The position numbers and the translations under genes are program-made. The notes beneath the pieces are model-generated. The model did no database searches, was not told where the DNA came from, and saw nothing but the letters and a program-made list of their open reading frames with translations. From a virus, in the IMG/VR virus record IMGVR_UViG_3300047564_002155, positions 32,001 to 96,000 of that record: a DNA stretch of 64,000 nucleotides. One strand, given 5' to 3'. Shown here one piece after another: positions 1-64,000 of the stretch. Within the stretch, counting starts at the first letter, position 1; every line of letters begins with the position of its first letter.

Positions 1-1
1 T

Positions 2-1630
2 AAACCTGTTGCTCCTGAAACAATCGCTGGGTTAATTGATGCTTATATATTCTCATCCGGAATTAATAATTTTACATTAGACCCATCTCAAAGTATACTT
101 GGTATCAATGGTCAATCTCCAACCGCAACAATCGTAAATGATAGATTACAAATGTCCGCGTCTTCTTACGGAGGTGGTACAATTTTATTATCAGCATCAC
201 TTGAGTCCGGGTCAACATATACTACTTACTTTGAAGTAGACCCAAACACTTTGAGTGGTATTGATTTTAGAGTAGCTTACAATCAAAGTTACTTAACATC
301 CTTGTCAAATTATACACAATCAATTATAAATGCTTCTACTCAATCAGTATCATTTACCACAAATAACACAGGGGTGTATGAATTTTCGCTTACATTCTTT
401 GATAGAGATGGTACTAACGGGTCGGATGGTTCAATTGATAATTTTTACATTTACGCAACACCACCGCTTGGTACTTTACTATATGATACTTTTGCTATCA
501 ATGGATTTACATCAGTTTATTTTTTAAATAATGCTATAACGGGGTCAGGTGGTGAACTTCCTACGGTATTTGTCAGTCAGTCAAAATTATTTATGTCATC
601 ATCTAATTTTGGCGGTGCTGCTGTAAATAGAAATTATAGATTGATTGAAGGCGTTGGTTATACTTCAAGTTTTGATTTGGGATTTGGAAGTGGATACTCT
701 TCTTTAAAATATGAAGTTGTTGAACCGGATGGTCGTGTTGAATACTACACAATCCTCACATCATCAGTAGCACATACCTCAAGTTTTGTAGCCGACCAGA
801 CTGGAGAATATTCATTTAGGTGGTCGTTTTATACAAGCGGTTCTAACCAAGCATCCGCATCACTTGATACATTTAAATTAAGTACAAACTATTCATTATA
901 TCCAACATCTTCTGATGTGCAAGATTTGGTTTATGAGGCTAGATACAATGTAAATTCTGGCGGTGGTACTTGGTATACTTCTTCTTGGGGGACTAACACA
1001 TCATATTCACAATCCTTTGACAAATATGTTCAAAATCTAAATGTTGAAGTTACGGAGTATGTAAATGATTGGTTAAGTGGTAATAGAACCAATAATGGTT
1101 TTATTATTTTAAAATCAAAACAAGATGAATCATCTGCTCGTAAATTGGGAACGGCTAAATTCTTCTCATCGGATACGCATACCATTTATGTTCCAAACCT
1201 TGAGGTTCGTTGGAATAATACAACATTCACAACCGGGTCTTTATCACCACAAACCAATTCTGATTTGATTGTTTATATGAAAGATTTTCAGTCAGAATAC
1301 AAGGAAAACTCTAAAACTAAAATTAGAGTATATGGTCGTGAGCGATATCCGAGTAGAAACTTTTCTTTAGCATCTCCGATTAAGAGTATAAAGTATCTTC
1401 CAACTACCACATATTATTCGGTAGTTGACGCTGAAACAAATAAGACATTTATTCCATTTGATGATACATATACAAAGTTAAGTTGTGATTCTACATCAAA
1501 TTACTTTAACTTTTGGTTTAATGGATTACAACCTGAAAGATACTACAAGTTTATATTTAAGGTTGTGGATTCTACAAATGGAACTACAAAATACTATGAT
1601 GATAATTTCTACTTCAAAGTGGTAAGATAA
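2..1630 (+). CDS. Virion structural protein, 5'-truncated; C-terminal DNRLRE/CBM96-like domain
   Basis: Frame is open from nt 2 (upstream of the tracked ATG 152), so the gene starts before the window. Ser/Thr-rich beta repeats; 'WLSGNRTNNGFIIL...KFFSSDTHTIYVPNLEVRW' resembles DNRLRE-type domains; lies in the tail/baseplate cluster. Confidence 0.5.
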   Translation, partial: KPVAPETIAGLIDAYIFSSGINNFTLDPSQSILGINGQSPTATIVNDRLQMSASSYGGGTILLSASLESGSTYTTYFEVDPNTLSGIDFRVAYNQSYLTSLSNYTQSIINASTQSVSFTTNNTGVYEFSLTFFDRDGTNGSDGSIDNFYIYATPPLGTLLYDTFAINGFTSVYFLNNAITGSGGELPTVFVSQSKLFMSSSNFGGAAVNRNYRLIEGVGYTSSFDLGFGSGYSSLKYEVVEPDGRVEYYTILTSSVAHTSSFVADQTGEYSFRWSFYTSGSNQASASLDTFKLSTNYSLYPTSSDVQDLVYEARYNVNSGGGTWYTSSWGTNTSYSQSFDKYVQNLNVEVTEYVNDWLSGNRTNNGFIILKSKQDESSARKLGTAKFFSSDTHTIYVPNLEVRWNNTTFTTGSLSPQTNSDLIVYMKDFQSEYKENSKTKIRVYGRERYPSRNFSLASPIKSIKYLPTTTYYSVVDAETNKTFIPFDDTYTKLSCDSTSNYFNFWFNGLQPERYYKFIFKVVDSTNGTTKYYDDNFYFKVVR

Positions 1631-1631
1631 T

Positions 1632-2054
1632 ATGGCGGAAAGACAAATAAAAAGAAATGGTAGAGGTCAAATTGTATCATATGAAATTGCTGCAATTAAT
1701 GACCCAACTGTCGCTACGCCAGAATATGGTAAGTTTCTATTGCAAGGAGTTGGTGAAGAGGGAACTATCATAGAAAAATATAGTGCTGCTTCATTTAACG
1801 AAGAAATAAATACGAATGTTACTTTGGAATTGGTTACATCAGATACTTTAATAGACACTCAAATAGTATTAAATGAAATTATTACTTCACGGGACGAGAG
1901 AGCTACTGGCGATGGTGCTAGTGGTACTGGGTCAATAAATACAGCCCCATTTGGTGTGGTTGGTAACTCCATTGGTGAGGTTAGAGTATTTACACGACCT
2001 GATGGGTCTGATGTAGATTATGAGTGGACTGGAACATTCTGGCAACAAGTATAA
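1632..2054 (+). CDS. Hypothetical protein (tail/baseplate cluster)
   Basis: 140-aa ORF tightly packed between structural genes. Confidence 0.5.
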   Translation: MAERQIKRNGRGQIVSYEIAAINDPTVATPEYGKFLLQGVGEEGTIIEKYSAASFNEEINTNVTLELVTSDTLIDTQIVLNEIITSRDERATGDGASGTGSINTAPFGVVGNSIGEVRVFTRPDGSDVDYEWTGTFWQQV

Positions 2055-2065
2055 GGATAAAGTAA

Positions 2066-5000
2066 ATGTCATTAGATAGATTTGAAAATAAAGATGAAGT
2101 TGTAGGAGCAAGTCCTGTTTTCGGTAAAACTATGTTTGCTGATGAGGAGCCCCGTATTCAGAAATTTAATGACCAAATTACACAAAATGATGTAGATGGT
2201 ACATACTCTGGTATAACTTTAACCAATGCGTCTGAAATTCACATTTATGCTGAAGATAATCTTCTTCAATCTCAATATGGTCAACCAATCCGTTCGGTAC
2301 TTACAAATGGTAAACCAACAGCATATGTTGTTCCGGAATTAGATTTAAGACAAACGGGCATTAACGAAGGAAATTATTCGGTATTATATAACTTTCATCA
2401 CAATATTGTTTCTAATTTAAAAATTGATGCAATTTCAGCAGATAGGACCGAAGTTCGTTTAGTATCAAAAACAAATATTCCAAACGTATTTCAACCACTA
2501 AATGTAATGAGTCAGATAATTGGCTCAAATTCATTTGATGCTTATTTACGAAAAAAAGATTTTGTTATCAACTTTAGTCAAAATCAAATATACGATGTAA
2601 CTAATTTATTATTAGATGGTCCTCGTATTGGTGAGGTTAATGGAACTCTAAATTATCCAACGGCTGTTTTTAACTCAACTCCAACTGTGTTTGTTCCATT
2701 AGATGATGTTATTGCTGGTGGAGTTGGTATTTGGAGAACTTTTATAGAAGTTTATAATCCAGCAATCAATCAAACTACACCTCAACTTGGAACACCAACT
2801 GGTAGATTTAGAAAATATGAATTACAACAAAACCCAAACGGAACTTTAAAATGGAATGCTGGTCAGAACACATTTATATTTCCTGATATTCCAAGTGAAG
2901 TTCCATCTGAAATCGTTGACTTTCTTTCAGACACTAATTTACAAGATAAGAGATATCAAGTTGATGTTACTAAATTAAATTTAAATTATAAGTGGTATAA
3001 TAATTTACCATCACAATTTGATGAGTGTATTATTAAGTTATTAAAACCCCTTGAAGCGTCAGTTGAAGTGGGTGACGCTTTAACTGTTGATGCTAGAATC
3101 TTACCAACGTGGGTGGATAAAGTAATAGCATTTCCAGCAATCAAATCACAAGACAAAGATGACTTTTCAACTCCAAACTTTGCGGTTGAAATGGAATCTT
3201 ACGGAAAATCAGATGGAACTGATTGGAAAACTTGGAATGATTTGTTAGACGCAAATTTGTCTACATCTCAACAAATTATTGATTACTATTTTAGCGGTTC
3301 CCTTGGAAAGATAAAGTTAAATATTCAATATAACGATTTCCAAAATTACATTCACTTTTCATCAGCAACCGAACGAGTTGATAATTTTGTATACAAACTT
3401 CAACAAATTGAAGCATACAATTCTCGTATTGATTTATTACAAAATGTTAGTGGGTCAACCGCATTAACTAATATTTCACAATCAATCACTCGTAGAGATA
3501 AAATTATAGGTGCGTTTGATGGATTTGAACATTGGATGTACTATCAAGATACATCTTCCATTTACACACATTGGTCATCTTCGGATTATACAATTACACC
3601 ATATCCAAAAGTGTCCACCTTCCCTTATGTTTTGTATCACACAACATCATCACAAGGTGAAACTTGGTATAATGGTGTCTACGCATCTGCGTCTTTGTAT
3701 GATTCTCAAAACCAAGCAAGACTTCGTAATATGATTCCAACTCATCTGCAAGAAGATGATAAAAATTCAGATTATGTTACATTCATTGATATGATTGGCC
3801 AACACTTTGATATTTCGTGGACATATGTAAAAGCCCTAACCGATATCAATAGAAGAGAAGAACATCCTTGGGATGGTATGTCTGATGAGTTATTGTTCAA
3901 TGTTGCAAAGTCAATGGGTTGGTCTTTGTCTAATGGGTATGGTGATTCTGAACTTTGGAGTTATGTTCTTGGAACTGACCAAACGGGTTCACTATCACAA
4001 ACAGGTCAATTAAAAACCAAGTCGCGAGAGAAAATTGTAAAAGAAACTTGGAGAAGAATTGTAAATAACCTACCATACATTTACAAGACAAAAGGAACTC
4101 CAAGGTCAATCAAAGCACTTCTTGCTACATATGGTATTCCACAAGCATTTCTACAAATTCGTGAATATGGTGGTCCTGTAATTGTGGATTCTCCAAACCA
4201 ATACGAACACGAAAGATTTGTATACAAAGTAAACATTGACGCTCAAGCTGGGAAGTATATTGTAAATCCTTGGGGTGAAATTCAACCAGAAGGATATGCT
4301 GCGCTATTCCCAAGAGCAATTGAAGTTATTGCAAAATTACCTGCAAGTATAAGTTCAGATGATGGTGGTTCAACTGGCGAATACACTATTTTTGATATGG
4401 TTGTTCCTGGTCAAAGAATTTCAGTTAAATTTAATGGTGTTAATTCTACTACCGCTAACTTTACATTAGTTTCTGGCTCAACATCGTTATTAACCACAAA
4501 TAACTTTACTTGGAATGGTGGTAGAGATGTTGTAATAGTTTTAAATAATGATTCAACAACTACATCTTTAAGAGCAGCTATGCCTGATAACTTTGGTAGT
4601 GTTCTTGCAAGTGTTAGTGCTTCGGCAGCCACCCCTAATGCTGTTGAAGATATCTGGTTAGATAGCGGCTCTTTAAATGTTGGTTCTCCAACCGATAATG
4701 ACTACACCTCATTTAATTTACAAGAATTAAGATACTATTATAACATTGTCAGTCAAGAGATTGTTGAAGACCACGCAAAAAATCGTGATGCTTACTTTAT
4801 TGATGATAACACAACTGACCTTGATACTACGGGTTCATTAGTTTCGTTGGTTTACCGTCAATTTTTTGATAGTAAATATGGTGGGTCTAATTGGAATAGT
4901 GCTTCACTACATCCAAATCAAGAAGTAACTACTTTAGTTGATGGTAGAATTTTAAGTTGTTCGTTTGGTCCAAGTGTAACTTCAACTGACCTTGAAGGTG

Positions 5001-6643
5001 AGTTAGATACATACTACTCAAAGATTCCATCAGCAGGCGCATTAAATGTAAACAATAATAAAATTCGTATTGAATCATCAAGTTTGGCCGGGGTATTATC
5101 ACCTGATAAATCACAAGAAAGAAGTCAGTATGATTATGCTCCGCTTGATTCAAACTTGGTTGGTGTTTACTTTTCAACTACCGACACTGTAAACTACGAC
5201 ATCTATAACTCCGAAGGTTATTTTGAGATTGATGATTGGGTTGGTGATACTGATGAAAGATACAATGAATCATATCCATTGTTAAAGTATCGTTCACAAA
5301 ACTACTTTGCAAAATACACAACAAAGACCGCACTAAATCTTATCCTGAGTTTGTTGGCTAGATATGACTCATCTATTTTTAGTCAAATCAAACAAGTTCT
5401 TCCCGCTCGTGTAAATTATATGAGTGGTATCTTGATTGAACCACATATTCTTGAAAGAAACAAATACAAAAGAAATCGTGGTATCACACGAGACTATCAT
5501 CAATATGTTGGAACTATTCCAATGTATAGTGAAGCAAACATAATCGGAAGTAGAAATGACTATGGGTTTAGTAGTGGTTCTCGTATTGTAAATGATGGTG
5601 CTATTGATTTATACAATTATGAACCATCTACATATCAGTATCAAATTGCAACTTTATCATCAAGTATTTCGTGTAGTATTGTTTCAACAAATGTAACTGC
5701 TAGTGTTTTAAGTGAAGGTTTGGTTGGTGGTAACAATGAATTTAATTTTACATCAGTTACTACAAACGCTTCTCTATTATCACATATAACATCAAGCGTT
5801 CTTTGGGTTATTGACAAAAATCAACAACAGGTATTTGTGAGCGGTGGTTTTTCAATTAGCGCAAGTGTTAGTTTAATAACTACAAATGATAGCGAAGGAA
5901 CTATTCAACTTTCAAGTGGATATACTATTGACGGTGCATACACAGGTCAGACCCGTGTATTCATATTAGCATCAGCAAACGATATCAGTAGCGAAGGTTA
6001 CGACCAGTTTAACTCATCAAGTTTATTTTGTGACTCTATAACCACCTATGTTAATAGAACAAATGGGTATTGGGAATATTCACCAACCGGAAGTCAAGCG
6101 GTAAATGCTAGAACAACAAGTCAGGCGTTCATCGTTAATAGATTCTTTTCAACGGCTGGTTCCGCAAGTAGAAATGAAGCGTTTTCATCATCACTTTCGC
6201 CAGCGGATATTCAAGAGTATCGTGGATTGTCAATTGAAAATCTATACTTTAACGGATGTAGAATTTCTTCAGACTCTTTGACCACGGATTCAGCGGATAC
6301 GCCGGATGGTGGTCCTGTAATTGAAGTAAATGTGGTTGATTCAAATACATTAGTTCTATCAACTAAAACGGCATTAGATGGTGATTTACAAATTGGGTCT
6401 GCTGAACCAATTCAAACTATGGTTCCAACCGAACTTGTATCATTACAAAATTATGAATCATTAACAACCGAAACATCAACGCAAAAACGAAATGATGTTG
6501 ATGCTGAACAATATGTCTTAAATGGTCCGTTAATCTATGTTGCTCCATCAAAACCTTTGTATAGAGATGCTGTTTCTACGGAAGAGCAATTAGATTCAAA
6601 TGTGACAATTCAAACAAACTTTATACAACCACAAAATGGTTGA
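2066..6643 (+). CDS. Large baseplate wedge-like structural protein
   Basis: 1525 aa; 'NLPYIYKTKGTPRSIKALLATYGIP' resembles the KGT motif of T4 gp7/P2 gpI-type wedge proteins; context fits. Confidence 0.55.
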   Translation: MSLDRFENKDEVVGASPVFGKTMFADEEPRIQKFNDQITQNDVDGTYSGITLTNASEIHIYAEDNLLQSQYGQPIRSVLTNGKPTAYVVPELDLRQTGINEGNYSVLYNFHHNIVSNLKIDAISADRTEVRLVSKTNIPNVFQPLNVMSQIIGSNSFDAYLRKKDFVINFSQNQIYDVTNLLLDGPRIGEVNGTLNYPTAVFNSTPTVFVPLDDVIAGGVGIWRTFIEVYNPAINQTTPQLGTPTGRFRKYELQQNPNGTLKWNAGQNTFIFPDIPSEVPSEIVDFLSDTNLQDKRYQVDVTKLNLNYKWYNNLPSQFDECIIKLLKPLEASVEVGDALTVDARILPTWVDKVIAFPAIKSQDKDDFSTPNFAVEMESYGKSDGTDWKTWNDLLDANLSTSQQIIDYYFSGSLGKIKLNIQYNDFQNYIHFSSATERVDNFVYKLQQIEAYNSRIDLLQNVSGSTALTNISQSITRRDKIIGAFDGFEHWMYYQDTSSIYTHWSSSDYTITPYPKVSTFPYVLYHTTSSQGETWYNGVYASASLYDSQNQARLRNMIPTHLQEDDKNSDYVTFIDMIGQHFDISWTYVKALTDINRREEHPWDGMSDELLFNVAKSMGWSLSNGYGDSELWSYVLGTDQTGSLSQTGQLKTKSREKIVKETWRRIVNNLPYIYKTKGTPRSIKALLATYGIPQAFLQIREYGGPVIVDSPNQYEHERFVYKVNIDAQAGKYIVNPWGEIQPEGYAALFPRAIEVIAKLPASISSDDGGSTGEYTIFDMVVPGQRISVKFNGVNSTTANFTLVSGSTSLLTTNNFTWNGGRDVVIVLNNDSTTTSLRAAMPDNFGSVLASVSASAATPNAVEDIWLDSGSLNVGSPTDNDYTSFNLQELRYYYNIVSQEIVEDHAKNRDAYFIDDNTTDLDTTGSLVSLVYRQFFDSKYGGSNWNSASLHPNQEVTTLVDGRILSCSFGPSVTSTDLEGELDTYYSKIPSAGALNVNNNKIRIESSSLAGVLSPDKSQERSQYDYAPLDSNLVGVYFSTTDTVNYDIYNSEGYFEIDDWVGDTDERYNESYPLLKYRSQNYFAKYTTKTALNLILSLLARYDSSIFSQIKQVLPARVNYMSGILIEPHILERNKYKRNRGITRDYHQYVGTIPMYSEANIIGSRNDYGFSSGSRIVNDGAIDLYNYEPSTYQYQIATLSSSISCSIVSTNVTASVLSEGLVGGNNEFNFTSVTTNASLLSHITSSVLWVIDKNQQQVFVSGGFSISASVSLITTNDSEGTIQLSSGYTIDGAYTGQTRVFILASANDISSEGYDQFNSSSLFCDSITTYVNRTNGYWEYSPTGSQAVNARTTSQAFIVNRFFSTAGSASRNEAFSSSLSPADIQEYRGLSIENLYFNGCRISSDSLTTDSADTPDGGPVIEVNVVDSNTLVLSTKTALDGDLQIGSAEPIQTMVPTELVSLQNYESLTTETSTQKRNDVDAEQYVLNGPLIYVAPSKPLYRDAVSTEEQLDSNVTIQTNFIQPQNG

Positions 6644-6695
6644 ATTTAATTTCATAAAAAAGTGATATTTATATACATAAAATAAGGAAAACACT

Positions 6696-7361
6696 ATGGG
6701 ATATTTAGATAATTCATCGGTAACTGTTGATGCGATTTTGACCAAGAAGGGTAGAGAACTTCTTGCACAAGGTCGTGATAAGTTTCAAATCACTCAATTT
6801 GCACTTGCAGATGATGAGGTAGATTACAACCTTTGGAACCCCGCTCACTCATTGGGGTCAGACTACTATGGTACAATCATTGAGAATATGCCCGTATTAG
6901 AAGCCCTAACTGATGAGAACTACACTATGAAGTATAAATTGTTGACTCTTCCAAAATCAACTGTAAAACTTCCAATCATCACTCCTTCGGTGACTTCACT
7001 TTCTTTAGAAGAAGATGGTATCTCTTCAACCATCAACATTACAACCAAAAATGGTGGAAATACTTTGTTGGGCTACACCGCCGTGTTGTTAAATTCAGAC
7101 GCTGCTACTATCGTAGGTAATCAAGGTGTTCCAGGTGGAACTTCTCCAAGTGTTAACACAACATCATACATTTCTAATAAGAGTGTTACGGTGGTTGGTA
7201 AAGACGCATTTACAATTACAACCAAAGTTCTTCCATCTGCTACCGCAATTACAACTCGCATTATCTTTATTGGTAACGAAACGGGTGGTAGAACCGAAGT
7301 GACTTTAACTGTAAACCCATACACAGGTAGAGTGTTAAACACAAGAACGATTGCAGGATAA
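6696..7361 (+). CDS. Baseplate/tail-fibre attachment protein
   Basis: N-terminal 'ILTKKGRELLAQG...ITQFALADDEVDY' resembles the N-terminus of tail-collar fibre (P2 gpH-type) domains; AAGGA upstream. Confidence 0.5.
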   Translation: MGYLDNSSVTVDAILTKKGRELLAQGRDKFQITQFALADDEVDYNLWNPAHSLGSDYYGTIIENMPVLEALTDENYTMKYKLLTLPKSTVKLPIITPSVTSLSLEEDGISSTINITTKNGGNTLLGYTAVLLNSDAATIVGNQGVPGGTSPSVNTTSYISNKSVTVVGKDAFTITTKVLPSATAITTRIIFIGNETGGRTEVTLTVNPYTGRVLNTRTIAG

Positions 7362-7381
7362 TAAACTAAAAGGACACTAAA

Positions 7382-8581
7382 ATGCCAATAAATCCAATAG
7401 ACCCATCAGGCGGCGGATTCTCAAATACGGGAAATATCGGTGGAAACACCGGTGGAACTTCAACACCATCCCCATCAGGTAATACACCACCACCAAGCAC
7501 TTTGACCGCTCAACAACTTTTAGCGTTTGATATTAGTGAAAATAGAACGCCTATCGTTCCTGCCGGCGCATATAATGCTGGTAATGGTAAGGTATACACC
7601 GCATTCAGTACGGATGATGTGGTTGAAGGTGGAATCCAAAGAATTACTCGTGGATTGTGGAGTGGTAATGTTGGTGAATTAACTTCATTCTGGACATCTT
7701 CATTTCAGTCTGCTACTCAAAAATCATACTACTACGAGATTTACAACGGTAACCCAACCACATCTACTTCAGAAGCACAATTCTCCATTGCATATGGACA
7801 TAGATTAGGTAGTGGTTCATTTAGTACAGGTCCTGATTATGATGCTCCATCTAAAGCCATTTATGGTCAGTATCAACAAGCTCTTTTACCATCAACTCAA
7901 ACCCAATTTATATTTGGAACTACAAACTCCGATGATATCTACGCTATTACAATCAATAGAGCAAGATTAAAGGATAAGTTAGATAGAGGAAACTGGGAAT
8001 TGTGTTTGTCGGGTTCTTTAACAGGAAAGTTTGTTAGATTAATTGATGATAGTGGTGATGTAAATCAAAACTCATCAAATGACGCAGAGTCATACAATGT
8101 TGTATCCGGTTCTCTTGCTAATGGTGTATTTTCTGCAACACAAATCTTTGGTACTGTATACCCACATAGAGGTGTAATCATCCTAAATCCAGCGGCTCTT
8201 GACGCTTCTGCCTCATTAGGAACTGTTAGAACAATTAGTGATGCTCAGAACCACAACAAATTATTCCTTGCAATTAGCGGTGCTGCTGCTGCAAATTCAA
8301 GTAATGGTTTCCAAGCAAGAAACGAAGAAGAGGTAAAATCTACATTCTACTTTGTGAGAGCTAAAAACGCAGAATATAATTTCTCAAACAACCCATCGTA
8401 TGTTTCTGGTTCAAATGGTGAACTAAATCAACAAACATTTATTGGTGACTCAAAAACTTACATTACAACGGTTGGATTATACAATAATGATAATGAGTTA
8501 TTAGCAATTGCTAAATTATCTAAACCAATCTTAAAGTCATTCTCAAACGAGGTCCTTGTTAAGGTTAAACTTGATTTCTAA
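7382..8581 (+). CDS. Baseplate/tail structural protein
   Basis: C-terminal 'YITTVGLYNNDNELLAIAKLSKPILK...VKVKLDF' is paralogous to the C-terminus of 9174..10646 and resembles tail-collar domains. Confidence 0.5.
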   Translation: MPINPIDPSGGGFSNTGNIGGNTGGTSTPSPSGNTPPPSTLTAQQLLAFDISENRTPIVPAGAYNAGNGKVYTAFSTDDVVEGGIQRITRGLWSGNVGELTSFWTSSFQSATQKSYYYEIYNGNPTTSTSEAQFSIAYGHRLGSGSFSTGPDYDAPSKAIYGQYQQALLPSTQTQFIFGTTNSDDIYAITINRARLKDKLDRGNWELCLSGSLTGKFVRLIDDSGDVNQNSSNDAESYNVVSGSLANGVFSATQIFGTVYPHRGVIILNPAALDASASLGTVRTISDAQNHNKLFLAISGAAAANSSNGFQARNEEEVKSTFYFVRAKNAEYNFSNNPSYVSGSNGELNQQTFIGDSKTYITTVGLYNNDNELLAIAKLSKPILKSFSNEVLVKVKLDF

Positions 8582-8596
8582 AGATGTTTGTGTTAA

Positions 8597-9172
8597 ATGA
8601 GTATTGTATTCAAAAAAATATTCCAAGAGGGTCTACAAAGAAGACCCTTTAAGGCTCACAAAAGATATGAAGTAACTAATTTAAATTACTCATCATCTTT
8701 TGGAATACAAGTATTACGAGCAATTAACCCAAACGATACGAAGGTAGAAATTTCATCTTCGGTTAATGGTAGTATTGCAGTAGACCCAAATACTCACTTT
8801 AATACAAACGCTTGGGGTTCAATGACTCAAGTGTCCCAAGAGGTTCTTTGGAGTTCTCTTAATCAAGTATTTTTCCAAGAGTCGGATAAAGCTCTATATG
8901 ATACTGCTTCGGTGATGTCTATACCTGTAAATAAGTTTGGTGATGGCATCAAACCTGGTTCAGTTTTTATTACGGATAATTCACACTACCCATCGGCTTC
9001 AATAAAATTATACGACCAATCAATGGATGACTCATATGGTTTATTGATTGCAAGTGAATTAACATCTTCGGTAAAAATAAATCAATCTGATGTTGTATTA
9101 AAATTATCATTTGACAATACTACACGAGTTGTTGATTCTTCAAATTTTAAAAACGAAATTATAGTGAGTTGA
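8597..9172 (+). CDS. Tail/baseplate structural protein ending in the first strand of a LamG-like domain
   Basis: 191 aa; 'FGDGIKPGSVFITD' is similar to 'LKDKLDRGNWELCL' of the upstream paralogue; ends 'VVLKLSFDNTTRVVDSSNFKN'. Confidence 0.45.
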   Translation: MSIVFKKIFQEGLQRRPFKAHKRYEVTNLNYSSSFGIQVLRAINPNDTKVEISSSVNGSIAVDPNTHFNTNAWGSMTQVSQEVLWSSLNQVFFQESDKALYDTASVMSIPVNKFGDGIKPGSVFITDNSHYPSASIKLYDQSMDDSYGLLIASELTSSVKINQSDVVLKLSFDNTTRVVDSSNFKNEIIVS

Positions 9173-9173
9173 T

Positions 9174-10646
9174 ATGCCGACTTATACACTTACAACCAAC
9201 TATACAAACAATGTAACTGGCTCTACGCTCCGTAGTTCCGCTGACCCGTTATCATCAATAGTTACAACTCGTACAGTCAATGGAACTCAAACAGGAGGTT
9301 ATCTATTTAATGTTGCATATCTTCATCCCGATAGTGGTTATGAGTTTACTTCTGTTGGTAATATTTCATTTGTACTTGATGGTAACCCATATACACCTGG
9401 GTCTGGTGTAATTGGTGCTTCTCTAAACCCAAGCGGATATATAACTATCCAAACCACACAACAAAATCCAAGTAATACATACAATTTAGTATTAAATGGA
9501 ACCTCTACAGTAGAAGCTCCACCCGTTGAAGATACCGGTTCCGGTGGCGGCGGAGGTGGTGGAGGTGGTGGAGGCGACGCCGGCGTTTCAACTACAAGTG
9601 GTGTGGGTGGAACTGGATATGCATATTCATTTGCAGCAACAACTCAAAGTATTCTTGTAAGACATAACTCTAATTTTGATGTCTTTAATAAAAATGATGA
9701 TTGGGCCGTTTCATTTTGGGGCAGTCTACCAATATCTCAATCCGCTGTGGGTGATTTTTCTACCGAAAAGTTAATCGTATCAAAACACATCGCGGAACGA
9801 TACATAAACGAAGATGGAACTATCACCACTCAAAATAGTGAAGTTGGTTCTTACCCATTTAAAATTGGAGTTTATACAAAATATTCCGATGCGGGTAATG
9901 ATGGTAAAGTATTCTTTGAGACATCTGATGGTACTTCTACTAACCGCGTAACTTCATCAGCACAATATAACGACACCGCATATAGACACTTTACCTTTAA
10001 TAAAACGGGGTCTTTATATGAAATTTGGGTGAATGGCGCAAGAGTAGTAAGTCAATCAGTTTCATATTCATTTAATATCAATAACCAAAAAGATATTTTA
10101 ATTGGTAATGATTCATATGGTAATGAATTTGGATTTAGTGGTTCAATAGATGAATTTCAAATTCATAGAGTAGGTCTTACATCAGCAGAAATTGGTTCAC
10201 TTGCAGATAATAATTTAGTAAGTGGTTCATATCTTCAAAAAAATGATGTTGGGTATGTATTCTACAAACAAGGTATGATTGTGGTAACTGACCCAAGACC
10301 ACGATACCAAAATGTTCTTTTGGGTGATGGTAATGGTTCTTATACAAATAAAAACTATCAAGTTGATTATCGTTCAACAAAAGTCGTAGAGGAAGTAGTT
10401 GCTCTTTGTGAAATTGGTAAAGAAGAATTTCTTGTTACATCAAACCCATCCGCAAGATACGCTCCAAGTGAAAATGAATTCCAACTGGCAGGATTTACAA
10501 CATCATCTTCATTCTATCCATATGTAACTACAATTGGATTGTATAATGATGCCGGTGATTTATTAGCAACGGCAAAATTGGGGTCTCCTCTAAAGCGTAG
10601 GTCTGATGTTGATGTAACAGTTCAAATTAAATTTGATATAGATTAA
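9174..10646 (+). CDS. LamG/concanavalin-A-like domain structural protein
   Basis: 'WAVSFW', 'YRHFTFNKTGSLYEIWVNG', 'FSGSIDEFQIHRVGLTSAEI' are LamG hallmarks; poly-Gly linker; tail-collar-like C-terminus. Confidence 0.7.
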   Translation: MPTYTLTTNYTNNVTGSTLRSSADPLSSIVTTRTVNGTQTGGYLFNVAYLHPDSGYEFTSVGNISFVLDGNPYTPGSGVIGASLNPSGYITIQTTQQNPSNTYNLVLNGTSTVEAPPVEDTGSGGGGGGGGGGGDAGVSTTSGVGGTGYAYSFAATTQSILVRHNSNFDVFNKNDDWAVSFWGSLPISQSAVGDFSTEKLIVSKHIAERYINEDGTITTQNSEVGSYPFKIGVYTKYSDAGNDGKVFFETSDGTSTNRVTSSAQYNDTAYRHFTFNKTGSLYEIWVNGARVVSQSVSYSFNINNQKDILIGNDSYGNEFGFSGSIDEFQIHRVGLTSAEIGSLADNNLVSGSYLQKNDVGYVFYKQGMIVVTDPRPRYQNVLLGDGNGSYTNKNYQVDYRSTKVVEEVVALCEIGKEEFLVTSNPSARYAPSENEFQLAGFTTSSSFYPYVTTIGLYNDAGDLLATAKLGSPLKRRSDVDVTVQIKFDID

Positions 10647-10648
10647 GT

Positions 10649-11356
10649 ATGGCTATCACATTTACAAATGGATTTACAACAATAACAAACAATGGTGGTT
10701 CTTTTGTGAATCCAACTTTGACTTTTGGGTCGGCTGTAACAACAGCAGTTCAAAGTCCATTTTCCGGCGGTGGTAATTCCTATCAGTTTAGTTCATCGGT
10801 AAACAGCTTTATTAGTTTGGTAGCAAGTAGTGATTGGGCTCCAGGTACGGCAGACTTTACAATAGAATGGTTTAGCTATCAGACATCAACAGGAAGTTTT
10901 CCAAGACCATTTTCAGTTGGAAATTACTCAACCGCTCCCATCGCAGTTAGTATTGAGGGTGGTACTTTTTACTACTGGGCAAACGGAGGATTTAGGTATT
11001 CAAATTCAGCTGGAACAATTTTAAATTCGTGGGTACATTGGGCTGTGGTAAGAGGTAGTGGAGTTACAAAAGTTTATAAAAATGGAACCCAATTGGGTAG
11101 TCAAATAACCGATACAAATAATATAACCAATACGAGCACCGAACTTACTGTGGGAAATGAAACCACAAAATCAACCGGCGCTGCTTTAATTGGATATTTA
11201 ACAAACTTCCGCTGGGTCAAAGGATTAGCAGTTTATACTGGAGATTTCACAGTCCCAACATCAGCTTTAACAGCAACGGCAAATGCAAATCCATATGGTG
11301 GGTCTAACACACAAGCTATTGGTGATGGATATACTAAATTACTATTAGTTCCTTAA
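10649..11356 (+). CDS. LamG/concanavalin-A-like lectin-domain virion protein
   Basis: 'DFTIEWF', 'WVHWAVVRGSGVTKVYKNG', 'GYLTNFRWVKGLAVYTGDFTVP', C-terminal 'TKLLL', typical of phage LamG fibre proteins. Confidence 0.75.
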   Translation: MAITFTNGFTTITNNGGSFVNPTLTFGSAVTTAVQSPFSGGGNSYQFSSSVNSFISLVASSDWAPGTADFTIEWFSYQTSTGSFPRPFSVGNYSTAPIAVSIEGGTFYYWANGGFRYSNSAGTILNSWVHWAVVRGSGVTKVYKNGTQLGSQITDTNNITNTSTELTVGNETTKSTGAALIGYLTNFRWVKGLAVYTGDFTVPTSALTATANANPYGGSNTQAIGDGYTKLLLVP

Positions 11357-11357
11357 A

Positions 11358-11591
11358 ATGAAAAATTGGACACAATACTATAATGAAAATAAAGACAAAA
11401 TGTCTTTAAATGAAATGGTGCGTCAATACAATATGGTTTTGTTGCAAAATCAACAAGAATTTATATTAAGACAACAATCTCATAGAAGAAGTGGTAGTCC
11501 GTTTGAATCATCCACTCAAGATTCCGGGTTTTTATTACAAGAAAATAATGACTATTTATTACAAGAAAACAACGATAGGATACTTTTGTAA
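11358..11591 (+). CDS. Small structural protein with LLQE repeats
   Basis: 'FLLQENNDYLLQENNDRILL'; stop overlaps the next start (TAATG). Confidence 0.5.
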   Translation: MKNWTQYYNENKDKMSLNEMVRQYNMVLLQNQQEFILRQQSHRRSGSPFESSTQDSGFLLQENNDYLLQENNDRILL

Positions 11592-12622
11592 TGGCTGATA
11601 AGAAAATAACGGATTTAACAAGATTAACCGACCCGGTTCTTGCTGATGCTCTACCTATTGTAAATGGTGGTGAAACTAAAAAAACACTCGTTGGTGATAT
11701 TGCAACTCCAATTAGAAATTATAATGCTCCACTTACTGCAAGTGGTATTGTTATATCGGGTCCCATAGTTCCATCAACTCCAAGTGGTTCAAGTTTAGGA
11801 ACTGCAGAATTTCCATTTGGTGATTTATTCGTATCTTCTGGTTCTATTAACATTGCAAGTGATGTGCCGGGAGACCCAAACACATCTCTATCAAATGAAG
11901 GTGGTAATATTTTAGTATCCGCTGGTGGTATGAGATTGGTTGAACCCGGTAACTCGTTTATCGCTGAAACGGGGTCATTCCAATATATTTCGGGAAGTTT
12001 AACTCAAGTAGGTAGTTATAATAGGATTGGAAACACTATAACAACAGGTTCAGTTGACTTTTCAGGTTCATTTACCGCTTCTTTACAATCAGGTTATATG
12101 TGGATAGGTAATTCTAATAATAGAACAACAACAATTCCTACATCTTCTTTATACACAAAAACTAATTTTGGATTCTATGGTTCATTTTATTCCACAGCAT
12201 CACAATATAATCCCGTAGGTAATGTGTCACGTTCTATGATGTTGGAAACTTTAGTTACATCTAATGGTGTAAGTGTAGTAAGTGGTAGTAGAATGAAAGT
12301 ATCTGGTGCCGGTGTTTATAACTTACAATTTTCCGCTCAATTAGAAAAAAGTGATAATGGTGTAGATACGGTTTATATATGGTTTAAGAAAAACGGACTT
12401 AACATACCAGACTCTGCTACCTCACTTGATATATTAAAAGACGCGGGTGGTTCTGGTAGATTTGTTGCGGCTTGGAACTTTGTAGATACATTTAATGCTA
12501 ATGATTATATAGAAATAGTCTGGCAATCCGATGACATTAACGTAAGTATACCTTATGTGGCTCCTTCGGGTAATATTCCATCAATACCATCGGTAATAGC
12601 AACGCTAACTCAAGTATCATAA
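11591..12622 (+). CDS. Tail fibre-like protein with C-terminal C1q/TNF-like head
   Basis: N-terminal 'MADKKITDL...LPIVNGGETKK' fibre-anchor motif; C-terminal 'GAGVYNLQFSAQL...IWFKKNG...DYIEIVW'. Confidence 0.6.
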   Translation: MADKKITDLTRLTDPVLADALPIVNGGETKKTLVGDIATPIRNYNAPLTASGIVISGPIVPSTPSGSSLGTAEFPFGDLFVSSGSINIASDVPGDPNTSLSNEGGNILVSAGGMRLVEPGNSFIAETGSFQYISGSLTQVGSYNRIGNTITTGSVDFSGSFTASLQSGYMWIGNSNNRTTTIPTSSLYTKTNFGFYGSFYSTASQYNPVGNVSRSMMLETLVTSNGVSVVSGSRMKVSGAGVYNLQFSAQLEKSDNGVDTVYIWFKKNGLNIPDSATSLDILKDAGGSGRFVAAWNFVDTFNANDYIEIVWQSDDINVSIPYVAPSGNIPSIPSVIATLTQVS

Positions 12623-12639
12623 TAAAAATAAAAAAAGTT

Positions 12640-13068
12640 ATGGCAAAAGGAAATTGGAGCCATATCCAAAAGACCAAAGGACATAAGTCAGGTCTTGAAG
12701 ATAGGATAAACGAGCAGTTACGAATTCAAGGAATTGATGGTGAGTATGAGAAACACGAAATCCCATATACCATCCCAGCATCACACCACACCTACAAACC
12801 TGATTTTAAATTACCAAATGGAATTTATATTGAATCAAAGGGGTGGTTCTTGCCGGAAGATAGAAAAAAACATTTGTTAGTAAAAGAACAACATCCTGAA
12901 ATGGATTTGAGATTTATCCTTCAATCTCCAAATGGTAAAATTTATAAGGGTTCAAAAACTACTTATGCTCAATGGTGTGAAAAACACGGATTCAAGTGGG
13001 CAAAGAAAGAAGTTCCGCGAGAATGGATAGATGAGAATCCAAAACAAAATTTCTTTGATTTCTCATAA
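12640..13068 (+). CDS. T7 endonuclease I (gp3)-like Holliday-junction resolvase
   Basis: 'SGLE...YTIPASHHTYKPDFKLPNGIYIESKG...DRKKHLLVKEQHPEMDLRF...GSKTTYAQWCEKHGF' closely follows T7 gp3 (PD...ExK). Confidence 0.9.
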   Translation: MAKGNWSHIQKTKGHKSGLEDRINEQLRIQGIDGEYEKHEIPYTIPASHHTYKPDFKLPNGIYIESKGWFLPEDRKKHLLVKEQHPEMDLRFILQSPNGKIYKGSKTTYAQWCEKHGFKWAKKEVPREWIDENPKQNFFDFS

Positions 13069-13088
13069 ATATTTCGTATATTAGTGGT

Positions 13089-14024
13089 ATGGAGGAAAGA
13101 CTATTATCACTTTTAGAATCAATTCTTGGTAAGTCCAAGAAAACTTCGGGCGACAATTACTCGTTCTATTCTCCATTTGTAGACCACTACAAGAGAAAAT
13201 TAGAAATCAATATACGATTAAATTCCAAAGGAGAAAATCCTTGGCATTGTTGGATTTCTGATGAGAAGGGTAGAACTATTAAATCCCTTTTCAAAAAACT
13301 TCGTGTATCCAAACAAACTTGGGATGAATACAATTCAATCTTCAGCAAGGTCAACCGATATGCAAGTGAGTATGAAACTACTGAAATTGTAGAACAAGTA
13401 GAACTCCCAAAAGAATTCAAACCACTTTACCAAAAGTCAGATTCCATCAAATGGAAACACGCTATGAATTACTTGTTAAATCGTGGGGTTCGTGCTGAAG
13501 ATATTGTTAAATACAATATTGGATATTGTGAGGGTGGTGAATACGACAATAAAATTATCATCCCATCCTATGATGAGCGTGGTAAGTTAAACTACTTTGT
13601 TGGTAGGTCATTTTATGATACAAAGTTTAAACACAAAAATCCAAAGGTTTCCAAAGATATAGTTGGGTTTGATTTGTTAGTGAATTGGGATACTCCTATT
13701 ATCCTATGTGAGGGTGCGTTTGACGCTATTTCAATTAGAAGAAATGCTATACCGCTTTTCGGTAAATCAATACAACCAAACCTTGAAAAGAAAATACTTG
13801 GAAAATTGGTAAAAAAGTTGTATATTTGTTTAGATTCGGATGCTATAAAAAATTCCATAGGATTGGCTGAAAAGTTTGTATCGTATGGAATTGAAACGTA
13901 TTTAGTGGAGTTAAAAGATAAAGACCCATCTGAAATGGGATATGAAAATATAAATAAACTTATTTACAATACACCACCCTTAACACTCCGAAGGTTGGTT
14001 GAGTTGAAGATGAACGGCTTATGA
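13089..14024 (+). CDS. DNA primase (DnaG/T4 gp61-like, TOPRIM)
   Basis: TOPRIM 'LCEGAFDAISI' and 'CLDSDA'; 'YLLNRG', 'IIIPSYD...YFVGR'; degenerate Zn-binding N-terminus (WHCW). Confidence 0.85.
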   Translation: MEERLLSLLESILGKSKKTSGDNYSFYSPFVDHYKRKLEINIRLNSKGENPWHCWISDEKGRTIKSLFKKLRVSKQTWDEYNSIFSKVNRYASEYETTEIVEQVELPKEFKPLYQKSDSIKWKHAMNYLLNRGVRAEDIVKYNIGYCEGGEYDNKIIIPSYDERGKLNYFVGRSFYDTKFKHKNPKVSKDIVGFDLLVNWDTPIILCEGAFDAISIRRNAIPLFGKSIQPNLEKKILGKLVKKLYICLDSDAIKNSIGLAEKFVSYGIETYLVELKDKDPSEMGYENINKLIYNTPPLTLRRLVELKMNGL

Positions 14025-17000
14025 GTAAAGTTAAAACTCTTAATATTGGTATAGAAAAGATTGGTAAGATTTACCATATCGCAGATGTCCACATTAGAAA
14101 CCTAAAAAGACACTCCGAGTATCGTGATGTGTTTTCCCAACTTTATGGGTATATTTTGTCCACAATGTCGGAAAACGACATCATCGTAGTTGCTGGTGAT
14201 ATTGTCCACGCTAAAACCGATATGTCACCCGAAGTAGTAGATTTAACGCAAGAGTTCTTTACTCGTTTATCAGACCTACTTCCAACTATTGTAATTCCTG
14301 GCAACCACGATGCTAATCTAAACAACCCATCTCGTATGGACGCTTTACAACCTATTGTAAATGCGTTGAAACTTGATAATCTATACTATCTTCGTGATAC
14401 GGGTGTTTGGAAGATTGGTAATTGTTCGTTCTATCATCAGTCGGTATTTGATGAATCACCGGGGTTCCCAACACCGGTTGATGTTGAGGGGTGTGACCAT
14501 AAGATTGCATTATTTCACGGAGCGGTTGATAAAATTGTTACCGAGTTTGGGTTTGTAATTGAAAACAAAAAAGTTCTTGTAGATAATTTCAAGGGATATG
14601 ATATTGTTCTTCTTGGCGATATTCACAAACCAAACAATGGTGTATTAGGTAATGAGTGGATTAAGTATCCTGGCTCTTTGATTATGCAGAATCACGCCGA
14701 ATCGGTATTTCCAGAACACGGAATCTTGGTATGGGATGTTGATACAAAAACAAACGAATTCGTTCAGATTAAAAATCCATATGGGTATGTGACTGTTGAT
14801 GTTGAGAATGGTAAGATTGTATCTAACTCACCGATTCCACAAAAACCACGAATGAGAATTCGTGTTAAAAACACCAAAGCTGCTGACCTAAACAAACTGA
14901 TTGCAGAATTAAAGAAGGGTAGACAAGTACAAGAACTTACGGTTCAAAAAGTTATTACTCGTAAGGATTCTAACGAAAGTGAAAAGATTGTTCTTCAAAA
15001 TGTTCGTGATGTTGCATATCAGAATAAATTGATTGAAGAGTACCTTTCCGATACCGAACATTTGACTGAAGACCAAATGAGTGTTGTAAAGGGAATCAAC
15101 ACCGACCTCAATGCTAAGTTGGGTAGTCACACTATCAAACTGAATTCTACTTGGGTTCCAAAAACATTTGAGTTCTCAAATATGTTTTCATATGGAGCAA
15201 ACAATATTATTGACTTCAGCAATATGAAAGGTGCTTATGGAATCTTTGCACCAAACGCAAGTGGTAAGTCAACTCTTTGGGATGCTCTTTCGTTTTGTAT
15301 CTTTGATAAGTGTTCACGAACCTCAAAGGCTGAGGATGTGATGAACTACTCTAAAAATTCGTTTGATTGTAAATTTACTTTTGACCTGAATGGGGTTGAC
15401 TATGTGATTGAACGAAGTGCAAAGAAATCTCCAAAGAGGGGGACTGTAAAGGTAGATACAAACTTTTACAAAATAGAAAATGGTGTGATGGAATCTCTTA
15501 ATGGAGAACAACGAAGAGACACCAACTTTATTATCCGTGAGTATGTGGGAACATATGATGACTTCATCCTTACAGCAATGTCCACTCAATCAAACAATAC
15601 AGGGTTTATTGACAAGTCACAAAAGGAAAGAAAAGAACTACTTGCTCAATTCTTGGATATGGATGTATTTGAATCTCTTTACCAAATTGCAAGTGAAGAA
15701 ATCAAAGAATTATCTGCTCTTCTAAAGGATTATAAGAATCAAGACCTACCGACCCAATTAGCTGACGCTGAGGAGACTTTAACATCCATTACAGGTTCTT
15801 TAACCGAATTAGAAGATAAGCGTCTTAAATTGGATTCTCAGCGAGATTCAATCAACACAAAGATTGAGTTTGAAGTTGGTAGTTTAAAGCCCGTTGATGA
15901 TGTTGGTGATGTGGAACAATTAGAAACACATTTAGAGTCACTTAACAAGCAACGAAAAAGACAAGATACCGAATGTGGTGTAAATCTTTCGGAGCTTAAA
16001 AGTATAGAAACAAAACAACAAGATGTTGAGTCAAAGATGTCCAATTTAAACATTGATGACTTAAAAGAAAAAAATGAACAATACAAAACTTACAATAATA
16101 AGTTTAATGAAATGGGAGTTCAACTTGATAAGTTGGAATCTCAAATGGTTCACGCTAAAAAACACTTGGATGGTATTGGGTCTCTTACCTTTGATGATAA
16201 TTGTGACCATTGTGTAAGTAATAAAAACACACCATTTGCAAAACAAGCCCAAACCCTTGAAGATGAGTTGAAAAAATTGGGTAATGAATATACTGACTTG
16301 GTAACCAAACGTATGGATGTAATGACCCTACGAAATCAAAATGATGTGACCAAAGAGCTAAAGCTTTGGGATGACCTTTCCGAAACTTCTTCTAAATTGG
16401 AAAAGGAATGGTTAAAGGTCAGTCGTTCGTATGAGTCGTGTTTATCGCTTGTTAAGGACTATGATACCTCTATTAAAAATTTAGAGATTGATATTCAAAA
16501 AGCCAAGAACCAACAACAAGCGGTAGAGCATAACAAATTGGTAAAGGAAAAGATACAATCTTTAAAAGGTAAACGAACTGAAATTGAAGAGTCTATCAAA
16601 GAAACTACCAATGAGTTAATGAATATCAATTCAGAAATTAAGGTAGCTGAAAAAACCATTGAGAATGTTCATCAGTCTTTGGAAAAACTTCGTGGTATGG
16701 AAATGAAATACGATGGGTATGAATATTACCTCAAGTGTGTAAAGAGAGATGGTATTCCTTACAATCTTATTTCAGAGGTTCTTCCAAAATTAGAAATGGA
16801 AATTAACAACATCCTTTCACCTATTGTAGATTTCCAAATCCTATTGAATACGGATGGTAAAAACATCAATTCGTATATTGCATATGGTGATGCTGAATAC
16901 TGGCCATTAGAACTTACAAGTGGTATGGAAAAATTCATTTCATCTATCGCAATCCGAACTGCTTTGATAAATGTGTCTAATTTACCAAGACCAAACTTTA

Positions 17001-17191
17001 TTGCAATTGATGAGGGATTTGGGTCATTAGACACGGACAACTTCAACTCACTCTATTTATTATTTGATTATCTAAAGACGCAGTTTGATTTTATAATCAC
17101 CATTTCGCACATTGATAAAACGAGGGATATGGTAGATTTCATTATTGACATCAATAAAATCAAAGGGTTTTCATCTATAAGATATTTATAA
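14021..17191 (+). CDS. Fused Mre11/SbcD nuclease - Rad50/SbcC ATPase (T4 gp47-gp46 fusion)
   Basis: Phosphoesterase motifs DVH, GDIVH, GNHD, GDIH; Walker A APNASGKST; coiled coil with CDHC zinc hook; signature TSGMEK; Walker B IAIDEGFGSLD; ISH. Confidence 0.9.
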   Translation: MSKVKTLNIGIEKIGKIYHIADVHIRNLKRHSEYRDVFSQLYGYILSTMSENDIIVVAGDIVHAKTDMSPEVVDLTQEFFTRLSDLLPTIVIPGNHDANLNNPSRMDALQPIVNALKLDNLYYLRDTGVWKIGNCSFYHQSVFDESPGFPTPVDVEGCDHKIALFHGAVDKIVTEFGFVIENKKVLVDNFKGYDIVLLGDIHKPNNGVLGNEWIKYPGSLIMQNHAESVFPEHGILVWDVDTKTNEFVQIKNPYGYVTVDVENGKIVSNSPIPQKPRMRIRVKNTKAADLNKLIAELKKGRQVQELTVQKVITRKDSNESEKIVLQNVRDVAYQNKLIEEYLSDTEHLTEDQMSVVKGINTDLNAKLGSHTIKLNSTWVPKTFEFSNMFSYGANNIIDFSNMKGAYGIFAPNASGKSTLWDALSFCIFDKCSRTSKAEDVMNYSKNSFDCKFTFDLNGVDYVIERSAKKSPKRGTVKVDTNFYKIENGVMESLNGEQRRDTNFIIREYVGTYDDFILTAMSTQSNNTGFIDKSQKERKELLAQFLDMDVFESLYQIASEEIKELSALLKDYKNQDLPTQLADAEETLTSITGSLTELEDKRLKLDSQRDSINTKIEFEVGSLKPVDDVGDVEQLETHLESLNKQRKRQDTECGVNLSELKSIETKQQDVESKMSNLNIDDLKEKNEQYKTYNNKFNEMGVQLDKLESQMVHAKKHLDGIGSLTFDDNCDHCVSNKNTPFAKQAQTLEDELKKLGNEYTDLVTKRMDVMTLRNQNDVTKELKLWDDLSETSSKLEKEWLKVSRSYESCLSLVKDYDTSIKNLEIDIQKAKNQQQAVEHNKLVKEKIQSLKGKRTEIEESIKETTNELMNINSEIKVAEKTIENVHQSLEKLRGMEMKYDGYEYYLKCVKRDGIPYNLISEVLPKLEMEINNILSPIVDFQILLNTDGKNINSYIAYGDAEYWPLELTSGMEKFISSIAIRTALINVSNLPRPNFIAIDEGFGSLDTDNFNSLYLLFDYLKTQFDFIITISHIDKTRDMVDFIIDINKIKGFSSIRYL
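17183..17190 (+). promoter_or_regulatory. Putative late promoter TATTTATA
   Basis: One of 14 TA(T/C)TTAT(A/T) copies located just upstream of gene starts. Confidence 0.5.
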
Positions 17192-17206
17192 GAAATGGAG
17201 TAGTTA

Positions 17207-19591
17207 ATGGGTTTGGAACTCAAAATAAAGTCAAAACAAAATCTATCCAAATATAGAGTTTTAGTAGAAGACTCATCAGCAACATCTGATGAGTATTTTT
17301 CTATTGTAGAGTTTCCAGAATACTTGGGTGAGGGTAAGAACCTACTTCGTATCAAAACGAACCCAAATGTATTTGAACCCAACACTCAAATCTTTATTGA
17401 GGTATTAGACCCAAATGGAACGCCGGTATATTGGGAGATTCCAAATCATAGAGAAAAAGATGACTCTCGTTTAATTTCTATTTGGGTTTATGGTGATAGA
17501 AACGACAAGTACGATAATGGTAAGGGTATTGGTGAGATAGTCTTGCTTGGAACCTTATCAACTACATCGGATGGTAAACAAGTTCCTACTGATTTCAAAA
17601 AGGTTCCAAATATAAGGTGGAGACGTAAAGTTTCGTTTGCACCAAACAAACCATCAAATGGTAAGATTGTATTTAGGACAGATAGTTTACCAAGACTAAC
17701 ACTATCTTCAAGTGTTGATACATTCACTAATAAAGTAGTATCAAATAATCAATTAGTTAAGACCATCACCAATTCGGATGTTTATTATAAGAAATCTACA
17801 TTTGGAAATACTGTATCACTTGAATATGAAAATGGTGATGCGTTTGAGGGTCAAATGGTTGGTGGTATTGTTTATGGTAATTTGTCCACTACTTTATTTC
17901 CAAGATTGGGTGGTGGTCAATCACAACCAACTACATTTACTGCAAGTATTAGTTCAGTTCCATCCATTTCTATTTTAAGAATAGAAAATCCACTAACTCA
18001 AAGTGATAATAGAACAAATGGGTCCATTCACACATATGAGTATTCTGATGGAACTATAAATGTAAATGTAGAGTATTACTCAACCGCATCTGATACACAA
18101 ACTCAAAATCAAGTTGCTGTTGCAAATATAACTTTAACTAACCTTGACCCTATTGTAGGTAGGGTTCATTCAGTTAACACCTTACTAAAATCACAAGGAT
18201 TAACTTCGGCTGAATATCAATTGATATCAAACAACTTGGTTAGTGCTACAGAATCAGTATCATTTAAAGTTCCAATTCCAACCGAACAACTAAACGACCC
18301 AAAGACTTTAAAATTACAATTTTTAAATGTTGATGGTGTGAAGTCAGAAACCGAACTTGTTAAATCAGATGTTGTATTTACGGGCGGTAACGTATACATT
18401 GCAGGTGACCAATCCTTAATCACCGGCTCATTCCATATTGGAAACGCAATTGGAACTGGCATTGAAATGTCCGGCCAATCAAGTGGATATCTAAAATCGG
18501 TTGGATACCAAGGATTTACATCAGCATCACTTGGTAAAGGGCCGGGTGGATTTCTTATTTGGAGTGGTAGTGGTAATTTACAAATTGGAGTAGACCAATA
18601 CCCTGGTGTAGGAATGGAAATGGTGTCGGAGGGTGGTAGTTCAAGTTTCTTCTTTACAACCGCAGGTGGTGGTAATTTGCAGGTAATCACCGATGATTTC
18701 TTTATTGGAACCGAAGCCACTCAATTTGTTAGTGGTTCAAATGGTAACATAGAAATTAGTTCATCATTTTTCCATCTTAATCCAAAAGATAATGAAGCTG
18801 TGATTGGTGGGTTTGTTGTAACCCCAACTGCAATAAGTTCATCACAATTTGATACATCCGCATCAGTATCCGTTCCAAAACTTGCACTAAAATCAAATGG
18901 ACAAATTACAGGTTCAAGCGTTCTTATCCAACGACTATTGGATGGTGACTTTTACACTTTGTTTGATACGAATGTTGGTATTATAGACGCAAGAAATAAT
19001 GGTAGACAAATTATTTCGGATTATACTGAATATGAGTGGACCGGTTCGGTTGAAACAAAAGTGGCAGAATATTACTTTCAGTTAATGCCGGGTGAAAATA
19101 GACTATTATATGCGTTTAGTCAGTTAACTCATAGGCAAGCGACTGGTTTTACTGGTTCAGTTGGATATGTTCAAGGAACTTGCAAAATGACACTACAAAT
19201 TCCAAATACGGGCTCTGTAACTAATGGTCCATATGGGTATTCATCTCCAAGTCAAGGTACATATTACTACGATGGTTTTGCAAACGCAACAGAATACACG
19301 GTATTTGAACGAACTTTAGGTAATATTGCAACCAATGACTATTATTCAAGTAGAACAAATCAGCCAGGAGACCAAGGGTCTTATTATGTTGTTCCAAGTA
19401 ACTTACAAGGTCGTTTGATTCGTGCAAATCTTTATTTAAAAACTTTAAATGTTGCAACCACTGGCCCACGAACGGCCGGAACTTATTCAAGAGTCAAGGG
19501 TGTGAGTTTAGTTGCCACGAGACAATTTGGTCAGAGAGCTGGTGATATTACGGAAGTATTGCCTGATTTGGGTGAAGGGTTAGGAATATAA
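17207..19591 (+). CDS. Virion structural protein (Ser/Gly-rich, tail-associated)
   Basis: 794 aa; beta-rich composition with SGS motifs like neighbouring structural proteins; preceded by TATTTATA and GGAG. Confidence 0.45.
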   Translation: MGLELKIKSKQNLSKYRVLVEDSSATSDEYFSIVEFPEYLGEGKNLLRIKTNPNVFEPNTQIFIEVLDPNGTPVYWEIPNHREKDDSRLISIWVYGDRNDKYDNGKGIGEIVLLGTLSTTSDGKQVPTDFKKVPNIRWRRKVSFAPNKPSNGKIVFRTDSLPRLTLSSSVDTFTNKVVSNNQLVKTITNSDVYYKKSTFGNTVSLEYENGDAFEGQMVGGIVYGNLSTTLFPRLGGGQSQPTTFTASISSVPSISILRIENPLTQSDNRTNGSIHTYEYSDGTINVNVEYYSTASDTQTQNQVAVANITLTNLDPIVGRVHSVNTLLKSQGLTSAEYQLISNNLVSATESVSFKVPIPTEQLNDPKTLKLQFLNVDGVKSETELVKSDVVFTGGNVYIAGDQSLITGSFHIGNAIGTGIEMSGQSSGYLKSVGYQGFTSASLGKGPGGFLIWSGSGNLQIGVDQYPGVGMEMVSEGGSSSFFFTTAGGGNLQVITDDFFIGTEATQFVSGSNGNIEISSSFFHLNPKDNEAVIGGFVVTPTAISSSQFDTSASVSVPKLALKSNGQITGSSVLIQRLLDGDFYTLFDTNVGIIDARNNGRQIISDYTEYEWTGSVETKVAEYYFQLMPGENRLLYAFSQLTHRQATGFTGSVGYVQGTCKMTLQIPNTGSVTNGPYGYSSPSQGTYYYDGFANATEYTVFERTLGNIATNDYYSSRTNQPGDQGSYYVVPSNLQGRLIRANLYLKTLNVATTGPRTAGTYSRVKGVSLVATRQFGQRAGDITEVLPDLGEGLGI

Positions 19592-19609
19592 AATTAGATA
19601 CTTATTATT

Positions 19610-22600
19610 ATGGGAAATTTAATTAAAGAGTGGGTTAGGGGAATTCTTGTTGAAGAAGTAAAACAAGAAGTAGTAGTTTATGCTGGAAGGTTTCAACCAT
19701 TTCACAAAGGACACTACGCTACCTATGAACATTTGGTAAAAAAGTTTGGTAAGCAAAATGTCTTTGTTGGGACCTCAAATCAACAAGGTGGTCCAAGACA
19801 TCCATTTAATTTTAAAGAAAAACGAGAAATTATGATGAAGATGTTTAACATCCCATCATCACAAATTGTCCAAGTAAAAAACCCATACCAACCAAGTGAG
19901 GTTTTAAATAAATTTGATTCTAAAACCACCGCATTTATCACGGTAGTTGGTGAAAAGGATGAGGCTCGTTTGGGTGGTAAATACTTTAAGAAATACGATG
20001 GTAAGCCCGAAAGTGGATATCTTGATAACGGATATGTGTATGTATCCCCGGCACAACCAAACGCAATAAGCGGAACTGATGTTCGTAATTGGTTATCAGC
20101 ATCAGATGATTCTCAAAGAAAAGCTGGATTCAAGAAAGCATACCCAAAGTTTGACCCAAAGATTTACAATTTAATTTCAACAAGGTTAATGAAGATTGAA
20201 TCCGTAATGGAATCGTTCTTTAAATCATTTGATGTTGAATCTCTTTTAGAGGGCTCTCTTTATGGGGCAGATGCTGGTGAACCCGACACTATGTTTGTAT
20301 TGCCAGGAAAAACTCGCAAACTTGGAATGAAAAATCCAGGTCAAAAAGATGATGTGTGGTTTGTAAATGGTGGTTATGTTCAAATGCACTTTCCGGTAGC
20401 TGATGTGATTGTTTCACCTGATGCAAAGGGGTCATCTGATTACTACCAATATTCATCCAAACGAAATATCCGTAATAATACCGATTTGGAAATCCCACCC
20501 GTAAGTGATGACTTTACAACGGCTAAACAGGGTAGAAAACAAGTTGATGTTCAAGACCTCAAAACCGAAGGTTCTACTATGGGACCAATTTCACTTGATA
20601 TGGTTGATAATGGTCCTGCGTTTTCTTGGGCAAGTAAAGAAAAATACCAATCTGCAAATAACGAAATTGCAAAACGATTGGGATTTGAAGTAGTTGATTG
20701 GATGTTGGGAACTGACTTGGAAACTCAATTTGTTCAAGACCGACCAACACAAGTTTCTTACTATCCAAAAAGTAATAGACCTGCAAATAAAGACTACTCT
20801 GATTGGAAATCTGATATTGAAAAAACAGCCACCGCTGTTGGTGTTGAGTTTATAAATTTTCTTGATAAAAAACAAATTGGATTAAACGAAGACCTTTTCG
20901 GAACATCGTTAAAAATGAAACCATATGAAACCTTGATGGTTAAATCCGTTATTGAATTTATGATGGATAAGTATAATTTTAATGCAAAGATTATAGTAAA
21001 GAAAAAAGAAAAAGTTGGATTGATAGGTGATATATCCTTAAATTCAAATTCAGTAGATGGAAATAAATTTTATTTACACTTTAATCCCAATCAGTCATAT
21101 CAGAGAATAATTCAAACAATGATACACGAGTTGACTCATATCAAACAAGTTTCCAGAAAAGAATTATTACCAAATAAAGACTATACCGCAATACTTTGGA
21201 AGGGTAAAGAATACATAACTGCAAAAGACTATAATAAGTTAATGAAGTCAAGTCCTTCGGAGTATATCAAATTACCTTGGGAAGTTGAAGCTATTTCAAA
21301 TATGAAAAGTTTGTATCCTCAATTTATAAAATCAAAATATTGGTTGGGATTAAAGGGTAAGGACTCTACATTAGATTATATTATCAATACAAACGAAAAT
21401 GTATTAAAAGAATCTTTATTGGTTGAAGGTGGTGCGTATGGTCATATGGCTCACCCATTTGATACTGAAATGAATTTAACTTTTGGTGACTTAAAACAAA
21501 TCATCAACGGAGCCCTAACGGGCGAATTAGAACTTGCAAGAGAAAAGACCGATGGTCAAGCCCTTGCTATTTCGTGGAGAGATGATAAGGGTTTAATTGC
21601 AGCAAGAAACAAAGGACACCTTGCTAATCGTGGTGAAAAGGCATTGGACATTAGCGGTATTGCTTCAAAGTTTGGTGGTAGAGGTGGTTTGACCGACGCA
21701 TACAACTTTGCAATGAAAGACCTTACATCAGCTATCAAAGGTTTATCAAAAGCACAACGAGACAAAATCTTCAAACAAGGTGCAAAGTTTATGAACCTTG
21801 AAGTAATCTGGCCAACATCGGTCAATGTAATCCCTTATGGTCAAGCCCTTTTGGTATTCCACAATACGACTGAATACAACGAAGCTGGTATAGCTATTGG
21901 TGCTGACCAAAGTGATGCAAAGGTTCTTGCTGGGATGATTAAACAAGTTAATGCTGATGTTCAATCAAAATACACAATCCAAGGACCGCCGGTAACCCAA
22001 TTACCAAAGTCGCAAAAACTTACATCTTTAAAATCAAAATTTGATGGTCAGTTGAATAAACTTCAAAAAGAATTTAATTTGAAAGATACTGATGGTGTTG
22101 CAGAATATCACCAAAAGTGGTGGGAAAATTTTGTAGATACAAAATCACCATCAACACTTGATAACAAAACTAAAATGGGTCTTGTTAAAAGATGGGCGTT
22201 CTACGATAAAGGGTTCCGTTTGGACAGTAAAACCATCACCGACCCTAAAGTGTTGACTTGGGCTCAAGGTATAGATAAAAACGACCACGCCAAAATTCAA
22301 AAAGATAATATTAGACCATTTGAAGATATTTTCTTGGGTGTTGGTGCCGAAGTTCTTTCGTTTATGAGTTCAGTTTTAACTGCAAATCCTGATGCTGCTG
22401 TTAGAAGTATGAAAGACCGACTTGACCAAACAGTTAAGGACGTTCAAAAAGCAGGTGACCCAAAGAAAATTGCAAAACTAAAATTAGAATTAGAACGACT
22501 TGCCGCTATTGGTGGTAAAGACAAAATTGTTCCTAATGAGGGTATCGTATTTGTGTATAAAGGTAATACTTATAAACTTACAGGCACATTCGCACCACTC

Positions 22601-22633
22601 AATCAAATTTTAGGATTGTTCTACGGAGAATGA
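19610..22633 (+). CDS. Modular protein: HxGH nucleotidyltransferase + HExxH metallopeptidase-like + ligase-like (KxDG) domains
   Basis: 'GRFQPFHKGH' and 'ISGTDVR' (cytidylyltransferase-like); 'MIHELTHIKQ...PWEVEA'; 'EKTDGQAL', 'NEGIVF', 'YKLTG' (ligase-superfamily motifs I, IV, V). Confidence 0.7.
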   Translation: MGNLIKEWVRGILVEEVKQEVVVYAGRFQPFHKGHYATYEHLVKKFGKQNVFVGTSNQQGGPRHPFNFKEKREIMMKMFNIPSSQIVQVKNPYQPSEVLNKFDSKTTAFITVVGEKDEARLGGKYFKKYDGKPESGYLDNGYVYVSPAQPNAISGTDVRNWLSASDDSQRKAGFKKAYPKFDPKIYNLISTRLMKIESVMESFFKSFDVESLLEGSLYGADAGEPDTMFVLPGKTRKLGMKNPGQKDDVWFVNGGYVQMHFPVADVIVSPDAKGSSDYYQYSSKRNIRNNTDLEIPPVSDDFTTAKQGRKQVDVQDLKTEGSTMGPISLDMVDNGPAFSWASKEKYQSANNEIAKRLGFEVVDWMLGTDLETQFVQDRPTQVSYYPKSNRPANKDYSDWKSDIEKTATAVGVEFINFLDKKQIGLNEDLFGTSLKMKPYETLMVKSVIEFMMDKYNFNAKIIVKKKEKVGLIGDISLNSNSVDGNKFYLHFNPNQSYQRIIQTMIHELTHIKQVSRKELLPNKDYTAILWKGKEYITAKDYNKLMKSSPSEYIKLPWEVEAISNMKSLYPQFIKSKYWLGLKGKDSTLDYIINTNENVLKESLLVEGGAYGHMAHPFDTEMNLTFGDLKQIINGALTGELELAREKTDGQALAISWRDDKGLIAARNKGHLANRGEKALDISGIASKFGGRGGLTDAYNFAMKDLTSAIKGLSKAQRDKIFKQGAKFMNLEVIWPTSVNVIPYGQALLVFHNTTEYNEAGIAIGADQSDAKVLAGMIKQVNADVQSKYTIQGPPVTQLPKSQKLTSLKSKFDGQLNKLQKEFNLKDTDGVAEYHQKWWENFVDTKSPSTLDNKTKMGLVKRWAFYDKGFRLDSKTITDPKVLTWAQGIDKNDHAKIQKDNIRPFEDIFLGVGAEVLSFMSSVLTANPDAAVRSMKDRLDQTVKDVQKAGDPKKIAKLKLELERLAAIGGKDKIVPNEGIVFVYKGNTYKLTGTFAPLNQILGLFYGE

Positions 22634-22651
22634 TAAATTAAAATAAAAGTT

Positions 22652-23239
22652 ATGTCTAAAAAATTACAAAATGTTAAGGCGATTAAAGAAATGCTCGCCG
22701 GAACACACAAAACTCAAACAAAAACTACAATTGGCTTTGAAACTAAAGATTATGTAAGAAGGGAAGTTGGAGAACAATGGACCGATGAGTTTGGTAATCA
22801 ATGGGAACAAAAAAAAGGATACAAAGTTAAACTTGGTAAACTTTCAGAGGTTCGTAAAGAAGTTTCACAATTTTCAAATTGTCGTAAAGAAGTTTGTACT
22901 TGCACTACACCATCTCAAGCTGATAAAAAGATGATGGCATATCACGGAATGTGTTTGGATTGTGTGGTTGATATGGAACATCAATTACGAATTGAGGGTA
23001 AGTTTGAAGAATACGAAAGAAGTAAGGTTTTAGAAAATGCAAAAGCTTGGCTAAAACAAGCCGAAGTAGAAAAGGAAATCTTAAAATCAGCATTAAAAGC
23101 TCAATACATCCTTGAAGATGGTCGTGTTGAAGAGTGGGAGGGTGGAATGTCACCTGAAGAACTTGAGGCTAAAATTGATGCTGAATTTGAAAAATTTAAA
23201 ACGGATTTCATTGCCAAGTTAGAAAACGGAAACAATTAA
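22652..23239 (+). CDS. Hypothetical protein with Cys cluster (possible Zn binding)
   Basis: 'CRKEVCTC...MCLDC'; 195 aa; charged. Confidence 0.55.
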   Translation: MSKKLQNVKAIKEMLAGTHKTQTKTTIGFETKDYVRREVGEQWTDEFGNQWEQKKGYKVKLGKLSEVRKEVSQFSNCRKEVCTCTTPSQADKKMMAYHGMCLDCVVDMEHQLRIEGKFEEYERSKVLENAKAWLKQAEVEKEILKSALKAQYILEDGRVEEWEGGMSPEELEAKIDAEFEKFKTDFIAKLENGNN

Positions 23240-23268
23240 CCATACCTATTTATTTTGTGAGGTATTAT

Positions 23269-25812
23269 ATGAAAAGTAAAGAGTATTACATTCGTTTAGG
23301 TGAAGCGGTTCAAAAGCTAGAAGAAAAGAATTGCCCAACCGACCCATCAAAGTGGTCATATTATAAATCACAAGCAAAAGAAAAGTTTGATGTATATCCA
23401 TCAGCATATGCTAATGGGTGGGCTTCAAAACAATATGGTGATGCTGGTGGTGGTTGGAAGAAATGTGAAAACGAAGCTACTGATTCTCAAGAAAAAGAAT
23501 TTCATACTCAACTTGATAAGTTAGTTCACAAAACTTTTGGTAAAAGTCCGGAAGAAGAAAAAATGGATGAGAAGTTTGATAGAACTCACCTTGGTATTTT
23601 AAAATACGCTTATAAGGACATTGATAAAATCAATCCATCCGACCCAATGTATGTTAGAGTGGCTCAGATGTTGGATAAATTATCAAAACAGGAATTACAA
23701 CAATTGATTGATGCTGACATTAAGTTCATATCACTTCTTGCAAAGAATCGTTTATCAAAAAAAGAATCAGTAAACGAAGAAAAAGTAGATATGGAAGAGC
23801 TAGAAATGATGCTAAAGAAATTAAAAAAAGAGAATCCAGGTAAAAAAGTAACATACAGTTTTATTAAAGGTAAACAATACCCTAAAGGTTATGTTATTAA
23901 AATAAATGGAAAAATTTTAGAAGGTGAATCAGTAAACGAATCTCATTTTCAAGTTGGTGATAATGTCACTTGTCTTAAAAGTGGTATGACTGGTCAAGTT
24001 GTTGGGATGGATAAACCACACGGTGCGGATGATGAGGAATATTATACAGTTAAAAGACAAGATGGTGAAGTAATGAAATACTCACCAAACGAATTAAGAC
24101 TTACTGAAAACACTTTGAAAGAAGGTTTGTTCCAAGACATTATGAGAGCTGTTAAAAAAGGTGATGGTCCTTTCACTTTGGTTGTTATTAAGAACAACAA
24201 AGTAATTAAACAAGTAGAAGTTAAAACTCCACAAGCAATCCCTGCAAACTACTCTTCATTATTAAAAGATTTTCCTAATACGAGAATCAGAATAGAGGAT
24301 GCAACAGGTAAAATTGTAATGGGTGAATCGGTAAACGAAGCTAAGGCAATCGGAAAAAAGATATTCTCTGATGCTAAAGGAAAACTTTTCTTTGGATACC
24401 AAAATGATGATGATACTGTTCAACTTGTAGATTACAAAACTTGGAAAAAACTTCCAATGACGGACTTATCTAATGAGTTTATGGCTAACAGAATAATCAA
24501 CTCAATTGTTAGAAATGAAAGACAATTCAACAAAAAAGTTGAATACAATATGTGGTCTAAAAAGACTAACCCATCTTTTGAAGAGAGAATGGATTACTTC
24601 ATTAAAAACAATTGGATATCTAATATCACTAAAACTGGTATCAAAGAATCGGTAAACGAATCATCAATGAGTAATATTGATATTATCGCACAAGAAGCAA
24701 AAGATTTTAAAGATTTTGTGAAAGAGTTCTACAACGAATACAAAGATTTTCCAAAAGATAGAGATACTATTAAATGGTTAAAAGGTGTTTATGATAATAG
24801 AAGCACAAACGAATCGGTTGAATCATTAGATGAAAAATTACCAAATGAGTTTGCTACCATTCCTAATGATTCTCGTGTAGATGGTATGATGAAACATCTT
24901 CAGCACCATTTGGGTGTTATTAGTAAGAATGTAAAGACTGGTAAAGGTGTTTACAAAAAGGATTTGATGAAGATGGCAAACATCATTAAAGCCCTTCAAA
25001 TGTATGAATCAAAATCAGTAAACGAATCATCGGTTGAAATTGGTGATATCGTATTGTTCCCACCAGCGAATAGTGCTGCTACTGTTGTTGATAGGTTTGG
25101 TAGAAGTGTGACCTTAAAGTTGGCTAATGGTAAAAAAGTTAAAACCGTGGTTGATAAAGTTAAGTTATTAGCACAAGATAATGTAAACGAGGGTAATGCT
25201 TTCACAGGTGCTTTGTTCAAAGCTCGTAAAGAAGGTTTGACTGAATTTGAATTCAACGGAAAAAAATATCCGGTTCACAAACTTGAAGAAGAAAAAGAAG
25301 AAACTCTTGCTGAATCAAAATTGACCAAAGATTCTTTGAAGCAAATTATCAAAGAAGAATACCATAATGTAAAAACCTTTATGGAAGAAAAATACGGATT
25401 TACTCCTGAATTAGGTAAGGTATATTCCAATCTTGCAGCTAAACCTTTTTTAAAAGAAGAAGAGGAAGAGGTAGTTGATGAGTATGATGTAGAAAATTAC
25501 CAAGACCTAAAAGAGTTTGTTCAGTTTATGGCTGAATACAAAAGTGATATCAACGAGGCAGAATATCAAGGTAGAAAAGTAAAACTTGGTAAGATTATGC
25601 AAGGTGATGTTAAGAAATTCAAAGTATATGTTAAGAACGACAAAGGTAATGTTGTTAAAGTAAACTTTGGACAAGGTGGTGATGCTAAGGGTGGAACTAT
25701 GAGAATTCGTAAAGACAATCCTAAAGCAAGAGCATCGTTCAGAGCAAGACACAATTGTGATAACCCTGGTCCAAGATGGAAAGCAAGATATTGGTCTTGT
25801 CGTAAATGGTAA
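23269..25812 (+). CDS. Putative head-internal polyprotein of ESVNE-delimited modules
   Basis: Start more likely ATG 23269 (GAGGT upstream) than GTG 23257; four ESVNE plus KSVNE/NVNE/INE linkers separate about 12 unrelated 30-100 aa modules, two of them KOW/SH3-like. Confidence 0.65.
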   Translation: MKSKEYYIRLGEAVQKLEEKNCPTDPSKWSYYKSQAKEKFDVYPSAYANGWASKQYGDAGGGWKKCENEATDSQEKEFHTQLDKLVHKTFGKSPEEEKMDEKFDRTHLGILKYAYKDIDKINPSDPMYVRVAQMLDKLSKQELQQLIDADIKFISLLAKNRLSKKESVNEEKVDMEELEMMLKKLKKENPGKKVTYSFIKGKQYPKGYVIKINGKILEGESVNESHFQVGDNVTCLKSGMTGQVVGMDKPHGADDEEYYTVKRQDGEVMKYSPNELRLTENTLKEGLFQDIMRAVKKGDGPFTLVVIKNNKVIKQVEVKTPQAIPANYSSLLKDFPNTRIRIEDATGKIVMGESVNEAKAIGKKIFSDAKGKLFFGYQNDDDTVQLVDYKTWKKLPMTDLSNEFMANRIINSIVRNERQFNKKVEYNMWSKKTNPSFEERMDYFIKNNWISNITKTGIKESVNESSMSNIDIIAQEAKDFKDFVKEFYNEYKDFPKDRDTIKWLKGVYDNRSTNESVESLDEKLPNEFATIPNDSRVDGMMKHLQHHLGVISKNVKTGKGVYKKDLMKMANIIKALQMYESKSVNESSVEIGDIVLFPPANSAATVVDRFGRSVTLKLANGKKVKTVVDKVKLLAQDNVNEGNAFTGALFKARKEGLTEFEFNGKKYPVHKLEEEKEETLAESKLTKDSLKQIIKEEYHNVKTFMEEKYGFTPELGKVYSNLAAKPFLKEEEEEVVDEYDVENYQDLKEFVQFMAEYKSDINEAEYQGRKVKLGKIMQGDVKKFKVYVKNDKGNVVKVNFGQGGDAKGGTMRIRKDNPKARASFRARHNCDNPGPRWKARYWSCRKW

Positions 25813-25868
25813 TTATTAACATTGAATTACATACTTATTAGTAGTTTTAAATTAAATTGGAATAAACT

Positions 25869-26144
25869 ATGGAAACATTAAAGAAAGTTTGGAATTGGTT
25901 ACTTGGTAAAACTACCATTGATGAAAAAATCAAAGAAACCGTTGCCGAAGTTAAAAAAGAAGTAGCCGAAGTAAAGGTTGCTGTTGCAGAAGTAAAAGTT
26001 GCTGCTAAAAAAGTAGTAAAAGAAGCATCTGATGTAGCTAATGTAGTAGAAAAAGCTGCTCCTAAAAAGAAAAGATACTACCCAAAGAAAAAAGCTGCTG
26101 CTAAAACCGAACCAACTGCTAAAAAGCCGGCTGCCAAAAAATAA
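25869..26144 (+). CDS. Small Lys/Ala-rich (histone H1-like tail) protein
   Basis: Amphipathic N-terminus, VAEVK repeats, C-terminal 'KKKAAAKTEPTAKKPAAKK'. Confidence 0.55.
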   Translation: METLKKVWNWLLGKTTIDEKIKETVAEVKKEVAEVKVAVAEVKVAAKKVVKEASDVANVVEKAAPKKKRYYPKKKAAAKTEPTAKKPAAKK

Positions 26145-26489
26145 ATGAAACGATTCAATACTCAACAACTTGTAATTCTTGCTTTATTAGCTTTACTGGC
26201 ATATCAATTCTTTTTTGCTGGTAATCGTTACAAAAAAGATTACGAAAGAATGTTGAAAGAGCGTGAACAAGAATACAACACGCAGATTGAAAAGTTAGAA
26301 AGTCAATCAGATTCTCTTTTAAAAATCAATAAAGATATTGAAAAAGAATTAAAAAGAATTGATGGTCAAATTGGCAAAAAAGATGCTCAAATCAATAAGT
26401 TAAGGAAACAATATGAAAAAGATGTTGCTAAGCTTGACGCTATGTCTGATAACGACATTGCCGATGCTTTCACAGACGCTTTCAACTGA
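26145..26489 (+). CDS. Putative i-spanin-like membrane protein
   Basis: N-terminal TM helix (LVILALLALLAYQFFF) followed by a long coiled coil; 3' end overlaps the next gene in another frame. Confidence 0.5.
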   Translation: MKRFNTQQLVILALLALLAYQFFFAGNRYKKDYERMLKEREQEYNTQIEKLESQSDSLLKINKDIEKELKRIDGQIGKKDAQINKLRKQYEKDVAKLDAMSDNDIADAFTDAFN

Positions 26490-26820
26490 ATCTAACTTAA
26501 TTGCAGTTCCGAGAGCGGCTCTTGAAAACGCATTAAAGGTAAAAGCAGAACGTGACTTGTGTGTTAATGAATTACGATTAACACAAGAAAAGGTTGTTTT
26601 ATACTCAAAATCTATTGATTTGTATAAAGTTGAAGTTGAAAACTTAAATAAAGTTATTACTTCAAAAGATTTGGTTATTGTAGAAAAAAACAAAATAATT
26701 TCTCTAAAAGAAGACCAAATCAAAGTTTTAAAAAGAGAAAAATCTTCTAAAATGTGGCAAGGTCTTTTGGTTGGCTTTGCTGGTGGAGCTGCTACGGTTA
26801 CATTATTGCTCGCTCTATAA
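26413..26820 (+). CDS. Putative spanin partner (signal peptide, coiled coil, C-terminal TM)
   Basis: 'MKKMLLSLTLCLITTLPMLSQ' signal peptide; C-terminal 'WQGLLVGFAGGAATVTLLLAL'; 77-nt overlap with the upstream gene as in Rz/Rz1 pairs. Confidence 0.45.
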   Translation: MKKMLLSLTLCLITTLPMLSQTLSTESNLIAVPRAALENALKVKAERDLCVNELRLTQEKVVLYSKSIDLYKVEVENLNKVITSKDLVIVEKNKIISLKEDQIKVLKREKSSKMWQGLLVGFAGGAATVTLLLAL

Positions 26821-26830
26821 ATAAAAATGT

Positions 26831-28405
26831 ATGGCAAAAAGTTTAAAGGAACTTATTAGGGAAGAGTACATTAAATGTGCTAAAGACCCAGTGTATTTCT
26901 TTAAGAAATATTGTTATATCCAACACCCTCACCGAGGTAAAATTCTTTTCAATCTTTATGATTTCCAAGAAGATTTGATGAGGGAGTTTGATGACCACAG
27001 GTTTAATGTAATCCTCAAATCACGTCAGTTAGGTATTTCTACTCTATCCGCCGGATACTCTTTATGGATGATGTTATTCCACGAAGATAAAAACATTTTG
27101 GTAATTGCAACCAAACAAGAAGTAGCAAAAAACCTTGTGACTAAAGTAAGGTTTATGCACGAAAACCTACCAAGTTGGTTAAGAGGCCAAACCGAAGAAG
27201 ACAATAAACTTTCTTTACGATTGAGAAATGGTTCTCAAATTAAAGCAACATCAGCAGCAGGTGACGCGGGTCGTTCTGAAGCTCTTTCAATGTTAATTAT
27301 GGATGAGGCTGCGTTTATTTCCAACATTGAAGATATTTGGACTTCTGCTCAATCAACTCTTTCAACCGGTGGTAAAGCTATTGTCTTATCAACTCCAAAT
27401 GGTGTTGGTAACTGGTTTCATAAAATTTGGTTAAAAGGTGAGGCCGGTGATAGTTGGAATCCAATCAAACTTCACTGGACCGTTCACCCTGAACGAAACC
27501 AAAGTTGGAGAGATGACCAAACAAAATTACTTGGTGAAAAGGGCGCAGCACAAGAATGTGATTGTGACTTTATCAGTTCGGGTTACACGGTAGTAGACTC
27601 ATCAATTCTAACTTGGTATACTGAAACTTATATTAAAGACCCAATTGAAAAACGAGGATTTGATGGAAATTATTGGTTGTGGGAATATCCAAATTATTCT
27701 CGTGACTATGTAGTGGTAGCCGATGTGGCTCGTGGCGATTCATCCGACTATTCAGCATTTCACGTTATTGATATTGAAACCGTAGAACAAGTTGCTGAAT
27801 ACAAAGGTAAGATTGAAACCAAACAATATGGAGCATTCCTTACATCGGTTGCTGCGGAGTGGAACAATGCTATGTTGGTGGTTGAAAACGCAAACATTGG
27901 TTGGGCTGTAATCCAAGAAGTTATTGATAGAAACTATACAAACTTATATTACTCATATCGTGAGTTGGGTTATGTAGATGATGATGTCCACCTACGAAAA
28001 GGTTGGGACCTAAAGAAAAAAGAAGATATGGTTCCGGGCTTTACAATGTCTTCACGAACAAGACCTTTGGTGATTTCTAAACTTGATACCTATATGAGAG
28101 AAAAAACACCAATCGTTCACTCAAAGCGTTTAATTGATGAGCTGTTTGTATTCATTTGGAATGGTTCCAAGGCGGAGGCTCAACAAGGGTATAACGATGA
28201 CTTGGTTATGTCGTTCTCCACAGGACTTTGGGTAAGAGACACCGCATTAAAATTAAGACAACAGGGTATAGATTTAAGCCGTACCGCATTAACTCACATT
28301 TCAAAGACTCAAGGTGGTGTTTACAACGCCAGAATGGGACAACATAATCCTTGGGTATTAAAAGATGGTAGAGGTAATGATGTAGATATGACTTGGATAC
28401 TTTAA
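26831..28405 (+). CDS. terL: Terminase large subunit (T4 gp17-like)
   Basis: 'LYDFQ' Q-motif, 'KSRQLGIST' Walker A, 'LIMDEAAF' Walker B, 'STPNG', nuclease 'ADVARG' and 'DDLVMS'. Confidence 0.95.
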   Translation: MAKSLKELIREEYIKCAKDPVYFFKKYCYIQHPHRGKILFNLYDFQEDLMREFDDHRFNVILKSRQLGISTLSAGYSLWMMLFHEDKNILVIATKQEVAKNLVTKVRFMHENLPSWLRGQTEEDNKLSLRLRNGSQIKATSAAGDAGRSEALSMLIMDEAAFISNIEDIWTSAQSTLSTGGKAIVLSTPNGVGNWFHKIWLKGEAGDSWNPIKLHWTVHPERNQSWRDDQTKLLGEKGAAQECDCDFISSGYTVVDSSILTWYTETYIKDPIEKRGFDGNYWLWEYPNYSRDYVVVADVARGDSSDYSAFHVIDIETVEQVAEYKGKIETKQYGAFLTSVAAEWNNAMLVVENANIGWAVIQEVIDRNYTNLYYSYRELGYVDDDVHLRKGWDLKKKEDMVPGFTMSSRTRPLVISKLDTYMREKTPIVHSKRLIDELFVFIWNGSKAEAQQGYNDDLVMSFSTGLWVRDTALKLRQQGIDLSRTALTHISKTQGGVYNARMGQHNPWVLKDGRGNDVDMTWIL

Positions 28406-28431
28406 TTTGGTAGTGTAGTTTATTTTTTGTA

Positions 28432-28439
28432 TATTTATA
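28432..28439 (+). promoter_or_regulatory. Putative late promoter TATTTATA (portal)
   Basis: Recurrent intergenic motif. Confidence 0.5.
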
Positions 28440-28477
28440 GATTGTAAAAGTATACTCTTTTAGTTTAGAAAAACATT

Positions 28478-30337
28478 ATGGCAGACAATTCATTATTTGG
28501 AAGATTACAAAAACTATTCGCTACCCAAGTCATCGTAAGAAGAGTTGGGAAGAATCGTTTACAAGCCGTAGACTCACAAAGACTACAATCTCAAGGTAAT
28601 ATCCGTGGAACATCATACTACGATAGATTTGGTCGTTTACATACTTCTCGTAGGAATTGGGAAACCTACAACCAACAATTTAATTATCACTCAAACAAGT
28701 TAGAATTGTATACTGACTATGAGGCGATGGACAAAGATTCAATCATTACTTCTATTTTGGATATCTACTCCGATGAGTGTACCTTAAAGAACGATATGGG
28801 TGATGTGATTCGTATTAAATCTTCTGATGAGAATCTAAAAAAAATCCTTCACAACTTATTTTATGATATCTTAAATATTGAATTCAACCTTTGGGCTTGG
28901 GTTCGTGGTATGAACAAATATGGTGACTACTTTTTGTATTTAGATATTGAAGAGGGAGTTGGTATTGTAAATGTCCAACCAATTTCAGCATACGAATTTG
29001 AACGTGAAGAGGGATTTAATCCTGATAACCCTTATGAGGTTAGATTTAAATTATCCAATATGAGTTCTTCTACCAATTTCTCATATGGTAAAGATAAAAA
29101 TACATACTTCCCATTTTATCAGATTGCACACTTTAGATTAATGACCGACTCAAACTTCCTACCATATGGTCGTTCTTTGTTAGAGGGTGCTAGAAAAACT
29201 TGGAAACAATTAACTCTTATGGAAGACGCAATGATGATTCATAGAATTATGAGGGCGCCTGAAAAGAGAATCTTTAAAATTGATGTTGGTAATATCCCAC
29301 CACAAGAGGTTGACCAACATATGAGAAACATTATTGATGGAATGAAAAAAGTTCCATATATTGACCAGAACACGGGTGATTACAACCTCAAGTTCAATAT
29401 GATGAATATGTTGGAAGACTATTTCTTGCCGGTTCGTGGTGGTCAAAGTGGAACTGAAATTGATTCTTTGAGTGGTATGGAATTCGGTGGTATTGATGAT
29501 ATTGAATACCTAAAGAATAGAATGATGGCTGCTTTAAAAGTTCCTAAAGCATTCATTGGATATGAAGAGGGTGTGGAAGGTAAAGCTACCCTTGCTCAAC
29601 AAGACATCAGATTTGCAAGAACTGTGGAACGAGTTCAAAAGATTGTTCTATCAGAACTTACTAAAATTGCAATTGTTCACCTTTACTCACAAGGATACGA
29701 AAACGAAGACCTCGTTAATTTTGAGTTAGAGCTTACAAACCCATCTATTATTTACGAACAAGAGAAAATTGCTTTACTTTCTGAAAAGACAACTCTTGTA
29801 AGCAATATGAAGGATTTGAAGATGATTTCACAAGAGTGGATTTACAAAAACATCTTTAATATGTCTGATGATGAGTGGGAAAAAGAACAACAAAAAGTAA
29901 TTGATGACTTGAAGTTATCGTTCAGACACGAACAAATTACTACCGAAGGTAACGACCCAGCTAAAACGGGTGAATCGTTTGGAACACCTCACGACCTTGC
30001 TGTGATTGCACAACAACCTGCTGAAGAAGAGGGTGGTTCTCCTGAAGGTGGATTTCCTGGCGCTGGAAGACCAACTGAAAGTGGAACATACGGAACCGAC
30101 CAAGCAAATATGGGTAGAGACCCACTTGGTAAACAAACCGACATTAGTAGAGACAGTACATATCATAATTTTAGAAAAGGGCCAATGGCGGTTGAATCTC
30201 AAACGGCATTAAAATCTTCTCTGAAAAAAATGAAGGTTAAAACCAAGTCTATGATTATGGAATCCTTAAAACCAGAGTCTAAAACTGAAGAGCTGGGGTT
30301 GTTGGATGAGTCACAATTGTTAGATGATACGATTTAA
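28478..30337 (+). CDS. gp20: Portal protein (T4 gp20-like)
   Basis: 'LMEDAMMIHRIMRAPEKRIFKIDVGNIP', 'MLEDYFLPVRGG...GTEIDSL', 'ALKVP'. Confidence 0.95.
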   Translation: MADNSLFGRLQKLFATQVIVRRVGKNRLQAVDSQRLQSQGNIRGTSYYDRFGRLHTSRRNWETYNQQFNYHSNKLELYTDYEAMDKDSIITSILDIYSDECTLKNDMGDVIRIKSSDENLKKILHNLFYDILNIEFNLWAWVRGMNKYGDYFLYLDIEEGVGIVNVQPISAYEFEREEGFNPDNPYEVRFKLSNMSSSTNFSYGKDKNTYFPFYQIAHFRLMTDSNFLPYGRSLLEGARKTWKQLTLMEDAMMIHRIMRAPEKRIFKIDVGNIPPQEVDQHMRNIIDGMKKVPYIDQNTGDYNLKFNMMNMLEDYFLPVRGGQSGTEIDSLSGMEFGGIDDIEYLKNRMMAALKVPKAFIGYEEGVEGKATLAQQDIRFARTVERVQKIVLSELTKIAIVHLYSQGYENEDLVNFELELTNPSIIYEQEKIALLSEKTTLVSNMKDLKMISQEWIYKNIFNMSDDEWEKEQQKVIDDLKLSFRHEQITTEGNDPAKTGESFGTPHDLAVIAQQPAEEEGGSPEGGFPGAGRPTESGTYGTDQANMGRDPLGKQTDISRDSTYHNFRKGPMAVESQTALKSSLKKMKVKTKSMIMESLKPESKTEELGLLDESQLLDDTI

Positions 30338-30385
30338 CCTACAATACGATATTTATTTATTAGAAAGTCAAATAAAAGGTTTGAA

Positions 30386-31225
30386 ATGGGTAAGTTAAAA
30401 CACAGTAAGTTCAAAAATACGGGTATTTTATTTGAGTTGCTCGTGAGACAAATTGCTGCTGATACATTAGGTGGCAAAAACTCACTGGCGCTTGAAATAA
30501 TTAAATCCCATTTCAAAAAAGGGACTGAACTAACCAAAGAGTTAAATCTCTATCAGACGCTTCAAAAAGAAACATTTGATACTCAATATAAAGCTCAAGA
30601 ATTTGTTAATATTATTTTAGAGCAGAGAAAAGGTTTAAACGAATCTATTCTTCGTAGACAAAAATATAATCTTATCAAATCTATCAAAGAATCTTATAAG
30701 ATTGATGACTTTTTTAAGTATCGTGTAAACAATTACAAAGAATTAGCATCAACCTACAAGTTATTTGAATATAAGCAAGAAAATTCTCCAAAAGAATGGG
30801 TTGATTGTAAGAATACTATCTTTGAAAGTATTATCACCAAAAAAGAACAATTGGTAGAACAAAAAACCAACGAAGAATACACAACACAACCAAAAGAGGT
30901 TCGTTTATTGGCTTACAAATTCTTGGTTGATTCATTCAATGAAAAATATTCAAGTTTAACTTCGGAACAAAAGAATGTATTAAGAACATACATCAATAAT
31001 ATTGATAATTCAGAGAAATTAAGAAAGTATGTTATATCTGAAGTTAAAAAATTAAAGACCGCATTTGGTAAAGTAAAAGTATCTGATAAGGTTCTATCTA
31101 TTAAGTTAAACGAAACTGTTAATTTGATGGAAAGTATCGCAACATCAAAGGTAATCAGCGAAACGCAGGTTCTTTCTCTATTAAGATACCACGAATTGCT
31201 TCAAGAAGTGAGGAAACTAAAATGA
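30386..31225 (+). CDS. Head-cluster hypothetical protein
   Basis: 279-aa helical ORF directly downstream of the portal; several L-x-E sites. Confidence 0.55.
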   Translation: MGKLKHSKFKNTGILFELLVRQIAADTLGGKNSLALEIIKSHFKKGTELTKELNLYQTLQKETFDTQYKAQEFVNIILEQRKGLNESILRRQKYNLIKSIKESYKIDDFFKYRVNNYKELASTYKLFEYKQENSPKEWVDCKNTIFESIITKKEQLVEQKTNEEYTTQPKEVRLLAYKFLVDSFNEKYSSLTSEQKNVLRTYINNIDNSEKLRKYVISEVKKLKTAFGKVKVSDKVLSIKLNETVNLMESIATSKVISETQVLSLLRYHELLQEVRKLK

Positions 31226-31731
31226 GTAAATACTTGCTAAAAGAACTTGAAGACAAATTCAATCAACTTGAACTTCAACAAGAAGAAGATGAGTTGGATG
31301 AAGCAAATGTGACCGCAAACCTTGATGGTGGTGCTGGTCCCCCAAGAACCCCATATGCTTTTGCTAAAAGTGAGGATGATATGGATGATGACCACATTGA
31401 AGTATTAGGATACAAAAAATCAAAAAAATCAAATCAACATTTTGAATCACTTTCACAATTAGATTCTAAATTAGAAAGTTTGATTGAAGCAACCTATCGT
31501 GCTTATAGAAAAGATGAGTCAATGTCTGCAAAGAAAAAAGTGAATCTTGCTATCAAAGAAATCAATCGTAAGTTGTATGAGGTTGAACAATTAGTAAATC
31601 AGAATACAAAACTTAAAACCGAAATGGGATTGAGTCAAGGTCAGTATTGGGAATCTACAAAAGTAAGATTTAGTAAGATTTCCGAAAGAATGTTAAAGAT
31701 TTCTCGTAAGATTAAAGAGCTGGGGTCGTAA
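31222..31731 (+). CDS. Head-cluster hypothetical protein (probable prohead core component)
   Basis: N-terminal 'MSKYLLKE', internal LDE/LIE sites, C-terminal coiled coil. Confidence 0.55.
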   Translation: MSKYLLKELEDKFNQLELQQEEDELDEANVTANLDGGAGPPRTPYAFAKSEDDMDDDHIEVLGYKKSKKSNQHFESLSQLDSKLESLIEATYRAYRKDESMSAKKKVNLAIKEINRKLYEVEQLVNQNTKLKTEMGLSQGQYWESTKVRFSKISERMLKISRKIKELGS

Positions 31732-31732
31732 T

Positions 31733-31873
31733 ATGTCTTGCGGATGTGAAAAGAACCAAGTTAATGAAGCTTTAGAGGTGGATGACATCTCTCAAATCAG
31801 ATTGTTGATTCGTAAAGAATTAGCTAAAGTATTTCTTGACCTTTACCGCAAAAAACAAATCTGGGAAAAATAA
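31733..31873 (+). CDS. Small 46-aa ORF not in the ORF track (MSCGCEKNQVNEALEVDD...KKQIWEK)
   Basis: Fills the gap exactly: ATG just after the previous stop, TAA overlapping the protease ATG (TAATG); contains VNE. Confidence 0.65.
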   Translation: MSCGCEKNQVNEALEVDDISQIRLLIRKELAKVFLDLYRKKQIWEK

Positions 31874-32514
31874 TGAAACAATTATTAGTTGATACTACTG
31901 TATTCCAAATTACACCTCAAATCTTGAAGGAGTCGCAAGACCGCCACGGAAGATTTTTGGTTACAGGTGTATTGCAGAGAGCAAACGCTAAAAACCAAAA
32001 TGGTAGAGTATATCCAAGAAACATTCTTGAAAGAGAAGTTGAAAAATACAAGGGTAGGGAAATCAAAGAAAACCGAGCATATGGCGAACTTGACCATCCG
32101 GAATCATCGGTAATTGAATTGAAAAACACATCGCACGTTGTTCGTGATGTGTGGTGGAATGGTGATGATGTAGTTGGTGCTGTTGAAATCTTAAACACAC
32201 CTGCTGGCAAAATCTTACAAGAGTTAATCAAAGCAGAATGTACGGTTGGTATCTCATCAAGAGGTATGGGTTCCGTGAGTCAGATTAAAGAAGATGGAAC
32301 TGTTGCTGTTGAAGGTGACTTTGAGTTGATTTGTTGGGACTTTGTTTCTAACCCATCAACGCATGGAGCTTTTATGAGACCTACAAATGAAGGGGTTATC
32401 AAAGAGTCAGTTCAAAGAAAACAAACTAATTATAATAAGGTTAATACACTTATGAGAGAAATCATCTGCGAAGTGGGTGGATATTGTGAGTGTGATTTTG
32501 GAGATATAAAATGA
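31873..32514 (+). CDS. gp21: Prohead protease (T4 gp21-like)
   Basis: 'GVLQRANAKNQNGRVYP', 'GELDHP', 'GISSRGMGS', 'WDFVSNPSTHGA'. Confidence 0.95.
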   Translation: MKQLLVDTTVFQITPQILKESQDRHGRFLVTGVLQRANAKNQNGRVYPRNILEREVEKYKGREIKENRAYGELDHPESSVIELKNTSHVVRDVWWNGDDVVGAVEILNTPAGKILQELIKAECTVGISSRGMGSVSQIKEDGTVAVEGDFELICWDFVSNPSTHGAFMRPTNEGVIKESVQRKQTNYNKVNTLMREIICEVGGYCECDFGDIK

Positions 32515-33341
32515 AAATGATGTCATTACTAAAAGAAAACGCTAGTAGAACCGCAATGGAAATTGGCGGTTTGACTGGTTTAAACAAAGACGCAATCCAA
32601 AAGTTTGTTGATACTCACAATATGGATATTGAGAAGGTTTACCAATATGTTAAAAAGTCAAAGTTAACAGATAGACTTAATTTTGTAACCGCAGTTGTTG
32701 GAACTCCTGGAAATCCGGTTCAAAAGAGAATGATTAAGATGTTTGGTGAATCGGTAAACGAATCACAAGACCACGAAGTTTCAATGGCTCAAAATTCATT
32801 GGACTCTATTATCAAATACGCTACTGAATTGAAGCAAAAAATGGGTGAGATGGAAAAGGATGTTCCTGCTTGGATTCAAGACCACATCACTAATGCTGAA
32901 AACTATGTATCTCAAGCCGCTTCAAACTACCACGAATATGGTAGTGGTATGAACGAGGGTGTATTGAATGAAATGAATCGCCAGTTAAATGTAAAAGTTA
33001 ACAAGATGTTATCATACGAACTTGGTGATATGAGAAAAGGTGGAGCTAATCACTTATGGGCTATTATGCACATTTTGATGGGTGCATTAACCGATGCTAA
33101 CTTCCATTCAGATGCAAAGAAAGTTCCTGCTATCTTCGGTTCAAAAGCAAAATACGAAGGTGACCCACAAGGTGAGAAAGACCTTGAGAAAATGTACGAA
33201 TACGATTTAGGTCCGACCATTGCTGCTCTTGCAAAATGGGATGGTAAAGACATCGTAAACGCAGTTGGTTTTTATGTATCAATGAATGTTGGTAGACCAA
33301 TGGGTGAAAAAATTGAAAAACTTGTTGAAGGTAAAAAATAA
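32511..33341 (+). CDS. Putative head-internal modular protein
   Basis: N-terminal MKMMSLLKE; ESVNE and MNE/LNE linkers separate three modules, including 'DHEVSMA...VPAWIQDHIT'. Confidence 0.6.
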   Translation: MKMMSLLKENASRTAMEIGGLTGLNKDAIQKFVDTHNMDIEKVYQYVKKSKLTDRLNFVTAVVGTPGNPVQKRMIKMFGESVNESQDHEVSMAQNSLDSIIKYATELKQKMGEMEKDVPAWIQDHITNAENYVSQAASNYHEYGSGMNEGVLNEMNRQLNVKVNKMLSYELGDMRKGGANHLWAIMHILMGALTDANFHSDAKKVPAIFGSKAKYEGDPQGEKDLEKMYEYDLGPTIAALAKWDGKDIVNAVGFYVSMNVGRPMGEKIEKLVEGKK

Positions 33342-33352
33342 GGACAACTAAA

Positions 33353-34963
33353 ATGAAAAAATTATCACAACTTCTTAAAGAATCACAAGATTTAGATTAC
33401 CGCAGAATGAATGTTGGTGAAGAAGAAGGTCAGGGTATGACCAAAGAAGAAAAGCGTGCGTTCGTTGAAGCTGTTGCTGCTTACCGTCAATTAGGTGAAA
33501 TGATTTCACACAAAGGTAATTTGGCTGAAATTCACGACTCTATCAAAGGTATCGTAGAAAGTGCTAATAACATTACGTTAAAAGAAACTGGTGATTGGTT
33601 TGATAGAGTAACTGTTCAGAGACATATGAAATCTATGAACGAATCATTCAAGGTATTCTCAAGCACCTTAAAAGAGGTGTCTACTCTTCAACAAAGATTG
33701 GAATCTACTTACGATGAAATTGGTGAGGTTCTTGGTAAATACTACGAAATCAAAGAAGGTAATGAGTTTGGTGCTGAAAGAGCTAAAGCAATTGCTGGTG
33801 GTGAAGATTCATTTGAAGTTGATGGTAAGTCATACAAGGTAACTGGAGTAGACGCTGAAGACAAGAAGAACGCAGAAGAGTTTGCTAATGAATCTATGAA
33901 GTTAACATCTTTAATCAAAAGAAACGAAGAGTTAACTGGTCGTCAAAAAGAATTGGATGTTGATAGTGATGGTGACATTGAAGCTGATGACTTGGCTGAT
34001 TTAAGAGCTGGCAAAAAAGCAGATGAATCAGTAAACGAAGCGGTATCTCCGGCGGATATGGATAAAATTAAAGGGGCAGTAGAAGCAGCATCTTCATTTA
34101 TGAGTGTGGGTAGTGAGTTAAAGAAATTAGGTATGAAATATACTTTCGCTACCGAACCATTACCAATTTATATTATACAACCAACTCCAAATAACAAAGT
34201 TGCTATTGTAAATAAGAAATATGCAACCAAACCTGATTTTGTGGTTGGTGATATTGCAGTAGGTATAATGGAAGGCAAATTAAACGAAGAAGAAATTAAG
34301 TGGAATGCAGTTGAAAACGCAATCATCAACTTCTTAAAGATGAACACCAAAATTTTGGACAAGAGAGTTCAAGCTAAAGATACCGATGGTGTTAAAGGTG
34401 GATTAAAATCTATCATTAGTGGTTTGACTAATGCACAAAGAAATTTGAAGTTAGAATCAGTAAATGAAGCTAGTTATGTGAGTGGATACACTGTAAAAGC
34501 TAAAACTCCATATGAGTTTGTAAATGGCGCATACGCAGTTCTAAATGCATATTTAAGAGATGAAGAACTTGGACCAAAAGGTAAAAAAGAATTACAAGAT
34601 ATCTTAAAGTCATTAGAGTATATGAGAAAGTATTTCTTCTTTAAGTTGAGTGAATCAACCGAATCGGTAAATGAAATCACACTTGCTAGAGGTTTAAAAG
34701 ATTTAATTAAAGGAACAACCTCATCAGTTGAAGGTATTAAAGTTTCTAAAGAATTAGCAAGTGCTATTGCAGGATGGGCTACCGGTTCTACTTATGGTCA
34801 AAGATATGGTAATCAAATGTTGAAGTCTCCGTTTGCTAATGTTTGGCAGATGGTATTTAGTCCTTCATTTGGAGTTGAAGCACATTTGAAAAGATACGAC
34901 AAGGAAGCTTTAAACACTTTGAAGCCCGAACTTATGAAAATCAAGTCAAAATTGGGAATGTAA
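33353..34963 (+). CDS. Putative head-internal polyprotein (ESVNE-delimited)
   Basis: MKKLSQLLKE N-terminus; three ESVNE linkers plus KLNE/IKE; EF-hand-like 'DVDSDGDIEADDL'; shares one module with 23269..25812. Confidence 0.65.
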   Translation: MKKLSQLLKESQDLDYRRMNVGEEEGQGMTKEEKRAFVEAVAAYRQLGEMISHKGNLAEIHDSIKGIVESANNITLKETGDWFDRVTVQRHMKSMNESFKVFSSTLKEVSTLQQRLESTYDEIGEVLGKYYEIKEGNEFGAERAKAIAGGEDSFEVDGKSYKVTGVDAEDKKNAEEFANESMKLTSLIKRNEELTGRQKELDVDSDGDIEADDLADLRAGKKADESVNEAVSPADMDKIKGAVEAASSFMSVGSELKKLGMKYTFATEPLPIYIIQPTPNNKVAIVNKKYATKPDFVVGDIAVGIMEGKLNEEEIKWNAVENAIINFLKMNTKILDKRVQAKDTDGVKGGLKSIISGLTNAQRNLKLESVNEASYVSGYTVKAKTPYEFVNGAYAVLNAYLRDEELGPKGKKELQDILKSLEYMRKYFFFKLSESTESVNEITLARGLKDLIKGTTSSVEGIKVSKELASAIAGWATGSTYGQRYGNQMLKSPFANVWQMVFSPSFGVEAHLKRYDKEALNTLKPELMKIKSKLGM

Positions 34964-34964
34964 G

Positions 34965-35120
34965 ATGAACGAAATGAACATCCTACAAGACCTATCAGTT
35001 GAGTTTTCTCAAATGATTAAGAAAAACTTACCACAAATCAAAAAGTTATCCCCTTCTACTCAAAGAGAGTTGGGGAAACTTTTTTCTGATTTTAAAAATG
35101 GACTTGATGATTTAAGTTAA
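34965..35120 (+). CDS. Small 51-aa ORF not in the ORF track (MNEMNILQDLSVEFSQMIKK...GLDDLS)
   Basis: Starts just after the preceding stop and fills the gap before bS21. Confidence 0.55.
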   Translation: MNEMNILQDLSVEFSQMIKKNLPQIKKLSPSTQRELGKLFSDFKNGLDDLS

Positions 35121-35155
35121 AAAAATTGTATTTATTACAATATAAAAAACAAGTT

Positions 35156-35407
35156 ATGGAAGAAAACAAAAAATTCAAAAAAGTTAGAAAAGCCGAAATG
35201 GTTATTGTGGGAAAGCCCAACGCTGTGAAGGTAGTAAACAACAACATTGAAGCCGCTTTACGATTCTGGAAAAAGAATATGAAAGAAAGTGGTAAAATTG
35301 AATGGATTAAATCACATAGAGAATATGTGAAACCAACTACGGAAAAAAGAGAGCTACGAAATCAAGCACTCCGTAAAGAGTGGACACGACGCCAACAACA
35401 AGAATAA
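35156..35407 (+). CDS. rpsU: Phage-encoded ribosomal protein bS21
   Basis: 'VKVVNNNIEAALRFWKKNMKESGKIEWIKSHREYVKPTTEKR' matches the bS21 pattern (V...IE.ALR.FK....G......R..Y.KP...R); ATG 35156 preferred over TTG 35126. Confidence 0.85.
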   Translation: MEENKKFKKVRKAEMVIVGKPNAVKVVNNNIEAALRFWKKNMKESGKIEWIKSHREYVKPTTEKRELRNQALRKEWTRRQQQE

Positions 35408-35446
35408 TAAATGGTAAACACTTTATTGTTTCAATAAAAGTTCCCA

Positions 35447-35454
35447 TATTTATT
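35447..35454 (+). promoter_or_regulatory. Putative late promoter TATTTATT (scaffold/capsid)
   Basis: Recurrent intergenic motif. Confidence 0.5.
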
Positions 35455-35557
35455 ACTAAAAATGTAGTCCCCTAATGGACTATAACTTTATTTATAATTG
35501 TATTATTAAGGTTCACGAATAACCTTATTACCCCGAAGAATAATTTAGGAGTTTAAA

Positions 35558-36565
35558 ATGGCAAAATCAGATTTGCTCAAAGAAGCTATCGCTGACGCAA
35601 AAGCCGTAAAAGAAACTGCTTTAGCTAACGCTAAGTTGGCTTTAGAAGAAGCATTTGCTCCACGAATTCAGTCTATGTTGTCTCACAAACTCGCAGAAGA
35701 ACTTGACGATGAGGAAGTTTCTGAAGAAGAGGAAGAGATGACTGCTGAAGTACCTGCAATGGAAGAAGAGGATGAAATGTCCGCTGACGCTGAAATGGGT
35801 GCTGAAGAAGATATGACTGAAGAAGAGGATGAAATGTATTCTGAAGAAGACCAAATGGGTGCTGAAGAAGAGATGGATATGGCTGCTGACTCTGATGAAG
35901 AAGGTGAAGAATACGAACTTACCGGTGATGAAGAAGAAGACACCGAAGAGGACGACCTTGACCTTGAAGCAGTAATCAGAGAATTAGAAGACGCAATGGC
36001 TTCCGATGAAGAAGAAATGGCATTTGAAGAAGATGAAATGGAAGATGAAATGACATCTGAAGAAGATGAAATGGAAGATGAAATGACATCTGAAGAAGAT
36101 GAAGAAGAACTTGACATCAACGAAATCATCCGTACCTTGAAAGAAATGGAAGGTAATGGCGAAGAAGAGATGACCGAGGAAGAAGAAGACGCTACTGAAG
36201 GTTACAAAGAAGAATTGGAAGAAGCTTATAAGACTATTCAGTCTATGAGAAAAACCATCAACGAAGTAAACTTACTTAACGCAAAACTTCTTTACACGAA
36301 CAAGTTGTTCAGAACTTTTGATTTGAACGAGTCTCAAAAAGTTAAAGTAATTGAAAACTTTGATAGAGCTTCAAACTTGAGAGAAGTAAAATTAGTATTT
36401 GCTACATTAGGTGAAAACTTAAATGTCGCTAGAAAAAAGAAAACAGTTGTTAAAGAATCACTCGCTTCTAAACCAATGAAGTCAACTGCAGCTCCTAAAA
36501 AGATTTTATCTGAAGGTGACGCAGTAGCTGAAAGATTTAAGAAGTTAGCTGGTTTGATTAAATAA
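35558..36565 (+). CDS. Prohead core/scaffolding protein (T4 gp22-like)
   Basis: Very acidic, coiled-coil protein immediately upstream of the major capsid gene; AGGAG upstream. Confidence 0.75.
   Translation: MAKSDLLKEAIADAKAVKETALANAKLALEEAFAPRIQSMLSHKLAEELDDEEVSEEEEEMTAEVPAMEEEDEMSADAEMGAEEDMTEEEDEMYSEEDQMGAEEEMDMAADSDEEGEEYELTGDEEEDTEEDDLDLEAVIRELEDAMASDEEEMAFEEDEMEDEMTSEEDEMEDEMTSEEDEEELDINEIIRTLKEMEGNGEEEMTEEEEDATEGYKEELEEAYKTIQSMRKTINEVNLLNAKLLYTNKLFRTFDLNESQKVKVIENFDRASNLREVKLVFATLGENLNVARKKKTVVKESLASKPMKSTAAPKKILSEGDAVAERFKKLAGLIK
36026..36103 (+). repeat. 33-bp tandem repeat (EEDEMEDEMTS x2 plus partial) in scaffold gene
   Basis: gaagaagatgaaatggaagatgaaatgacatct at 36026 and 36059; partial copy at 36092. 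Confidence 0.85.
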
Positions 36566-36595
36566 TAAAAAACCAAAAAAGAAAAAAGGATTAAA

Positions 36596-38245
36596 ATGAA
36601 AGTAAATAACATTTTAGCTGAATCTGCTGGTTTCAACAAGAGAATGTCTGAAGAGACTAAAGGTATCGTATCTAAATGGGCTAAAACTGGTCTTTTAGAA
36701 GGTTTATCTTCAGATTTTGAAAAGTCAGGAATGGCTACTCTACTTGAAAACCAAGCAAAGCAATTAGTATCTGAAGCATCTGCTACAGGTACATCGGCAA
36801 ACTCTGAAGAGTGGAGCGGTGTCGCTTTACCTTTGGTACGCCGTATCTTCTCTGAAATCGCAGCGAAAGAATTCGTTTCGGTTCAACCTATGAACTTACC
36901 TTCGGGTCTTGTATTCTACTTGGACTTCAAGTATGGTACAGGTCAACCAGGTTTCACTACTGGTTCTGGTAAAAACTCACAAGCTGATTCAGTATTCGGT
37001 ATCACCGAAACTGGTTCAAATGCTACTGGTGGTCTTTACGGAGACGGTCGTTTCGGTTACACTATCAATGAAACTCAATCTGCTGCGTTAGGTTATGGTT
37101 CACTTGGTGCTAGTAACGTAGCTACTAGCTCATTAAGCGAATCAGACTACAACTTTGACACCGCGTGGTCAGCATCAGTTTACGTTAACTACCCAGGTAT
37201 TTCTGGTGGTGTATCTATCCACACTTTGAGCGTATCTGCGTCTTCAATCAGCGGATTTGATTCAAATGGTGTTAAGGCGTTCCAACCAGTTGGTGATGCT
37301 GTAACTGCTTACTACCCACAATTCACTACTTACAACTCTACAACTGAAGTTGTCAAGTTTGTTGTATTGGGTGATGTTGACAATGGTGACACTGTTGTTA
37401 TCAAGTACCAAAAGCAACCAACTGATATCACTCGTGGTGACTTTGAACAATCAACTTCAGGTTTCGCTGCAAACCCAGAAACCGATTTAGGTATTCCTGA
37501 ATTGAACGTAGAGCTTCGTTCTATTCCAATCGTTGCTAAGACTCGTAAGTTGAAGGCACAATGGACTCCAGAATTCGCTCAAGACTTGAACGCATACCAC
37601 TCAATTGACGCTGAAGCTGAATTAACCTCAATGTTGTCAGAGTACATCTCACAAGAAATTGACCTTGAAATCTTGGATATGTTACAACAAAACGCATTGA
37701 CTACTGGTCACTGGTCGGCTAAAGTTGGTTACGAGTGGAATGGTTCATCATTCGCTCAATCTGCGGCTAACTACACTGCATACATCCAAGGTACTTGGTT
37801 TGCTACATTAGGTACTGTTCTTCAGAGAGTATCTAACCAAATCCACGCTAAGACTATGAGAGGTGGAGCAAACTTCTTGGTAGTATCTCCTGATGTTGCA
37901 ACTATCCTTGAGTCTATTCCAGGATACACCGCAAATGGTACAGGTGAAGCAATGCAGTTCGCAATGGGCGTATCTCAAGTAGGTTCATTCGCTAACCGCT
38001 ACACTGTTTACAAGAACCCATACATGCAATCAAATATGATTCTTATGGGCTTCAAAGGTGCTCAATTCCTTGAGACTGGTGCTGTTTACGCTCCATACAT
38101 CCCATTGATTATGACTCCTCTTGTGTACGACCCGAAAAACTTCCAACCTCGTAAGGGTGTAATGACTCGTTACGCGAAGGAAATGATTCGTGGTGAGTTC
38201 TACGGTAAAGTATTCGTTCACGGTCTTGAGACTGTTGGACAATAA
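36596..38245 (+). CDS. gp23: Major capsid protein (T4 gp23-like)
   Basis: 'LLENQ', 'LPLVRR', 'VQPMNLPSGLVFYL', 'AKTRKLKAQWTPEFAQDLNAYHSIDAEAEL', 'YAPYIPL', 'FQPRKGVMTRY'. Confidence 0.97.
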   Translation: MKVNNILAESAGFNKRMSEETKGIVSKWAKTGLLEGLSSDFEKSGMATLLENQAKQLVSEASATGTSANSEEWSGVALPLVRRIFSEIAAKEFVSVQPMNLPSGLVFYLDFKYGTGQPGFTTGSGKNSQADSVFGITETGSNATGGLYGDGRFGYTINETQSAALGYGSLGASNVATSSLSESDYNFDTAWSASVYVNYPGISGGVSIHTLSVSASSISGFDSNGVKAFQPVGDAVTAYYPQFTTYNSTTEVVKFVVLGDVDNGDTVVIKYQKQPTDITRGDFEQSTSGFAANPETDLGIPELNVELRSIPIVAKTRKLKAQWTPEFAQDLNAYHSIDAEAELTSMLSEYISQEIDLEILDMLQQNALTTGHWSAKVGYEWNGSSFAQSAANYTAYIQGTWFATLGTVLQRVSNQIHAKTMRGGANFLVVSPDVATILESIPGYTANGTGEAMQFAMGVSQVGSFANRYTVYKNPYMQSNMILMGFKGAQFLETGAVYAPYIPLIMTPLVYDPKNFQPRKGVMTRYAKEMIRGEFYGKVFVHGLETVGQ

Positions 38246-38270
38246 TAATCGTTAGAACAACGAGTAATCT

Positions 38271-38298
38271 AAAGGGGGTCTTCGGACCCCCTTTTTTT
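38271..38298 (+). terminator. Rho-independent terminator after major capsid gene
   Basis: AAAGGGGGTC-TTCG-GACCCCCTTT hairpin with C(UUCG)G tetraloop followed by a T run. Confidence 0.92.
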
Positions 38299-38358
38299 AT
38301 TATACCCAAGATACTTATACTAAAGGTTTTATAATAATAATTTATCTATAAAGGGTTT

Positions 38359-39015
38359 ATGGAGAATACGGAAAAACGAGTTCCAAAAGGTGATATTAAA
38401 TTTTCAATTAATTTATCCGATGAACAAAAACACGCAAAATCACAAATCCTTGAACATCCATTTAATTTTATTTTAGGAAAAGCTGGTAGTGGTAAAACCC
38501 TACTCGCAGTTCAGATTGCATTGGATTTGTATTTCAAAAGAGAAATCAACAAAATTGTTATCACGAGACCTACTGTATCTAATGAGGACAATGGATTTTT
38601 ACCTGGTTCTTTGGAAGAAAAAATGGAACCTTGGTTAGTACCAATCCGTTCTAATATGAAAAAGGTATACGATAAGTGGATTGTCCTTGAAAAAATGGAA
38701 AAAGAAGAAAACATTGAATTGGTTTCTTTAACACATTTTCGTGGTAGAACTTTTGATAATTGTGTATGTATAGTAGATGAGTTTCAAAACTTAACTAAAA
38801 CACAATTAGCAATGGTATTGGGTAGATTGGGTAAGGGGTCTCGTATGATTCTTACAGGTGACGCTCAACAAATTGATTTAAAGTTTTCAAACGATTCAGC
38901 AGTACACGATGTTGCTAAATTAAAAGAATCAAGATTTGTATACACGGTTAATTTAAAAGATAATCACCGACACGAAGCTCTTGATGAAGTTTTAAGACTA
39001 TTATATTCTTTCTAA
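38359..39015 (+). CDS. phoH: PhoH-family ATPase
   Basis: 'GKAGSGKTLLA', 'ITRP', 'GFLPG', 'RGRTF', 'VDEFQN', 'GDAQQID', 'HRH'. Confidence 0.93.
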   Translation: MENTEKRVPKGDIKFSINLSDEQKHAKSQILEHPFNFILGKAGSGKTLLAVQIALDLYFKREINKIVITRPTVSNEDNGFLPGSLEEKMEPWLVPIRSNMKKVYDKWIVLEKMEKEENIELVSLTHFRGRTFDNCVCIVDEFQNLTKTQLAMVLGRLGKGSRMILTGDAQQIDLKFSNDSAVHDVAKLKESRFVYTVNLKDNHRHEALDEVLRLLYSF

Positions 39016-39084
39016 TAAGTTATGTTTAATCTCTAACTATTTATTGATTAGAGATACTATTTTATTAAGAGTTGGAGAACTTGT

Positions 39085-42000
39085 ATGGCCGATTACACAG
39101 GGTCTTTTAGTGGTTCATTTGAAGGCACATTTCTTGGTGGTGTAATATCATCATCGGCGCAATTGTCTGTTGATTGGAATGGTAGTGTTATTACTAACAA
39201 ACCAACCACAATTTCCCCATTCCAAGCAAATTCTATTATTTCAAATAATAGATTTAGAGAAACTACGTTTCCACCAATTTCATCATCAATATCATCACGA
39301 CTTACAGCCGTTGAGGTTAGTGTAGGTGCATTTGTTTCCGGTAGTGTTTCTCCGGGAACTATTAGTTCATCTGCTCAAATTTCAGAGTTAGGGTACTTAA
39401 CCTCTGCATCTGCTGCGGCTGCTGGATTTGGTACAGGTGGTGGTGAAACTTACACAGCCGGTCTTGGAATTACAATTTCAAGTAATGTAATAACTTTAGA
39501 CACAAGTTCTACACATTTTATTCAAGGTGTATCTGCATCTGCTGCTGCAAGTGGTTTTGGTGGTGGTGGGGGTTCAAACGCAGCTCCAATCATCAACGAC
39601 CAAACAATGTCAGCAGTTCCCGAAAGTTCATCCGCTGGTTATTCAGTTGGATTGATTACCGCTACGGATACTGAAGGTAATACTATTACATTTGGTGCAT
39701 TTACAATTTCTAATGTTTATTTAAGTTCAAATCCATCGGTAAACTTAACTTCATCATTGGGTGGAACTTCTTTATACGACCCTACTGTAAACCCATTCCA
39801 AGTAAATAGTTCGGGACTTATTACTCGTAAAAATAGTGTTTTCTTAAATTCAGATGTAGCTGATAACTATGTTTATTTAGCTACCGTTACCGACGCATTT
39901 GCAACTACTACTGGTTCCGGATTTGTATACATTCCAATTTCAGCTCATAGTGCTACTACTATTGGTGGTAATAATTCAACTTATTATGTTACTGAATCTG
40001 CTGTTGCTGGAAACAATCTGACTACAAACTCTAATGGTAGAACCGTGAGTGATGTTACATTTACATCAACTGGCGTATCTCAAATGTGGGAAGTTAATTC
40101 AGTTCCAAGTGGATTTATTAGATTTACAAACGGAACCACAATATATACTGGCTCTACATCACTCGCACTTGAAGTTGATTCAAATATCAGCGGTTCAGCT
40201 AAATCCGGAAGTAACACAATTGCAATTCAAATTACTGCGTCTCAAACTGATTTTGAAACAACAAAACAATATAGAGACCATACTTTATACATCGTTAACA
40301 ACGCAGGACCAACGGGTTCTTTCTCCGATACTTCAGCTAACTTAAACACAAATGGCGCTAGACCCGGAAATACCCTATCAACCCTAACTTGGACTGATGT
40401 AGAAAGTGATACATTAGACCACGGAACATTTAATTTCCAAGTTGCTAATGGTGCTAGTATAACTGCAAATAGAAGTGGTAATAACTACTTAATAACCGCA
40501 AGTGCTAATTTAACAGCAGCTACATATTCCTTTACTGCAAGTATCAAGGATGTTCACGGATTTGCTACCGGAACTAAAGCACACTCGTTTGTAATTGCTC
40601 AAGCACCTCTTGGTACTTTAACAACAAATGGCACATTCTATGTTATAGAAACTGCTGTGAGTGGTAATTTGATTTACACAAGTACAAATGGTAGAAGTGG
40701 TACTCAAGGTGATTTAGGAGTGACATATTCACCGCCATACAATTCCGCTGTGGTAGCATCATTCACATCATCAGACGCAAGAGTTAACATAAACGCTGTT
40801 GGAAATTTAAGTGTTACTGGCATAGGTATTAGTGGTTCTGCCGGTGGTTCGTTTCCAGGAACTATAACACCAACGGTTACTTGGAGAGACCAATATAATA
40901 ATGTGGGTAGTAGTTCTATTACAATTAACATTGCAGTTAACAATGCTCCAACTGTAAGTTTGAATAATCCAGATACGGACAATCAAAACACAAACTTAGC
41001 AACCACAGGAACACGACTAACAAGATTAACTTGGACAGACGCTGAAAGTGACGCATTAAGTGTTCAGACATTTACACTAACGGGAGCTGGGGCTGCTTCA
41101 CTATCAAGTTCATATGATGGTTCTAATATATTTGGTATCTATGCAGCTAGTAATTTAGCGGCAGGGACCTATGGGTACACCGCAAGTATCAAAGACACAC
41201 ACCAAATCCGAACAGGTTCATATTTAAATACTATTACTATTTCTCAAGCAAGTAGTGGTTCTTTGTTAAATCCAAGCACTTACTATGTAGTAGAATCTGC
41301 TGTGAGTGGTAACTTTATAACAAGAGATGTAGATGGTAGTGGTTCTGCTGCTAGTGCAAGCGTATCATATCCAGCTGGGATTGGAAACCCAACGGCTACT
41401 AACTTCTCAGCATCAGATGCGTATGGTGTAATTACAATTCATCCAACTACGGCTGTATTGAGTATAAATCAAAATTTTAGCGGTTCAGTATCATTACCAA
41501 CCGAAGGTAATTCGTTTACAGCTAGAATATTTTGGAATGATATATATCAAAGTGGTAGTGGTGATATTAATATTAGTGTAACTAATAACTTAAACCCAAC
41601 CGCAAGTTTTGCAAATGCAAATTTAACTGCGCCCGTTACAACTAATACAACACTTGTAACAGTTACTTTGACTGACCCTGAAGTTGCTACCCCATTTTCA
41701 ATGTCGTTAAGTGGACTATCTGCAATTTCTATGTCAGCAGTTCCTCAAAACGCAGCAAGTTCTTCATATTTGTTAAAAAATAGTGTAGACATAAACGATG
41801 GTGTTACTTTGTCTTACACCGCAAGTGTATTTGACGCTTATAATAACCAAGTTAATTTTAATAGACAATTAATTATTGCAGAACCCGTGGCGGGTTCACC
41901 CGTTGTTTATATTTATCATCACACCGCTGGGTCATCTATTACTACTGAAGCTCAGATGATTTCCGCTCTTGGTGATCCTGACGCAGATGGTATTGCTTTA

Positions 42001-42450
42001 ACAAGTGGTTCTATTTTAGCATATTTAGTAACCGGAACCATAGGTGTTTCTTCATACACAACTCCAGCTGGACTTGGTAGTAGAGTTTTAACATTGGTTA
42101 CAAGTCAAAGTATGGATTCGTTAAGGGCTATAAGCGGTTCTTATGTAAATACTTCTGGTGTTAGTGGTGGTGGTGCTTTATTGGTAATTTTCCCATCATC
42201 ATCATTATTAGCAGATAAACCCACAACTATGTATGATGGAGTTCCGCCAGATGGAACGCCGACAAATGGTGAGTATTATGTTTATGGAAAAGATGCTGCT
42301 ATACCAGGAACAATTGGGTCTGGAGTATACTATTTTACAACCGATGTAGCTGTAAATGGTACGGACCGATGGGGTTTTGTATTTGGTGAAGGTAGAAACA
42401 CTAACAATTCACGATATTTCTTAATGCCTGACTCAGCGTCGGCACCATAA
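39085..42450 (+). CDS. Ser/Thr-rich virion protein with cadherin/Ig-like repeats
   Basis: 'NAAPIINDQTMSAVPESSSAG...ITATDTEGNTITF' and repeated 'NNAPT...TWTD.ESD' units; N-terminal SSSAQ motifs. Confidence 0.65.
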   Translation: MADYTGSFSGSFEGTFLGGVISSSAQLSVDWNGSVITNKPTTISPFQANSIISNNRFRETTFPPISSSISSRLTAVEVSVGAFVSGSVSPGTISSSAQISELGYLTSASAAAAGFGTGGGETYTAGLGITISSNVITLDTSSTHFIQGVSASAAASGFGGGGGSNAAPIINDQTMSAVPESSSAGYSVGLITATDTEGNTITFGAFTISNVYLSSNPSVNLTSSLGGTSLYDPTVNPFQVNSSGLITRKNSVFLNSDVADNYVYLATVTDAFATTTGSGFVYIPISAHSATTIGGNNSTYYVTESAVAGNNLTTNSNGRTVSDVTFTSTGVSQMWEVNSVPSGFIRFTNGTTIYTGSTSLALEVDSNISGSAKSGSNTIAIQITASQTDFETTKQYRDHTLYIVNNAGPTGSFSDTSANLNTNGARPGNTLSTLTWTDVESDTLDHGTFNFQVANGASITANRSGNNYLITASANLTAATYSFTASIKDVHGFATGTKAHSFVIAQAPLGTLTTNGTFYVIETAVSGNLIYTSTNGRSGTQGDLGVTYSPPYNSAVVASFTSSDARVNINAVGNLSVTGIGISGSAGGSFPGTITPTVTWRDQYNNVGSSSITINIAVNNAPTVSLNNPDTDNQNTNLATTGTRLTRLTWTDAESDALSVQTFTLTGAGAASLSSSYDGSNIFGIYAASNLAAGTYGYTASIKDTHQIRTGSYLNTITISQASSGSLLNPSTYYVVESAVSGNFITRDVDGSGSAASASVSYPAGIGNPTATNFSASDAYGVITIHPTTAVLSINQNFSGSVSLPTEGNSFTARIFWNDIYQSGSGDINISVTNNLNPTASFANANLTAPVTTNTTLVTVTLTDPEVATPFSMSLSGLSAISMSAVPQNAASSSYLLKNSVDINDGVTLSYTASVFDAYNNQVNFNRQLIIAEPVAGSPVVYIYHHTAGSSITTEAQMISALGDPDADGIALTSGSILAYLVTGTIGVSSYTTPAGLGSRVLTLVTSQSMDSLRAISGSYVNTSGVSGGGALLVIFPSSSLLADKPTTMYDGVPPDGTPTNGEYYVYGKDAAIPGTIGSGVYYFTTDVAVNGTDRWGFVFGEGRNTNNSRYFLMPDSASAP

Positions 42451-42465
42451 TTTTTGGAGTAAAAA

Positions 42466-44958
42466 ATGCCAACAACTGCAGGTGATATATATGTAAGAAG
42501 TGGTACCCAGGGCGCATTTACCGAGGTAAAATACGTTCAGGGCGGATGGCTTACTGTTGATTCTTCATCTACTATGGTGAATATAGATGTATCAAGACTA
42601 CAACAAGGCCAATTGGTATTTGTTGAATCTCAAAATAAATTTTATAAAGCTACTGTTATATTAGCGGATTATATAACTATTTTTGACGACTCCGCTTCTT
42701 TTTCAGAGTATAGATTTTTAACATCAAGTATTTCTAATTTTGACAGCGAAGTATCACGTTCAGCTGCTATTGCGGGGTTTGGAAGTGGTGGTGGAAGTGT
42801 ACCTGCTGGGACTGTATCATCATCTGCTCAAACGATTGCAAATTTAAATGGAACCAACATTTTATCGGGTTCTATTCTTACATCAAGTGTAACTAATTTT
42901 GATACTGAAGTTTCTCGTTCAGCCGCAGCAAATGGATTTGGAGCATCAACTCTTCCAAGTGGTGTTGTATCATCATCTGCTCAAGTAAGTTATGTGTTGA
43001 TTTCAAACGTGCCATCGGGTATTGTTTCAAGTTCAACCCAAACTATTGCAAACTTAAATGGTAGTGGTATTCTTTCAGGTTCTTCAAGTGTGCCTGCTGG
43101 AACGATTAGTGGTTCTCAACAAATTACTGATTTAGGTTTTATCAACCAAAGTCAAACATCTTCAATGTCGGTTGCAACTGCTTCATATGTAAGTCCTACA
43201 TTTATTTCAGCATCTGCTGCCGCAAGTGGCTTTGGGTCTTCAACCCTTCCAAGTGGTGTGGTTTCTTCATCCGCTCAGGTTGTTGCAGCTCTACCTGTTG
43301 GAACAATAAGTTCATCGGCTCAGATTTTACCAATCTTAACCTCAAGTGTAACCAATTTTGATACTGAAGTATCACGCTCAGCAGCAACGGCTGGATTTGG
43401 AAGTTCTACTCTTCCAAGTGGTGTTGTATCATCATCCGCTCAAGTTATTAGTAACTTAAATGGCAGTGGTATTCTTTCAGGTTCCATTCCAACTTCAAGC
43501 GTAACCAATTTTGATACCGAAGTTTCTCGTTCTGCTGCTGCAAGTGGCTTTGGAAGTGGTGGTGGAGCTTCTGTTCCGGCCGGTACTATTTCATCATCTG
43601 CTCAAGTAATTGCATCTTTGCCGGCTGGAACTGTATCATCATCAGCTCAAATCCTACCAATACTTACTTCAAGTGTAACTAATTTTGATACTGAAGTTTC
43701 AAGGTCTGCTGCAGCTGCAGGATTTGGAAGTGGTGGTGGTTCAACTGATATTTCAGCACTAAACACATTTACATCTTCTATTCAAAGTGAAGTAAACGCT
43801 TTAAAAGCTGCTACAAGTTCTTATGTAACATCTGCTCAAACAAGTTCGTTTGTTACAAATTCTCAAACATCATCGTTTGCTATCAAAGCAGAAATTAGTG
43901 GTGCTTTTACACAAGACTCAAGTTCTATTTCAACTCGTTTAACATCACTTGAAGGAACGAGCGGTGGTGATGTAACTGCTTTAAATTTGTTTACTTCATC
44001 AATTCAAACGCAGGTTAATAACTTAACCGCTGAAACGAGTTCATATCTAACATCAGCTGATACATCATCATTCATCACAATTAGTCAGACATCTTCAATG
44101 TCGGTGGCTACTGCTTCGTATGTAAGTCCTACATTTATTTCAGCATCAGCTGCTGCAAGTGGATTTGGCTCCACAACTCTTCCAAGTGGTGTGGTTTCTT
44201 CATCTACTCAAATAGTAGCAGCCCTACCTGCTGGAACTGTATCATCATCCGCACAAACGGTTGCAAATTTGGTTGGTCAAAATGTTGTAGTAAATTCTAT
44301 TACTGCTCAACAATATGTGGTATCATCATCGGTATCATTCATTACCACTTCATTCTCAAGTGGTTCAACCGCATTTGGTGATAGTTTATCTGATACACAC
44401 ACATTTACAGGTTCAGTATCAATCACAGGGTCATTAAATATTGGTGGTCCATTTACTGTAAACAATGAAAACTTAAATGTATCAAGTGGTTCTATTATCT
44501 TAACAAATAGTAGTAGTATTGTTGTACTTGATAGTGGTATTATTAGTGGTACTTTTGTTGGTAATTTAAATTACAACTACATCACTAACTTACCTAATTT
44601 GATTTCATCATCAGCTCAAATTGCTGCTCTTGGGGCAGGTTTATTATCAAGTTCGGCTCAAATTGCGAGTGATATTAGTGGAGCATTTACTTCACTATCA
44701 TCTTCGTTTGCAAGTAGAATTACCGCTCTTGAAGGGGCTGGTGGTGGTAGTGGAATTTTCACACTAACTGGTTCATTCTACTCAACAACAAACAATGTTA
44801 AAATTACAGGTTCACTATCAGTTGGTAGTGGTTCATTTAAATCATTTGAAGTTGACTCAAATGGATTTGTGGTGTTAGGTGATATGACTAAAGACTTGAA
44901 TATCGCTCCGATTGGAACAATTGCTTACTCCGGAAGTAACTTTTACCTAATATCTTAA
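42466..44958 (+). CDS. SSSAQ-repeat fibre protein
   Basis: Repeats of 'TSSVTNFDTEVSRSAAAAGFG' and '(V/I)SSSAQ'; 'SGSTAFGDSLSDTHTFTGS' motif shared with 46378. Confidence 0.65.
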   Translation: MPTTAGDIYVRSGTQGAFTEVKYVQGGWLTVDSSSTMVNIDVSRLQQGQLVFVESQNKFYKATVILADYITIFDDSASFSEYRFLTSSISNFDSEVSRSAAIAGFGSGGGSVPAGTVSSSAQTIANLNGTNILSGSILTSSVTNFDTEVSRSAAANGFGASTLPSGVVSSSAQVSYVLISNVPSGIVSSSTQTIANLNGSGILSGSSSVPAGTISGSQQITDLGFINQSQTSSMSVATASYVSPTFISASAAASGFGSSTLPSGVVSSSAQVVAALPVGTISSSAQILPILTSSVTNFDTEVSRSAATAGFGSSTLPSGVVSSSAQVISNLNGSGILSGSIPTSSVTNFDTEVSRSAAASGFGSGGGASVPAGTISSSAQVIASLPAGTVSSSAQILPILTSSVTNFDTEVSRSAAAAGFGSGGGSTDISALNTFTSSIQSEVNALKAATSSYVTSAQTSSFVTNSQTSSFAIKAEISGAFTQDSSSISTRLTSLEGTSGGDVTALNLFTSSIQTQVNNLTAETSSYLTSADTSSFITISQTSSMSVATASYVSPTFISASAAASGFGSTTLPSGVVSSSTQIVAALPAGTVSSSAQTVANLVGQNVVVNSITAQQYVVSSSVSFITTSFSSGSTAFGDSLSDTHTFTGSVSITGSLNIGGPFTVNNENLNVSSGSIILTNSSSIVVLDSGIISGTFVGNLNYNYITNLPNLISSSAQIAALGAGLLSSSAQIASDISGAFTSLSSSFASRITALEGAGGGSGIFTLTGSFYSTTNNVKITGSLSVGSGSFKSFEVDSNGFVVLGDMTKDLNIAPIGTIAYSGSNFYLIS

Positions 44959-44967
44959 TATTTATTC

Positions 44968-44985
44968 TTGATATCAAAAAAGTTT
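44968..44985. repeat. 18-bp direct repeat, copy 1 (TTGATATCAAAAAAGTTT)
   Basis: Identical to 46047-46064; contains the palindrome TTGATATCAA. Confidence 0.8.
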
Positions 44986-45018
44986 CGTTAATGCATTAAC
45001 AAAAATGGAGAACTAAAA

Positions 45019-46044
45019 ATGCCAAATATTCAAAAAATTGTAGTTAGTGGAAGTAGTATTTCACAACTATTCAACGATGCAGGATACCTTGCATCTGCTG
45101 GTAATGGAATCGTATCATCATCAGCTCAAGTATTAGCTAATTTAAATGCGTCGGGTATTGTATCATCATCTGCCCAAATTGACGATTTATTTAATATTGA
45201 CGGTCTGATTTCATCATCAGCTCAAATCGCTGCTCTTGGTGCTGGAATTGTATCATCATCCACTCAATTAGAGGGTGCATTTGATACTCGTTATTTAAAC
45301 ACAACGGGTGATAGTGTTGTATCATCATCCGCTCAAATCAATGTAACAAACGCTATTGTAGACGCTGCTGCTGGTATTGTTTACACTAAATTAAACTTTG
45401 ATGGTTCGGGATTCCTATCATCATCTGGTCAGCTTGGCGTAAACGATACTCAAATTTCATTATCAGGTTCTAATGGTGTAAGTATTAATGGTGGAACTGA
45501 TGGTTCATTTACACTTAACCAATCTACTACGGCATCATTTAATATCGCTATTCCAAGTGGTGTAGTATCTGCTTCAGCATTCTCATCACCATCACAAGGT
45601 ACGGTTCGTGCTACAATCAATGGTGTTCAAACCGATGTGGATACCGGTCTTCAAACAGGCGACTCACCACAATTCACAAACTTAACCTTAACTGGTGATT
45701 TATTTGTAGGTGGTGATACAGTCACAATAAACACGGCAAACTTAAACATTGAAGATAAGTTTATCTTATTAAACTCCGGTTCAGGTGGTTCTTCTGCTGA
45801 AGGTGGTATTATTGTTGAGTCATCTGGTTCAGTTGGAACGGGTAACGCATTCTACTATGACGCATCAGATGCTCGTTGGGCGTTAAAAGCTGGATTAAGT
45901 GCTACAAACACCGGCGCTGTAACCGCTGAAGCGTTTATGAGTGTTGCTGTTGTTGATACTTTTGCTAACGCAACTGGTAGTGCTTACTACAAAACAGGTA
46001 ACATTATTATTGATGGTCAAGACATTTACATTGTAACTGTATAA
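45019..46044 (+). CDS. SSSAQ-repeat fibre protein
   Basis: N-terminus paralogous to 46378 (MPN..K.VVSGS..SQL.ND); 'NTANLNIEDKFILLN' fibre motif. Confidence 0.65.
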   Translation: MPNIQKIVVSGSSISQLFNDAGYLASAGNGIVSSSAQVLANLNASGIVSSSAQIDDLFNIDGLISSSAQIAALGAGIVSSSTQLEGAFDTRYLNTTGDSVVSSSAQINVTNAIVDAAAGIVYTKLNFDGSGFLSSSGQLGVNDTQISLSGSNGVSINGGTDGSFTLNQSTTASFNIAIPSGVVSASAFSSPSQGTVRATINGVQTDVDTGLQTGDSPQFTNLTLTGDLFVGGDTVTINTANLNIEDKFILLNSGSGGSSAEGGIIVESSGSVGTGNAFYYDASDARWALKAGLSATNTGAVTAEAFMSVAVVDTFANATGSAYYKTGNIIIDGQDIYIVTV

Positions 46045-46046
46045 TA

Positions 46047-46064
46047 TTGATATCAAAAAAGTTT
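46047..46064. repeat. 18-bp direct repeat, copy 2
   Basis: Identical to 44968-44985. Confidence 0.8.
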
Positions 46065-46070
46065 TGATTT

Positions 46071-46238
46071 ATGGCAAAAAACGATTCTCCAAAAGAAGTG
46101 GAACTCAAGCTCTCAACACGAGAGCTTGAGGCCCTTCTAATCGGATTGGGTGAGGTTCCCTTTAAAGGTAAAGACATTGAGTTTGTCTACCGACTCGCAG
46201 TCAAACTTCAAGAAGGAATCCTAAAGTCAAAATCCTAA
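46071..46238 (+). CDS. Small 55-aa ORF not in the ORF track (MAKNDSPKEVELKLSTRELEALLIGL...), possible fibre chaperone
   Basis: Clean ORF between a fibre gene and a terminator; chaperone role is inferred from position only. Confidence 0.6.
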   Translation: MAKNDSPKEVELKLSTRELEALLIGLGEVPFKGKDIEFVYRLAVKLQEGILKSKS

Positions 46239-46242
46239 AAAG

Positions 46243-46268
46243 AAACCCTCCCAAGTGGAGGGTTTTTT
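46243..46268 (+). terminator. Rho-independent terminator
   Basis: AAACCCTCC-CAAGT-GGAGGGTTT followed by Ts. Confidence 0.85.
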
Positions 46269-46313
46269 ATTTGATATCTATCTATTTATTTAAGATTATA
46301 ATCATAAAAATCT

Positions 46314-46360
46314 TGGTTGTTGGCCCGAAAGGGAAGTGGGCACGAAAGTGTTACCAACCA
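46314..46360 (+). ncRNA. Putative structured cis-regulatory RNA leader (multibranch, two GAAA tetraloops)
   Basis: TGGTTG/CAACCA closing stem, CCC-GAAA-GGG and GGCAC-GAAA-GTGTT hairpins; GC-rich island between a promoter-like motif and ATG 46378. Confidence 0.5.
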
Positions 46361-46377
46361 CAATAAAGGATGGGGAT

Positions 46378-48540
46378 ATGCCAAACTGGAAAAAAGTCGT
46401 AGTTAGTGGGAGTAATGTCTCACAACTTTTAAATGATGGTGTTTATTTAAGAACCACGGGTGATGGGGTTATTTCATCATCAGCTCAAATTGCGGGTGAA
46501 ATTAGTGGTGCGTTTACTGCAACATCCGCTTCTTTAAGTGGTAGAATTGATAATTTAAGTTCATCATCTACTGTGTTTGCAAGTACGGGTTCAAACACTT
46601 TCAACGGAGACCAAACTTTTAGTGGTTCTTTATTACCCGACACGACTGAAGTATTTAGTTTAGGTTCGCCTGACAAAGTATGGGAAAGTCTTTATGTAGA
46701 TGGGCAATCCATTTATATGAGAGATACTGCAACAAACACATTTGTTACAATGTCGGCTAATTCAGGTGTCCTTACCTTTAACAACACAAGATTAAATGTT
46801 CCACTTGGAATTACATCATCCAATTTAATACTAACTTCGGTAGTTAATGCTGGAACAAATACAGGTAAATTTCTTGTATTAGACTCTAATGGTAATGTAG
46901 ATTTTAGAACTGAAGTAGAGGTTCGCTCTGATATTGGTGCTCAAAGTTTATCTGCTGGTACATTATCTTCATCCGCACAAATCCAAGCATATGACATTTT
47001 CTTGGAAAAATTGGGTGATAATGTTATTTCATCATCAGCTCAATTAACAACCGAATTTGACACAAGATATCTAAATACAAGTGGTGATGGTGTAATATCA
47101 TCATCCGCTCAAGTTGACCACGATTCAACAACTAACTTTGTAGCAAACGAACACATAGACCACACCACAGTATCTATTTCAGCTGGTAGTGGTTTAAGTG
47201 GTGGTGGAACTATTGCTAGTACACGAACTTTAGCATTAGACACTTCATCTGCTCACTTTACGGATGGTGTAAAAACAAAATTAAATACTGAAGGTGTTAT
47301 TTCATCATCTGCTCAATTAACAGGTACTTTTGATACCCGTTACCTAAACACCACCGGTGATAATGTATTATCTTCATCAGCTCAAATTGCAGGTGAAATT
47401 AGTGGTGCTTTCACCGCTGCATCAGGTGGTTTCTCAACAAGAATTACTTCATTAGAAGCTGCAGGTGGAACTACATTCTCATCTTCGGTTTCTACAAGAT
47501 TAACAAATGTTGAAGGTTACACTCTTGATAATGTAACTGATAATGGTTCATCAACTACCAATGGGATTACAATTGGTGGTTTGACGGTGAATGGTAATGC
47601 TACAATTACAGGTACACTTACCGCACAACAATTTAATACTGAATTTGTATCTTCATCAATTATTTTTGAGTCCGGCTCAACAAAATTTGGTGACTCCGTA
47701 GATGATATTCATTCATTCACAGGTTCAGTAAAGTTAAATACCCAAACTGCTGCTACAACGGATACTGATAAGTTCTTGGTGTTTGATACCGGTGGTGAAA
47801 TTAAATATAGAACTGGTGCAGAAGTTTTAAGTGATATAAATCCTGGTGGTTTAATCTCATCATCTGCTCAACTTACAACCGAGTTTGATACTCGTTACCT
47901 AAATACAACAGGCGATGGAGTTATTTCATCATCAGCCCAATTAACATCCACTTTTGATACCCGTTACTTAAACACCACCGGTGATAATGTATTATCTTCA
48001 TCAGCTCAAATTGCAAGTGAAATTAGTGGTGCTTTTACTGGCGCTGGGTTTGTTGATGTTGGTAGTGCTGCGAGTGCGTCAAGGTTAGCTGTATGGCAAG
48101 ACGGAAACACTATCAGAGGGTATGAGAATATTACAATACACAATAATTCGGTAATTGAGGCTGGTTTATATTTAAGTGGCGGTTCATCCGGAATTGGTCG
48201 TAAAGTATTGCATGGTTCTGGTGGTGGTACTGGTGCTGGACAATTTTCAATATTAAATTGTGGAAACCCGGCGGATTCAATCGGAGCGCATGTTTCATAC
48301 ACAGTGCATGTCTACGGAAATAGAAATGCCGGCTTTAAAGCCGGAACTATTTTAGCAGTGTGGGATACTTCGGGTGGTAATATTCAATATTACGAAACCT
48401 CTACAAGCACATATGGTACATTACCAACCCACCAAGTTTATCCTTTTTTGACTGGAGGGTCTGTATATATTGTTTTAGCAAATAATAGTGGAACCTCATT
48501 GTATGTAACCGCTAACGCTGATATAATGACAACAATATAA
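46378..48540 (+). CDS. SSSAQ-repeat fibre protein
   Basis: Start at ATG 46378 (MPNWKKVVVSGS, paralogous to the start of 45019) rather than GTG 46336; repeated 'FDTRYLNTTGD..ISSSAQ'. Confidence 0.7.
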   Translation: MPNWKKVVVSGSNVSQLLNDGVYLRTTGDGVISSSAQIAGEISGAFTATSASLSGRIDNLSSSSTVFASTGSNTFNGDQTFSGSLLPDTTEVFSLGSPDKVWESLYVDGQSIYMRDTATNTFVTMSANSGVLTFNNTRLNVPLGITSSNLILTSVVNAGTNTGKFLVLDSNGNVDFRTEVEVRSDIGAQSLSAGTLSSSAQIQAYDIFLEKLGDNVISSSAQLTTEFDTRYLNTSGDGVISSSAQVDHDSTTNFVANEHIDHTTVSISAGSGLSGGGTIASTRTLALDTSSAHFTDGVKTKLNTEGVISSSAQLTGTFDTRYLNTTGDNVLSSSAQIAGEISGAFTAASGGFSTRITSLEAAGGTTFSSSVSTRLTNVEGYTLDNVTDNGSSTTNGITIGGLTVNGNATITGTLTAQQFNTEFVSSSIIFESGSTKFGDSVDDIHSFTGSVKLNTQTAATTDTDKFLVFDTGGEIKYRTGAEVLSDINPGGLISSSAQLTTEFDTRYLNTTGDGVISSSAQLTSTFDTRYLNTTGDNVLSSSAQIASEISGAFTGAGFVDVGSAASASRLAVWQDGNTIRGYENITIHNNSVIEAGLYLSGGSSGIGRKVLHGSGGGTGAGQFSILNCGNPADSIGAHVSYTVHVYGNRNAGFKAGTILAVWDTSGGNIQYYETSTSTYGTLPTHQVYPFLTGGSVYIVLANNSGTSLYVTANADIMTTI

Positions 48541-48584
48541 TAATTAAACAATCTGTTTGGAAAGTGAAAAACGGAAGGAACTAA

Positions 48585-49199
48585 ATGGCAAACGAATTTA
48601 TAATTAAAAATGGACTGATTATTCAAGGTGGTGGTGGACTACAAATGTCCGGCTCACTTGGAATTACTGGTTCATTAAACATATCAAGTGTAGTAAACGC
48701 AGGAACTGATACTGATAAGTTCTTGGTATTGGACTCTAATGGTAATGTAGATTTTAGAACAGGTACCGAAGTTCTTTCCGACATTGGTGCAGCCGCATCA
48801 TCCGTAAAAAACTATATAGATTTTAATAATGTAGTTGATTTTAAAACAATTGCTGATGGATACGCACCAATGTGTGGTATTACGGATATCCAAACAAGTG
48901 TAAATTCACCATTTGCACATTGGATTGCACCTTCGGATGGTTATATTGAACGAATTGAAGTAATGGTGGGTGAAACTAATACGGTGACTGATACTTTTTC
49001 AATTCAACCATATAAAAATGGTTCTGTATTGGGGTCATCGGTAGGTAATACACTGGGTGCTGTGAGAACTGTAACTGAATATGTGTTTAGCGCAACATAC
49101 TCATTCTCAAAAAGAGATAAAATTCAGTTTTATATGTCCAAAGGAACCAATACATCAGATTTGTATACATTCAATGTTTACTTCTTCGCTACAACCTAA
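48585..49199 (+). CDS. Short fibre-family protein ([11 protein letters not shown]-terminus)
   Basis: Shares the '[30 protein letters not shown]' module with 46378. Confidence 0.6.
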
Positions 49200-49219
49200 T
49201 TATTCTAAAGGATAAAAAA

Positions 49220-52200
49220 ATGAGTTTGATACACGCATTACACGAAGATACTTTGTTAGAGGTTAATGGAATACTAACCCCTATCAAGGATATCCAAATT
49301 GGCGATGTAGTAAAAAGTTACAATACTGAAGCCCAAACTATCGGTGAAAGTAAGGTTGTTTCTAAACACATCGGTTTTGATAGTGAATACTACCACATAA
49401 ATTTTAGTGATGGTTCACAATTAAAAACATCCATCAAATCACTTTTCTATTCACAAGATGGTGAATGGTTAACTCCTTTAGATGTATACCACTTAAAAAA
49501 ATCACTCCTTAACGGATTAGAAATCACCTCACTAAAATTAGTTGATGGTGATATTTCTTTTATTAGTATTGAAGTAGAACCCGACCACAACTATTTTGTA
49601 GGTAATCTATTAGTACACAACACAGGTCCTACGGGTCCTACGGGTCCTACTGGAGCTCAAGGTCCTAAAGGTCCCACCGGCTCTACCGGTTCAACGGGCC
49701 CTACCGGCGGTACTGGTCCTCAAGGTCCTATTGGCCCTAAAGGTCCAACCGGACCCGCTTCATCACCTCAAGGTGCTCAAGGTCCAAAAGGTCCTATGGG
49801 TAACTCACCACAAGGTCCAACGGGTCCTACTGGCCCAACAGGTCCTACCGGCCCAACTGGTCCTACTGGAGCTCAAGGTCCCAAAGGACCAACGGGTCCA
49901 ACTGGTCCTACTGGTCCACAAGGTCCAACAGGTCCAACGGGACCAACCGGCCCTACGGGGTCTTCACCACAAGGTCCTGCTGGTCCAAAGGGACCTACGG
50001 GTCCTACTGGCGCAACTGGCCCAACGGGTCCTACTGGTCCTACTGGCGCTAAAGGACCACAAGGTCCTACGGGTCCAACCGGTGGCACGGGTCCAAAAGG
50101 ACCACAAGGTCCTACGGGTCCAACAGGTCCAACAGGTCCTACTGGCCCTACTGGTGCAAAAGGACCACAAGGTCCTACTGGCCCACAAGGTAACCAAGGG
50201 CCAGTTGGCCCATCACCTCAAGGAGCTCAAGGTCCTAATGGACCAACAGGTCCAACCGGCCCTAAAGGACCAACGGGACCAACAGGCCCCACTGGTGCAA
50301 AAGGTCCACAAGGAGGAACAGGTCCTACTGGCCCAACCGGTGGTCAAGGTGCTACTGGCGCTCAAGGTTTCCAAGGACCAACCGGTCCTACCGGACCTAC
50401 TGGCGCAAAGGGTCCACAAGGACCCACTGGTCCACAAGGTAACCAAGGTCCTTCAGGTTCTTCACCCCAAGGTGCTCAAGGTCCAAAAGGACCAACCGGT
50501 CCAACTGGCGCTCAAGGTCCTGTTGGACCAACGGGTCCTACTGGACCAAAAGGACCTCAAGGTCCCACAGGTCCCACAGGCCCAACAGGAAACCAAGGTC
50601 CGATTGGACCAAAGGGTCCGCAGGGGCCAACGGGTGGAACTGGCCCTCAAGGTGGAGTAGGTCCTCAAGGTCCAAAGGGCGACCAAGGTAATTCACCACA
50701 AGGTGCACAAGGTCCGATAGGACCACAAGGAGCTAAAGGACCTGCGGGTTCTTCACCTAAAGGAGACCAAGGTCCACAAGGTGCTCAAGGTCCTAAAGGT
50801 CCCCAAGGAGCTAACCCACAAGGAGACCAAGGACCACAAGGTCCACAAGGTCCTAAAGGACCAACCGGGTCTTCACCTCAAGGAGCTCAAGGTCCTAAAG
50901 GACCACAAGGTCCACAAGGTAACCAAGGACCCGCACCTCAAGGTGACCAAGGTCCTAAAGGCCCACAAGGTCCACAAGGTAATCAAGGACCCGCACCTCA
51001 AGGTGACCAAGGTCCTAAAGGTCCACAAGGTCCACAAGGACAACAAGGACCTGCGCCACAAGGTGACCAAGGTCCTAAAGGTCCACAAGGTGCTCAAGGT
51101 CCGATGGGTAATTCACCTCAAGGACCACAAGGTGCAAAAGGACCACAAGGTGATAAAGGTAATACGGGCTCTTCGCCCAAAGGTGACCAAGGACCACAAG
51201 GCGCTCAAGGTCCTAAAGGTCCTCAAGGAGCTAACCCACAAGGTGACCAAGGACCACAAGGTCCACAAGGTCCTAAAGGTCCTACTGGCTCTTCACCGCA
51301 AGGTGCTCAAGGTCCTAAAGGTCCACAAGGTCCACAAGGTCAACAAGGACCCGCACCTCAAGGTGACCAAGGTCCTAAAGGCCCACAAGGTCCACAAGGT
51401 AATCAAGGACCCGCACCTCAAGGTGACCAAGGTCCTAAAGGACCACAAGGACCACAAGGACAACAAGGTCCAGCGCCTCAAGGTGACCAAGGTCCTAAAG
51501 GTCCACAAGGGCCAAAGGGTGACCAAGGTAATTCACCTCAAGGTGCTCAAGGTCCAACAGGTGCTCAAGGTGATAAAGGTAATACAGGGTCTTCACCTAA
51601 AGGAGACCAAGGTCCACAAGGTGCTCAAGGTCCTAAAGGCCCTCAAGGAGCTAACCCACAAGGTGACCAAGGTCCACAAGGCCCACAAGGTCCTAAAGGT
51701 CCTACTGGGTCTTCACCACAAGGCGCTCAAGGTCCTAAAGGTCCTCAAGGTGATAAAGGTCCAACTGGGTCTTCACCGCAAGGTGCTCAAGGTCCTAAAG
51801 GACCACAAGGTCCACAAGGTAACCAAGGTCCTGCTCCTCAAGGTGACCAAGGTCCTAAAGGTCCTCAAGGCGCTCAAGGTAATCAAGGACCGCAAGGTCC
51901 AATTGGACCTCAAGGTCCTAAAGGCCCTCAAGGTCCTAAAGGTCCTCAAGGAGACAAGGGTCCTCAAGGAGCTGCTCCTCAAGGTGACCAAGGTCCACAG
52001 GGACCAAAGGGTGACCAAGGTAATTCACCTCAAGGCGCTCAAGGTCCTAAAGGTCCTCAAGGAGACAAAGGACCACAGGGTGCGGCACCTCAAGGTGCTC
52101 AAGGTCCTAAAGGTCCACAGGGGGATAAAGGACCACAAGGTTCAATAGGTAACCAAGGAGACCAAGGTCCACAAGGTCCGCAAGGACCAAAGGGTGATGC

Positions 52201-53311
52201 TGGAACCTCACCACAAGGTGCTCAAGGTCCTAAAGGTCCTCAAGGAGACAAAGGTCCTCAAGGAGCTTCACCACAAGGAGCTCAAGGTCCACAAGGTGTT
52301 AAAGGACCACAAGGTCCTAAAGGAACTTCACCTCAAGGTGACCAAGGTCCACAAGGTGCTCAAGGTCCTAAAGGTCCTCAAGGTGATTCACCACAAGGAG
52401 ACCAAGGACCACAAGGTCCTAAAGGAGACCAAGGTAATTCACCTCAAGGTGCTCAAGGTCCTATTGGGGCTCAAGGTCCTAAAGGTCCTCAAGGAGACAA
52501 AGGTCCTCAAGGTGCAAAAGGTCCTCAAGGAGACAAAGGTCCTCAAGGAGACAAGGGTCCTCAAGGAGCTAATCCACAAGGTGACCAAGGTCCACAAGGT
52601 GAAAAAGGACCACAGGGGGATAAGGGAACCTCACCACAAGGTGCTCAAGGTCCTAAAGGTCCTCAAGGAGACAAAGGTCCTCAAGGAGCTTCACCACAAG
52701 GAGCGCAAGGCCCACAAGGTGTTAAAGGACCACAAGGTCCTAAAGGAACTTCACCTCAAGGTGACCAAGGTCCACAAGGTGCTCAAGGTCCTAAAGGTCC
52801 TCAAGGTGATTCACCACAAGGAGACCAAGGACCACAAGGTCCTAAAGGAGACCAAGGTAATTCACCTCAAGGTGCTCAAGGTCCTATTGGGGCTCAAGGT
52901 CCTAAAGGTCCTCAAGGAGACAAAGGTCCTCAAGGTGCAAAAGGTCCTCAAGGAGACAAAGGTCCTCAAGGAGACAAGGGTCCTCAAGGAGCTAATCCAC
53001 AAGGTGACCAAGGTCCTCAAGGACCACAAGGTGCTCAAGGTCCTAAAGGAACGTCACCACAAGGTCCACAAGGAGCTAAAGGTCCTCAAGGTCCTAAAGG
53101 AACTTCACCTCAAGGTGCTCAAGGACCACAAGGTCCTCAAGGAGACAAAGGTCCTCAAGGAGACAAAGGTCAAAAGGGAGAGGCTGCTCTTGGAACTTTA
53201 ATTAGTGGTGTATCACCAGGATTAACTTGGAACGGGTCTCGTGGATTTTTAAGTTTCAATAATGGTGGTGCTACATATGTAATTCATATGTATGTAAGTG
53301 GTTCATTCTAA
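49220..53311 (+). CDS. Hint-domain collagen-like protein, chain 1
   Basis: Residues ~6-134 Hint-like ([14 protein letters not shown]...[18 protein letters not shown]|T); ~1186-residue Gly-X-Y region 49625-53182; short C-terminal domain ending Y.SGSF. Confidence 0.9.
49625..53182 (+). repeat. Gly-X-Y repeats with 420-bp and 423-bp super-repeats
   Basis: Blocks recur at ~50761/51181/51601 (420 bp) and 52202/52625 (423 bp). Confidence 0.85.
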
Positions 53312-53334
53312 TCCAAAAATAAAGAAGTTCTCTT

Positions 53335-56300
53335 ATGAGTGTTAAAAACGGACAATTAGTCAGATTATATGATGGAAGTGAAACCGCTATTGAAAATCTC
53401 ATTAGTGGTTCTTCCATTGTAGCTGGTGTTGCTTTACCTGGACTTGGATTGGGTGAAACTGATTATAAAACTTGGTCTTCTACTGATATATCATCCACGA
53501 CATTACAACCCGCAAATGTTGTAACAAGAAATACTTTCATCAATTCAGCTATTGAAAAAATTGAATTTAACGATGGTAATCTTGTCGTATCACCAATGCA
53601 AGAAATCCTTGTAAAAGGTGGTGATAATGTATATCTTTTTAAAAGAGCAAAAGATGTAGTCTTAAATTCAGACCATTTAGTAAAATGGAATGGTTCTTCA
53701 CTTGTAGATGAACTAATTACTGAAGCTTATACCATAGACCCGGAAGACGCTTCAAACCTAAACATTGAAGACCTTGATGTTTACCTTGTAAATGGGTATG
53801 TAGTTCACAACGCAGGGACTTCTTATTTTACATCAGATTGTTTAACTTCAGATAATCTTGGTTGTGGTAACTGGCCTAATTTTGATCCTGGCTCATACTC
53901 CAACACTTGTTATTATGTATCGGGTGCTCCTGGAACTGATTGTGCTTATACTTGTGCCACTTGTGAAGAGATTGAATTTGATGCAAACTCCGATGGTGAA
54001 CCTTGTGGTTCTAATAATGAGTGTGACGCAGATACATCACAAGGTCCAACAGGTCCAACAGGTCCTCAAGGTGCAGTCGGTCCTAAAGGTGATAATGGGC
54101 CAACTGGTGGAACGGGCCCGACCGGTCCTCAAGGTGCTGTGGGTCCAATCGGCCCTACGGGTGATACTCCTGACGCACTAACGGGTCCTCAAGGTCCCGT
54201 AGGTCCAAAAGGACCATCGGGTAATTTGGGACCACAAGGTCCCACGGGACCAACAGGTCCAACGGGTGGACAAGGTGGGCAAGGTTCTCAAGGTGCTGTG
54301 GGGCCTGTGGGAGATTCTCCAACCGGAGGACAAGGTAACCAAGGACCTGTTGGTCCTACTGGCCCAACGGGGCCCGCAGGAGCATTAGGTCCGGTAGGAC
54401 CTATCGGACCAACCGGCGACCAAGGACCCACCGGACCAACCGGCCCAACGGGCGCTTCACCCACTGGCCCAGGTGGTGACCAAGGTCCAACGGGCGGAAC
54501 GGGTCCAACCGGTCCTGGTGGAGACCAAGGTCCAACAGGCCCAACAGGTGCAACGGGTGCTTCACCCACTGGTGGTGGTGGTGACCAAGGTCCTGTGGGA
54601 CCTCAAGGGCCAAAAGGACCTTCGGGTAATTTAGGAGCTCAAGGACCTGTTGGCCCAACCGGCCCAACTGGTCCTGTTGGACCTACTGGCGATACAGGTG
54701 CCTCACCAACCGGTCCAGGCGGTGACCAAGGACCCACCGGCCCTACGGGTCCTACGGGCCCCACTGGCGATAGAGGTCCACAAGGTCCTATGGGACCAAC
54801 GGGTGCTTCCCCAACAGGTGGTGGTGGAGACCAAGGACCAACAGGCGCTCAAGGACCTGTTGGTGGAACTCCAGGTCCTGGTGCAGCGGGTCCAATAGGA
54901 CCAGGTGGCGACCAAGGTTCACAAGGTCCTCAAGGTCCAATTGGGGCTTCCCCAACAGGTGGTGGTGGAGACCAAGGACCTCAAGGAGGTCAAGGTTCGC
55001 AAGGACCTACTGGAGATATTGGTGTTGGTGGCGACCAAGGTCCAACTGGCGGACAAGGTAATCAAGGTCCACAAGGATTACAAGGTCCAAAAGGACCTTC
55101 GGGTAATTTAGGTCCTCAAGGACCAATAGGACCTACCGGAGCTGGTGGACCTGCTGGGGATAATGCTCCTAAAGGCGCTCAAGGAGACCAAGGAAATACA
55201 GGTCCTATTGGACCCACCGGTGATGCTGGCCCCAAAGGAGCTCAAGGTGCTCAAGGAAATCAAGGAAATCAAGGTCCAACTGGTGATGCTGCTTTAACAG
55301 GTCCTCAAGGACCAATTGGAGGTGGGGGTGACCAAGGTCCTCAAGGACCTGCAGGAGCAAAAGGTGCTCAAGGTCCAGTTGGTGGTCAAGGAGACCAAGG
55401 CCCTCAAGGACCCGCTGGTCCTAAAGGTGCTCAAGGACCAATTGGAGGTGGAGGTAACCAAGGTCCTCAAGGACCTGCTGGCGGTAAGGGTGCTCAAGGT
55501 CCAATTGGCGGTCAAGGAGACCAAGGTCCTATGGGACCTTCGGGTAATTTAGGCGCTCAAGGACCAATGGGTCCTAAAGGTGACCAAGGTCCAACTGGTG
55601 ATGCAGCCCCAAAAGGTGCTCAAGGAGACCAAGGAAATACAGGTCCTATTGGACCCACCGGTGATGCTGGCCCCAAAGGAGCTCAAGGTGCTCAAGGAAA
55701 TCAAGGTAACCAAGGTCCAACAGGTGATGCTGCTTTAACAGGTCCTCAAGGACCTGTGGGTGTGAAGGGTGACCAAGGTCCTCAAGGACCTGCTGGAGGT
55801 AAAGGCTCTCAAGGTCCTATTGGTGGACAAGGAGACCAAGGTCCTCAAGGGCCTGCTGGGGCTAAAGGTGCCCAAGGTCCAACAGGCGCTGGTGGTGACC
55901 AAGGTCCTCAAGGACCTGCTGGTGGTAAAGGTGCTCAAGGTCCTATTGGTGGGCAAGGCGACCAAGGTCCTAAAGGACCATCGGGTAATTTAGGCCCCCA
56001 AGGTCCAACGGGTGTAAAAGGTAATCAAGGTCCAACCGGCGATGCTGCTGCTAAAGGTGCTCAAGGGGACCAAGGAAATACAGGTCCTATTGGTCCAACT
56101 GGCGATGCTGGTCCTAAAGGTGCTCAAGGTGCTCAAGGTAACCAAGGTAACCAAGGACCAACCGGCGATGCTGCATTAACAGGCGCTCAAGGTCCTATGG
56201 GACCTAAAGGTGACCAGGGTCCAGTGGGTACACCCGCCGAAACCGGGGCTCAAGGTCCTGTTGGCGTAAAAGGTGACCAAGGTCCTCAAGGGCCTGCTGG

Positions 56301-57918
56301 GGCTAAAGGTGCTCAAGGACCTGTTGGTGGACAAGGTGACCAAGGTCCTCAAGGACCACAAAGTGTAGCTACCGAAGGTGGTGATGGATATACTGGTGGA
56401 CCACAAGGTGCTGTTGGTCCAACGGGTGACCAAGGACCTAAAGGTGATGTGGGTCAAAAAGGTGATGATGGTCCTAAAGGGGCTCAAGGTCCTCAAGGAT
56501 TACAAGGTCCTAAAGGTCCTTCGGGAAATTTAGGAGCTCAAGGTCCTGTTGGTGTAAAGGGTGATACTGGTCAAAAAGGTGATGATGGTCCTAAAGGAGA
56601 CCAAGGACCAACTGGTGTTAAGGGAGACCAAGGACCTGCAGGAGAACAAGGACCTAAAGGACCTCAAGGAGCTCAAGGTAATCAGGGTAGACAAGGACCA
56701 ACCGGAGATGCTGCTCTAACAGGCGCTGCTGGTCCAATTGGACCCAAAGGTGACCAAGGTCAAAAAGGTGATGATGGTCCTAAAGGCGCTCAAGGTCCTC
56801 AAGGTAGAGTAGGCCCGCAAGGAGACCAAGGTGATGCTTTTGACGCTTTAACACCACAAGGACCTCAAGGAAATATAGGACCTGTTGGAGTTAAAGGTGA
56901 TGCTGGTCCTAAAGGCGCTCAAGGTCCTCAAGGACTTCAAGGTCAAAAAGGACCATCTGGAAACACGGGCGCTCAAGGACCTCAAGGACCACAAAGTGAT
57001 AAGGGTTCTACGATTGGACCTAAAGGGGACCAAGGATTTTCAGGCGATTATGAAGACACTGCGCCTAAAGGTGACCAAGGTCAAAAGGGTGACCAGGGTC
57101 AAAAGGGGGCTGATGGTCCAAAGGGTGCTCAAGGGGCTCAAGGATTTCAAGGTCCCAAAGGTGACCAAGGACCCACCAATTTAACAGGCCCACAAGGTGC
57201 TGTTGGTGTAAAAGGTGATGTTGGTGTAAAAGGTGATGATGGTCCTAAAGGCGCTCAAGGTCCTCAAGGTAGAGTAGGTCCGCAAGGTGACCAAGGTGAT
57301 GCTTTTGACGCTTTAACCCCACAAGGACCTCAAGGAAATGTAGGACCTGTTGGAGTTAAAGGTGATGCTGGTCCCAAAGGAGCTCAAGGTCCTCAAGGAT
57401 TACAAGGTCCAAAAGGACCGTCTGGAAACGCCGGTGCTCAAGGACCTCAAGGACCACAAAGTGATAAGGGTTCTACCATCGGTCCTAAAGGAGACCAAGG
57501 ATTTTCAGGCGATTATGAAGACACTGCACCCAAAGGCGATGTTGGACCTCAAGGTGACCAAGGTCAAAAGGGGGCTGATGGTCCTAAAGGAGCTCAAGGT
57601 GCCGCGGGAAATCAAGGACCACAAGGTGGCCAAGGAACATCCGCATTATCGGGCGCTGAAGGTGCTGTTGGACCACAAGGTGAACAAGGACCAACGGGAG
57701 ATTCTCCAACTGCTGAACAAAATGGACCACAAGGAGCACAAGGTATAGCTCCGGGTCCTAAAGGTGATTTTGGTCAAAAAGGTGAAAAGGGAAGTCAACT
57801 TGAAGGTGGTTACTTTGAGTGGAGTGATACTGATAATAAACTATACTTTAAAGAGTATGGTTGGACTGCCGGTGATAGATTATTTGTTGTAGAATTATAC
57901 AGGTCAGGTTCATTTTAA
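53335..57918 (+). CDS. Hint-domain collagen-like protein, chain 2 (with 8-Cys domain)
   Basis: Residues 2-159 Hint-like ([21 protein letters not shown]...[19 protein letters not shown]|A); 8-Cys segment; ~1252-residue Gly-X-Y region 54043-57798; C-terminus LYRSGSF. Confidence 0.9.
54043..57798 (+). repeat. Gly-X-Y repeats with 441-bp and 465-bp super-repeats
   Basis: Blocks recur at 55180/55621/56062 (441 bp) and 56767/57232 (465 bp). Confidence 0.85.
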
Positions 57919-57932
57919 TACATTCAATTCCA

Positions 57933-57940
57933 TATTTATA
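57933..57940 (+). promoter_or_regulatory. Putative late promoter TATTTATA (hydroxylase/glycosyltransferase genes)
   Basis: Recurrent intergenic motif; implies late co-expression with structural genes. Confidence 0.5.
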
Positions 57941-57966
57941 ATAAAGTTTAAAAAATAAGTTTTGTT

Positions 57967-58572
57967 ATGGAAAAGAAATTTATATTCAATCAAGACCCAT
58001 CACGATTTTCAGCTGACCATACCAATTATTATTGGTTTCAAAATGGATTTACTGCTGAAGAATTGGCTACGATTGAACAAATGACTTCCAATTTACCATT
58101 TGAAGCCGCGGGCGTTGGTGAGTTGGATAAATCACGAGTAGAAAGCGAATATCGTAAATCATCAATTAAATGGTGTCCTCAAAACGAAGAGTGGGAATGG
58201 GTTTACGATAAGCTTGGAACTATGATTTCTGAAGCAAACAACAATATGTGGAAATTTGATTTGACTCATATGAGAGAACAAATCCAATATACTGAATACT
58301 ACGAAGGTGGTGGTCAGTATGACTGGCATATGGATTGTGGTATTGGTATTCAAGCCCAACGCAAAGTTTCGGTTACTGTTCAATTATCACAACCTGATGA
58401 ATACGAGGGTGGTGATTTACAATTTATGTTAGGTGCTGGTCAGATTTGGGCTCCACGAGTTCAAGGGGCTGCTGTTATTTTCCCATCATTTTTCTTACAC
58501 CGAGTTACGCCTGTAACCAAGGGGACTCGTAAGTCATTTGTTCTTTGGGTTGGTGGAGAACCATATAGATAA
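57967..58572 (+). CDS. 2OG-Fe(II) oxygenase (prolyl-4-hydroxylase/PKHD-like)
   Basis: 'YDWHMD', 'RKVSVTVQLS..DEYEGGDL', 'IFPSFFLHRVTPVTKGTRKSFVLW' give the HxD...H...R motif. Confidence 0.9.
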   Translation: MEKKFIFNQDPSRFSADHTNYYWFQNGFTAEELATIEQMTSNLPFEAAGVGELDKSRVESEYRKSSIKWCPQNEEWEWVYDKLGTMISEANNNMWKFDLTHMREQIQYTEYYEGGGQYDWHMDCGIGIQAQRKVSVTVQLSQPDEYEGGDLQFMLGAGQIWAPRVQGAAVIFPSFFLHRVTPVTKGTRKSFVLWVGGEPYR

Positions 58573-58575
58573 TCT

Positions 58576-59874
58576 ATGAGAAAAACTAAATTACCATCTG
58601 CATTAGTTTATGGGTGGGATAAGTTTGGTGAATTCTCCATCCCATCTACACTATCAGAACACGAAGGACTTGTAGAAGATGTAGTGATTTTCTCTTGCGA
58701 AGACCATTTTAATTTTTATGTTGATTTTTCAAAATATCAGCCAGATGTAATTATTACATTTGGTGATAAAAATCAATATGAATCTATTTTAGAAGCTTCT
58801 GATGAAAACCTTGTAAATACAAAGTGGACTCACATTGATGAAATTTTAAGTGATGAGGAGCTTGCAAATAAAGTAGATGAATTGTCTACCTATTGGAGTT
58901 GTGGTTCAAATCAAAATGTTTTTGGTTCTAAAGACCTACCATTCTTTTCAGCATTTACCGGAACTTACAAAACCGGTGATAGAATTTTCAGAACCTATAA
59001 TGGTCTAAAAAATCAAACTTATAAAAATTGGGAATGGGTTGTTATTGATGACTCGCCTGAAGATGATTTTGATACTTGGAATAAACTACAAGAAATCGCA
59101 TCCCGAGACCATAGAGTAAAAATTCATAGAATTACACCAAATACGGGCGGTAATGTTGGTGAGGTTAAACACCGAGCTGCTATGTTATGTAATGGTGATT
59201 GGTTATTGGAGTATGACCATGATGATGTGATTGCATCAACATACTTTGAAGAGTGTGTCAAAGCATCAAAGCAATATCCTGATGCTGGATTTATTTTTAC
59301 CGGATGTGCTGAACTTTACGAAGATGGTAAACACAAACAATATGGTCCAATTGACCCAACGGGTTATGGTAGATATGGTTTTAATAACTACACTTGGGCT
59401 TATTCGTGGCACGAATGGGTGGAAATTGATGGTAAAAAATATATTGGAGGATTTGCTCCAAGTATAAATCCAAAAACTATTAGATATAATATGGGTATGC
59501 CAAATCACGCACGAATGTGGCATAGAGATGTGTATCATAAAGTCAGAGGTCACAATAGATATATTTCCGTAGCAGATGATTTTGAACTGATTGTAAAAAC
59601 ATTCCTAACAACACGAATGTTAAAAATTGATAAAATCCTATATATGCAATGGAATAATTATTCAAGCACTGTTGATATGAACTTAACTGATATTAATAGA
59701 AGAGCACGAATAATTAGAAATTACTATGATAAAGCTATTCACGAGCGAATCCTTGAACTTGGAAAAGAAGATTGGGATTGGGATGAAGAAACTCAAAAAT
59801 GCCATCACGCTTGGTGGATAGATAGAAGTAGATATTTTGAAAAAGAACAAGTTTTAAATTACACGATAAAATAA
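58576..59874 (+). CDS. GT2-family (GT-A) glycosyltransferase with N-terminal extension
   Basis: 'NQTYKNWEWVVIDDSP', 'GDWLLEYDHDD' (DxD), 'ADDFEL'. Confidence 0.85.
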   Translation: MRKTKLPSALVYGWDKFGEFSIPSTLSEHEGLVEDVVIFSCEDHFNFYVDFSKYQPDVIITFGDKNQYESILEASDENLVNTKWTHIDEILSDEELANKVDELSTYWSCGSNQNVFGSKDLPFFSAFTGTYKTGDRIFRTYNGLKNQTYKNWEWVVIDDSPEDDFDTWNKLQEIASRDHRVKIHRITPNTGGNVGEVKHRAAMLCNGDWLLEYDHDDVIASTYFEECVKASKQYPDAGFIFTGCAELYEDGKHKQYGPIDPTGYGRYGFNNYTWAYSWHEWVEIDGKKYIGGFAPSINPKTIRYNMGMPNHARMWHRDVYHKVRGHNRYISVADDFELIVKTFLTTRMLKIDKILYMQWNNYSSTVDMNLTDINRRARIIRNYYDKAIHERILELGKEDWDWDEETQKCHHAWWIDRSRYFEKEQVLNYTIK

Positions 59875-59882
59875 GGAACAAT

Positions 59883-61595
59883 ATGAAAGTTTTGTTTGTA
59901 GTTGGATATCAGAAAACCCCATTTAATCCTTTTGTTTGGATTAAAGAAGGAATTGGTGGTTCTGAATACGCTGTTATAAAATTAGCTCATCAAATGTCAA
60001 AGCAGGGTGATGAGGTTGTTGTCACAGGTCAAGTTGTTCCGTGTGAAGTTGAGGGTATTAAGTATATACCATATGAATCCCTTGGAACAAATCAACATTA
60101 TGATGTTGTAATTGCTACAAATTATATTCACTATATTAATGAACTTGACTCACGAGAAATAACTTTTGACAAATCTTATTTTTGGATTCATAATAATGAA
60201 TATTACGCATATTGGAATGGTCAAATATTAGAGGATTTTGGAAAAGAACATTTACAAAATTCAAGGATGACTAATGTGATTGCAGTATCGGATTACTCCG
60301 CAAAAATACTTGAAGAAAAGTATACTGAAATGGTGGGAAAGGTCAGAGTTATTCCAAACGCTATTGACCCAACTGACTGGAATGGTATCCGATTTGATAA
60401 CAAACGAAAAAACAAATTTGTATATACATCCGCTGCTGATAGAGGTTTAAAAAACCTACTTGAAATCTGGCCGCAGATTCGTGACGCCAGACCCGAAGCG
60501 ACTCTTTGGGTAGCAAGTCCACCATACGCATTAGATTGGTATGAAGACTATAAGGGATTCTATGATGGTGTTCATTTTGTGGATAATCTACCACCAAGAG
60601 AATTATATGAGTTGATTGCTTCATCGGAGTATTGGGTATATCCATCACAATACGATGAAACCTATTGTATTACAGCATTGGAAATGATGATGGGTGAGGT
60701 TTCAATCATAACAACCGATACCGGAAATTTAGCAAGTATCATTCCAGCGCGAGGTGCTGTGGTATCTTCTGAAAGTGATGTTGAAACTTTAAAAAAACAA
60801 ATTTTAGAAAAACTTGAATTTGTAGAATCGGATGCTGCTTTTAGAAAGTTTTCAAAAGAAAATGCTAAATCTTTTGTTCTAAAACAAACTTGGGAAAATG
60901 TAGAAAAAATTTGGAGAAATCTTATGAACGAAACACAACCCAACCGACAAGAACAAACTGATATGTTAGCTTTACATCCTGAATTATATTCTTACAAATA
61001 TGACAAAATTGGATGGTTGGAACGATTTGTAACCTATGATGCGAGAATTAGAGAATGGGATTTGATTTCAGATGAACAATTTGATGGATGTTTTACATTT
61101 CCATTATTTACTGAAGAATTTTGTAAGATGATTCGTGAAGAGGCAGAACATTCAAAAAAATGGACTTACAAAAGACACGAATATTATCCAACCACGGATA
61201 TGCTATTATCTGAATTGGGATTGAATGAAATTTACTATGAAGTTCTCCAAACCTATGTAATGCAATTTATGATTCACAAATTTGGTTTAGAAGGTAGGGG
61301 ATGGGATTCTTTAAATTCTGAAAACTTTTTAGCAAGATACACACCAGACACTCAAGGTCATCTTTCAATACACCACGACTCTTCTGATTTAACTTGTTTA
61401 GTCCAACTATCAGACCTTGATGAATATGAAGGTGGTGGAACTTGGTTTTGGAGACAAAAAAAATTAATAAAAGGTGGAATCGGATATTGTACGGTACATC
61501 CTGGAAATATAACTCACAAGCACGGAGCAAGACCTGTAAGTAAGGGAAGTCGTTATATTATTGTATCGTTTATGAAAAATTTGGAAAGATATTAA
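59883..61595 (+). CDS. GT4 (GT-B) glycosyltransferase fused to PLOD-like lysyl-hydroxylase domain
   Basis: 'GIGGSE', 'IPNAID', '[15 protein letters not shown]' (EX7E); C-terminal 'FPLFTEEFC...YPTTDM...[21 protein letters not shown]...YEGGGT...[25 protein letters not shown]'. Confidence 0.88.
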   Translation: [570 protein letters not shown]

Positions 61596-61601
61596 CCATA
61601 C

Positions 61602-61609
61602 TATTTATA
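61602..61609 (+). promoter_or_regulatory. Putative late promoter TATTTATA (neck genes)
   Basis: Recurrent intergenic motif. Confidence 0.5.
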
Positions 61610-61634
61610 TATTGAGGTATAAAAAGGAGAGTTA

Positions 61635-62831
61635 ATGGCAATTCAAATTCCAATATGGCCAGGTAGTAGTTCATTTTCTTCAATATCTGCGTCTTTTTAC
61701 ACAGATTCATCCACAACTAAACCAACACCATTTGGTTTTTTTGATAGTGATTCTACGTTTAAGTCAGATGCTGATAATGTAGCCAATTGGTGCGCAAACC
61801 GATTGGGTTATCCCATTGTTGATATTGAATTACAAGATATAAACTTTTTTGCTTGTTTTGAAGAAGCCGCTAACGAATATTCTTCACAAATCAATCAGTA
61901 TAGAGCAAAAGAAAATCTTTTGTCTCTTCAAGGTTCAAGTTTAAACAACACACTTGCTAGTAAGCAACTAAATAGTAATATGCAGGGTGTAGTAAATCTT
62001 GCGAAAGATTACGGAACCGAAGCAAAAAGTGGTGGTAGATTAACACACTATACCGGTTCATTCACTATGGTAGAGGGTCAACAAATCTACAATCTAAATG
62101 ATAGTAGTGTTGTATCACTTGAATCAGGTTCAGTTACAAATGGACTTACCATTCGTAAAGTATTCCACGAAGCACCGCCTGCGATTGTAAGATACTTTGA
62201 CCCATTCGTTGGAACAGGTATGGGTTCTCAACAAATGATGGATACTTTTGGGTGGGGTAACTATTCACCGGGTGTATCATTTTTAATGCAACCAATGTAT
62301 GATGACTTACTTCGTTTACAAGCAATTGAGTTTAACGACCAAATTCGTAAATCTCAATATTCATTTCAATTAGTTAATAATCGTATTAAAATATTCCCAC
62401 TTCCGGTTTCAGGTGATGGTGGTGTAAAAATATACTTTGAATATACATTAGATACTGAAGCAAATAATCCAATTATAGCATCAAATGTGGTTAGTGATTT
62501 TTCTAATGCTCCGTTTGAAAGATTAACATATACTTCAATCAATTCAGCTGGTAGACAATGGATTACCAAGTATACTCTTGCATTAGCTAAAGAAGTTCTT
62601 GGTGCGGTAAGAGCAAAGTTCTCCGCTATTCCAATTCCGGGAGCAGACATCACATTGGATGGTGGTGACCTTCGTAACGAAGCTGCTGCAGAAAAAGAAG
62701 CACTCCTAACTCAATTAAAAGAAATGTTAGAAGCTACATCTAAAAAAGCATTGATGGAAGCCAAACGAGATGAGGCTGAATTCCTTGAGTCTACACTTGC
62801 AAGAATTCCAAGACCAATTTATATAGGATAA
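61635..62831 (+). CDS. Neck protein (T4 gp13-like)
   Basis: 'RLGYPIVDIELQD', 'WITKYTLALAKEVLG..RAKF..IPIPG..ITLDG..L..EA..E...L'. Confidence 0.8.
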   Translation: MAIQIPIWPGSSSFSSISASFYTDSSTTKPTPFGFFDSDSTFKSDADNVANWCANRLGYPIVDIELQDINFFACFEEAANEYSSQINQYRAKENLLSLQGSSLNNTLASKQLNSNMQGVVNLAKDYGTEAKSGGRLTHYTGSFTMVEGQQIYNLNDSSVVSLESGSVTNGLTIRKVFHEAPPAIVRYFDPFVGTGMGSQQMMDTFGWGNYSPGVSFLMQPMYDDLLRLQAIEFNDQIRKSQYSFQLVNNRIKIFPLPVSGDGGVKIYFEYTLDTEANNPIIASNVVSDFSNAPFERLTYTSINSAGRQWITKYTLALAKEVLGAVRAKFSAIPIPGADITLDGGDLRNEAAAEKEALLTQLKEMLEATSKKALMEAKRDEAEFLESTLARIPRPIYIG

Positions 62832-62835
62832 TCCA

Positions 62836-63366
62836 ATGGCGTTATTTGGTGGTCAGAGAGATATGTCTTTGTTTAGAACATTAAACAAGGAACTTATCAA
62901 TGATATTATTGATACTGAAGTTTATTTTTTTAAATTCGCTATAAGTGAAACAAAAAACAATTTATACGGAGAAAGTAAAAATAAACAATATTACAATCCT
63001 GTAAAAATTCCGTGTCTAATAGAGTACAATACCCTTGAACAAATTTCAGATGAGTTTGGTCAGTATTATTCAAGAAATGTTGAATTTAGATTTCTTCGTG
63101 ATACTTTAAAAGATGACAAAGATATACATCCGGATGTGGGTGATATTGTTGAATGGAATCACGAATATTTCCAAATTGATTCGGTAGCAGAATCTCAATT
63201 ATTTGCAGGTAAGAATCCAGATACTTGGGATGGTGGTGAAAGTCAAGGTTATTCAATATCATTTATATGTGCTGCACATATGACACGACAATCTACTATT
63301 AATTTAGTTGATAACCGATTTGGTAATTCTAATAACACAACTAATACAATACCGGTGGGAATTTAA
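62836..63366 (+). CDS. Head closure/neck protein (T4 gp14-like)
   Basis: Position after gp13-like gene; 'FG', 'PDVGDIVEWN..YFQI..V' pattern. Confidence 0.6.
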   Translation: MALFGGQRDMSLFRTLNKELINDIIDTEVYFFKFAISETKNNLYGESKNKQYYNPVKIPCLIEYNTLEQISDEFGQYYSRNVEFRFLRDTLKDDKDIHPDVGDIVEWNHEYFQIDSVAESQLFAGKNPDTWDGGESQGYSISFICAAHMTRQSTINLVDNRFGNSNNTTNTIPVGI

Positions 63367-64000
63367 TGGCAAATCGTTATAGAGTAGTTGACCCTAATAA
63401 GCCGGACTTGAGACAAACACAAAGTTCTACTCAAGATGACCCTGTATTAAACAAAGCGAACCAGGTTCGTAGAGATACTGATAATGTTAAAAACATTTCA
63501 ATTGGATTATACGATATTGACCTTGCGTTTAAAGATTTTTTGGAAAGAGATGTAAAGCCAATGGTCAATGAAAATGGCCAGTTAGTTCAAGTTCCGGTGA
63601 TGTATGCAAATCCAGAGAAGTGGAAATCTGCCCAACAAGACCTTTTTATGAGGGATGATAATGGAATGATTTTAACACCTGTGATTGTATTTAAAAGAAA
63701 TTCTATGTCTCCAAATACGGATATGGCAAAACTAAAAGTTATAAATGCTGAAGATGCTAATCAGATGTTTGAAAGAACATATACAAGGGACAATAGATAC
63801 GACCAATTTTCAATATTGACAGGTCAAAAACCTTCTAAAGAATACTATGCTGTTGAAAAGCCGGATTATGTAAACGTGGAATATTCTACCATTGTTTGGT
63901 GTGATTACCAAGAGCAAGTAAATAAAATTGTAGAACAAATTGTATTTTTCCAAGGTCGTTCTTTTGGTGATAGATATAAATTTGTAGTAAAGTCAGATTC
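63366..64000 (+). CDS. Tail terminator/sheath stabiliser (T4 gp15-like), 3'-truncated, not in the ORF track
   Basis: ATG 63366 overlaps the previous stop; frame open to the window end; 'QVPVMYANPEKW' and 'QVNKIVEQI' resemble gp15. Confidence 0.65.
   Translation, partial: MANRYRVVDPNKPDLRQTQSSTQDDPVLNKANQVRRDTDNVKNISIGLYDIDLAFKDFLERDVKPMVNENGQLVQVPVMYANPEKWKSAQQDLFMRDDNGMILTPVIVFKRNSMSPNTDMAKLKVINAEDANQMFERTYTRDNRYDQFSILTGQKPSKEYYAVEKPDYVNVEYSTIVWCDYQEQVNKIVEQIVFFQGRSFGDRYKFVVKSD

Follow-up and report, generated by a model that had tools for sequence, protein, structure and literature searches.

Modular arrays with a repeated five-residue joint as probable head-cargo polyproteins of a T4-like phage

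Introduction

The closest described counterparts of the genes considered here are the internal head proteins IPI, IPII, IPIII and Alt of phage T4, which are cut after the Glu of a hydrophobic-x-Glu sequence by a protease of the family found at this locus (PMC9026906, PMC3012670, PMC12373910). Each is encoded by one gene with its own leader of ten residues, hydrophobic at positions 4, 7 and 8 and with Glu at position 10, and the mature products are small, basic and hypervariable in content among related phages. The T4 core proteins gp22, gp67 and gp68, encoded together with the portal, protease, scaffold and capsid proteins, are acidic and carry N-terminal hydrophobic-x-Glu sites and many gp21 cuts. 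In the giant phages phiKZ, 201phi2-1 and SPN3US, inner-body or ejection proteins are cut after Glu by the gp21-related proteases gp175/gp245 (PMC5694885, PMC9026906); the cut motifs of these head proteins are short and several proteins have multiple cuts, mostly within long propeptides that do not stay in the head. The polyvalent proteins of phages and conjugative elements (Iyer et al. 2017, PMC5512222) hold many unrelated domains in one polypeptide, are encoded near head genes and are predicted to be packaged alongside the DNA and to travel with it on delivery, possibly after processing.

We analysed a window of 64,000 nucleotides from the 168,128-bp genome of an uncultured T4-like phage of a Bacteroidota host. 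Three of its genes, here called A, B and C, appear from their translations to string together about 25 small, mostly basic, unrelated proteins with one five-residue joint, ESVNE. The leader pattern and the small, basic, variable products (here predicted) recall the T4 internal proteins, but up to about 11 modules share a polypeptide with a uniform internal joint, and that joint is conserved in DNA and marks points of module exchange; the modules have no sequence similarity to IPI-III. Like the giant-phage proteins the arrays have multiple predicted cuts at a short motif, whereas arrays of unrelated modules with a single repeated joint are not found in those phages and cassette exchange has not been described there. 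Polyvalent proteins have recognisable enzymatic or DNA-binding domains, often with an embedded metallopeptidase; in contrast, the modules here are small orphans without a Pfam match, and sites for a separately encoded prohead protease divide them. The predicted core proteins at this locus resemble gp22, gp67 and gp68 in neighbourhood, acidity and sites, although the T4 proteins bear no appended variable modules, unlike the carrier C1-C2 of gene C. RNA-virus polyproteins such as those cut by picornavirus 3C offer a functional analogy only, in that one product with a repeated short motif yields several proteins; their product set is fixed and essential, their protease is unrelated and they have no link to capsid loading, whereas the set here is exchangeable. 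A literature search found no paper on such ESVNE-joined arrays and no proteome for any close relative of this phage.

Results and discussion

The joint and the arrays

Six-frame translation of the whole 168,128-bp genome recovered the eight copies of ESVNE exactly where an earlier note on this DNA had placed them, all in the three genes and with no further copy in any frame, together with the single KSVNE that it listed (Table 1). Only two other xSVNE strings exist genome-wide, both on the minus strand. The amino-acid composition of the proteome (about 51,000 residues) predicts 0.058 copies of ESVNE (Poisson p = 3e-15 for at least eight). The weaker NVNE, LNE, INE and MNE types that the note mentioned are also real and act as joints when orthologues are considered: gene A has DNVNE and DINE, B has GMNE and VLNE, and C has SMNE, F-ANE and KLNE. 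Hydrophobic-Asn-Glu is enriched accordingly, with 7 copies seen against 0.72 expected in A, 3 against 0.23 in B, 5 against 0.45 in C and 3 against 0.28 in the scaffold protein.

Two parts of the earlier description need amendment. The modules between joints are indeed unrelated, showing no significant mutual similarity within the window except for shared joint tails and one 34-residue motif in A9 and C2, but with the weaker joints counted they span 49-122 residues rather than 30-100. Genes B and C do not just flank the head-core cluster but sit inside it, between protease and scaffold genes; gene A is found upstream of the terminase gene, and its last module is the conserved, basic A10.

Table 1. 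Features of the three arrays and the head cluster (a slash marks a joint or predicted cut)
Feature	Position	Strand	Basis or remark
Gene A, 847-residue array, ~11 modules	23269..25812	+	ORF; module map
ESVNE joint 1 (GAATCAGTAAACGAA), A1/A2	23764..23778	+	
ESVNE joint 2, A2/A3	23926..23940	+	
ESVNE joint 3, A4/A5	24325..24339	+	
ESVNE joint 4, A5/A6	24646..24660	+	
KSVNE joint, A7/A8	25012..25026	+	ESVNE at same place in L007
Weaker joint DNVNE, A8/A9	25177..25191	+	Kept in orthologues
Module A10, 84 residues, net charge +17, AEYQGR...CRKW, after D-I-N-E	25558..25809	+	
169-residue head-cluster protein, leader MSKYLLKE/L	31222..31731	+	
Prohead core serine protease, T4 gp21 type (S77)	31873..32514	+	Pfam PF03420
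Gene B, 276-residue array, leader and three modules	32511..33341	+	ORF; module map
Gene B leader MKMMSLLKE, capsid-targeting-like	32511..32537	+	
ESVNE joint, B1/B2	32748..32762	+	
Gene C, 536-residue array, leader, carrier C1-C2 and five variable modules	33353..34963	+	
Gene C leader MKKLSQLLKE	33353..33382	+	
ESVNE joint, C3/C4	34025..34039	+	
ESVNE joint, C5/C6	34454..34468	+	Extra 60-residue module here in L004
ESVNE joint, C6/C7	34661..34675	+	
51-residue ORF, starts MNE/M one base past gene C stop	34965..35120	+	
Acidic scaffold-like protein, gp22 position	35558..36565	+	
Predicted major capsid protein maturation cut, V-S-E/A after residue 60	36767..36775	+	

A gp21-type protease and its predicted sites

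As the earlier note proposed, the linker conforms to the cleavage rule of T4 gp21, and a genuine protease of that type is encoded next to B and C. The protease matches PF03420 with an E-value of 5.6e-31 (108 bits, cut-off 27) and PDB 5JBL with 1.1e-18, and has His (in DHP) and Ser (in ISSRG) at the catalytic positions. A hydrophobic-x-Glu site followed by a small residue is common to the joints, the predicted capsid protein cut, both ends of the protease, the scaffold and the end of the leader. Of 106 distinct ESVNE sites, 85% are followed directly by A, G, S or E. In the protease itself the predicted self-cut sites are QILKE/S and GVIKE/S (GVINE/S in relatives), and its orthologues have hydrophobic-x-Glu followed by S or A near the N terminus and hydrophobic-Asn-Glu just past the catalytic domain. 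The scaffold-like protein begins MAKSDLLKE/A, and the V-S-E/A of the capsid protein aligns with L-T-E/A of T4-like gp23, with V/I-x-E present in 33/33 aligned relatives and A next in most.

The leader of gene C equals T4 MKTYQEFIAE in length and matches it at the hydrophobic and Glu positions 4, 7, 8 and 10, the roles of which have been described in the T4 capsid-targeting sequence (PMC8442874, PMC9026906). The form M-K-(K)-L-x-x-L-L-(K/N)-E followed by S is kept in all C orthologues, and its LLKE type is common to gene B, the scaffold and the 169-residue protein, possibly a core protein; neither the latter nor C1-C2 has detectable similarity to T4-like gp68. The acidic, conserved C1-C2 (residues 11-180) is found in about 65 loci and stands alone in distant relatives as a protein of 139-190 residues. 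Gene A has no LLKE leader at its N terminus, where MKSKEYYIRLGE/A is a candidate leader cut; its start is most likely ATG 23269 because a GAGG Shine-Dalgarno sequence lies 8 nt upstream. A Shine-Dalgarno sequence precedes each of the three genes. The start codon of B overlaps the stop codon of the protease gene (ATGA), and in related phages the protease and a downstream hypothetical gene are co-transcribed late (PMC9723584).

Module A10 gives the widest view of the cut site. It matches PHROG 7595, and its homologues form 3548 clusters at 50% identity and are C-terminal in nearly all. In 130/130 diverse homologues the module is directly preceded by Glu and, two places ahead of this Glu, by L, I, V or M, with a variable residue in between; stand-alone forms have short leaders ending in hydrophobic-x-Glu. 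The AlphaFold model of A10 has a pLDDT of 76 and no fold match in the PDB.

These observations bear on whether the arrays are cut at all. They could be uncut multidomain proteins, beads on a string, in which ESVNE is a flexible linker kept uniform as a recombination joint, and the silent-site conservation of the 15-mer and an indel with direct repeats of the joint on both sides agree with this. We nevertheless consider it improbable, since the joint is a hydrophobic-x-Glu followed by a small residue and the weaker joints KMDE, RLTE, SMNE, KLNE and DINE retain just those positions, as do the A10 homologues. In other phages, moreover, the same module occurs alone behind a short leader with the terminal hydrophobic-x-Glu, and B1 is preceded by either LLKE-N or ESVNE depending on the array; in L018 and L037 it follows ESVNE within the gene A array (that array begins with a B4-like module in L037 and L050).

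Conservation of the joint in DNA

The DNA of the joint, GAATCRGTAAAYGAR, is nearly fixed at silent positions. Of the Val codons at 106 joint sites 104 are GTA, and of the Ser codons 104 are TCR; TCT and AGY, which account for about half of all Ser codons in these genes, never occur there. The strict E-S in positions five and four ahead of the cut exceeds what a protease needs, as does the conservation at silent positions, and a DNA-level role alone could account for both. That the motif is mainly a DNA or RNA element (a regulatory site, nuclease site or mobile-element end) with an incidental peptide is suggested by the near-fixed codons but seems very remote. The motif is in every case in frame with a long ORF and on its coding strand, no copy occurs in intergenic DNA of the 168-kb genome, and in the related loci the spacing of adjacent motif pairs at most 1.5 kb apart is a multiple of 3 in 107/109 cases. 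Variant joints differ in their bases yet retain the hydrophobic residue and Glu.

Module turnover among related phages

When about 80 related IMG/VR loci were compared, gain, loss and reordering of modules in homologues fell at ESVNE or at the weaker hydrophobic-Asn-Glu joints, so that module boundaries coincide with the linker, as the earlier note had expected. Among gene C arrays, 26/32 pairwise indels of at least 25 residues begin and finish no more than 5 residues from a hydrophobic-Asn-Glu end, where chance would give about 0.02. Orthologues of gene C range from 139 to 925 residues and from 0 to 9 ESVNE-type joints, and the arrays are therefore expandable, as had been suggested. Gene A orthologues are mosaics in which module order changes at joints, and whole modules move among arrays A, B and C across different phages. 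In L004 the protease is 100% identical, yet gene C has one extra 60-residue module and one joint, the 180-bp indel being flanked by a 16-nt direct repeat. Nucleotide identity is likewise mosaic along the arrays; relative to L011 it is 97% in C4 and 82% in the protease gene. Only C1, C2 and A10 are universal, A2 and A7 occur in this phage alone, and the module families number dozens, with many singletons. This comparison of loci supports well the reading of the three ORFs as polyproteins and modular cassette arrays. Since AlphaFold modelled gene C with low confidence (pLDDT 52), it is from the mobility of the modules that we infer their independent folding.

Charge and possible functions of the modules

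Net charge is positive in 89% of the 76 distinct internal modules; per 100 residues they carry +5.6, whereas the proteome carries -1.7 (p = 7e-27). This fits DNA-associated head proteins, and equally generic DNA counter-ions or specific effectors. Searches of Pfam and PHROGs placed no module in a family of known function.

The earlier note carried the polyprotein reading further, to specific injected effectors for anti-defence or host takeover, which we regard as a tentative possibility. The modules turn over much faster than core genes, differ in content even beside an identical protease and fall into many families; T4 Ip1, Ip2 and Ip3 block three different GmrSD restriction enzymes, one each (PMC12373910), and T-even phages are hypervariable in their internal proteins (PMC12373910, PMC3012670). 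However, known anti-defence and enzyme families gave no match to any module, and a charge so uniformly basic suggests some property that is shared and non-specific. The modules could instead be generic counter-ions or condensers of DNA in the capsid, for which being small and basic suffices, with a diversity that is mostly neutral drift and recombination. We hold this possible, if doubtful. The positive charge of unrelated modules, the contacts of T4 internal-protein lysines with DNA phosphates (PMC3012670) and the extremely conserved, abundant A10 agree with it, but some modules (A3, A6, A9, B2 and C3) are acidic, and module families are 90-98% identical between phages whose proteases are only 79-85% identical, which argues for selection on each module sequence.

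The arrays might also be cut into core or scaffold filler that is lost from the capsid before DNA is packaged or while this is under way, so that nothing is delivered to the next host. The location of B and C and the acidic, predicted helical, scaffold-like C1-C2 are consistent with this; multiple cuts are thought to aid clearance of propeptides from the capsid (PMC5694885), and by analogy with the gp22 scaffold fragments that leave the T4 capsid, small fragments might leave here too. We think this unlikely, as the variable modules are basic and sized like the mature T4 internal proteins, which are retained, and single modules are conserved across divergent phages, which is hard to explain if they are disposable.

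A proposed route for the arrays

Our preferred reading is that genes A, B and C probably encode head-cargo polyproteins, which would be cut, packaged, retained and ejected. They would be made late alongside the head genes, with B translationally coupled to the protease gene, and would enter the prohead core by way of the N-terminal leader of 9-10 residues and the carrier C1-C2. The protease would then cut after the Glu of hydrophobic-x-Glu at the leader, at every ESVNE and at weaker joints (SMNE, KLNE, DNVNE, DINE and others), releasing the small proteins. Because most of the variable products are basic, they would probably stay with the packaged DNA as the T4 internal proteins do; T4 heads package and deliver proteins that have been fused to the C terminus of IPIII (PMC9026906). 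The joint would act in DNA as well, its 15 bases being kept while single modules are inserted, deleted and exchanged there, so that the arrays would behave as in-frame cassette racks. The 51-residue ORF that follows gene C is probably a single-module member of the same set, and its homologue in L013 runs on via DSVNE into another module.

Results

Genes A, B and C, three long ORFs built of modules separated by ESVNE or related joints, accompany a T4-type head module encoded on the + strand of the window, which corresponds to bases 32001-96000 of a single source contig of 168,128 bp with 37% G+C. Each of the three genes is preceded by a Shine-Dalgarno sequence, and the ATG of gene B overlaps the stop codon of the protease gene (ATGA). 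By capsid protein, the closest named phages are Microcystis phage Mel-JY01 (57%), Flavobacterium phage immuto (53%) and Rhodothermus phage RM378 (40%), and a megablast comparison of the region with 50,697 phage records gave no match. In related phages that encode bS21, the protease gene and the hypothetical gene downstream of it are co-transcribed late, and Chen et al. speculated that bS21 is possibly encapsidated (PMC9723584). We rejected bS21 as a module of the arrays; each related locus in which the gene was detected has it as an ORF of its own, with no fusion to an array.

Coordinates of the arrays, the head genes and neighbouring features (window positions)
Feature	Position	Strand	Remark
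1007-residue multi-enzyme protein	19610-22633		directly upstream
Gene A	23269-25812	+	upstream of terminase
Module A10	25558-25809		84 residues
91-residue ORF	25869-26144		directly after gene A
Large terminase	26831-28405	+	
Portal, gp20 family	28478-30337	+	
Two ORFs without assignment	30386-31225 and 31222-31731	+	
S77 prohead protease	31873-32514	+	
Gene B	32511-33341	+	inside head cluster
Gene C	33353-34963	+	inside head cluster
Module C3	33893-34039		
51-residue ORF	34965-35120		between gene C and bS21 gene
bS21 gene	35126-35407		between cargo arrays and scaffold gene
Acidic scaffold-like protein	35558-36565	+	
Capsid protein, gp23 family	36596-38245	+	
High-G+C block	50000-58000		

The earlier note had listed eight ESVNE sites and one KSVNE site; all nine were located at its coordinates, and the whole 168,128-bp genome holds no further ESVNE in any frame. 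The number predicted from amino-acid composition is 0.058. In DNA the joint reads GAATC(A/G)GTAAA(C/T)GAA at all eight ESVNE sites and AAATCAGTAAACGAA at the KSVNE site, and a search of both strands gave no extra copy of the 15-mer with at most one mismatch. Among 106 distinct sites the Val codon is GTA in 104 and the Ser codon is TCA or TCG in 104, although GTT, TCT and AGT are common in these genes, and the residue after ESVNE is A, G, S or E in 85%. The motif is always in frame and always on the coding strand. A reading of the joint as a DNA-only element is ruled out by this frame test, since the spacing of adjacent motifs no more than 1.5 kb apart is a multiple of three for 107 of 109 pairs. 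At least 119 IMG/VR stretches contain the 15-mer, part of them expected by chance.

The protease encoded beside genes B and C belongs to Pfam family PF03420 (MEROPS S77, T4 gp21 type), which it matches at 108 bits (cut-off 27; E 5.6e-31); it also matches PHROG 207 (7e-51) and PDB 5JBL (1.1e-18). The alignment with 5JBL places the His of ELDHP and the Ser of GISSRG at positions where the crystallised chain has Ala, and we take these to be the catalytic positions, mutated in the crystal. The protease is clearly homologous to gp21 and has kept both His and Ser. Sites of the hydrophobic-x-Glu type are carried by five independent classes of expected protease substrate. In the capsid protein, V-S-E↓A (the arrow marks the predicted cut) aligns with L-T-E↓A of T4-like gp23, and the 33 relatives aligned all have V/I-x-E, mostly with A as the next residue; its first ten residues also include I-L-A-E↓S, for which relatives read L-L-N-E↓S. 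The protease itself carries Q-I-L-K-E↓S in its N-terminal region (Q-I-N-E↓S in distant relatives) and G-V-I-K-E↓S just past the catalytic domain (G-V-I-N-E↓S or P-M-N-E↓S in relatives), and processing of their own ends is described for T4 gp21 and its giant-phage homologues (PMC9026906, PMC5694885). The scaffold-like protein is enriched in hydrophobic-Asn-Glu, with three seen and 0.28 expected. The N-terminal leaders and the joints make up the remaining two classes. We infer that the protease would cut after Glu in hydrophobic-x-Glu, the joints included.

The strongest single result for the joint as a protease site comes from module A10, the last of gene A, in which Cys67 and Cys81 are invariant and His65 nearly so. 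Public metagenomes contain 3548 clusters of A10 at 50% identity, almost always C-terminal in proteins of 90-842 residues, which puts it among the most abundant unassigned phage modules in this analysis. In all 130 representatives with enough upstream sequence, A10 is preceded by Glu with L, I, V or M two places before it, while the intervening position is variable (N, F, D, Q, T, E or V). Stand-alone forms have leaders as short as M-S-E. The residues before A10 follow the published T4 gp21 rule, which selection has kept ahead of this one module in thousands of backgrounds. A model of A10 (pLDDT 76) gave no Foldseek match in the PDB at E <= 0.001, and the neighbours of the stand-alone A10 gene in loci L084-L086, a block of small genes, gave no hint of a head linkage.

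A search with the protease yielded 80 related IMG/VR loci (L numbers) with protease identities from 100% to 60%. ESVNE is present in loci down to about 67% protease identity, always in ORFs just downstream of the protease and in one ORF about 9 kb upstream, and reaches its largest number per locus in L010, with 11 ESVNE (13 SVNE). Alignments of gene C orthologues show whole modules inserted or deleted with the joint at their borders. In L004, where the protease is identical and the surrounding genes have about 97-100% nucleotide identity, the difference is one 60-residue module plus one joint, in DNA a 180-bp indel flanked by the joint's 16-nt direct repeat. Gene C of L010 has nine joints and 819 residues versus 536 residues in the window phage; module C4 is missing from L006, L013 and L022, removed between ESVNE and KLNE; L014 is without C3 too, its loss following F-A-N-E. 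Gene A orthologues are mosaics of the same module families in differing order, and modules pass between genes: in L018 and L037, B1 (ASRTAMEIGG...) stands behind ESVNE within gene A, a B4-like module comes first in the gene A arrays of L037 and L050, and the SH3-like module A3 is found in gene C of L022. Only C1, C2 and A10 are clade-wide, and A2 and A7 were found in no other related locus.

The earlier note had named, as one refutation of its polyprotein reading, module boundaries in homologues that lie away from the linker. Among pairwise indels of at least 25 residues in the gene C arrays, 26 of 32 both start and stop no more than 5 residues from a hydrophobic-Asn-Glu end, where about 0.02 per indel would be expected by chance; the 32 pairs are non-independent, and 19 of 25 distinct indels behave in this way. 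The polyprotein reading therefore survives this test. Modules A2 and A4 (23905-23940 and 24304-24339) share an 11-residue tail, GKI(L/V)xGESVNE, so likeness sometimes reaches six residues upstream of the joint.

The gene C leader, MKKLSQLLKE↓S, has hydrophobic residues at 4, 7 and 8, Glu at 10 and a small residue next, as in a T4-type capsid-targeting sequence. The T4 sequence is MKTYQEFIAE (PMC8442874), in which residues 4 and 7 serve targeting and residues 8 and 10 processing (PMC9026906). All of about 65 gene C orthologues share the start M-K-(K)-L-x-x-(L/I)-(L/I)-x-E↓S, among them distant ones that consist of C1-C2 alone (139-190 residues) and have no ESVNE-type joint. An LLKE leader is also found on gene B (in a 9-residue version), the unassigned ORF at 31222 and the scaffold, while gene A has only the candidate MKSKEYYIRLGE↓A. 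Some internal modules start with Met or a leader-like MKLTSL..NE after the joint, which suggests that the arrays grew by fusion of once-separate leader-bearing genes. In Mel-JY01 (L001), a 155-residue C1-C2 orthologue (13706-14170 of that locus) directly follows the protease and reads L-S-E↓SF where the window phage has M-N-E↓SF; Mel-JY01 is cultured, and is therefore usable as an experimental model. Flavobacterium phage vB_FspM_immuto (L002), likewise cultured, has an upstream array of 843 residues (4096-6627 of that locus) with GKLNE, ESLNE and MNE-SVNE joints.

The modules, about 11 in A, 3 in B and 7 in C, measure 49-122 residues and are mutually unrelated in sequence. After removal of the joints, a net positive charge is seen in 89% of 76 distinct internal modules, which carry +5.6 per 100 residues versus -1.7 for the proteome (p = 7e-27); the carrier C1-C2 is acidic. 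Searches of Pfam and PHROGs with whole proteins and single modules gave nothing above cut-off, and the weak matches below it pair A0 with DUF5872 (E 0.0029) and B1 with a late-transcription-coactivator (E 0.0034). Two PHROGs of unknown function were matched among the array proteins and modules. An ESM Atlas look-up of C1-C2 returned unnamed viral clusters only, and hhalign and BLASTP found zero similarity of C1-C2 and the ORF at 31222 to T4-like gp68. The AlphaFold model of gene C, from a 38-sequence alignment, places three ESVNE sites in coil gaps; its mean pLDDT of 52 was too low for a fold search. Module C3 contains D-V-D-S-D-G-D-I-E-A-D-D, which fits the EF-hand calcium-binding loop pattern and is without a Pfam match.

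Discussion

The arrays resemble the T4 internal proteins in their working, with a protease of the same family and predicted products that are small and basic, but they differ in architecture. T4 internal proteins have one gene each with its own leader, whereas here the modules are joined in three polypeptides, and neither Pfam nor PHROG gave a match of the arrays to any internal-protein family, whether IPI, IPII, IPIII or Alt. An acidic carrier with basic modules matches the T4 pattern of acidic core and scaffold and basic internal proteins. Lysines of T4 internal proteins contact DNA (PMC3012670), and the charge bias supports retention of the modules with DNA; it fits generic counter-ions and specific effectors alike. 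T4 packages and delivers 20-200 copies of foreign proteins that are fused behind IPIII or its leader (PMC9026906), and the arrays, with variable modules placed after a conserved leader-bearing carrier, are the natural parallel to that experiment. Polyvalent proteins (Iyer et al. 2017, PMC5512222) likewise combine 2-15 unrelated domains per polypeptide and are encoded close to head or portal genes, and in this concept the arrays are alike; they are unlike in processing mode and in domain content, as polyvalent proteins are built from MuF, ART, metallopeptidase, primase and other domains and no such Pfam domain occurs in A, B or C. We found no published description of such arrays in the literature on ESVNE and on phage polyproteins with a prohead protease.

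A predicted protease-site linker with silent-site conservation is unusual, as a single short sequence on which selection acts in the protein and in the DNA alike. Variable modules are flanked by perfect joints, and the joints beside conserved modules have decayed (C1/C2 to SMNE, C2/C3 to ANE, A8/A9 to DNVNE and A9/A10 to DINE). Nucleotide identity is mosaic across the arrays, with 97% for C4 and 82% for the protease in the comparison with L011. The simplest reading would be that modules are exchanged through homologous recombination at the joint, and that only joints that keep the consensus remain exchangeable. A wider proposal, which we regard as rather unlikely, gives the 15-base joint two roles, as a protease site and as a dedicated site for in-frame exchange of cassettes. 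Under this proposal a whole clade of abundant aquatic T4-like phages would keep racks of small proteins whose content is reshuffled when co-infecting phages recombine. Behind a single carrier the proteins would enter the capsid, and after being cut apart they would be injected as a combinatorial set of effectors aimed at the host. Such a system, if real, would be a protein-level counterpart of the integron.

If the arrays are cut and packaged, one conserved address and one repeated joint would give the capsid an arbitrary, quickly exchangeable load of small proteins, and the internal-protein idea of T4, a matter of a few separate genes, would grow into an expandable system. Its abundance is high, A10 alone accounting for over 3500 clusters in public metagenomes (50% identity). 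The arrays define a large pool of small, basic and so far unannotated proteins, which may act just as infection begins, and they point to a natural blueprint for getting proteins into the capsids of T4-like phages.

Several neighbouring features were also observed. The 51-residue ORF begins MNE↓M one base past the stop codon of gene C, and it looks like a detached array member because its homologue in L013 continues through DSVNE into a further module. The 91-residue ORF after gene A has a Lys/Ala/Pro-rich, histone H1-like tail and may encode another DNA-associated head protein. The 1007-residue protein begins MGNLIKE, and in Mel-JY01 its counterpart carries the annotation cytidylyltransferase-like protein. 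The high-G+C block (49-58% versus about 35% elsewhere) codes for long collagen-like GPQGP/GPTGP repeats.

Follow-up and report, generated by a model that had tools for sequence, protein, structure and literature searches.

The window, a stretch of 64,000 nucleotides, belongs to the 168-kb, 94%-complete genome of a T4-like phage of Bacteroidota, in which three head-gene proteins of 851, 276 and 536 amino acids consist of unrelated small basic modules chained by one five-residue linker (Table 1). The linker is encoded by GAATCRGTAAAYGAA, of which eight exact copies are found on the + strand, all in frame and all read as ESVNE; the first gene (23257-25812) holds four copies plus the variant KSVNE, the second (32511-33341) one and the third (33353-34963) three. 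All eight had been listed in an earlier note on this DNA, with the pattern GAA-TC(A/G)-GTA-AA(C/T)-GAA, and each was recovered in frame at its position, with no occurrence in 100 dinucleotide-preserving shuffles and no further copy on either strand of the entire genome. The note had described an array within one reading frame, a description that has to be amended given that the copies are spread over three genes.

Table 1. Linkers, polyprotein genes and neighbouring head genes, with their positions in the window
Feature	Position	Strand	Remarks
851-aa polyprotein	23257..25812	+	about nine unrelated linker-joined modules; upstream of terminase gene; ORF and translation
Linker 1 of 851-aa ORF, ESVNE	23764..23778	+	canonical 15-mer
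Linker 2 of 851-aa ORF, ESVNE	23926..23940	+	canonical 15-mer
Linker 3 of 851-aa ORF, ESVNE	24325..24339	+	TCG variant
Linker 4 of 851-aa ORF, ESVNE	24646..24660	+	TCG variant
Decayed or misaligned linker NESVE, Val = GTT	24808..24822	+	high-identity block with relative L041 stops here
Ninth near-copy, variant linker KSVNE	25012..25026	+	AAA first codon, one base off canonical; L045 homology block begins immediately after
Degenerate linker DNVNE, then Gly	25177..25191	+	GTA AAC GAG
T4 gp21-type prohead serine protease (Peptidase_S77)	31873..32514	+	Pfam PF03420 5.6e-31; phrog_207; aligns to T4 gp21 (PDB 5jbl)
276-aa polyprotein	32511..33341	+	directly 3' of protease gene; leader MKMMSLLKE, 84-aa module, linker, 192-aa part
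Linker of 276-aa ORF, ESVNE	32748..32762	+	TCG variant
536-aa polyprotein	33353..34963	+	acidic conserved N-terminal module (229 aa, pI 4.9), then basic cassettes of 143, 69 and 95 aa
Linker of 536-aa ORF, ESVNE	34025..34039	+	canonical 15-mer
Degenerate internal linker GKLNE	34274..34288	+	its downstream 60-aa cassette stands alone behind canonical linker in relatives
Linker of 536-aa ORF, ESVNE	34454..34468	+	AAT variant; site of single 180-nt cassette indel vs L003
Linker of 536-aa ORF, ESVNE	34661..34675	+	TCG and AAT variant
Acidic scaffold-like protein, gp22 position	35558..36565	+	INE and LNE sites; placed by gene order
gp23-type major capsid protein	36596..38245	+	Pfam Gp23 5e-77

A search of the 851-aa polyprotein against Pfam families gave no match; its individual modules match stand-alone small proteins in pelagiphages, cyanophages and roseophages, and in Microcystis phage Mel-JY01 the N-terminal module of the 536-aa protein has a gene of its own, which follows the protease gene. 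Pfam has no match for 70 of the 76 module families. The cassettes are mostly basic, like the T4 internal proteins, with a median pI of 9.4 and 82% lying above pI 8.

The S77 protease gene adjoins two of the three polyprotein genes, and its product is presumed to be the enzyme that cuts the linkers. It contains a His and a Ser at positions that are Ala in the aligned chain of T4 gp21 (5jbl) and that we take to be the mutated catalytic pair of that chain. The N-terminal propeptide of the capsid protein carries several hydrophobic-x-Glu sites (ILAE9, LLE35, LLE51 and VSE60), and in the alignment with mature T4 gp23, residue 25 of the latter falls on residue 72 of this protein. The gp21-type proteases cut after Glu in a short motif (PMC9026906, PMC5694885), and the linker, as far as its residues indicate, fits a hydrophobic-x-Glu site for the T4 gp21-type (S77) prohead protease that the phage itself encodes. 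The density of hydrophobic-N-E sites is 9.0 per 1000 amino acids in the three proteins and 0.94 in the remaining genome. Moreover, when module 4 is internal, a linker is found in place of its leader MKMMSLLKE. It is likely that the primary job of the linker is to act as the prohead-protease cleavage site, a role absent from the earlier note, and we infer that the linkers are cleaved and the cargo packaged.

The linker is also conserved as DNA, beyond what codon bias provides. Under independent codon usage the pattern has a probability of 0.116 per linker copy and 3e-8 for the eight copies. Codon context has a strong influence in this genome, where TCG makes up 23% of Ser codons before Val (7.5% overall), TCT only 4% (25% overall) and GTA 58% of Val codons before Asn. 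A codon-pair null that includes such context effects lifts the expectation to 0.17 per copy, or about 7e-7 for eight, and a pattern-blind test, allowing two or fewer variable bases among eight draws, gives P = 1.5e-5, values that place the codon pattern well outside background usage. Elsewhere in the genome, VNE has GTC or GTT for Val in eight of nine cases.

Family-wide counts were made on 80 non-redundant ESVNE sites from related IMG/VR contigs, which are not independent since many are orthologues; the relatives compared are all metagenome assemblies. Val is GTA in 80/80, Ser is TCA in 61, TCG in 17 and TCC in two, never TCT or AGY, Asn is AAC in 69/80, and the two Glu codons are GAA in 78/80 and 76/80. 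Variant linkers mostly have ATA for Ile and CTA for Leu, each one base from the GTA of the master 15-mer, and the Hamming distances of hydrophobic-N-E sites to this master are 0 for 50 sites, 1 for 35, 2 for 17 and 3 for nine, followed by a tail. In the same proteins from 11 relatives, most invariant residues vary synonymously, including 10/10 Val, 4/4 Ser and 5/5 Asn columns, as does the conserved KSMNES site. The contention that protein-level selection alone would not fix these codons has thus withstood the comparison, in that the codon-pair null is rejected whilst neighbouring invariant residues are free to vary.

These data bear on another explanation, in which illegitimate recombination occurs anywhere and only in-frame, cleavable products survive, such that the linker marks breakpoints without promoting them and its uniform DNA is a by-product of codon and context bias together with shared descent. 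The lift from 0.116 to 0.17 that codon context brings is in its favour, as is the codon AAC, which is preferred in the capsid and scaffold genes also and is favoured in highly expressed head genes; hence the linker codon pattern may partly be expression-linked bias. Against it stand GTA at 80/80 sites where context would give 58%, the absence of TCT and AGY, the arrangement of the variants as one-base neighbours of a single master sequence and the synonymous variation of the neighbouring conserved modules.

A different constraint at the level of bases, such as translation speed or accuracy, an off-frame stop or a site for mRNA processing or binding, with the recombination pattern incidental, would account for some features of the 15-mer. 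In 97/100 sites the hydrophobic codon ends in A, across Val, Ile and Leu variants and hence even where the residue changes; T-A-A at linker positions 8-10, read from the sequence, puts a stop in the +1 frame of nearly every linker, and the A-ending codon could reflect the keeping of this TAA. Furthermore, the 15-mer occurs solely as coding sequence on the gene strand: a scan of 828 kb found 147 copies on that strand, 143 of them ESVNE in an open frame, and none on the opposite strand. Such a constraint is nevertheless considered improbable. The 15-mer matches no known element, and conservation extends over 15-17 bases only, that is five codons and one base on each side. Linkers within one genome resemble each other more than permuted ones do (0.99 vs 1.34 differences, with 0/5000 permutations reaching the observed value), a homogeneity that this explanation does not predict. 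At junctions with both flanks homologous, linker codon identity is about 0.77 at flank codon identities of 0.50 and 0.89 alike, and the somewhat greater divergence of linkers than of conserved flanks in close relatives (0.77 vs 0.89), a weak trend from 24 sequence pairs, would fit resampling among a few states and not simple purifying selection.

Identity of the linkers through recent duplication of the modules is the simplest reading of eight near-identical 15-mers in one window (the earlier note had offered duplication of linkers as the simpler alternative), but can be given next to no credence. The 45-nt flanks of the eight copies have no DNA similarity to one another and most modules are unrelated at the protein level. 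Relatives in which the shared module has just 57% protein identity retain the 15-mer, and one-base variants of it occur in Flavobacterium phage immuto, the capsid protein of which is only 53% identical. Recent linker duplication was ruled out on these grounds.

Among close relatives, module indels and exchanges end on the 15-mer, as the earlier note had anticipated. Over 11.2 kb at 98-99% identity, the sole indel between the window and L003 is a single 180-nt cassette whose junction overlap, 17 nt long, is the linker. Contigs L004/L042 and L008/L037, also 98-99% identical, differ by five cassette indels with junction overlaps of 16-21 nt. When homology blocks of at least 95% identity are counted, and near is defined as within 3 nt of a linker edge, 25 of 39 internal block starts and 16 of 24 ends lie near a linker edge, the random expectation being 0 and 1, respectively. 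The exceptions inspected fall on variant linkers (for example KSVNE, YNE, and ESIDE or LKE then Gly), with another at the GKLNE position as judged by coordinates. The 49 non-redundant ORFs contain 81 module families, 18 of which have more than one neighbour and three of which are present in at least two gene types. Between a 536-type and an 851-type gene, cassette 9 shows 91% identity over its whole linker-to-linker length and only 24-29%, the level of random sequence, outside it, and cassette F60 is 96-97% identical between phages with N-terminal modules at 82-84% identity.

Breakpoints at linkers would also be expected if selection spares only in-frame, cleavable junctions, and one junction, between ESIDE and DLKE with Gly after each, joins non-identical Glu-ending sites; sequence identity is therefore not strictly required. 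This selection-only explanation is nonetheless judged unlikely, as the junctions are exact, with overlaps of 16-21 nt and one linker each, and 98-99% identical phages carry one to five cassette indels per pair but none in the checked flanks (8.4 to 11 kb). The shared crossover point proposed in the note stands as regards module insertion, loss and exchange ending on the linker; crossover within the 15-mer, as opposed to selection merely retaining such junctions, is suggested by the comparison, and we infer that sequence identity itself promotes it.

It appears reasonably probable that the 15-mer is a dual-use element, a prohead-protease site as protein and a recombination joint as DNA. As protein, ES(V/I/L)NE would be the recognition site of the phage's own gp21-type prohead protease, cut after the final Glu, and would join unrelated, mostly basic small modules into three head-associated polyproteins. 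The N-terminal part, either a leader of 9-10 residues with hydrophobic-x-Glu at its end or the acidic 229-aa module, would bring the polyprotein into the prohead, where the protease would then release separate internal cargo proteins, as for T4 IPI-III and Alt. As DNA, the 15-17 linker bases are the only sequence common to otherwise unrelated cassettes and, because linkers are always in the same frame, crossover or short-patch conversion between two of them would produce an in-frame, still-cleavable array. The crossover may be performed by the general recombination system of the phage, the genome of which contains a RecA/UvsX-like gene, between genome copies or co-infecting relatives, such that cassettes would be deleted, duplicated, inserted and moved among the three genes and among phages. 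A length of 15-17 bases is short for RecA-type recombination. The uniformity of the linker DNA would arise because new junctions are rebuilt from existing linkers and drifted linkers drop out, the latter probably decaying to looser hydrophobic-N-E sites and fusing neighbours into larger units.

The note had likened the array to an integron, and a true integron- or shufflon-like system would have a dedicated site-specific recombinase or nuclease acting on the 15-mer, with cassettes possibly existing as circles. Every cassette is indeed bounded by direct repeats in a cassette-array layout, and for the PeSL cassettes of T4-type phages, which are analogous, mini-circles have been documented (PMC2839356). 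Such a system is very doubtful, however, given that searches of the 94%-complete genome with Phage_integrase, Resolvase, GIY-YIG, HNH and HNH_3 gave no match, where the same searches hit most control genomes (HNH_3 only 3/14). Moreover, the 15-mer, read by eye, has no inverted repeat and no internal dyad symmetry, and variant and misaligned junctions exist (ESVESVNE, ESVVNE). With no integrase, resolvase or homing nuclease found and a RecA/UvsX-like gene in the genome, the term 'integron-like' is valid only by analogy. The array shares with integron gene cassettes (attC, attI, IntI) a repeat-bounded set of exchangeable units of variable number and order, but has neither an integrase nor a folded attC-type site, and its cassettes are parts of one reading frame instead of promoterless genes.

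In the literature, no published description was found of a linker doubling as protease site and recombination joint. The T-even internal-protein loci encode IPI, IPII, IPIII and Alt with a capsid targeting sequence and gp21 processing (Repoila et al. 1994, cited in PMC3012670 and PMC12373910; Mullaney and Black 1996, cited in PMC9026906). As in the window, unrelated and mostly basic cargo shares only a short targeting or cleavage peptide ending in Glu, the loci are set among T4-type head genes with a gp21-type protease, and polymorphism between relatives is strong. Repoila et al. 1994 (EMBO J) are said to have proposed that the conserved leader and flanking signals mediate shuffling. No sequence similarity of the T4 internal proteins to the window modules was found; the window cargo, with its cleavage and packaging as predicted features, differs in being fused in frame as polyproteins with the cleavage peptide between every unit, and its shared DNA amounts to 15-17 coding bases, a promoter or ribosome-binding block being absent.

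The polyvalent proteins of phages and conjugative elements (Iyer et al. 2017, PMC5512222) are likewise multi-domain products of genes lying close to virion genes, with a predicted delivery together with DNA, mosaic architectures and, in some cases, proteolytic processing. What defines them, however, is the presence of known conflict-related enzyme domains, in many cases alongside a built-in peptidase. A fixed linker is not described for them, the word 'linker' being absent from the text of PMC5512222; the window modules are about 50-140 aa and share a single fixed linker conserved as DNA. In the PeSLs of T4-type phages variable ORFan units lie next to a short, conserved motif in the DNA (PMC2839356, PMC4122927), indels and replacements between near-identical phages terminate at the motif, and general phage recombination is invoked with no dedicated recombinase. 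PeSLs, for which mini-circles have been shown, are intergenic, combining an early promoter with a stem-loop, and move whole genes, whereas the window motif is coding, in frame and intragenic, with a separate protein-level role. Finally, the gp38 adhesin has glycine-rich motifs between hypervariable segments, and gp37 has conserved motifs (PMC3157838; Tetart et al. 1998 cited there). Here too, intragenic conserved motifs separate variable segments and exchanges in or near them give in-frame chimeras; in gp38, however, the motifs make up the structural core of a single domain, with loops as the variable segments, whereas the window units are whole unrelated domains of varying number and order, joined by a motif that is probably a protease site.

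The linker peptide ESVNE, which joins the modules, or cassettes, of the three polyproteins, is encoded by the 15-mer GAA-TC(A/G)-GTA-AA(C/T)-GAA. All eight copies of this 15-mer listed in the earlier note are present at the sequence level; each is in frame and lies on the strand that carries the genes, and none appears in shuffled sequence. They are spread over three open reading frames (851, 276 and 536 aa) and are not, as that note had supposed, housed within one. A ninth copy with one base changed encodes KSVNE (25012-25026), and no further copies of the 15-mer were found across the whole genome. The flanks of the copies have no DNA similarity to each other.

The phage record of 168,128 bp (37% G+C, 94% complete by CheckV), from which the window takes bases 32001-96000, carries nearly all of its genes on a single strand. 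Its capsid protein is closest, among named phages, to that of Microcystis phage Mel-JY01 (57% identity), followed by those of the Immutovirus Flavobacterium phages (53%), and Rhodothermus phage RM378 is also among the nearest. A small ORF at 35126-35407 lies between the 536-aa polyprotein gene and the scaffold gene; at the equivalent place in Mel-JY01 a gene is annotated as ribosomal protein S21, directly after that phage's homologue of the conserved N-terminal module.

Polyprotein genes and head-module genes, with positions in the window
Feature	Position	Profile match	Setting
851-aa polyprotein gene	23257-25812 (+)		
Large terminase	start 26831		T4-type head module
gp20 portal	start 28478		T4-type head module; followed by two small ORFs before the protease gene
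Peptidase_S77 prohead protease	31873-32514	PF03420 at 5.6e-31	followed by the 276-aa and 536-aa genes, then a small ORF
276-aa polyprotein gene	32511-33341 (+)		
536-aa polyprotein gene	33353-34963 (+)		
Acidic scaffold-like protein	start 35558		head module, before the capsid gene
gp23 major capsid protein	start 36596		head module, after the scaffold-like gene

The uniformity of the synonymous codons, on which the earlier note had laid its emphasis, goes beyond what genome codon usage would produce. With independent codon usage the pattern is expected at 0.116 per copy. Because the genome shows marked codon-context effects, a codon-pair null model was derived from all of its other genes, giving 0.17 per copy and 7e-7 for the eight copies, and a test without a pattern chosen beforehand returned P = 1.5e-5. 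Plain codon bias and codon-pair context are thus both too weak to be the cause. Codon-pair context across the genome is visible in the serine codons before Val (TCT in 4% vs 25% overall, TCG in 23% vs 7.5%) and in Val before Asn, which is GTA in 58% vs 38.5% of cases. Elsewhere than in the three ORFs, VNE is mostly written with GTC or GTT. An expression-linked codon preference would account for AAC at most, the capsid gene using GTT and GTA equally (19 each).

The same codons recur throughout the wider family, which was assembled by scanning IMG/VR with the 536-aa and 851-aa proteins as queries and comprises 52 related loci. The 80 non-redundant ESVNE sites use GTA for Val without exception. 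Their Ser codon is TCA in 61, TCG in 17 and TCC in 2, with TCT and AGY never used, 69 of them have AAC for Asn, and GAA stands at the two Glu positions in 78 and 76 respectively. As a control, most invariant residues of the conserved N-terminal module vary synonymously among 11 relatives, including all 10 Val columns, 4 Ser and 5 Asn, and synonymous variation is also found at KSMNES, a conserved site in the same proteins. Conservation is confined to the five codons (15-17 bases), beyond which only a T before and a G after are frequent. Variant linkers lie one base from the master sequence and mostly have ATA for Ile and CTA for Leu, and the hydrophobic-N-E sites as a whole are distributed by distance from the master as 50, 35, 17 and 9, with a tail of more distant sites. 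In Flavobacterium phage immuto, which is in culture, an 841-aa protein at the equivalent place has two one-base variants of the 15-mer, and its linkers read ESVNE and ESLNE. Recent duplication of linkers, which the earlier note had offered as the simpler alternative, is rejected, given the lack of relationship between flanks and the age of the linker. So too is a general DNA site: 828 kb of family DNA contains 147 copies of the motif on the gene strand and none on the opposite strand, and 143 of the 147 encode ESVNE in an open frame, in a setting of late head genes.

At the protein level the linker is probably a site cut by the phage's own gp21-type prohead protease, as far as can be inferred from sequence. 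The cleavage motif of gp21-type proteases has the form L/I-x-E. In the substrates of these enzymes the cut follows the Glu of a short motif (PMC9026906, PMC5694885, PMC10052503). All of the linkers end in V/I/L-N-E, and after the Glu a small or acidic residue is the rule (91 of 100 sites have A, E, S, G or V there). The density of hydrophobic-N-E sites in the three proteins is ten times that of the remaining genome, and the protease gene adjoins two of the three polyprotein genes. When the protease is aligned with T4 gp21 (5jbl), a His within DHP and a Ser within ISSRG lie opposite Ala in the 5jbl chain. These two residues are presumably the catalytic pair, mutated in the crystallised T4 gp21. 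The capsid propeptide likewise contains several hydrophobic-x-Glu sites, LLE51 and VSE60 among them, close to where mature T4 gp23 begins in the alignment. Leaders of 9-10 residues ending in LKE (MKMMSLLKE and MKKLSQLLKE) open the 276-aa and 536-aa proteins; they are absent where the same module sits internally, and their likeness to the T4 capsid targeting sequence (CTS), a leader of about 10 residues removed at a Glu, is one of pattern only. Another chain that may be cut by protease is a 1007-aa protein (19610-22633) whose N-terminus is cytidylyltransferase-like by Pfam and whose C-terminal part is ligase-like with KxDG; it also has an HExxH motif, and LNE and LKE sites separate its parts.

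The cassettes themselves are mostly basic, with a median pI of 9.4 and 82% of 61 cassette families above pI 8, and the conserved N-terminal module is acidic (pI 4.9), an arrangement that resembles the T4 internal proteins riding on an acidic core. Pfam and PHROGs have almost nothing to say about the modules. Pfam gave no hit for any of the 10 window modules and hits for only 6 of 76 family representatives (DUF3008, KOWx-like, DUF5661 and CarD_TRCF_RID). Weak hits of a few families among relatives' cassettes, to the RNA-polymerase-interacting CarD/TRCF domain (7e-5) and to a KOW-like one (9e-5), are a hint that some of the cargo might bind host transcription machinery. Pelagiphages, cyanophages and roseophages have small stand-alone proteins that match several of the modules in the 851-aa protein. 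For the 536-aa protein, an AlphaFold2 model built from a 12-row alignment had a mean pLDDT of 45.7 and is too poor to define domain limits.

The role of the 15-mer as a crossover point, as put forward in the earlier note, is supported by comparison of close relatives, in which module indels and exchanges fall on the motif. The window and L003, a locus on a related contig, are 98-99% identical over 11.2 kb, and the sole indel between them is one 180-nt cassette, where the alignment blocks overlap by 17 bases that correspond to the linker at 34454-34468 plus one base on either side. The contig bearing loci L004 and L042 differs from the near-identical contig bearing L008 and L037 by five cassette indels with junction overlaps of 16-21 bases. 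When homology blocks of at least 95% identity were gathered from all non-redundant polyprotein genes, internal block starts lay within 3 bases of a linker edge in 25 of 39 cases and internal ends in 16 of 24, against 0 and 1 for random positions. The off-linker exceptions that were inspected lie at altered linkers, for example KSVNE, YNE, and ESIDE or LKE with a Gly after it, and one more falls, by coordinates, at GKLNE, a degenerate linker of the 536-aa protein (34274-34288). Scars of misalignment are seen as ESVESVNE and ESVVNE in the linkers of relatives and as NESVE at 24808-24822 of the window, which looks, from its sequence, like a linker that has lost its Asn codon. Val is GTT in this NESVE; the corresponding site of a relative reads ESVVNE, and only in the window does a 68-aa cassette come next. 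An assembly artefact is by reasoning unlikely, as a repeat of 15-21 bases is shorter than the usual assembly k-mers and the cassette orders recur in several IMG/VR samples. Between L037 (3870-4859) and L042 (6559-6562), in phages that are 98% identical, there is also an insertion of about 1 kb at the stop codon of the 851-type gene.

Mobility of the cassettes is evident from their distribution. Splitting 49 non-redundant genes at the linkers yields 81 module families, 18 of which have more than one left or right neighbour. Modules also pass from one of the three genes to another. Module family 4 is N-terminal in the 276-aa type and internal in an 851-type protein, and families 9 and 12 are each found in several gene types. 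A 536-type and an 851-type gene share cassette 9 at 91% DNA identity over the stretch bounded by the linkers, with identity of 24-29% just outside. Cassette F60 reaches 96-97% identity, over a stretch that again begins and ends precisely at the linkers, in phages whose shared N-terminal module is 82-84% identical. The linkers inside one genome are closer to each other than permuted sets (0.99 vs 1.34 differences, with 0 of 5000 permutations reaching the observed value). Where a junction has homologous flanks on both sides, the linker codons are identical at about 0.77, both when the flank codons are at 0.50 and when they are at 0.89, a comparison of 24 pairs only. From this likeness within genomes, together with the flat identity, the linkers seem to be drawn again and again from a small shared pool and not simply frozen, a behaviour that fits exchange between linkers better than it fits plain purifying selection on the bases.

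The integron analogy drawn in the earlier note is only a loose one. An integron is expected to have an IntI-type tyrosine recombinase, but a PF00589 search that was positive in all 14 control genomes gave nothing in this genome, which is 94% complete. In place of the imperfect inverted repeat of an attC-type site there are 15-17 conserved bases with no dyad symmetry on reading them. Serine recombinases (PF00239) and GIY-YIG or HNH nucleases were also not found in this genome, so that profile searches reveal no dedicated recombinase or homing nuclease to move the cassettes. A RecA/UvsX-like gene is present outside the window, which makes general recombination over short identical stretches the simplest agent, in line with what has been argued for the PeSL cassettes (PMC2839356).

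PeSL are also similar in that indel and replacement breakpoints of close relatives fall on a short conserved motif (PMC2839356, PMC4122927). The PeSL motif, however, is an intergenic early promoter with a stem-loop terminator, whereas the motif here is coding, in frame and located in late head genes. Excised mini-circles that inverse PCR can detect are a further mark of PeSL-type shuffling. Polyvalent proteins (Iyer et al. 2017) have several recognisable conflict-related enzymatic or binding domains per chain, which is not the case here by Pfam. The same logic is found in the T4 internal-protein loci, which are polymorphic with a common leader (PMC3012670, PMC12373910), and in tail-fibre adhesins with their conserved intragenic motifs (PMC3157838). 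What distinguishes the present system from the T4 precedents is that one 15-base coding linker is both a probable protease site and the joint of whole unrelated polyprotein domains. This arrangement was not found described in the literature on phage polyproteins with prohead-protease linkers, and full-text matches to the linker peptide were unrelated, among the matches listed.

Tentatively, and with rather more doubt than confidence, the linker may be viewed as an evolved dual code, a protease site in the protein and a recombination joint in the DNA, which is uniform since uniformity spreads cassettes. It would then underlie an integrase-free, in-frame cassette system by which an entire aquatic T4-like clade continually re-assorts a common pool of capsid-delivered proteins, probably for host takeover or anti-defence, among three loading genes. 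The linker seems to be a clear case of synonymous sites constrained by recombination rather than translation. If the dual code is real, it would represent a natural plug-in for loading proteins into a virus head: any small protein placed between two 15-base linkers would be produced, taken into the prohead, released by cleavage and presumably injected, and the same linker would let phages trade cargo in frame. The finding joins two well-studied themes of T4 biology, the maturation of the head by proteolysis with its targeting peptides and the shuffling of modules at short motifs. It also points to a large pool of uncharacterised basic cargo, nearly all of the module families being without a known domain, and makes these proteins candidates for a part in early host takeover or in anti-defence.

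Two other regions of the window stand out. Within the capsid gene about 320 bases (37071-37398, against 11318-11636 of L003) have no megablast match to a relative that is otherwise 98-99% identical, and beyond this stretch identity is 90%; it may be a variable insertion domain of the capsid protein. Between 50001 and 58000 the G+C content is 45-58%, compared with about 37% for the genome, with a strong A-over-T skew, and this stretch is spanned by two giant ORFs (49220-53311 and 53335-57918).

What the first reader, a model, noticed from the sequence alone, without database searches (positions are those of the whole stretch)
49220..49624. N-terminal Hint domain on collagen 1 looks like a one-way self-cleaving prodomain
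Seen: the domain keeps the C-terminal blocks ([18 protein letters not shown]) with Thr at +1, immediately followed by GPT repeats. The position-1 nucleophile appears to be Ala (ALHEDTLL versus C-x-x-x-G-T-x-V), block B TxxH lacks His (KTSIKS), and only ~5 residues precede it. Established: His-Asn cyclisation gives C-terminal cleavage; residue 1 and block-B His drive N-terminal reactions. Inference: the domain removes itself to expose the collagen N-terminus, perhaps acting as folding chaperone or timer, like a procollagen N-propeptide with built-in protease. Ala1 with Thr+1 also leaves class-2-intein-like ligation possible.
Basis: partly seen in the sequence, partly recalled or inferred. Interest (0 to 1): 0.75.

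Follow-up and report, generated by a model that had tools for sequence, protein, structure and literature searches.

The report
Self-cutting Hint cap on phage collagen
A giant collagen-like fibre protein of an uncultured marine T4-like phage starts with an intein-type (Hint) domain that has lost the residues for cutting at its front but keeps those for cutting at its back, so it probably snips itself off the fibre, though nobody has tested this.

Summary
ORF 49220-53311 (1363 aa) has a 5-residue leader (MSLIH), a 129-residue Hint domain (Ala6-Asn134), about 1,185 residues of Gly-X-Y repeat and a 43-residue C-terminal domain. The Hint fold is certain: AF2 pLDDT 90; Z 16-19.6 against BIL domains and mini-inteins. 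Many structural alignments run model 6..134 to intein residue 1..terminal Asn.

In 15 distinct relatives from 24 IMG/VR phage contigs:
- Position 1 is Gly or Ala, never Cys.
- Block-B His is absent, against 208/227 His in more distant Hint relatives.
- Block-F His and His-Asn|Thr-Gly-Pro are invariant, with synonymous codon changes.
- A stop lies 0-8 codons before the start.

The next gene (53335) carries a second, very divergent Hint. It has no N-extein, an invariant VHN and a variable non-nucleophilic +1 residue.

Best reading (about 0.65): a one-way, Asn-cyclising, self-removing N-terminal pro-domain. Cleavage itself is untested. The chaperone or timer role is speculation. Class-2 or class-3 splicing is unlikely, because the required residues are missing. 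One correction: the block-B register is one residue off (Ser71/Ser74, not Thr70/Lys73).

This scan reached the same reading earlier on at least 8 other phage genomes. I found no paper describing it. It is a new variant of a known kind.

The parts
49208..49212 (+). Shine-Dalgarno-like AAGGA, 7 nt before the start codon
   Evidence: Read in the sequence. All 14 relatives have a GGA/GGGG-type motif at the same distance.
49220..49234 (+). Five-residue leader Met1-His5 (MSLIH), the vestigial 'N-extein'. Ile(-2) and His(-1) are invariant in the family.
   Evidence: A stop lies 0-8 codons upstream in all loci. The 5' 30 nt are also conserved at synonymous sites.
49235..49621 (+). Hint (Hedgehog/intein) domain, Ala6 to Asn134
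   Evidence: Pfam PT-HINT E 2e-5. PDB 2lwy E 2e-4. AF2 pLDDT 90. Foldseek and VIA-align give Z up to 19.6, with model 6..134 aligned to intein 1..terminal Asn.
49235..49237 (+). Position A:1 = Ala6 (GCA), the place of the Cys/Ser nucleophile
   Evidence: The family has Gly 8, Ala 3, Ser 1. Distant relatives aligned at this column have Cys in 5 of 7. Structural alignments start at model residue 6 and chain residue 1.
49430..49441 (+). Degenerate block B, Ser71-Ile-Lys-Ser74 (B:7 to B:10), with no His
   Evidence: At column 74 the family has Ile, Ser or Ala. Other Hint relatives have His in 208/227.
49565..49621 (+). Blocks F and G: Ser116 (F:4), His123 (F:13), His133 (G:6), Asn134 (G:7)
   Evidence: The stretch from Ser116 to Tyr125 and the HN|TGP junction are invariant in 15 distinct sequences. 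His and Asn codons vary synonymously.
49619..49624 (+). Predicted scissile bond Asn134|Thr135
   Evidence: Inference from the canonical intein step 3, Asn cyclisation (PMC4031507). Not tested.
49622..53179 (+). Collagen-like Gly-X-Y region (about 1,185 residues), starting Thr-Gly-Pro directly after Asn134
   Evidence: Translation.
53180..53311 (+). C-terminal domain of 43 residues ending SGSF, plus the stop codon. It is shared with collagen 2 and with relatives.
53335..53811 (+). Second, divergent N-terminal Hint domain (Met1/Ser2 to Asn159) of the next collagen gene. It ends VVHN|A.
   Evidence: The AF2 model has pLDDT 69. All 50 listed Foldseek hits are inteins or Hedgehog Hint domains (best E 4.7e-4). 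V157, H158 and N159 are invariant in 9 sequences down to 27% identity, while +1 is A, V, P, F or D.

Best explanation
The first 134 residues are a single-turnover autoprocessing Hint domain reduced to one reaction.

Proposed mechanism, after folding:
- Asn134, helped by His133 (G:6) and His123 (F:13), cyclises to a succinimide.
- This breaks the Asn134-Thr135 bond.
- The 15-kDa cap leaves, and the collagen-like fibre begins at Thr-Gly-Pro.

No reaction is possible at the front. Position 1 is Ala or Gly, block-B His is missing, and only five residues precede the domain. So nothing is spliced.

What is shown: the fold, the residue pattern, its conservation, and the same design in a second, paralogous collagen gene.

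What is inferred: that cleavage occurs. The purpose is inferred more weakly still. The most likely one is a maturation step in fibre assembly. That would be the N-terminal counterpart of the self-cleaving C-terminal S74 chaperone domains of other phage and virus fibres.
For: Fold and register.

Loss of the N-terminal machinery is family-wide, while more distant relatives keep it. A:1 is Cys in 0/12 family sequences against 5/7 relatives. B:10 is His in 0/12 against 208/227.

The C-terminal machinery is invariant. F:13 His, G:6 His, G:7 Asn and +1 Thr are constant in 15 distinct sequences at 42-47% identity to the window. Their codons change synonymously: CAC/CAT, AAC/AAT and four Thr codons.

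Architecture is fixed. A stop lies 0-8 codons before the Met in 24 loci.

The second paralogue has the same design. Hint 2 is a Hint fold. It has no N-extein, an invariant VHN among only 18 invariant columns, and a +1 residue (A, V, P, F or D) that cannot splice.

F:4 is Ser, not Asp. In the Pho RadA intein, Asp F:4 is proposed to hold back Asn cyclisation until the branched intermediate forms (PMC4031507).

From established knowledge, not tested here: inteins mutated at residue 1 (Cys1Ala) still cleave at their C-terminus and are used as self-cleaving purification tags. Type-A BIL domains also autocleave.
Against: There is no direct evidence of cleavage: no cultured relative, no proteomics, no expression data. 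In many inteins Asn cyclisation is slow unless the N-terminal steps have happened (10-fold in Mxe GyrA). Mutating B:10 His or F:4 Asp sharply reduces C-terminal cleavage in the class 2 KlbA intein. So a domain lacking both could be a poor cleaver. In some Hint 2 relatives +1 is Pro, which may disfavour cleavage. The Pfam score is just under the gathering cut-off.
Confidence: 0.65

Rival explanations
1. The Hint domain is not cleaved. It stays on the fibre as a structural module, for example the end that docks to the virion or a distal knob, and His-Asn is kept for structural or historical reasons.
For: No cleavage has been shown. Phage fibres usually attach through their N-terminal domain (general knowledge). 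Loss of B:10 His and F:4 Asp reduces C-terminal cleavage in some inteins.
Against: His G:6 and Asn G:7 are catalytic side chains. They are invariant in two families that share almost no other sequence: hhalign aligns only the last 22 residues. The two Hint domains are far more divergent from each other than the shared C-terminal domain is, which is the better candidate for a common docking or trimerising site.
Confidence: 0.2
2. The domain splices. A class-2-like attack by Thr135, or a class-3-like attack by Ser116 (F:4), joins the MSLIH leader to Thr135.
For: Position 1 is non-nucleophilic and +1 is Thr, as in class 3 inteins. F:4 is an invariant hydroxyl residue, Ser116. Ile(-2) and His(-1) are invariant.
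Against: Class 2 needs Cys+1, His B:10 and Asp F:4. Class 3 needs Cys F:4, Trp B:12, Thr G:5 and His B:10. None of these is present. Hint 2 has no N-extein and a non-nucleophilic +1 residue, yet keeps HN. The leader may be conserved at the nucleotide level: Ile is ATA in 15/15 sequences although ATA is 15% of Ile codons in the window's genes.
Confidence: 0.05
3. It is a decaying remnant of a selfish intein or BIL insertion with no present function.
For: Half of the catalytic apparatus is gone.
Against: The domain is full-length, confidently folded and present in every relative found. It shows purifying selection at the remaining catalytic residues and is duplicated in design in the neighbouring gene. 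No relative lacking the domain was found.
Confidence: 0.05

Closest known systems
Type-A bacterial intein-like (BIL) domains / Pfam PT-HINT PF07591 (C. thermocellum BIL, PDB 2lwy; Tetrahymena BUBL BIL2, PDB 6y75/6tmm)
   Same: These are the best sequence and structure matches. They are small Hint domains without an endonuclease that end in His-Asn. They are usually followed by a non-nucleophile (Lys at +1 in 88/162 relatives) and act by autocleavage and not by obligatory splicing.
   Different: They have Cys at position 1 and block-B His, and they sit inside or near the C-terminal end of secreted or toxin proteins. Here there is no nucleophile and no B:10 His, the position is the extreme N-terminus, and the host protein is a phage collagen.
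Engineered cleavage-only mini-inteins (for example Cys1Ala Ssp DnaB or the Mtu RecA delta-I-CM tags)
   Same: The layout is the same: an N-terminal Hint with Ala at position 1, His-Asn at the end, and the target protein released by Asn cyclisation. Ssp DnaB and Mtu RecA mini-inteins are strong structural matches (Z 16-18). The behaviour of these tags is from my own knowledge.
   Different: Those are laboratory mutants that retain block-B His. This is a natural, conserved design.
Peptidase S74 intramolecular chaperone domain of phage tailspikes and fibres, also fused to collagen repeats in polinton-like viruses (PMC12220804; PMC7824862)
   Same: It is a self-cleaving accessory domain attached to a trimeric or low-complexity viral fibre and removed after assembly.
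   Different: It is unrelated in fold and chemistry (Ser-Lys dyad), sits at the C-terminus, and its chaperone role is proven. There is no homology here.
Collagen-like virion proteins of 'hairy' jumbo phages (Erwinia phage Y3 gp110, Yersinia phage fHe-Yen9-02 gp333)
   Same: They are the only cultured-phage hits of Hint 1 (E 1e-4 to 1e-2). They also combine Gly-X-Y repeats with a Hint domain, and their C-terminal block is very like the window's.
   Different: They are the mirror image. The Hint is at the C-terminus with Cys1, a TxxH block B, HN and a 10-residue tail, so it is equipped for N-terminal cleavage or splicing.
Class 3 inteins (mycobacteriophage Bethlehem DnaB; PMC2807308)
   Same: They have a non-nucleophilic residue 1, Thr/Ser at +1 and a phage association.
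   Different: The Trp/Cys/Thr triplet and block-B His are absent here, and there is no real N-extein.

Membership tests
Hint (Hedgehog/intein) fold superfamily, MEROPS clan PD | Horseshoe-shaped all-beta Hint fold | tested here: met
   AF2 pLDDT 90. VIA-align Z 16-19.6 at rmsd 1.6-2.0 A over 122-137 residues against BIL domains, inteins and Hedgehog. Foldseek E down to 2e-10.
Hint (Hedgehog/intein) fold superfamily, MEROPS clan PD | Significant sequence similarity to Hint families | tested here: met
   PT-HINT E 2.1e-5, though 25.3 bits is under the 27.7 gathering score. 2lwy E 2.3e-4. 323 library hits at E<=1e-3.
Class 1 intein | Cys/Ser/Thr nucleophile at position 1 | tested here: not met
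   Ala6 in the window. The family has Gly, Ala and one Ser.
Class 1 intein | Block-B His (B:10) | tested here: not met
   Ser74 in the window and Ile, Ser or Ala in the family, against His in 208/227 other Hint relatives.
Class 1 intein | Inserted between two extein halves of a host protein | tested here: not met
   Only 2-6 residues precede the domain, and a stop lies 0-8 codons upstream in 24 loci.
Class 1 intein | C-terminal His-Asn followed by Cys/Ser/Thr | tested here: met
   His133-Asn134|Thr135, invariant.
Class 2 (KlbA-type) intein | Ala1 with a Cys+1 nucleophile, plus Thr B:7, His B:10 and Asp F:4 (PMC4031507) | tested here: not met
   Ala/Gly at position 1 is present, but +1 is Thr, B:10 is Ser/Ile/Ala and F:4 is Ser.
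Class 3 intein | Trp B:12 / Cys F:4 / Thr G:5 triplet with His B:10 (PMC2807308) | tested here: not met
   B:12 is Leu or Lys, F:4 is Ser, G:5 is Val, Leu, Ile, Met or Phe, and there is no B:10 His.
Type-A BIL / PT-HINT domain | Small Hint ending in His-Asn, without an endonuclease, closest by sequence | tested here: met
Type-A BIL / PT-HINT domain | N-terminal Cys and block-B His, which drive N-terminal cleavage | tested here: not met
Asparagine peptide lyase (functional class; PMC3207474) | Self-cleavage by cyclisation of the Asn at the scissile bond | not testable with these tools
   The residues needed are present and conserved. The reaction needs an expression experiment.
Peptidase S74 intramolecular chaperone | Homology to PF13884 with a Ser-Lys dyad | tested here: not met
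   No Pfam hit at E<=10 in residues 1-147. It is a functional analogy only.

The most novel reading that the evidence does not exclude
The Hint cap is a built-in assembly checkpoint of a viral 'procollagen' pathway. While attached, the bulky monomeric domain keeps the N-terminal end of the chains open or soluble. The slow, single-turnover Asn cyclisation sets the time the neighbouring 2OG oxygenases and glycosyltransferases have to modify the unfolded chains, before the cap leaves and the triple helix closes. This would be a natural self-cleaving tag, and a new functional class of Hint domain (C-cleavage only), used by a whole lineage of marine T4-like phages.
Probability: 0.15. Interest if true: 0.8.

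Novelty: new variant of a known kind. Interest (0 to 1): 0.6.

Why it matters
Hint domains are known as splicing elements (inteins), as Hedgehog cholesterol-transfer modules and as toxin-releasing BIL/PT-HINT domains. A natural Hint stripped down to C-terminal cleavage and placed as an N-terminal cap would be a fourth use of the fold. It would be the natural counterpart of the engineered self-cleaving intein tags used in protein purification. It would also add a self-processing step to a phage-encoded collagen maturation locus that holds two collagens, hydroxylases and glycosyltransferases. That parallels animal procollagen N-propeptide removal, but without a separate protease. These small, nucleophile-free domains (129 residues here) could also be useful biotechnological cleavage tags.

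Tried and rejected
- A word-indexed protein search with residues 1-136 of the full-length protein found nothing at E<=0.001. The length window was 749-2386 aa.
- Megablast of 45000-49700 against cultured phages gave no match.
- tblastn of Hint 2 and of the C-terminal 60 residues against cultured phages gave no match.
- A scan of 185,579 prokaryote genomes with the family alignment found no relative, so no prophage or host clue.
- hhalign of the Hint 1 family against Hint 2 aligned only the last 22 residues (probability 3.9). The fold assignment of Hint 2 therefore rests on the AF2 model (pLDDT 69, N-terminal 27 residues unreliable) and its Foldseek hits.
- NCBIfam intein_Cterm matched only weakly (E 0.086, under the cut-off). 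PHROGs gave only marginal hits.
- Six literature searches found no description of an N-terminal Hint on a collagen or fibre protein. sought the phage Y3 paper, which was not found.
- Class 2 and class 3 splicing were considered and rejected on their defining residues.
- A fusion with the upstream gene was rejected: there is a stop, a 20-nt spacer and a Shine-Dalgarno.
Full report
**What is there.** The window is part of a 168-kb, about 94% complete IMG/VR virus record. It holds a phage structural module on one strand, with large terminase, portal and major head protein. The capsid protein is closest to Microcystis phage Mel-JY01 (57%), the Flavobacterium 'immuto' phages (53%) and Rhodothermus phage RM378 (40%). 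These are distant T4-like myoviruses.

ORF 49220-53311 encodes 1363 residues, in four parts:
- a five-residue leader, MSLIH
- a globular domain up to Asn134
- Gly-X-Y repeats starting at Thr135-Gly-Pro
- a 43-residue C-terminal domain ending SGSF

The start is well defined. AAGGA lies 7 nt upstream, and the preceding gene's stop is 20 nt upstream.

**The domain is a Hint domain.** Three sequence searches agree:
- Pfam PT-HINT matches at E 2.1e-5, just under its gathering score.
- The C. thermocellum bacterial intein-like domain 2lwy matches at E 2.3e-4.
- An exhaustive phmmer search of 1.84 billion representatives gives 323 hits at E<=1e-3.

An AlphaFold2 model built on 18 family sequences has mean pLDDT 90. 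Foldseek finds only BIL domains and mini-inteins, down to E 2e-10 with TM about 0.8. VIA-align gives Z 16-19.6 at rmsd 1.6-2.0 A. Many of these structural alignments run from model residue 6 to 134 and from chain residue 1 to the terminal Asn. Examples are Mtu RecA 1..440, Ssp DnaE 1..159, PI-PfuI 1..454 and the Msm DnaB class 3 intein 1..139. This fixes Ala6 as intein position 1 and Asn134 as the C-terminal Asn.

**The family.** A scan of IMG/VR found 24 loci with the same gene, giving 15 distinct Hint sequences. Three are 92-94% identical to the window and the rest 42-47%. In every locus an in-frame stop lies 0-8 codons before the Met, and a Shine-Dalgarno precedes it. The short leader is therefore real.

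The alignment shows:
- The leader always ends Ile-His.
- Position 1 is Gly in most sequences and Ala in the window's clade. One metagenomic fragment has Ser.
- The C-terminal stretch from Ser116 to the His-Asn|Thr-Gly-Pro junction is almost completely invariant.

The His, Asn and Thr codons at the junction differ synonymously between sequences. The conservation is therefore at the protein level.

**Quantifying the asymmetry.** I built a profile from the family and aligned all 257 Hint domains found in the 150 best library hits. The table compares the collagen family with the other Hint relatives.

| Position | Window residue | Collagen family | Other Hint relatives |
|---|---|---|---|
| A:1 | Ala6 | Cys 0/12 | Cys 5/7 (where this column is aligned) |
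| B:7 | Ser71 | Ser 12/12 | Thr 196/225 |
| B:10 | Ser74 | His 0/12 | His 208/227 |
| F:13 | His123 | His 8/8 | His 168/216 |
| G:6 | His133 | His 7/7 | His 204/207 |
| G:7 | Asn134 | Asn 7/7 | Asn 204/204 |

The collagen family has lost the two residues that drive chemistry at the N-terminal junction. It has kept all three that drive Asn cyclisation. Its conclusion still holds, because no His occurs anywhere in residues 69-76.

**A second example next door.** The following gene (53335-57918) is a second giant collagen. Its N-terminal 159 residues have no Pfam hit and align to Hint 1 only over the last 22 residues. Eight relatives lie at the same place in related loci. An AF2 model from these nine sequences is of middling quality (pLDDT 69, first 27 residues poor). 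All 50 listed Foldseek matches are nevertheless inteins or Hedgehog Hint domains (best E 4.7e-4).

In this family the domain begins at residue 1 or 2, so there is no N-extein at all. Val-His-Asn is among only 18 invariant columns, at identities down to 27%. The +1 residue is Ala, Val, Pro, Phe or Asp, none of which can splice. Two deeply diverged paralogues thus share the same 'front disabled, back intact' design. That is hard to explain unless the back end is used.

**Mechanism.** Established intein chemistry (review PMC4031507) assigns roles as follows:
- Step 1 uses Cys/Ser A:1, with Thr B:7 and His B:10.
- Step 3, Asn cyclisation that cleaves the C-terminal junction, uses Asn G:7, assisted by His G:6 and His F:13.

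Only the second set is present here. The most likely reaction is therefore Asn134 cyclisation. It would release a 134-residue cap and a collagen that begins at Thr135.

Position F:4 is Asp in most inteins. In the Pho RadA intein it is proposed to hold Asn G:7 back until the branched intermediate forms. Here it is an invariant Ser, which is consistent with an uncoupled, constitutive cleaver.

From my own knowledge, Cys1Ala mini-inteins cleave at their C-terminus and serve as self-cleaving purification tags. This protein has that same layout naturally.

There are caveats. C-terminal cleavage is slower without the N-terminal steps in some inteins. In the class 2 KlbA intein it depends on His B:10 and Asp F:4. 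Efficiency therefore cannot be predicted, and no experiment exists.

**Splicing options.** Class 2 requires Cys+1, Thr B:7, His B:10 and Asp F:4. Class 3 requires Trp B:12, Cys F:4, Thr G:5 and His B:10 (PMC2807308). The family has Thr+1 and a hydroxyl residue at F:4 but none of the other residues. Hint 2 cannot splice at all. I give splicing about 5%.

The invariant Ile-His before position 1 is unexplained. It may partly reflect a nucleotide-level constraint on the first 30 nt. Ile is ATA in 15/15 sequences although ATA is only 15% of Ile codons in the window's genes, and Leu7 is TTA in 15/15.

**Purpose.** This part is inference. A removable cap on a repetitive trimeric fibre recalls the C-terminal S74 intramolecular chaperone domains of phage tailspikes. 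Those are also found fused to collagen repeats in polinton-like viruses. The C-terminal 43-residue domain is shared by both collagens and all relatives. It is the better candidate for a common trimerising or docking module.

Right after the two collagens come a 2OG-Fe(II) oxygenase, an unassigned ORF and a glycosyltransferase-oxygenase fusion. A cap that delays closure of the helix until the chains are modified is attractive but untested.

**Comparison with the known.** The closest families are type-A BIL / PT-HINT domains. This domain shares their fold and C-terminal motif. It fails their N-terminal features and has a different context. The only cultured-phage hits are virion proteins of the 'hairy' jumbo phages Erwinia Y3 and Yersinia fHe-Yen9-02. 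These also contain Gly-X-Y repeats but carry a complete Hint (Cys1, TxxH, HN plus a 10-residue tail) at the C-terminus, a mirror image. Six literature searches found no description of an N-terminal cleavage-only Hint on a fibre or collagen.

Earlier notes of this scan record the same reading on at least eight other phage genomes and on this window. They agree with my result but are not independent evidence.

**Verdict.** It is a new variant of a known kind. Interest is 0.6.

Noticed in passing
window 53812-54040: Between Hint 2 and the Gly-X-Y region of collagen 2 lies a region of about 75 residues with about 11 Cys. It is variable in length and sequence among relatives. If Hint 2 is cleaved, it would become the new N-terminus of that fibre.
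   Followed up: no
L008, L010, L016, L019-L026 (about residues 88-105 of the Hint 1 homologues, from locus position 6001): Several Hint 1 clades carry a short Cys-rich insert (4-5 Cys, e.g. CGCGDCKCG) in the loop between the two lobes, where inteins usually carry their endonuclease. It may bind metal. The window's own copy lacks it.
   Followed up: no
L002:2996-4432 (Erwinia phage Y3 gp110) and L001:2966-4408 (Yersinia phage fHe-Yen9-02): These jumbo-phage virion proteins combine an N-terminal collagen-like run with a complete C-terminal Hint (Cys1, THEHP, VHN plus a 10-residue tail). This is the mirror image of the window's architecture.
   Followed up: partly
window 49220-49250 and the same place in L004-L026: The first 30 nt or so of the gene are conserved at synonymous sites: ATA for Ile in 15/15 and TTA for Leu in 15/15 sequences. 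This suggests a constraint on the mRNA 5' end in addition to, or instead of, one on the leader peptide.
   Followed up: partly
window 57967-61595: Directly after the two collagens come a 2OG-Fe(II) oxygenase (201 aa), an unassigned 432-aa ORF and a glycosyltransferase fused to a second 2OG-Fe(II) oxygenase domain (570 aa). They are likely collagen-modifying enzymes.
   Followed up: no
window 53180-53308 and 57790-57915: Both collagens and all full-length relatives end in a related domain of about 40 residues finishing SGS plus one or two residues (SGSF in the window's two collagens). It has no match in cultured phages. It is a candidate trimerisation or docking module.
   Followed up: partly
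library proteins P0064, P0071, P0108, P0121, P0125, P0146: Several metagenomic proteins begin inside the Hint fold. They have a Met a few residues before the conserved I-x-D-[IV]-x-x-G-D motif, lack the first strand and Cys1, and end in VHN. They may be further nucleophile-less N-terminal Hint caps, or gene-call and contig-end artefacts.
   Followed up: no
library proteins P0014, P0051, P0057, P0065, P0102 and others: Most of the more distant hits are proteins made of 2-5 tandem Hint domains, each ending VHN-Lys and often followed at once by the Cys1 of the next copy.
   Followed up: no

Follow-up and report, generated by a model that had tools for sequence, protein, structure and literature searches.

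The collagen gene run and its terminal fusion gene

The window (the whole 64,000-nucleotide stretch of DNA that was analyzed) comes from the 168-kb record of a far-T4-like marine myovirus. It carries a one-strand run of five genes in the order collagen A, collagen B, PHD/P4H-like oxygenase, GT2 glycosyltransferase and, last, a gene encoding a fusion of a GT4 glycosyltransferase with a lysyl hydroxylase (LH) domain (P0001). The features of this run and the gene downstream of it were:

49220..53311, + strand: candidate substrate, the 1363-aa collagen-like protein A with 367 Gly-X-Y triplets behind an N-terminal HINT-like domain
53335..57918, + strand: candidate substrate, the 1527-aa collagen-like protein B with 383 triplets
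57967..58572, + strand: PHD/P4H/PiuC-type 2OG-Fe(II) oxygenase, 201 aa (PF13640); the module's second hydroxylase
58576..59874, + strand: GT2 (GT-A) glycosyltransferase, 432 aa (PF00535); accessory
59883..61595, + strand: GT4-LH fusion gene encoding P0001, single ORF, 570 aa
59883..60932, + strand: GT4-type GT-B glycosyltransferase domain, residues 1-350 (Pfam, Foldseek, invariant columns)
60933..60965, + strand: disordered inter-domain linker, residues 351-361 (pLDDT <50 at residues 352-361)
60966..61592, + strand: PLOD/L230-type lysyl hydroxylase domain, residues 362-570, about 209 residues (alignments, invariance, fold)
61635..62831, + strand: neck/head-completion protein (phrog_211)

The gaps within the run from collagen A to the fusion gene measured 3-48 bp, and no terminator-like site was found on the + strand within it. 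Sigma-70 promoter-like sites occurred at chance level only, with no enrichment of the T4 late-promoter motif TATAAATA. Because these promoter signals are uninformative, the case for co-transcription comes entirely from the spacing and the absence of + strand terminators. PDB sequence searches with the 201-aa oxygenase returned PiuC/PKHD proteins, and its fold matched PiuC, a Pseudomonas P4H, PHD2 and vCPH; an oxygenase of this type adjoins a collagen gene in all related loci. The PDB matches of the GT2 product were the GT2 domains of heparosan and chondroitin synthases; this gene occurs in only some relatives and is missing from four near-complete ones. The product of 61635..62831 shared 49% identity with a protein of Microcystis phage Mel-JY01 and 37% with the 'putative head completion protein' of Flavobacterium phage immuto, and its gene marks a virion structural context downstream of the fusion. 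Other genes, encoding Ser/Ala-rich fibers, lie upstream at 42466-48540.

P0001 carries a PLOD/L230-type lysyl hydroxylase domain

The first-pass annotation of this DNA had described a PLOD/LH3-like domain fused to a GT-B glycosyltransferase, with the former at 60975-61595. This interval corresponds to residues 365-570 of the uninterrupted ORF, all of the motifs that it named (HPELY among them) are present in the translation, and in the HMMER alignment each one occupies the same columns as its LH3 counterpart. Analysis by phmmer, Pfam and Foldseek bore out both domains. When all PDB sequences were searched with phmmer, residues 359-564 of P0001 matched human LH3 (E=4e-25) and mimivirus L230 (E=5.6e-22). 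These were the only solved sequence relatives of the LH domain; at E<=0.01 the matches included neither a prolyl hydroxylase nor any other kind of 2OG oxygenase. The similarity is far above chance and, as claimed, takes in motifs outside the HxD...H core, aligned over the roughly 205 residues shared with LH3. It spans the entire LH domain of about 200 aa, with the N-terminal helical part that is also covered by PF25238 (37.4 bits, cut-off 31). An AF2 model of P0001 (pLDDT 86.9) placed the LH domain on L230 (6ax6_B) with a TMt of 0.86 and an rmsd of 2.4 Å over 205 columns at 30% identity. In the Atlas, the clusters closest to it bear the name procollagen-lysine 5-dioxygenase. The domain did not group with generic P4Hc oxygenases; PF13640 gave no match to the C-terminal domain at E<=0.01 and no P4H was present among the PDB matches. 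The PDB matches, fold and Atlas names thus identify the domain as specifically PLOD/L230-type. One Pfam match carried the name 'OGFOD2-like'; an OGFOD2-type identity was rejected because the solved and Atlas neighbors were all lysyl hydroxylases, in a comparison made without any named OGFOD2 sequence.

Alignment predicted H497 (61371-61373), D499 (61377-61379) and H547 (61521-61523) as the Fe ligands of P0001, and R557 (61551-61553) and Y486 (61338-61340) as 2OG-binding residues. All five were invariant among 25 homologues. They align with H825, D827, H877, R887 and Y814 of L230, the roles of which have been described, and loss of the Fe- and 2OG-binding residues is reported to abolish activity (PMC5802723). 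At the L230 dimer interface, L873 inserts into an aromatic pocket formed by Y798, Y801 and Y831. This pocket is partly kept in P0001: L873 corresponds to the invariant I543 and Y798 to F467, with Y801 and Y831 replaced by E470 and L503. Complex prediction with two copies of the LH domain (residues 362-570) gave a score of 0.01, which was counted neither for nor against dimerization.

The N-terminal partner is a GT4-type glycosyltransferase

The N-terminal domain of P0001 has the two-Rossmann GT-B fold and Glyco_transf_4 / Glycos_transf_1 signatures in Pfam: PF13439 scored 30.2 bits, PF00534 43.4 bits and PF13692 45.4 bits, each exceeding its cut-off. Foldseek aligned it with the retaining GT4 enzymes PimA, MshA, BshA and glycogen synthase, with TMt values of 0.57-0.69. 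The EX7E motif, in the C-terminal Rossmann domain, is formed by E259 (60657-60659) and E267 (60681-60683), both invariant, and G23, G26 and H103 are further invariant residues of this domain. The partner is hence of GT-B fold and GT4 type with an EX7E motif, as the annotation had it. P0001 contained neither a match to PF25342 (the PLOD GT-A domain) nor the accessory domain; true PLOD-like proteins matched PF25342 in the same search. Family membership suggests that the GT4 domain uses a retaining mechanism. The Fe, 2OG and EX7E residues of P0001 were all invariant in homologues down to 41% identity.

Some relatives of P0001 contain a COLGALT-family GT25 domain

The fusion architecture of P0001 is common to more than 200 metagenomic homologues. 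Relatives of about 800 aa have the architecture GT4-GT25-LH, with a GT25 domain of the COLGALT family located exactly at the position of the P0001 linker. One of these, P0054, aligned with residues 1-345 and 362-569 of P0001, with about 235 extra residues between; its GT4 domain was 48% identical and its LH domain 70% identical to those of P0001. A separate 246-aa GT25 is encoded in the phage's own genome, at C1:10396-11136, and was 32% identical to the GT25 insert of the relatives. It matched the COLGALT1 catalytic domain (E=7e-14), a match that fits collagen specificity and plain GT25 membership alike because COLGALT1 chains are the only solved sequence relatives of this protein. The GT25 gene is about 80 kb from the fusion gene and could serve another glycan.

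An unrooted tree of LH domains placed P0001 in a clade (support 98/93) containing both GT4-LH and GT4-GT25-LH forms. A 30-row clade of GT4/GT25-linked domains (99/89) lay beside a branch (97/86) with most of the PLOD-GT-linked LH domains. Given the starred branches, the GT4-only state must have changed at least twice. As the tree is unrooted, it is compatible with both loss of GT25 from the GT4-LH chain and its insertion. The first-pass annotation had proposed that the fusion arose independently, and this held with one qualification. The fusion event is separate from that of LH3 and L230, because LH is joined to a GT-B GT4 domain here and the PLOD GT-A domain is lacking; the system as a whole still has a link to the animal toolkit, because close relatives insert GT25 between GT4 and LH and GT25 is present in trans here.

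The fusion was found in no deposited phage record searched, a set from which the records of the genome itself or its near relatives may have been excluded. Within the same limit, nothing among the GenBank phages matched the 6-kb locus by megablast, and tblastn of P0001 returned partial single-domain matches only (<30% identity). A BFVD fold search identified no viral UniProt protein matching both P0001 domains.

Proposed modification of the phage collagens

Examination of the two collagens revealed 129 Lys at Y and none at X of Gly-X-Y. Collagen A has 77 of its 89 Lys at Y, with 217 Pro at X and none at Y; in collagen B, 52 of 68 Lys are at Y, and Pro is found 170 times at X and twice at Y. 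The collagen-like proteins of related loci likewise have Lys at Y and not at X. Lys is commoner at Y than at X in collagens in general, so this placement is compatible with lysyl hydroxylation and not specific to it.

Because a PLOD/L230-like domain and a glycosyltransferase directly follow two giant collagen genes, the collagen fibers of the phage are probably hydroxylated and coated with sugars by its own enzymes. We consider it likely that P0001 is a bifunctional collagen-modifying enzyme that converts Y-position Lys to hydroxylysine (Hyl) and contributes to its glycosylation, the GT4 domain probably adding a second, alpha-linked sugar. In the proposed mechanism, the C-terminal Fe(II)/2-oxoglutarate dioxygenase domain would form 5-hydroxylysine at the Y-position lysines (X-Lys-Gly) of collagens A and B, acting on unfolded chains inside the infected cell. 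The hydroxyl would then be O-glycosylated, with the first sugar most likely supplied by an inverting enzyme (the GT25 encoded elsewhere in the genome, the adjoining GT2, or both) and the second, alpha-linked sugar by the fused, retaining GT4 domain. This would parallel the animal sequence of LH, COLGALT1 and LH3-GT, with a GT-B domain in place of the PLOD GT-A, and the modified chains would assemble into glycan-decorated, triple-helical fibers of the virion. The acceptor of the GT4 domain is probably protein-bound (glycosyl-)hydroxylysine, unlike those of PimA, MshA, BshA, WaaG or archaeal glycogen synthase. We infer the substrate, product, sugar order and fiber location from homology, active-site residues, fold, gene order, Lys placement and the GT25-containing forms.

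The two domains might instead work on different residues, with the LH domain hydroxylating collagen Lys and the GT4 domain independently O-glycosylating Thr/Ser at Y in GPT/GPS zones. The GPT repeats of Bacillus BclA are glycosylated, GT4-family enzymes of the GtfA/GtfB type glycosylate protein Ser/Thr directly, and acceptors would be plentiful, since collagens A and B have 66 and 57 Thr (123 in total) and 28 and 18 Ser, respectively, at Y. We nevertheless regard this division of labor as unlikely. The joining of GT4 and LH in one chain, together with a COLGALT-family GT25 in relatives, favors consecutive action at one site, and several unrelated GT types (GT25, PLOD-GT and GT4) are repeatedly found fused to LH.

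It is somewhat less probable still that P0001 acts mainly on a target other than the adjacent collagens (another virion fiber, a host protein or a small molecule); the gene order would then reflect late co-expression only. The Ser/Ala-rich fiber genes upstream would offer such a substrate, and two bacterial homologues (P0088 and P0121) are lone genes amid housekeeping genes with no adjacent collagen gene. Against this, a collagen-like ORF was present upstream in 21/21 related viral loci with upstream sequence retained, and the module occurs on at least three phage backbones; on others than this one it precedes a tail sheath gene or follows a portal gene. X-Lys-Gly in collagen is the site used by L230 and LH3, which are the closest characterized relatives (PMC5802723). 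The Chromatiales genome with an orphan homologue does encode, elsewhere, a collagen-like protein that looks secreted and has Lys at Y. Finally, chaperone-like roles are possible for LH/P4H-family proteins, but a P0001 with one or both domains catalytically dead, which would only assist the folding of collagen as its chaperone or scaffold, is very hard to reconcile with the invariance of its Fe, 2OG and EX7E residues.

More broadly, and only tentatively, tailed phages may possess a complete, bacterium-compatible version of the animal type of collagen glycosylation, leading from Lys through Hyl and sugar-Hyl to disaccharide-Hyl. An unrelated GT4 would have taken over the retaining second-sugar step, which in animals and giant viruses belongs to GT-A enzymes of the LH3/R699 type. 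The products would decorate virion collagen fibers of 1,300-1,500 residues, and the repeated shuffling of LH, GT25, PLOD-GT and GT4 among phages would form part of the evolutionary reservoir of the metazoan collagen-modification toolkit.

Relation to described collagens and implications

Hydroxylysine and its glycosides are seen as defining features of collagen in animals; mimivirus is the known viral exception. To our knowledge, animals and giant viruses are the only sources for which collagen-lysine hydroxylation and glycosylation have been published. Our literature searches found no lysyl hydroxylase described in any bacteriophage, no published phage example, and no paper on Mel-JY01, the nearest cultured relative. 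A 2022 review describes phage collagens as stretches of about 18 residues in capsid proteins, and most bacterial collagen-like proteins as being without proline hydroxylation or glycosylation (PMC8968730). P0001 reads as a compact, soluble, prokaryote-expressed LH-GT with natural candidate substrates of 1,300-1,500 residues encoded alongside. It is directly amenable to testing in E. coli and is a candidate tool for producing hydroxylated and glycosylated recombinant collagen from bacteria. The locus also bears on the origin of the metazoan collagen-modification enzymes, and if our reading is true it would represent a new kind of post-translationally decorated phage fiber, abundant in marine metagenomes.

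Comparison with known systems

The N-terminal domain of P0001 shares the GT-B fold, EX7E motif and N-terminal glycine-rich loop with PimA, MshA, BshA, WaaG and archaeal glycogen synthase; these enzymes are only 13-19% identical to it and none is fused to an oxygenase. The metagenomic and phage relatives of P0001 are uncharacterized proteins with the architectures GT4-GT25-LH (~790-860 aa), GT25-LH (~440-470 aa) and GT25-PLOD_GT-LH (~900 aa), which have the same collagen and oxygenase neighbors and share its LH clade. Unlike the GT4-GT25-LH forms, P0001 has no GT25 domain, the GT25 being encoded by a separate, distant gene, and an extra GT2 gene adjoins it.

L230 of Acanthamoeba polyphaga mimivirus is a bifunctional enzyme, a collagen lysyl hydroxylase and glycosyltransferase in one; its LH domain (PDB 6ax6, 9nev) is homologous to that of P0001 and identical in its Fe and 2OG residues. 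Both proteins are viral, fused to a glycosyltransferase, and come from viruses with their own collagen-like proteins. In contrast, L230 has a PLOD-type GT-A transferase and belongs to a eukaryote-infecting virus, whereas P0001 has a GT-B GT4 and belongs to a tailed phage. In humans, LH3/PLOD3 and COLGALT1 (PDB 6fxk, 8zgc) convert Lys to Hyl, Gal-Hyl and then Glc-Gal-Hyl, and the logic predicted for the phage is likewise that of a hydroxylase, an inverting GT and a retaining GT. P0001 differs from LH3 in having neither the PLOD GT-A nor the accessory domain, so that an unrelated GT-B fold would have to provide the retaining activity. Human LH3 acts in the ER, whereas the phage enzymes would act in the bacterial cytoplasm, and unlike the substrates of LH3 and COLGALT1, the phage collagens have Pro essentially only at X.

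A PLOD-type lysyl hydroxylase domain fused to a GT-B glycosyltransferase

The fusion gene encodes P0001, in which a GT4 transferase is followed by a lysyl hydroxylase (LH) domain. It and the genes upstream of it are as follows:

49220-53311, + strand: collagen A, a giant collagen-like protein of 1363 aa with a HINT-like N-terminus, 5' of the fusion gene
53335-57918, + strand: collagen B, a giant collagen-like protein of 1527 aa, 5' of the fusion gene
57967-58572, + strand: 2OG oxygenase, 201 aa, after collagen B and before GT2
58576-59874, + strand: GT2, 432 aa, directly before the fusion gene
59883-61595, + strand: GT4-LH fusion gene, a single uninterrupted ORF, 570 aa

The first-pass annotation had reported a PLOD-like domain at 60975-61595, which corresponds to residues 365-570 of this ORF; the PLOD motifs it quoted were all found in the translation, and HMMER aligned each with the corresponding block of human LH3. 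When the whole protein was compared with all PDB sequences using phmmer, residues 359-564 matched nothing but human LH3/PLOD3 (E=4e-25) and mimivirus L230 (LH domain, E=5.6e-22); at E<=0.01, these residues drew no hit from prolyl hydroxylases or any other 2OG oxygenase. Pfam analysis revealed a match to PF25238, which models the N-terminal part of LH domains, at residues 363-461. An AlphaFold2 model built from 25 homologues (mean pLDDT 86.9) contained a disordered linker at residues 352-361, and its C-terminal domain aligned with L230 (6ax6_B) at a TMt of 0.86 and an rmsd of 2.4 A over 205 columns with 30% identity. In L230, Fe(II) is coordinated by H825, D827 and H877, 2OG is bound by Y814 and R887, and activity is abolished on losing Fe- and 2OG-binding residues (PMC5802723). 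These five residues align with H497, D499, H547, Y486 and R557 of P0001, which are invariant among homologues as distant as 41% identity. I543, aligned to the L230 dimer-interface Leu873, is also invariant; the aromatic pocket of the L230 dimer is preserved only in part, with F467 retained and two tyrosines replaced by E470 and L503.

The claim that the domain is PLOD-type rather than a generic P4Hc oxygenase thus held, with the P4H-like enzyme encoded by the separate 201-aa gene. That protein matched PF13640 and PiuC/PKHD-type hydroxylases by sequence, and PiuC, Pseudomonas P4H, PHD2 and the chlorella-virus collagen prolyl hydroxylase by fold (TM 0.55-0.70). As the operon's generic P4H-like enzyme, it makes the PLOD-type character of the P0001 domain stand out more clearly.

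The GT-B partner, assigned earlier to GT4 from an EX7E motif, was confirmed. Residues 1-350 gave Pfam matches to Glyco_transf_4, Glycos_transf_1 and Glyco_trans_1_4, each above cut-off, and were modeled as a GT-B fold with TMt values of 0.57-0.69 to the retaining GT4 enzymes PimA, MshA, BshA, WaaG and glycogen synthase; the invariant EX7E motif comprises E259 and E267. The PLOD GT-A domain PF25342 was not found in P0001, whereas true PLOD-like proteins from the same search have it. Judged by their residues, the hydroxylase and transferase domains are both predicted to be catalytically intact.

A GT25 domain occurs fused or split

Database searches identified 238 homologues of P0001 at E<=1e-3, most of them 558-600 aa with both domains and from marine metagenomes, on contigs of up to 178 kb. 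Relatives of ~790-860 aa have the domain order GT4, GT25, LH; GT25 is the family of COLGALT1, the animal collagen galactosyltransferase. One such relative, P0054, is 48% identical to P0001 over residues 1-345 and 70% over residues 362-569, and its ~235 extra residues fall exactly at the disordered linker. A separate GT25 of 246-265 aa is encoded by the window's own genome and by each of the four related genomes searched. In the former it is a 246-aa stand-alone protein (genome C1:10396-11136; L038:2397-3137), located ~21.6 kb before the window start and adjoining a Methyltransf_24 gene. COLGALT1 was its sole PDB match (E=7e-14), and the protein aligns with the P0054 GT25 insert at 32% identity (E=9e-35).

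Using residues 355-570 as the query, we searched exhaustively with HMMER and recovered 1951 cluster representatives at E<=1e-3, of which 82 reached E<=1e-30. LH domains occurred alone and as GT25-LH, GT4-LH, GT4-GT25-LH, PLOD_GT-LH and GT25-PLOD_GT-LH; two homologues, P0308 and P0270, matched full-length LH3 at about 1e-102 to 1e-106. In an unrooted maximum-likelihood tree of 77 LH domains, the window LH fell in a 16-row clade (support 98/93) of 12 GT4-LH, two GT4-GT25-LH and two GT25-LH proteins, nested in a 30-row clade (99/89) that was mostly GT4-GT25-LH; a 97/86 branch separated off most PLOD-GT-linked LH domains. The GT4-only state requires at least two changes on the starred branches, to which the unrooted tree gives no direction.

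The module accompanies collagen genes on several phage backbones

The IMG/VR record is 168 kb and an estimated 94% complete. Its major capsid protein shares 57% identity with the Microcystis phage Mel-JY01 counterpart and 53% with the one from Flavobacterium phage immuto, which by sequence indicates a distant T4-like myovirus. A neck/head-completion gene comes after the fusion gene; from collagen B through the neck gene, intergenic gaps are 3-48 bp and no terminator-like site was found on the + strand. Local GC is ~0.55 over the collagen genes versus ~0.35 elsewhere. The capsid-to-neck interval (38359-61595) holds ~22 kb of fibre genes, collagens and enzymes, including Ser/Ala-rich 'SSSAQ' repeat fibre proteins at 42466-48540. 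Mel-JY01, the nearest cultured relative, has only three small genes between capsid and neck, which makes this block accessory.

We fetched 35 IMG/VR loci, of which 21 retained upstream sequence. All 21 had a collagen-like ORF upstream of the module, and in 20 a PHD-like oxygenase lay directly after the collagen gene, before the fusion; in the exception (L032) it followed the fusion. An oxygenase of this 201-aa type adjoins the collagen or fusion gene in every related locus. The module occupies at least three phage backbones: it precedes the neck gene in the window and a tail sheath gene in L030, and in L032 it lies between the portal gene and genes for virion structure. The GT2 neighbour, whose N-terminal ~120 aa have no assigned domain, occurs in some lineages (L002-L009, L015, L016) and was missing from four near-complete related genomes that retain GT4-LH. 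As read from gene content, the conserved set of this phage group therefore comprises collagen(s), PHD-like oxygenase, GT4-LH and GT25.

In bacteria, two GT4-LH homologues with 41-45% identity stand alone amid housekeeping genes (L039:10001-11662 and L040:10001-11635), one in a Chromatiales symbiont of Bugula (ex Bugula neritina) and the other on a 3.5-Mb contig. A separate contig of the Chromatiales genome encodes a collagen-like protein whose N-terminus is signal-like and whose repeats read GAPGAKGDA (GAK) (L041:1078-1818).

Collagens A and B as candidate substrates

LH enzymes act on X-Lys-Gly (PMC5802723). Of the 89 Lys of collagen A, 77 occupied Y within Gly-X-Y triplet runs, as did 52 of the 68 in collagen B, and none occupied X; in collagens of related loci, too, Lys sits at Y and is practically absent from X. 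This placement fits an LH substrate, and is compatible rather than decisive because Lys at Y is a general habit of collagens. Pro showed the opposite distribution, with 387 residues at X versus 2 at Y (collagen A, 217 and 0; collagen B, 170 and 2), leaving classical Y-Pro 4-hydroxylation by the 201-aa oxygenase without a substrate; its targets may be X-Pro or another residue.

The C-termini of the two collagens are related non-collagen tails of ~40 aa that terminate in SGSF (53160-53311 and 57790-57918). BLAST matches to both C-termini showed these tails to be kept in related loci, and they may serve in trimerisation or anchoring. Long alternative-frame ORFs within the collagen genes (49731-53201 and 57350-57748; K/V/L/H-rich, 132-455 aa) look like by-products of GC-rich triplet repeats, not genes.

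Proposed mechanism and comparison with known systems

We propose that the LH domain would make 5-hydroxylysine at X-Lys-Gly of unfolded collagens A and B, that an inverting enzyme, GT25 and/or GT2, would add the first sugar and the retaining GT4 domain the second, and that this would yield triple-helical virion fibres bearing glycans. The domains, gene neighbourhood, lysine placement and fused and split GT25 forms make this mechanism as a whole probable. Within it, the assignment of the second sugar to GT4 takes about half of the weight; the rest is shared between direct glycosylation of hydroxylysine by GT4, as in L230, and BclA-like glycosylation of Thr/Ser, Thr being found at Y 66 times in collagen A and 57 times in collagen B.

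Neither a lysyl hydroxylase nor hydroxylysine turned up for any bacteriophage in full-text literature searches. A 2010 comparative-genomics study (PMC2938197) predicted that dioxygenases of other families hydroxylate collagen-like proteins of bacteria, and stand-alone phage homologues already carry the automatic cluster name 'procollagen-lysine 5-dioxygenase family protein'. To this the window adds a GT-B fusion partner, along with the GT4-GT25-LH architecture and the variant in which it is split. With GT4 adding the second sugar, the proposed order would parallel the LH, COLGALT1, LH3-GT sequence of animals, the last step in the phage being carried out by a non-homologous GT-B fold.
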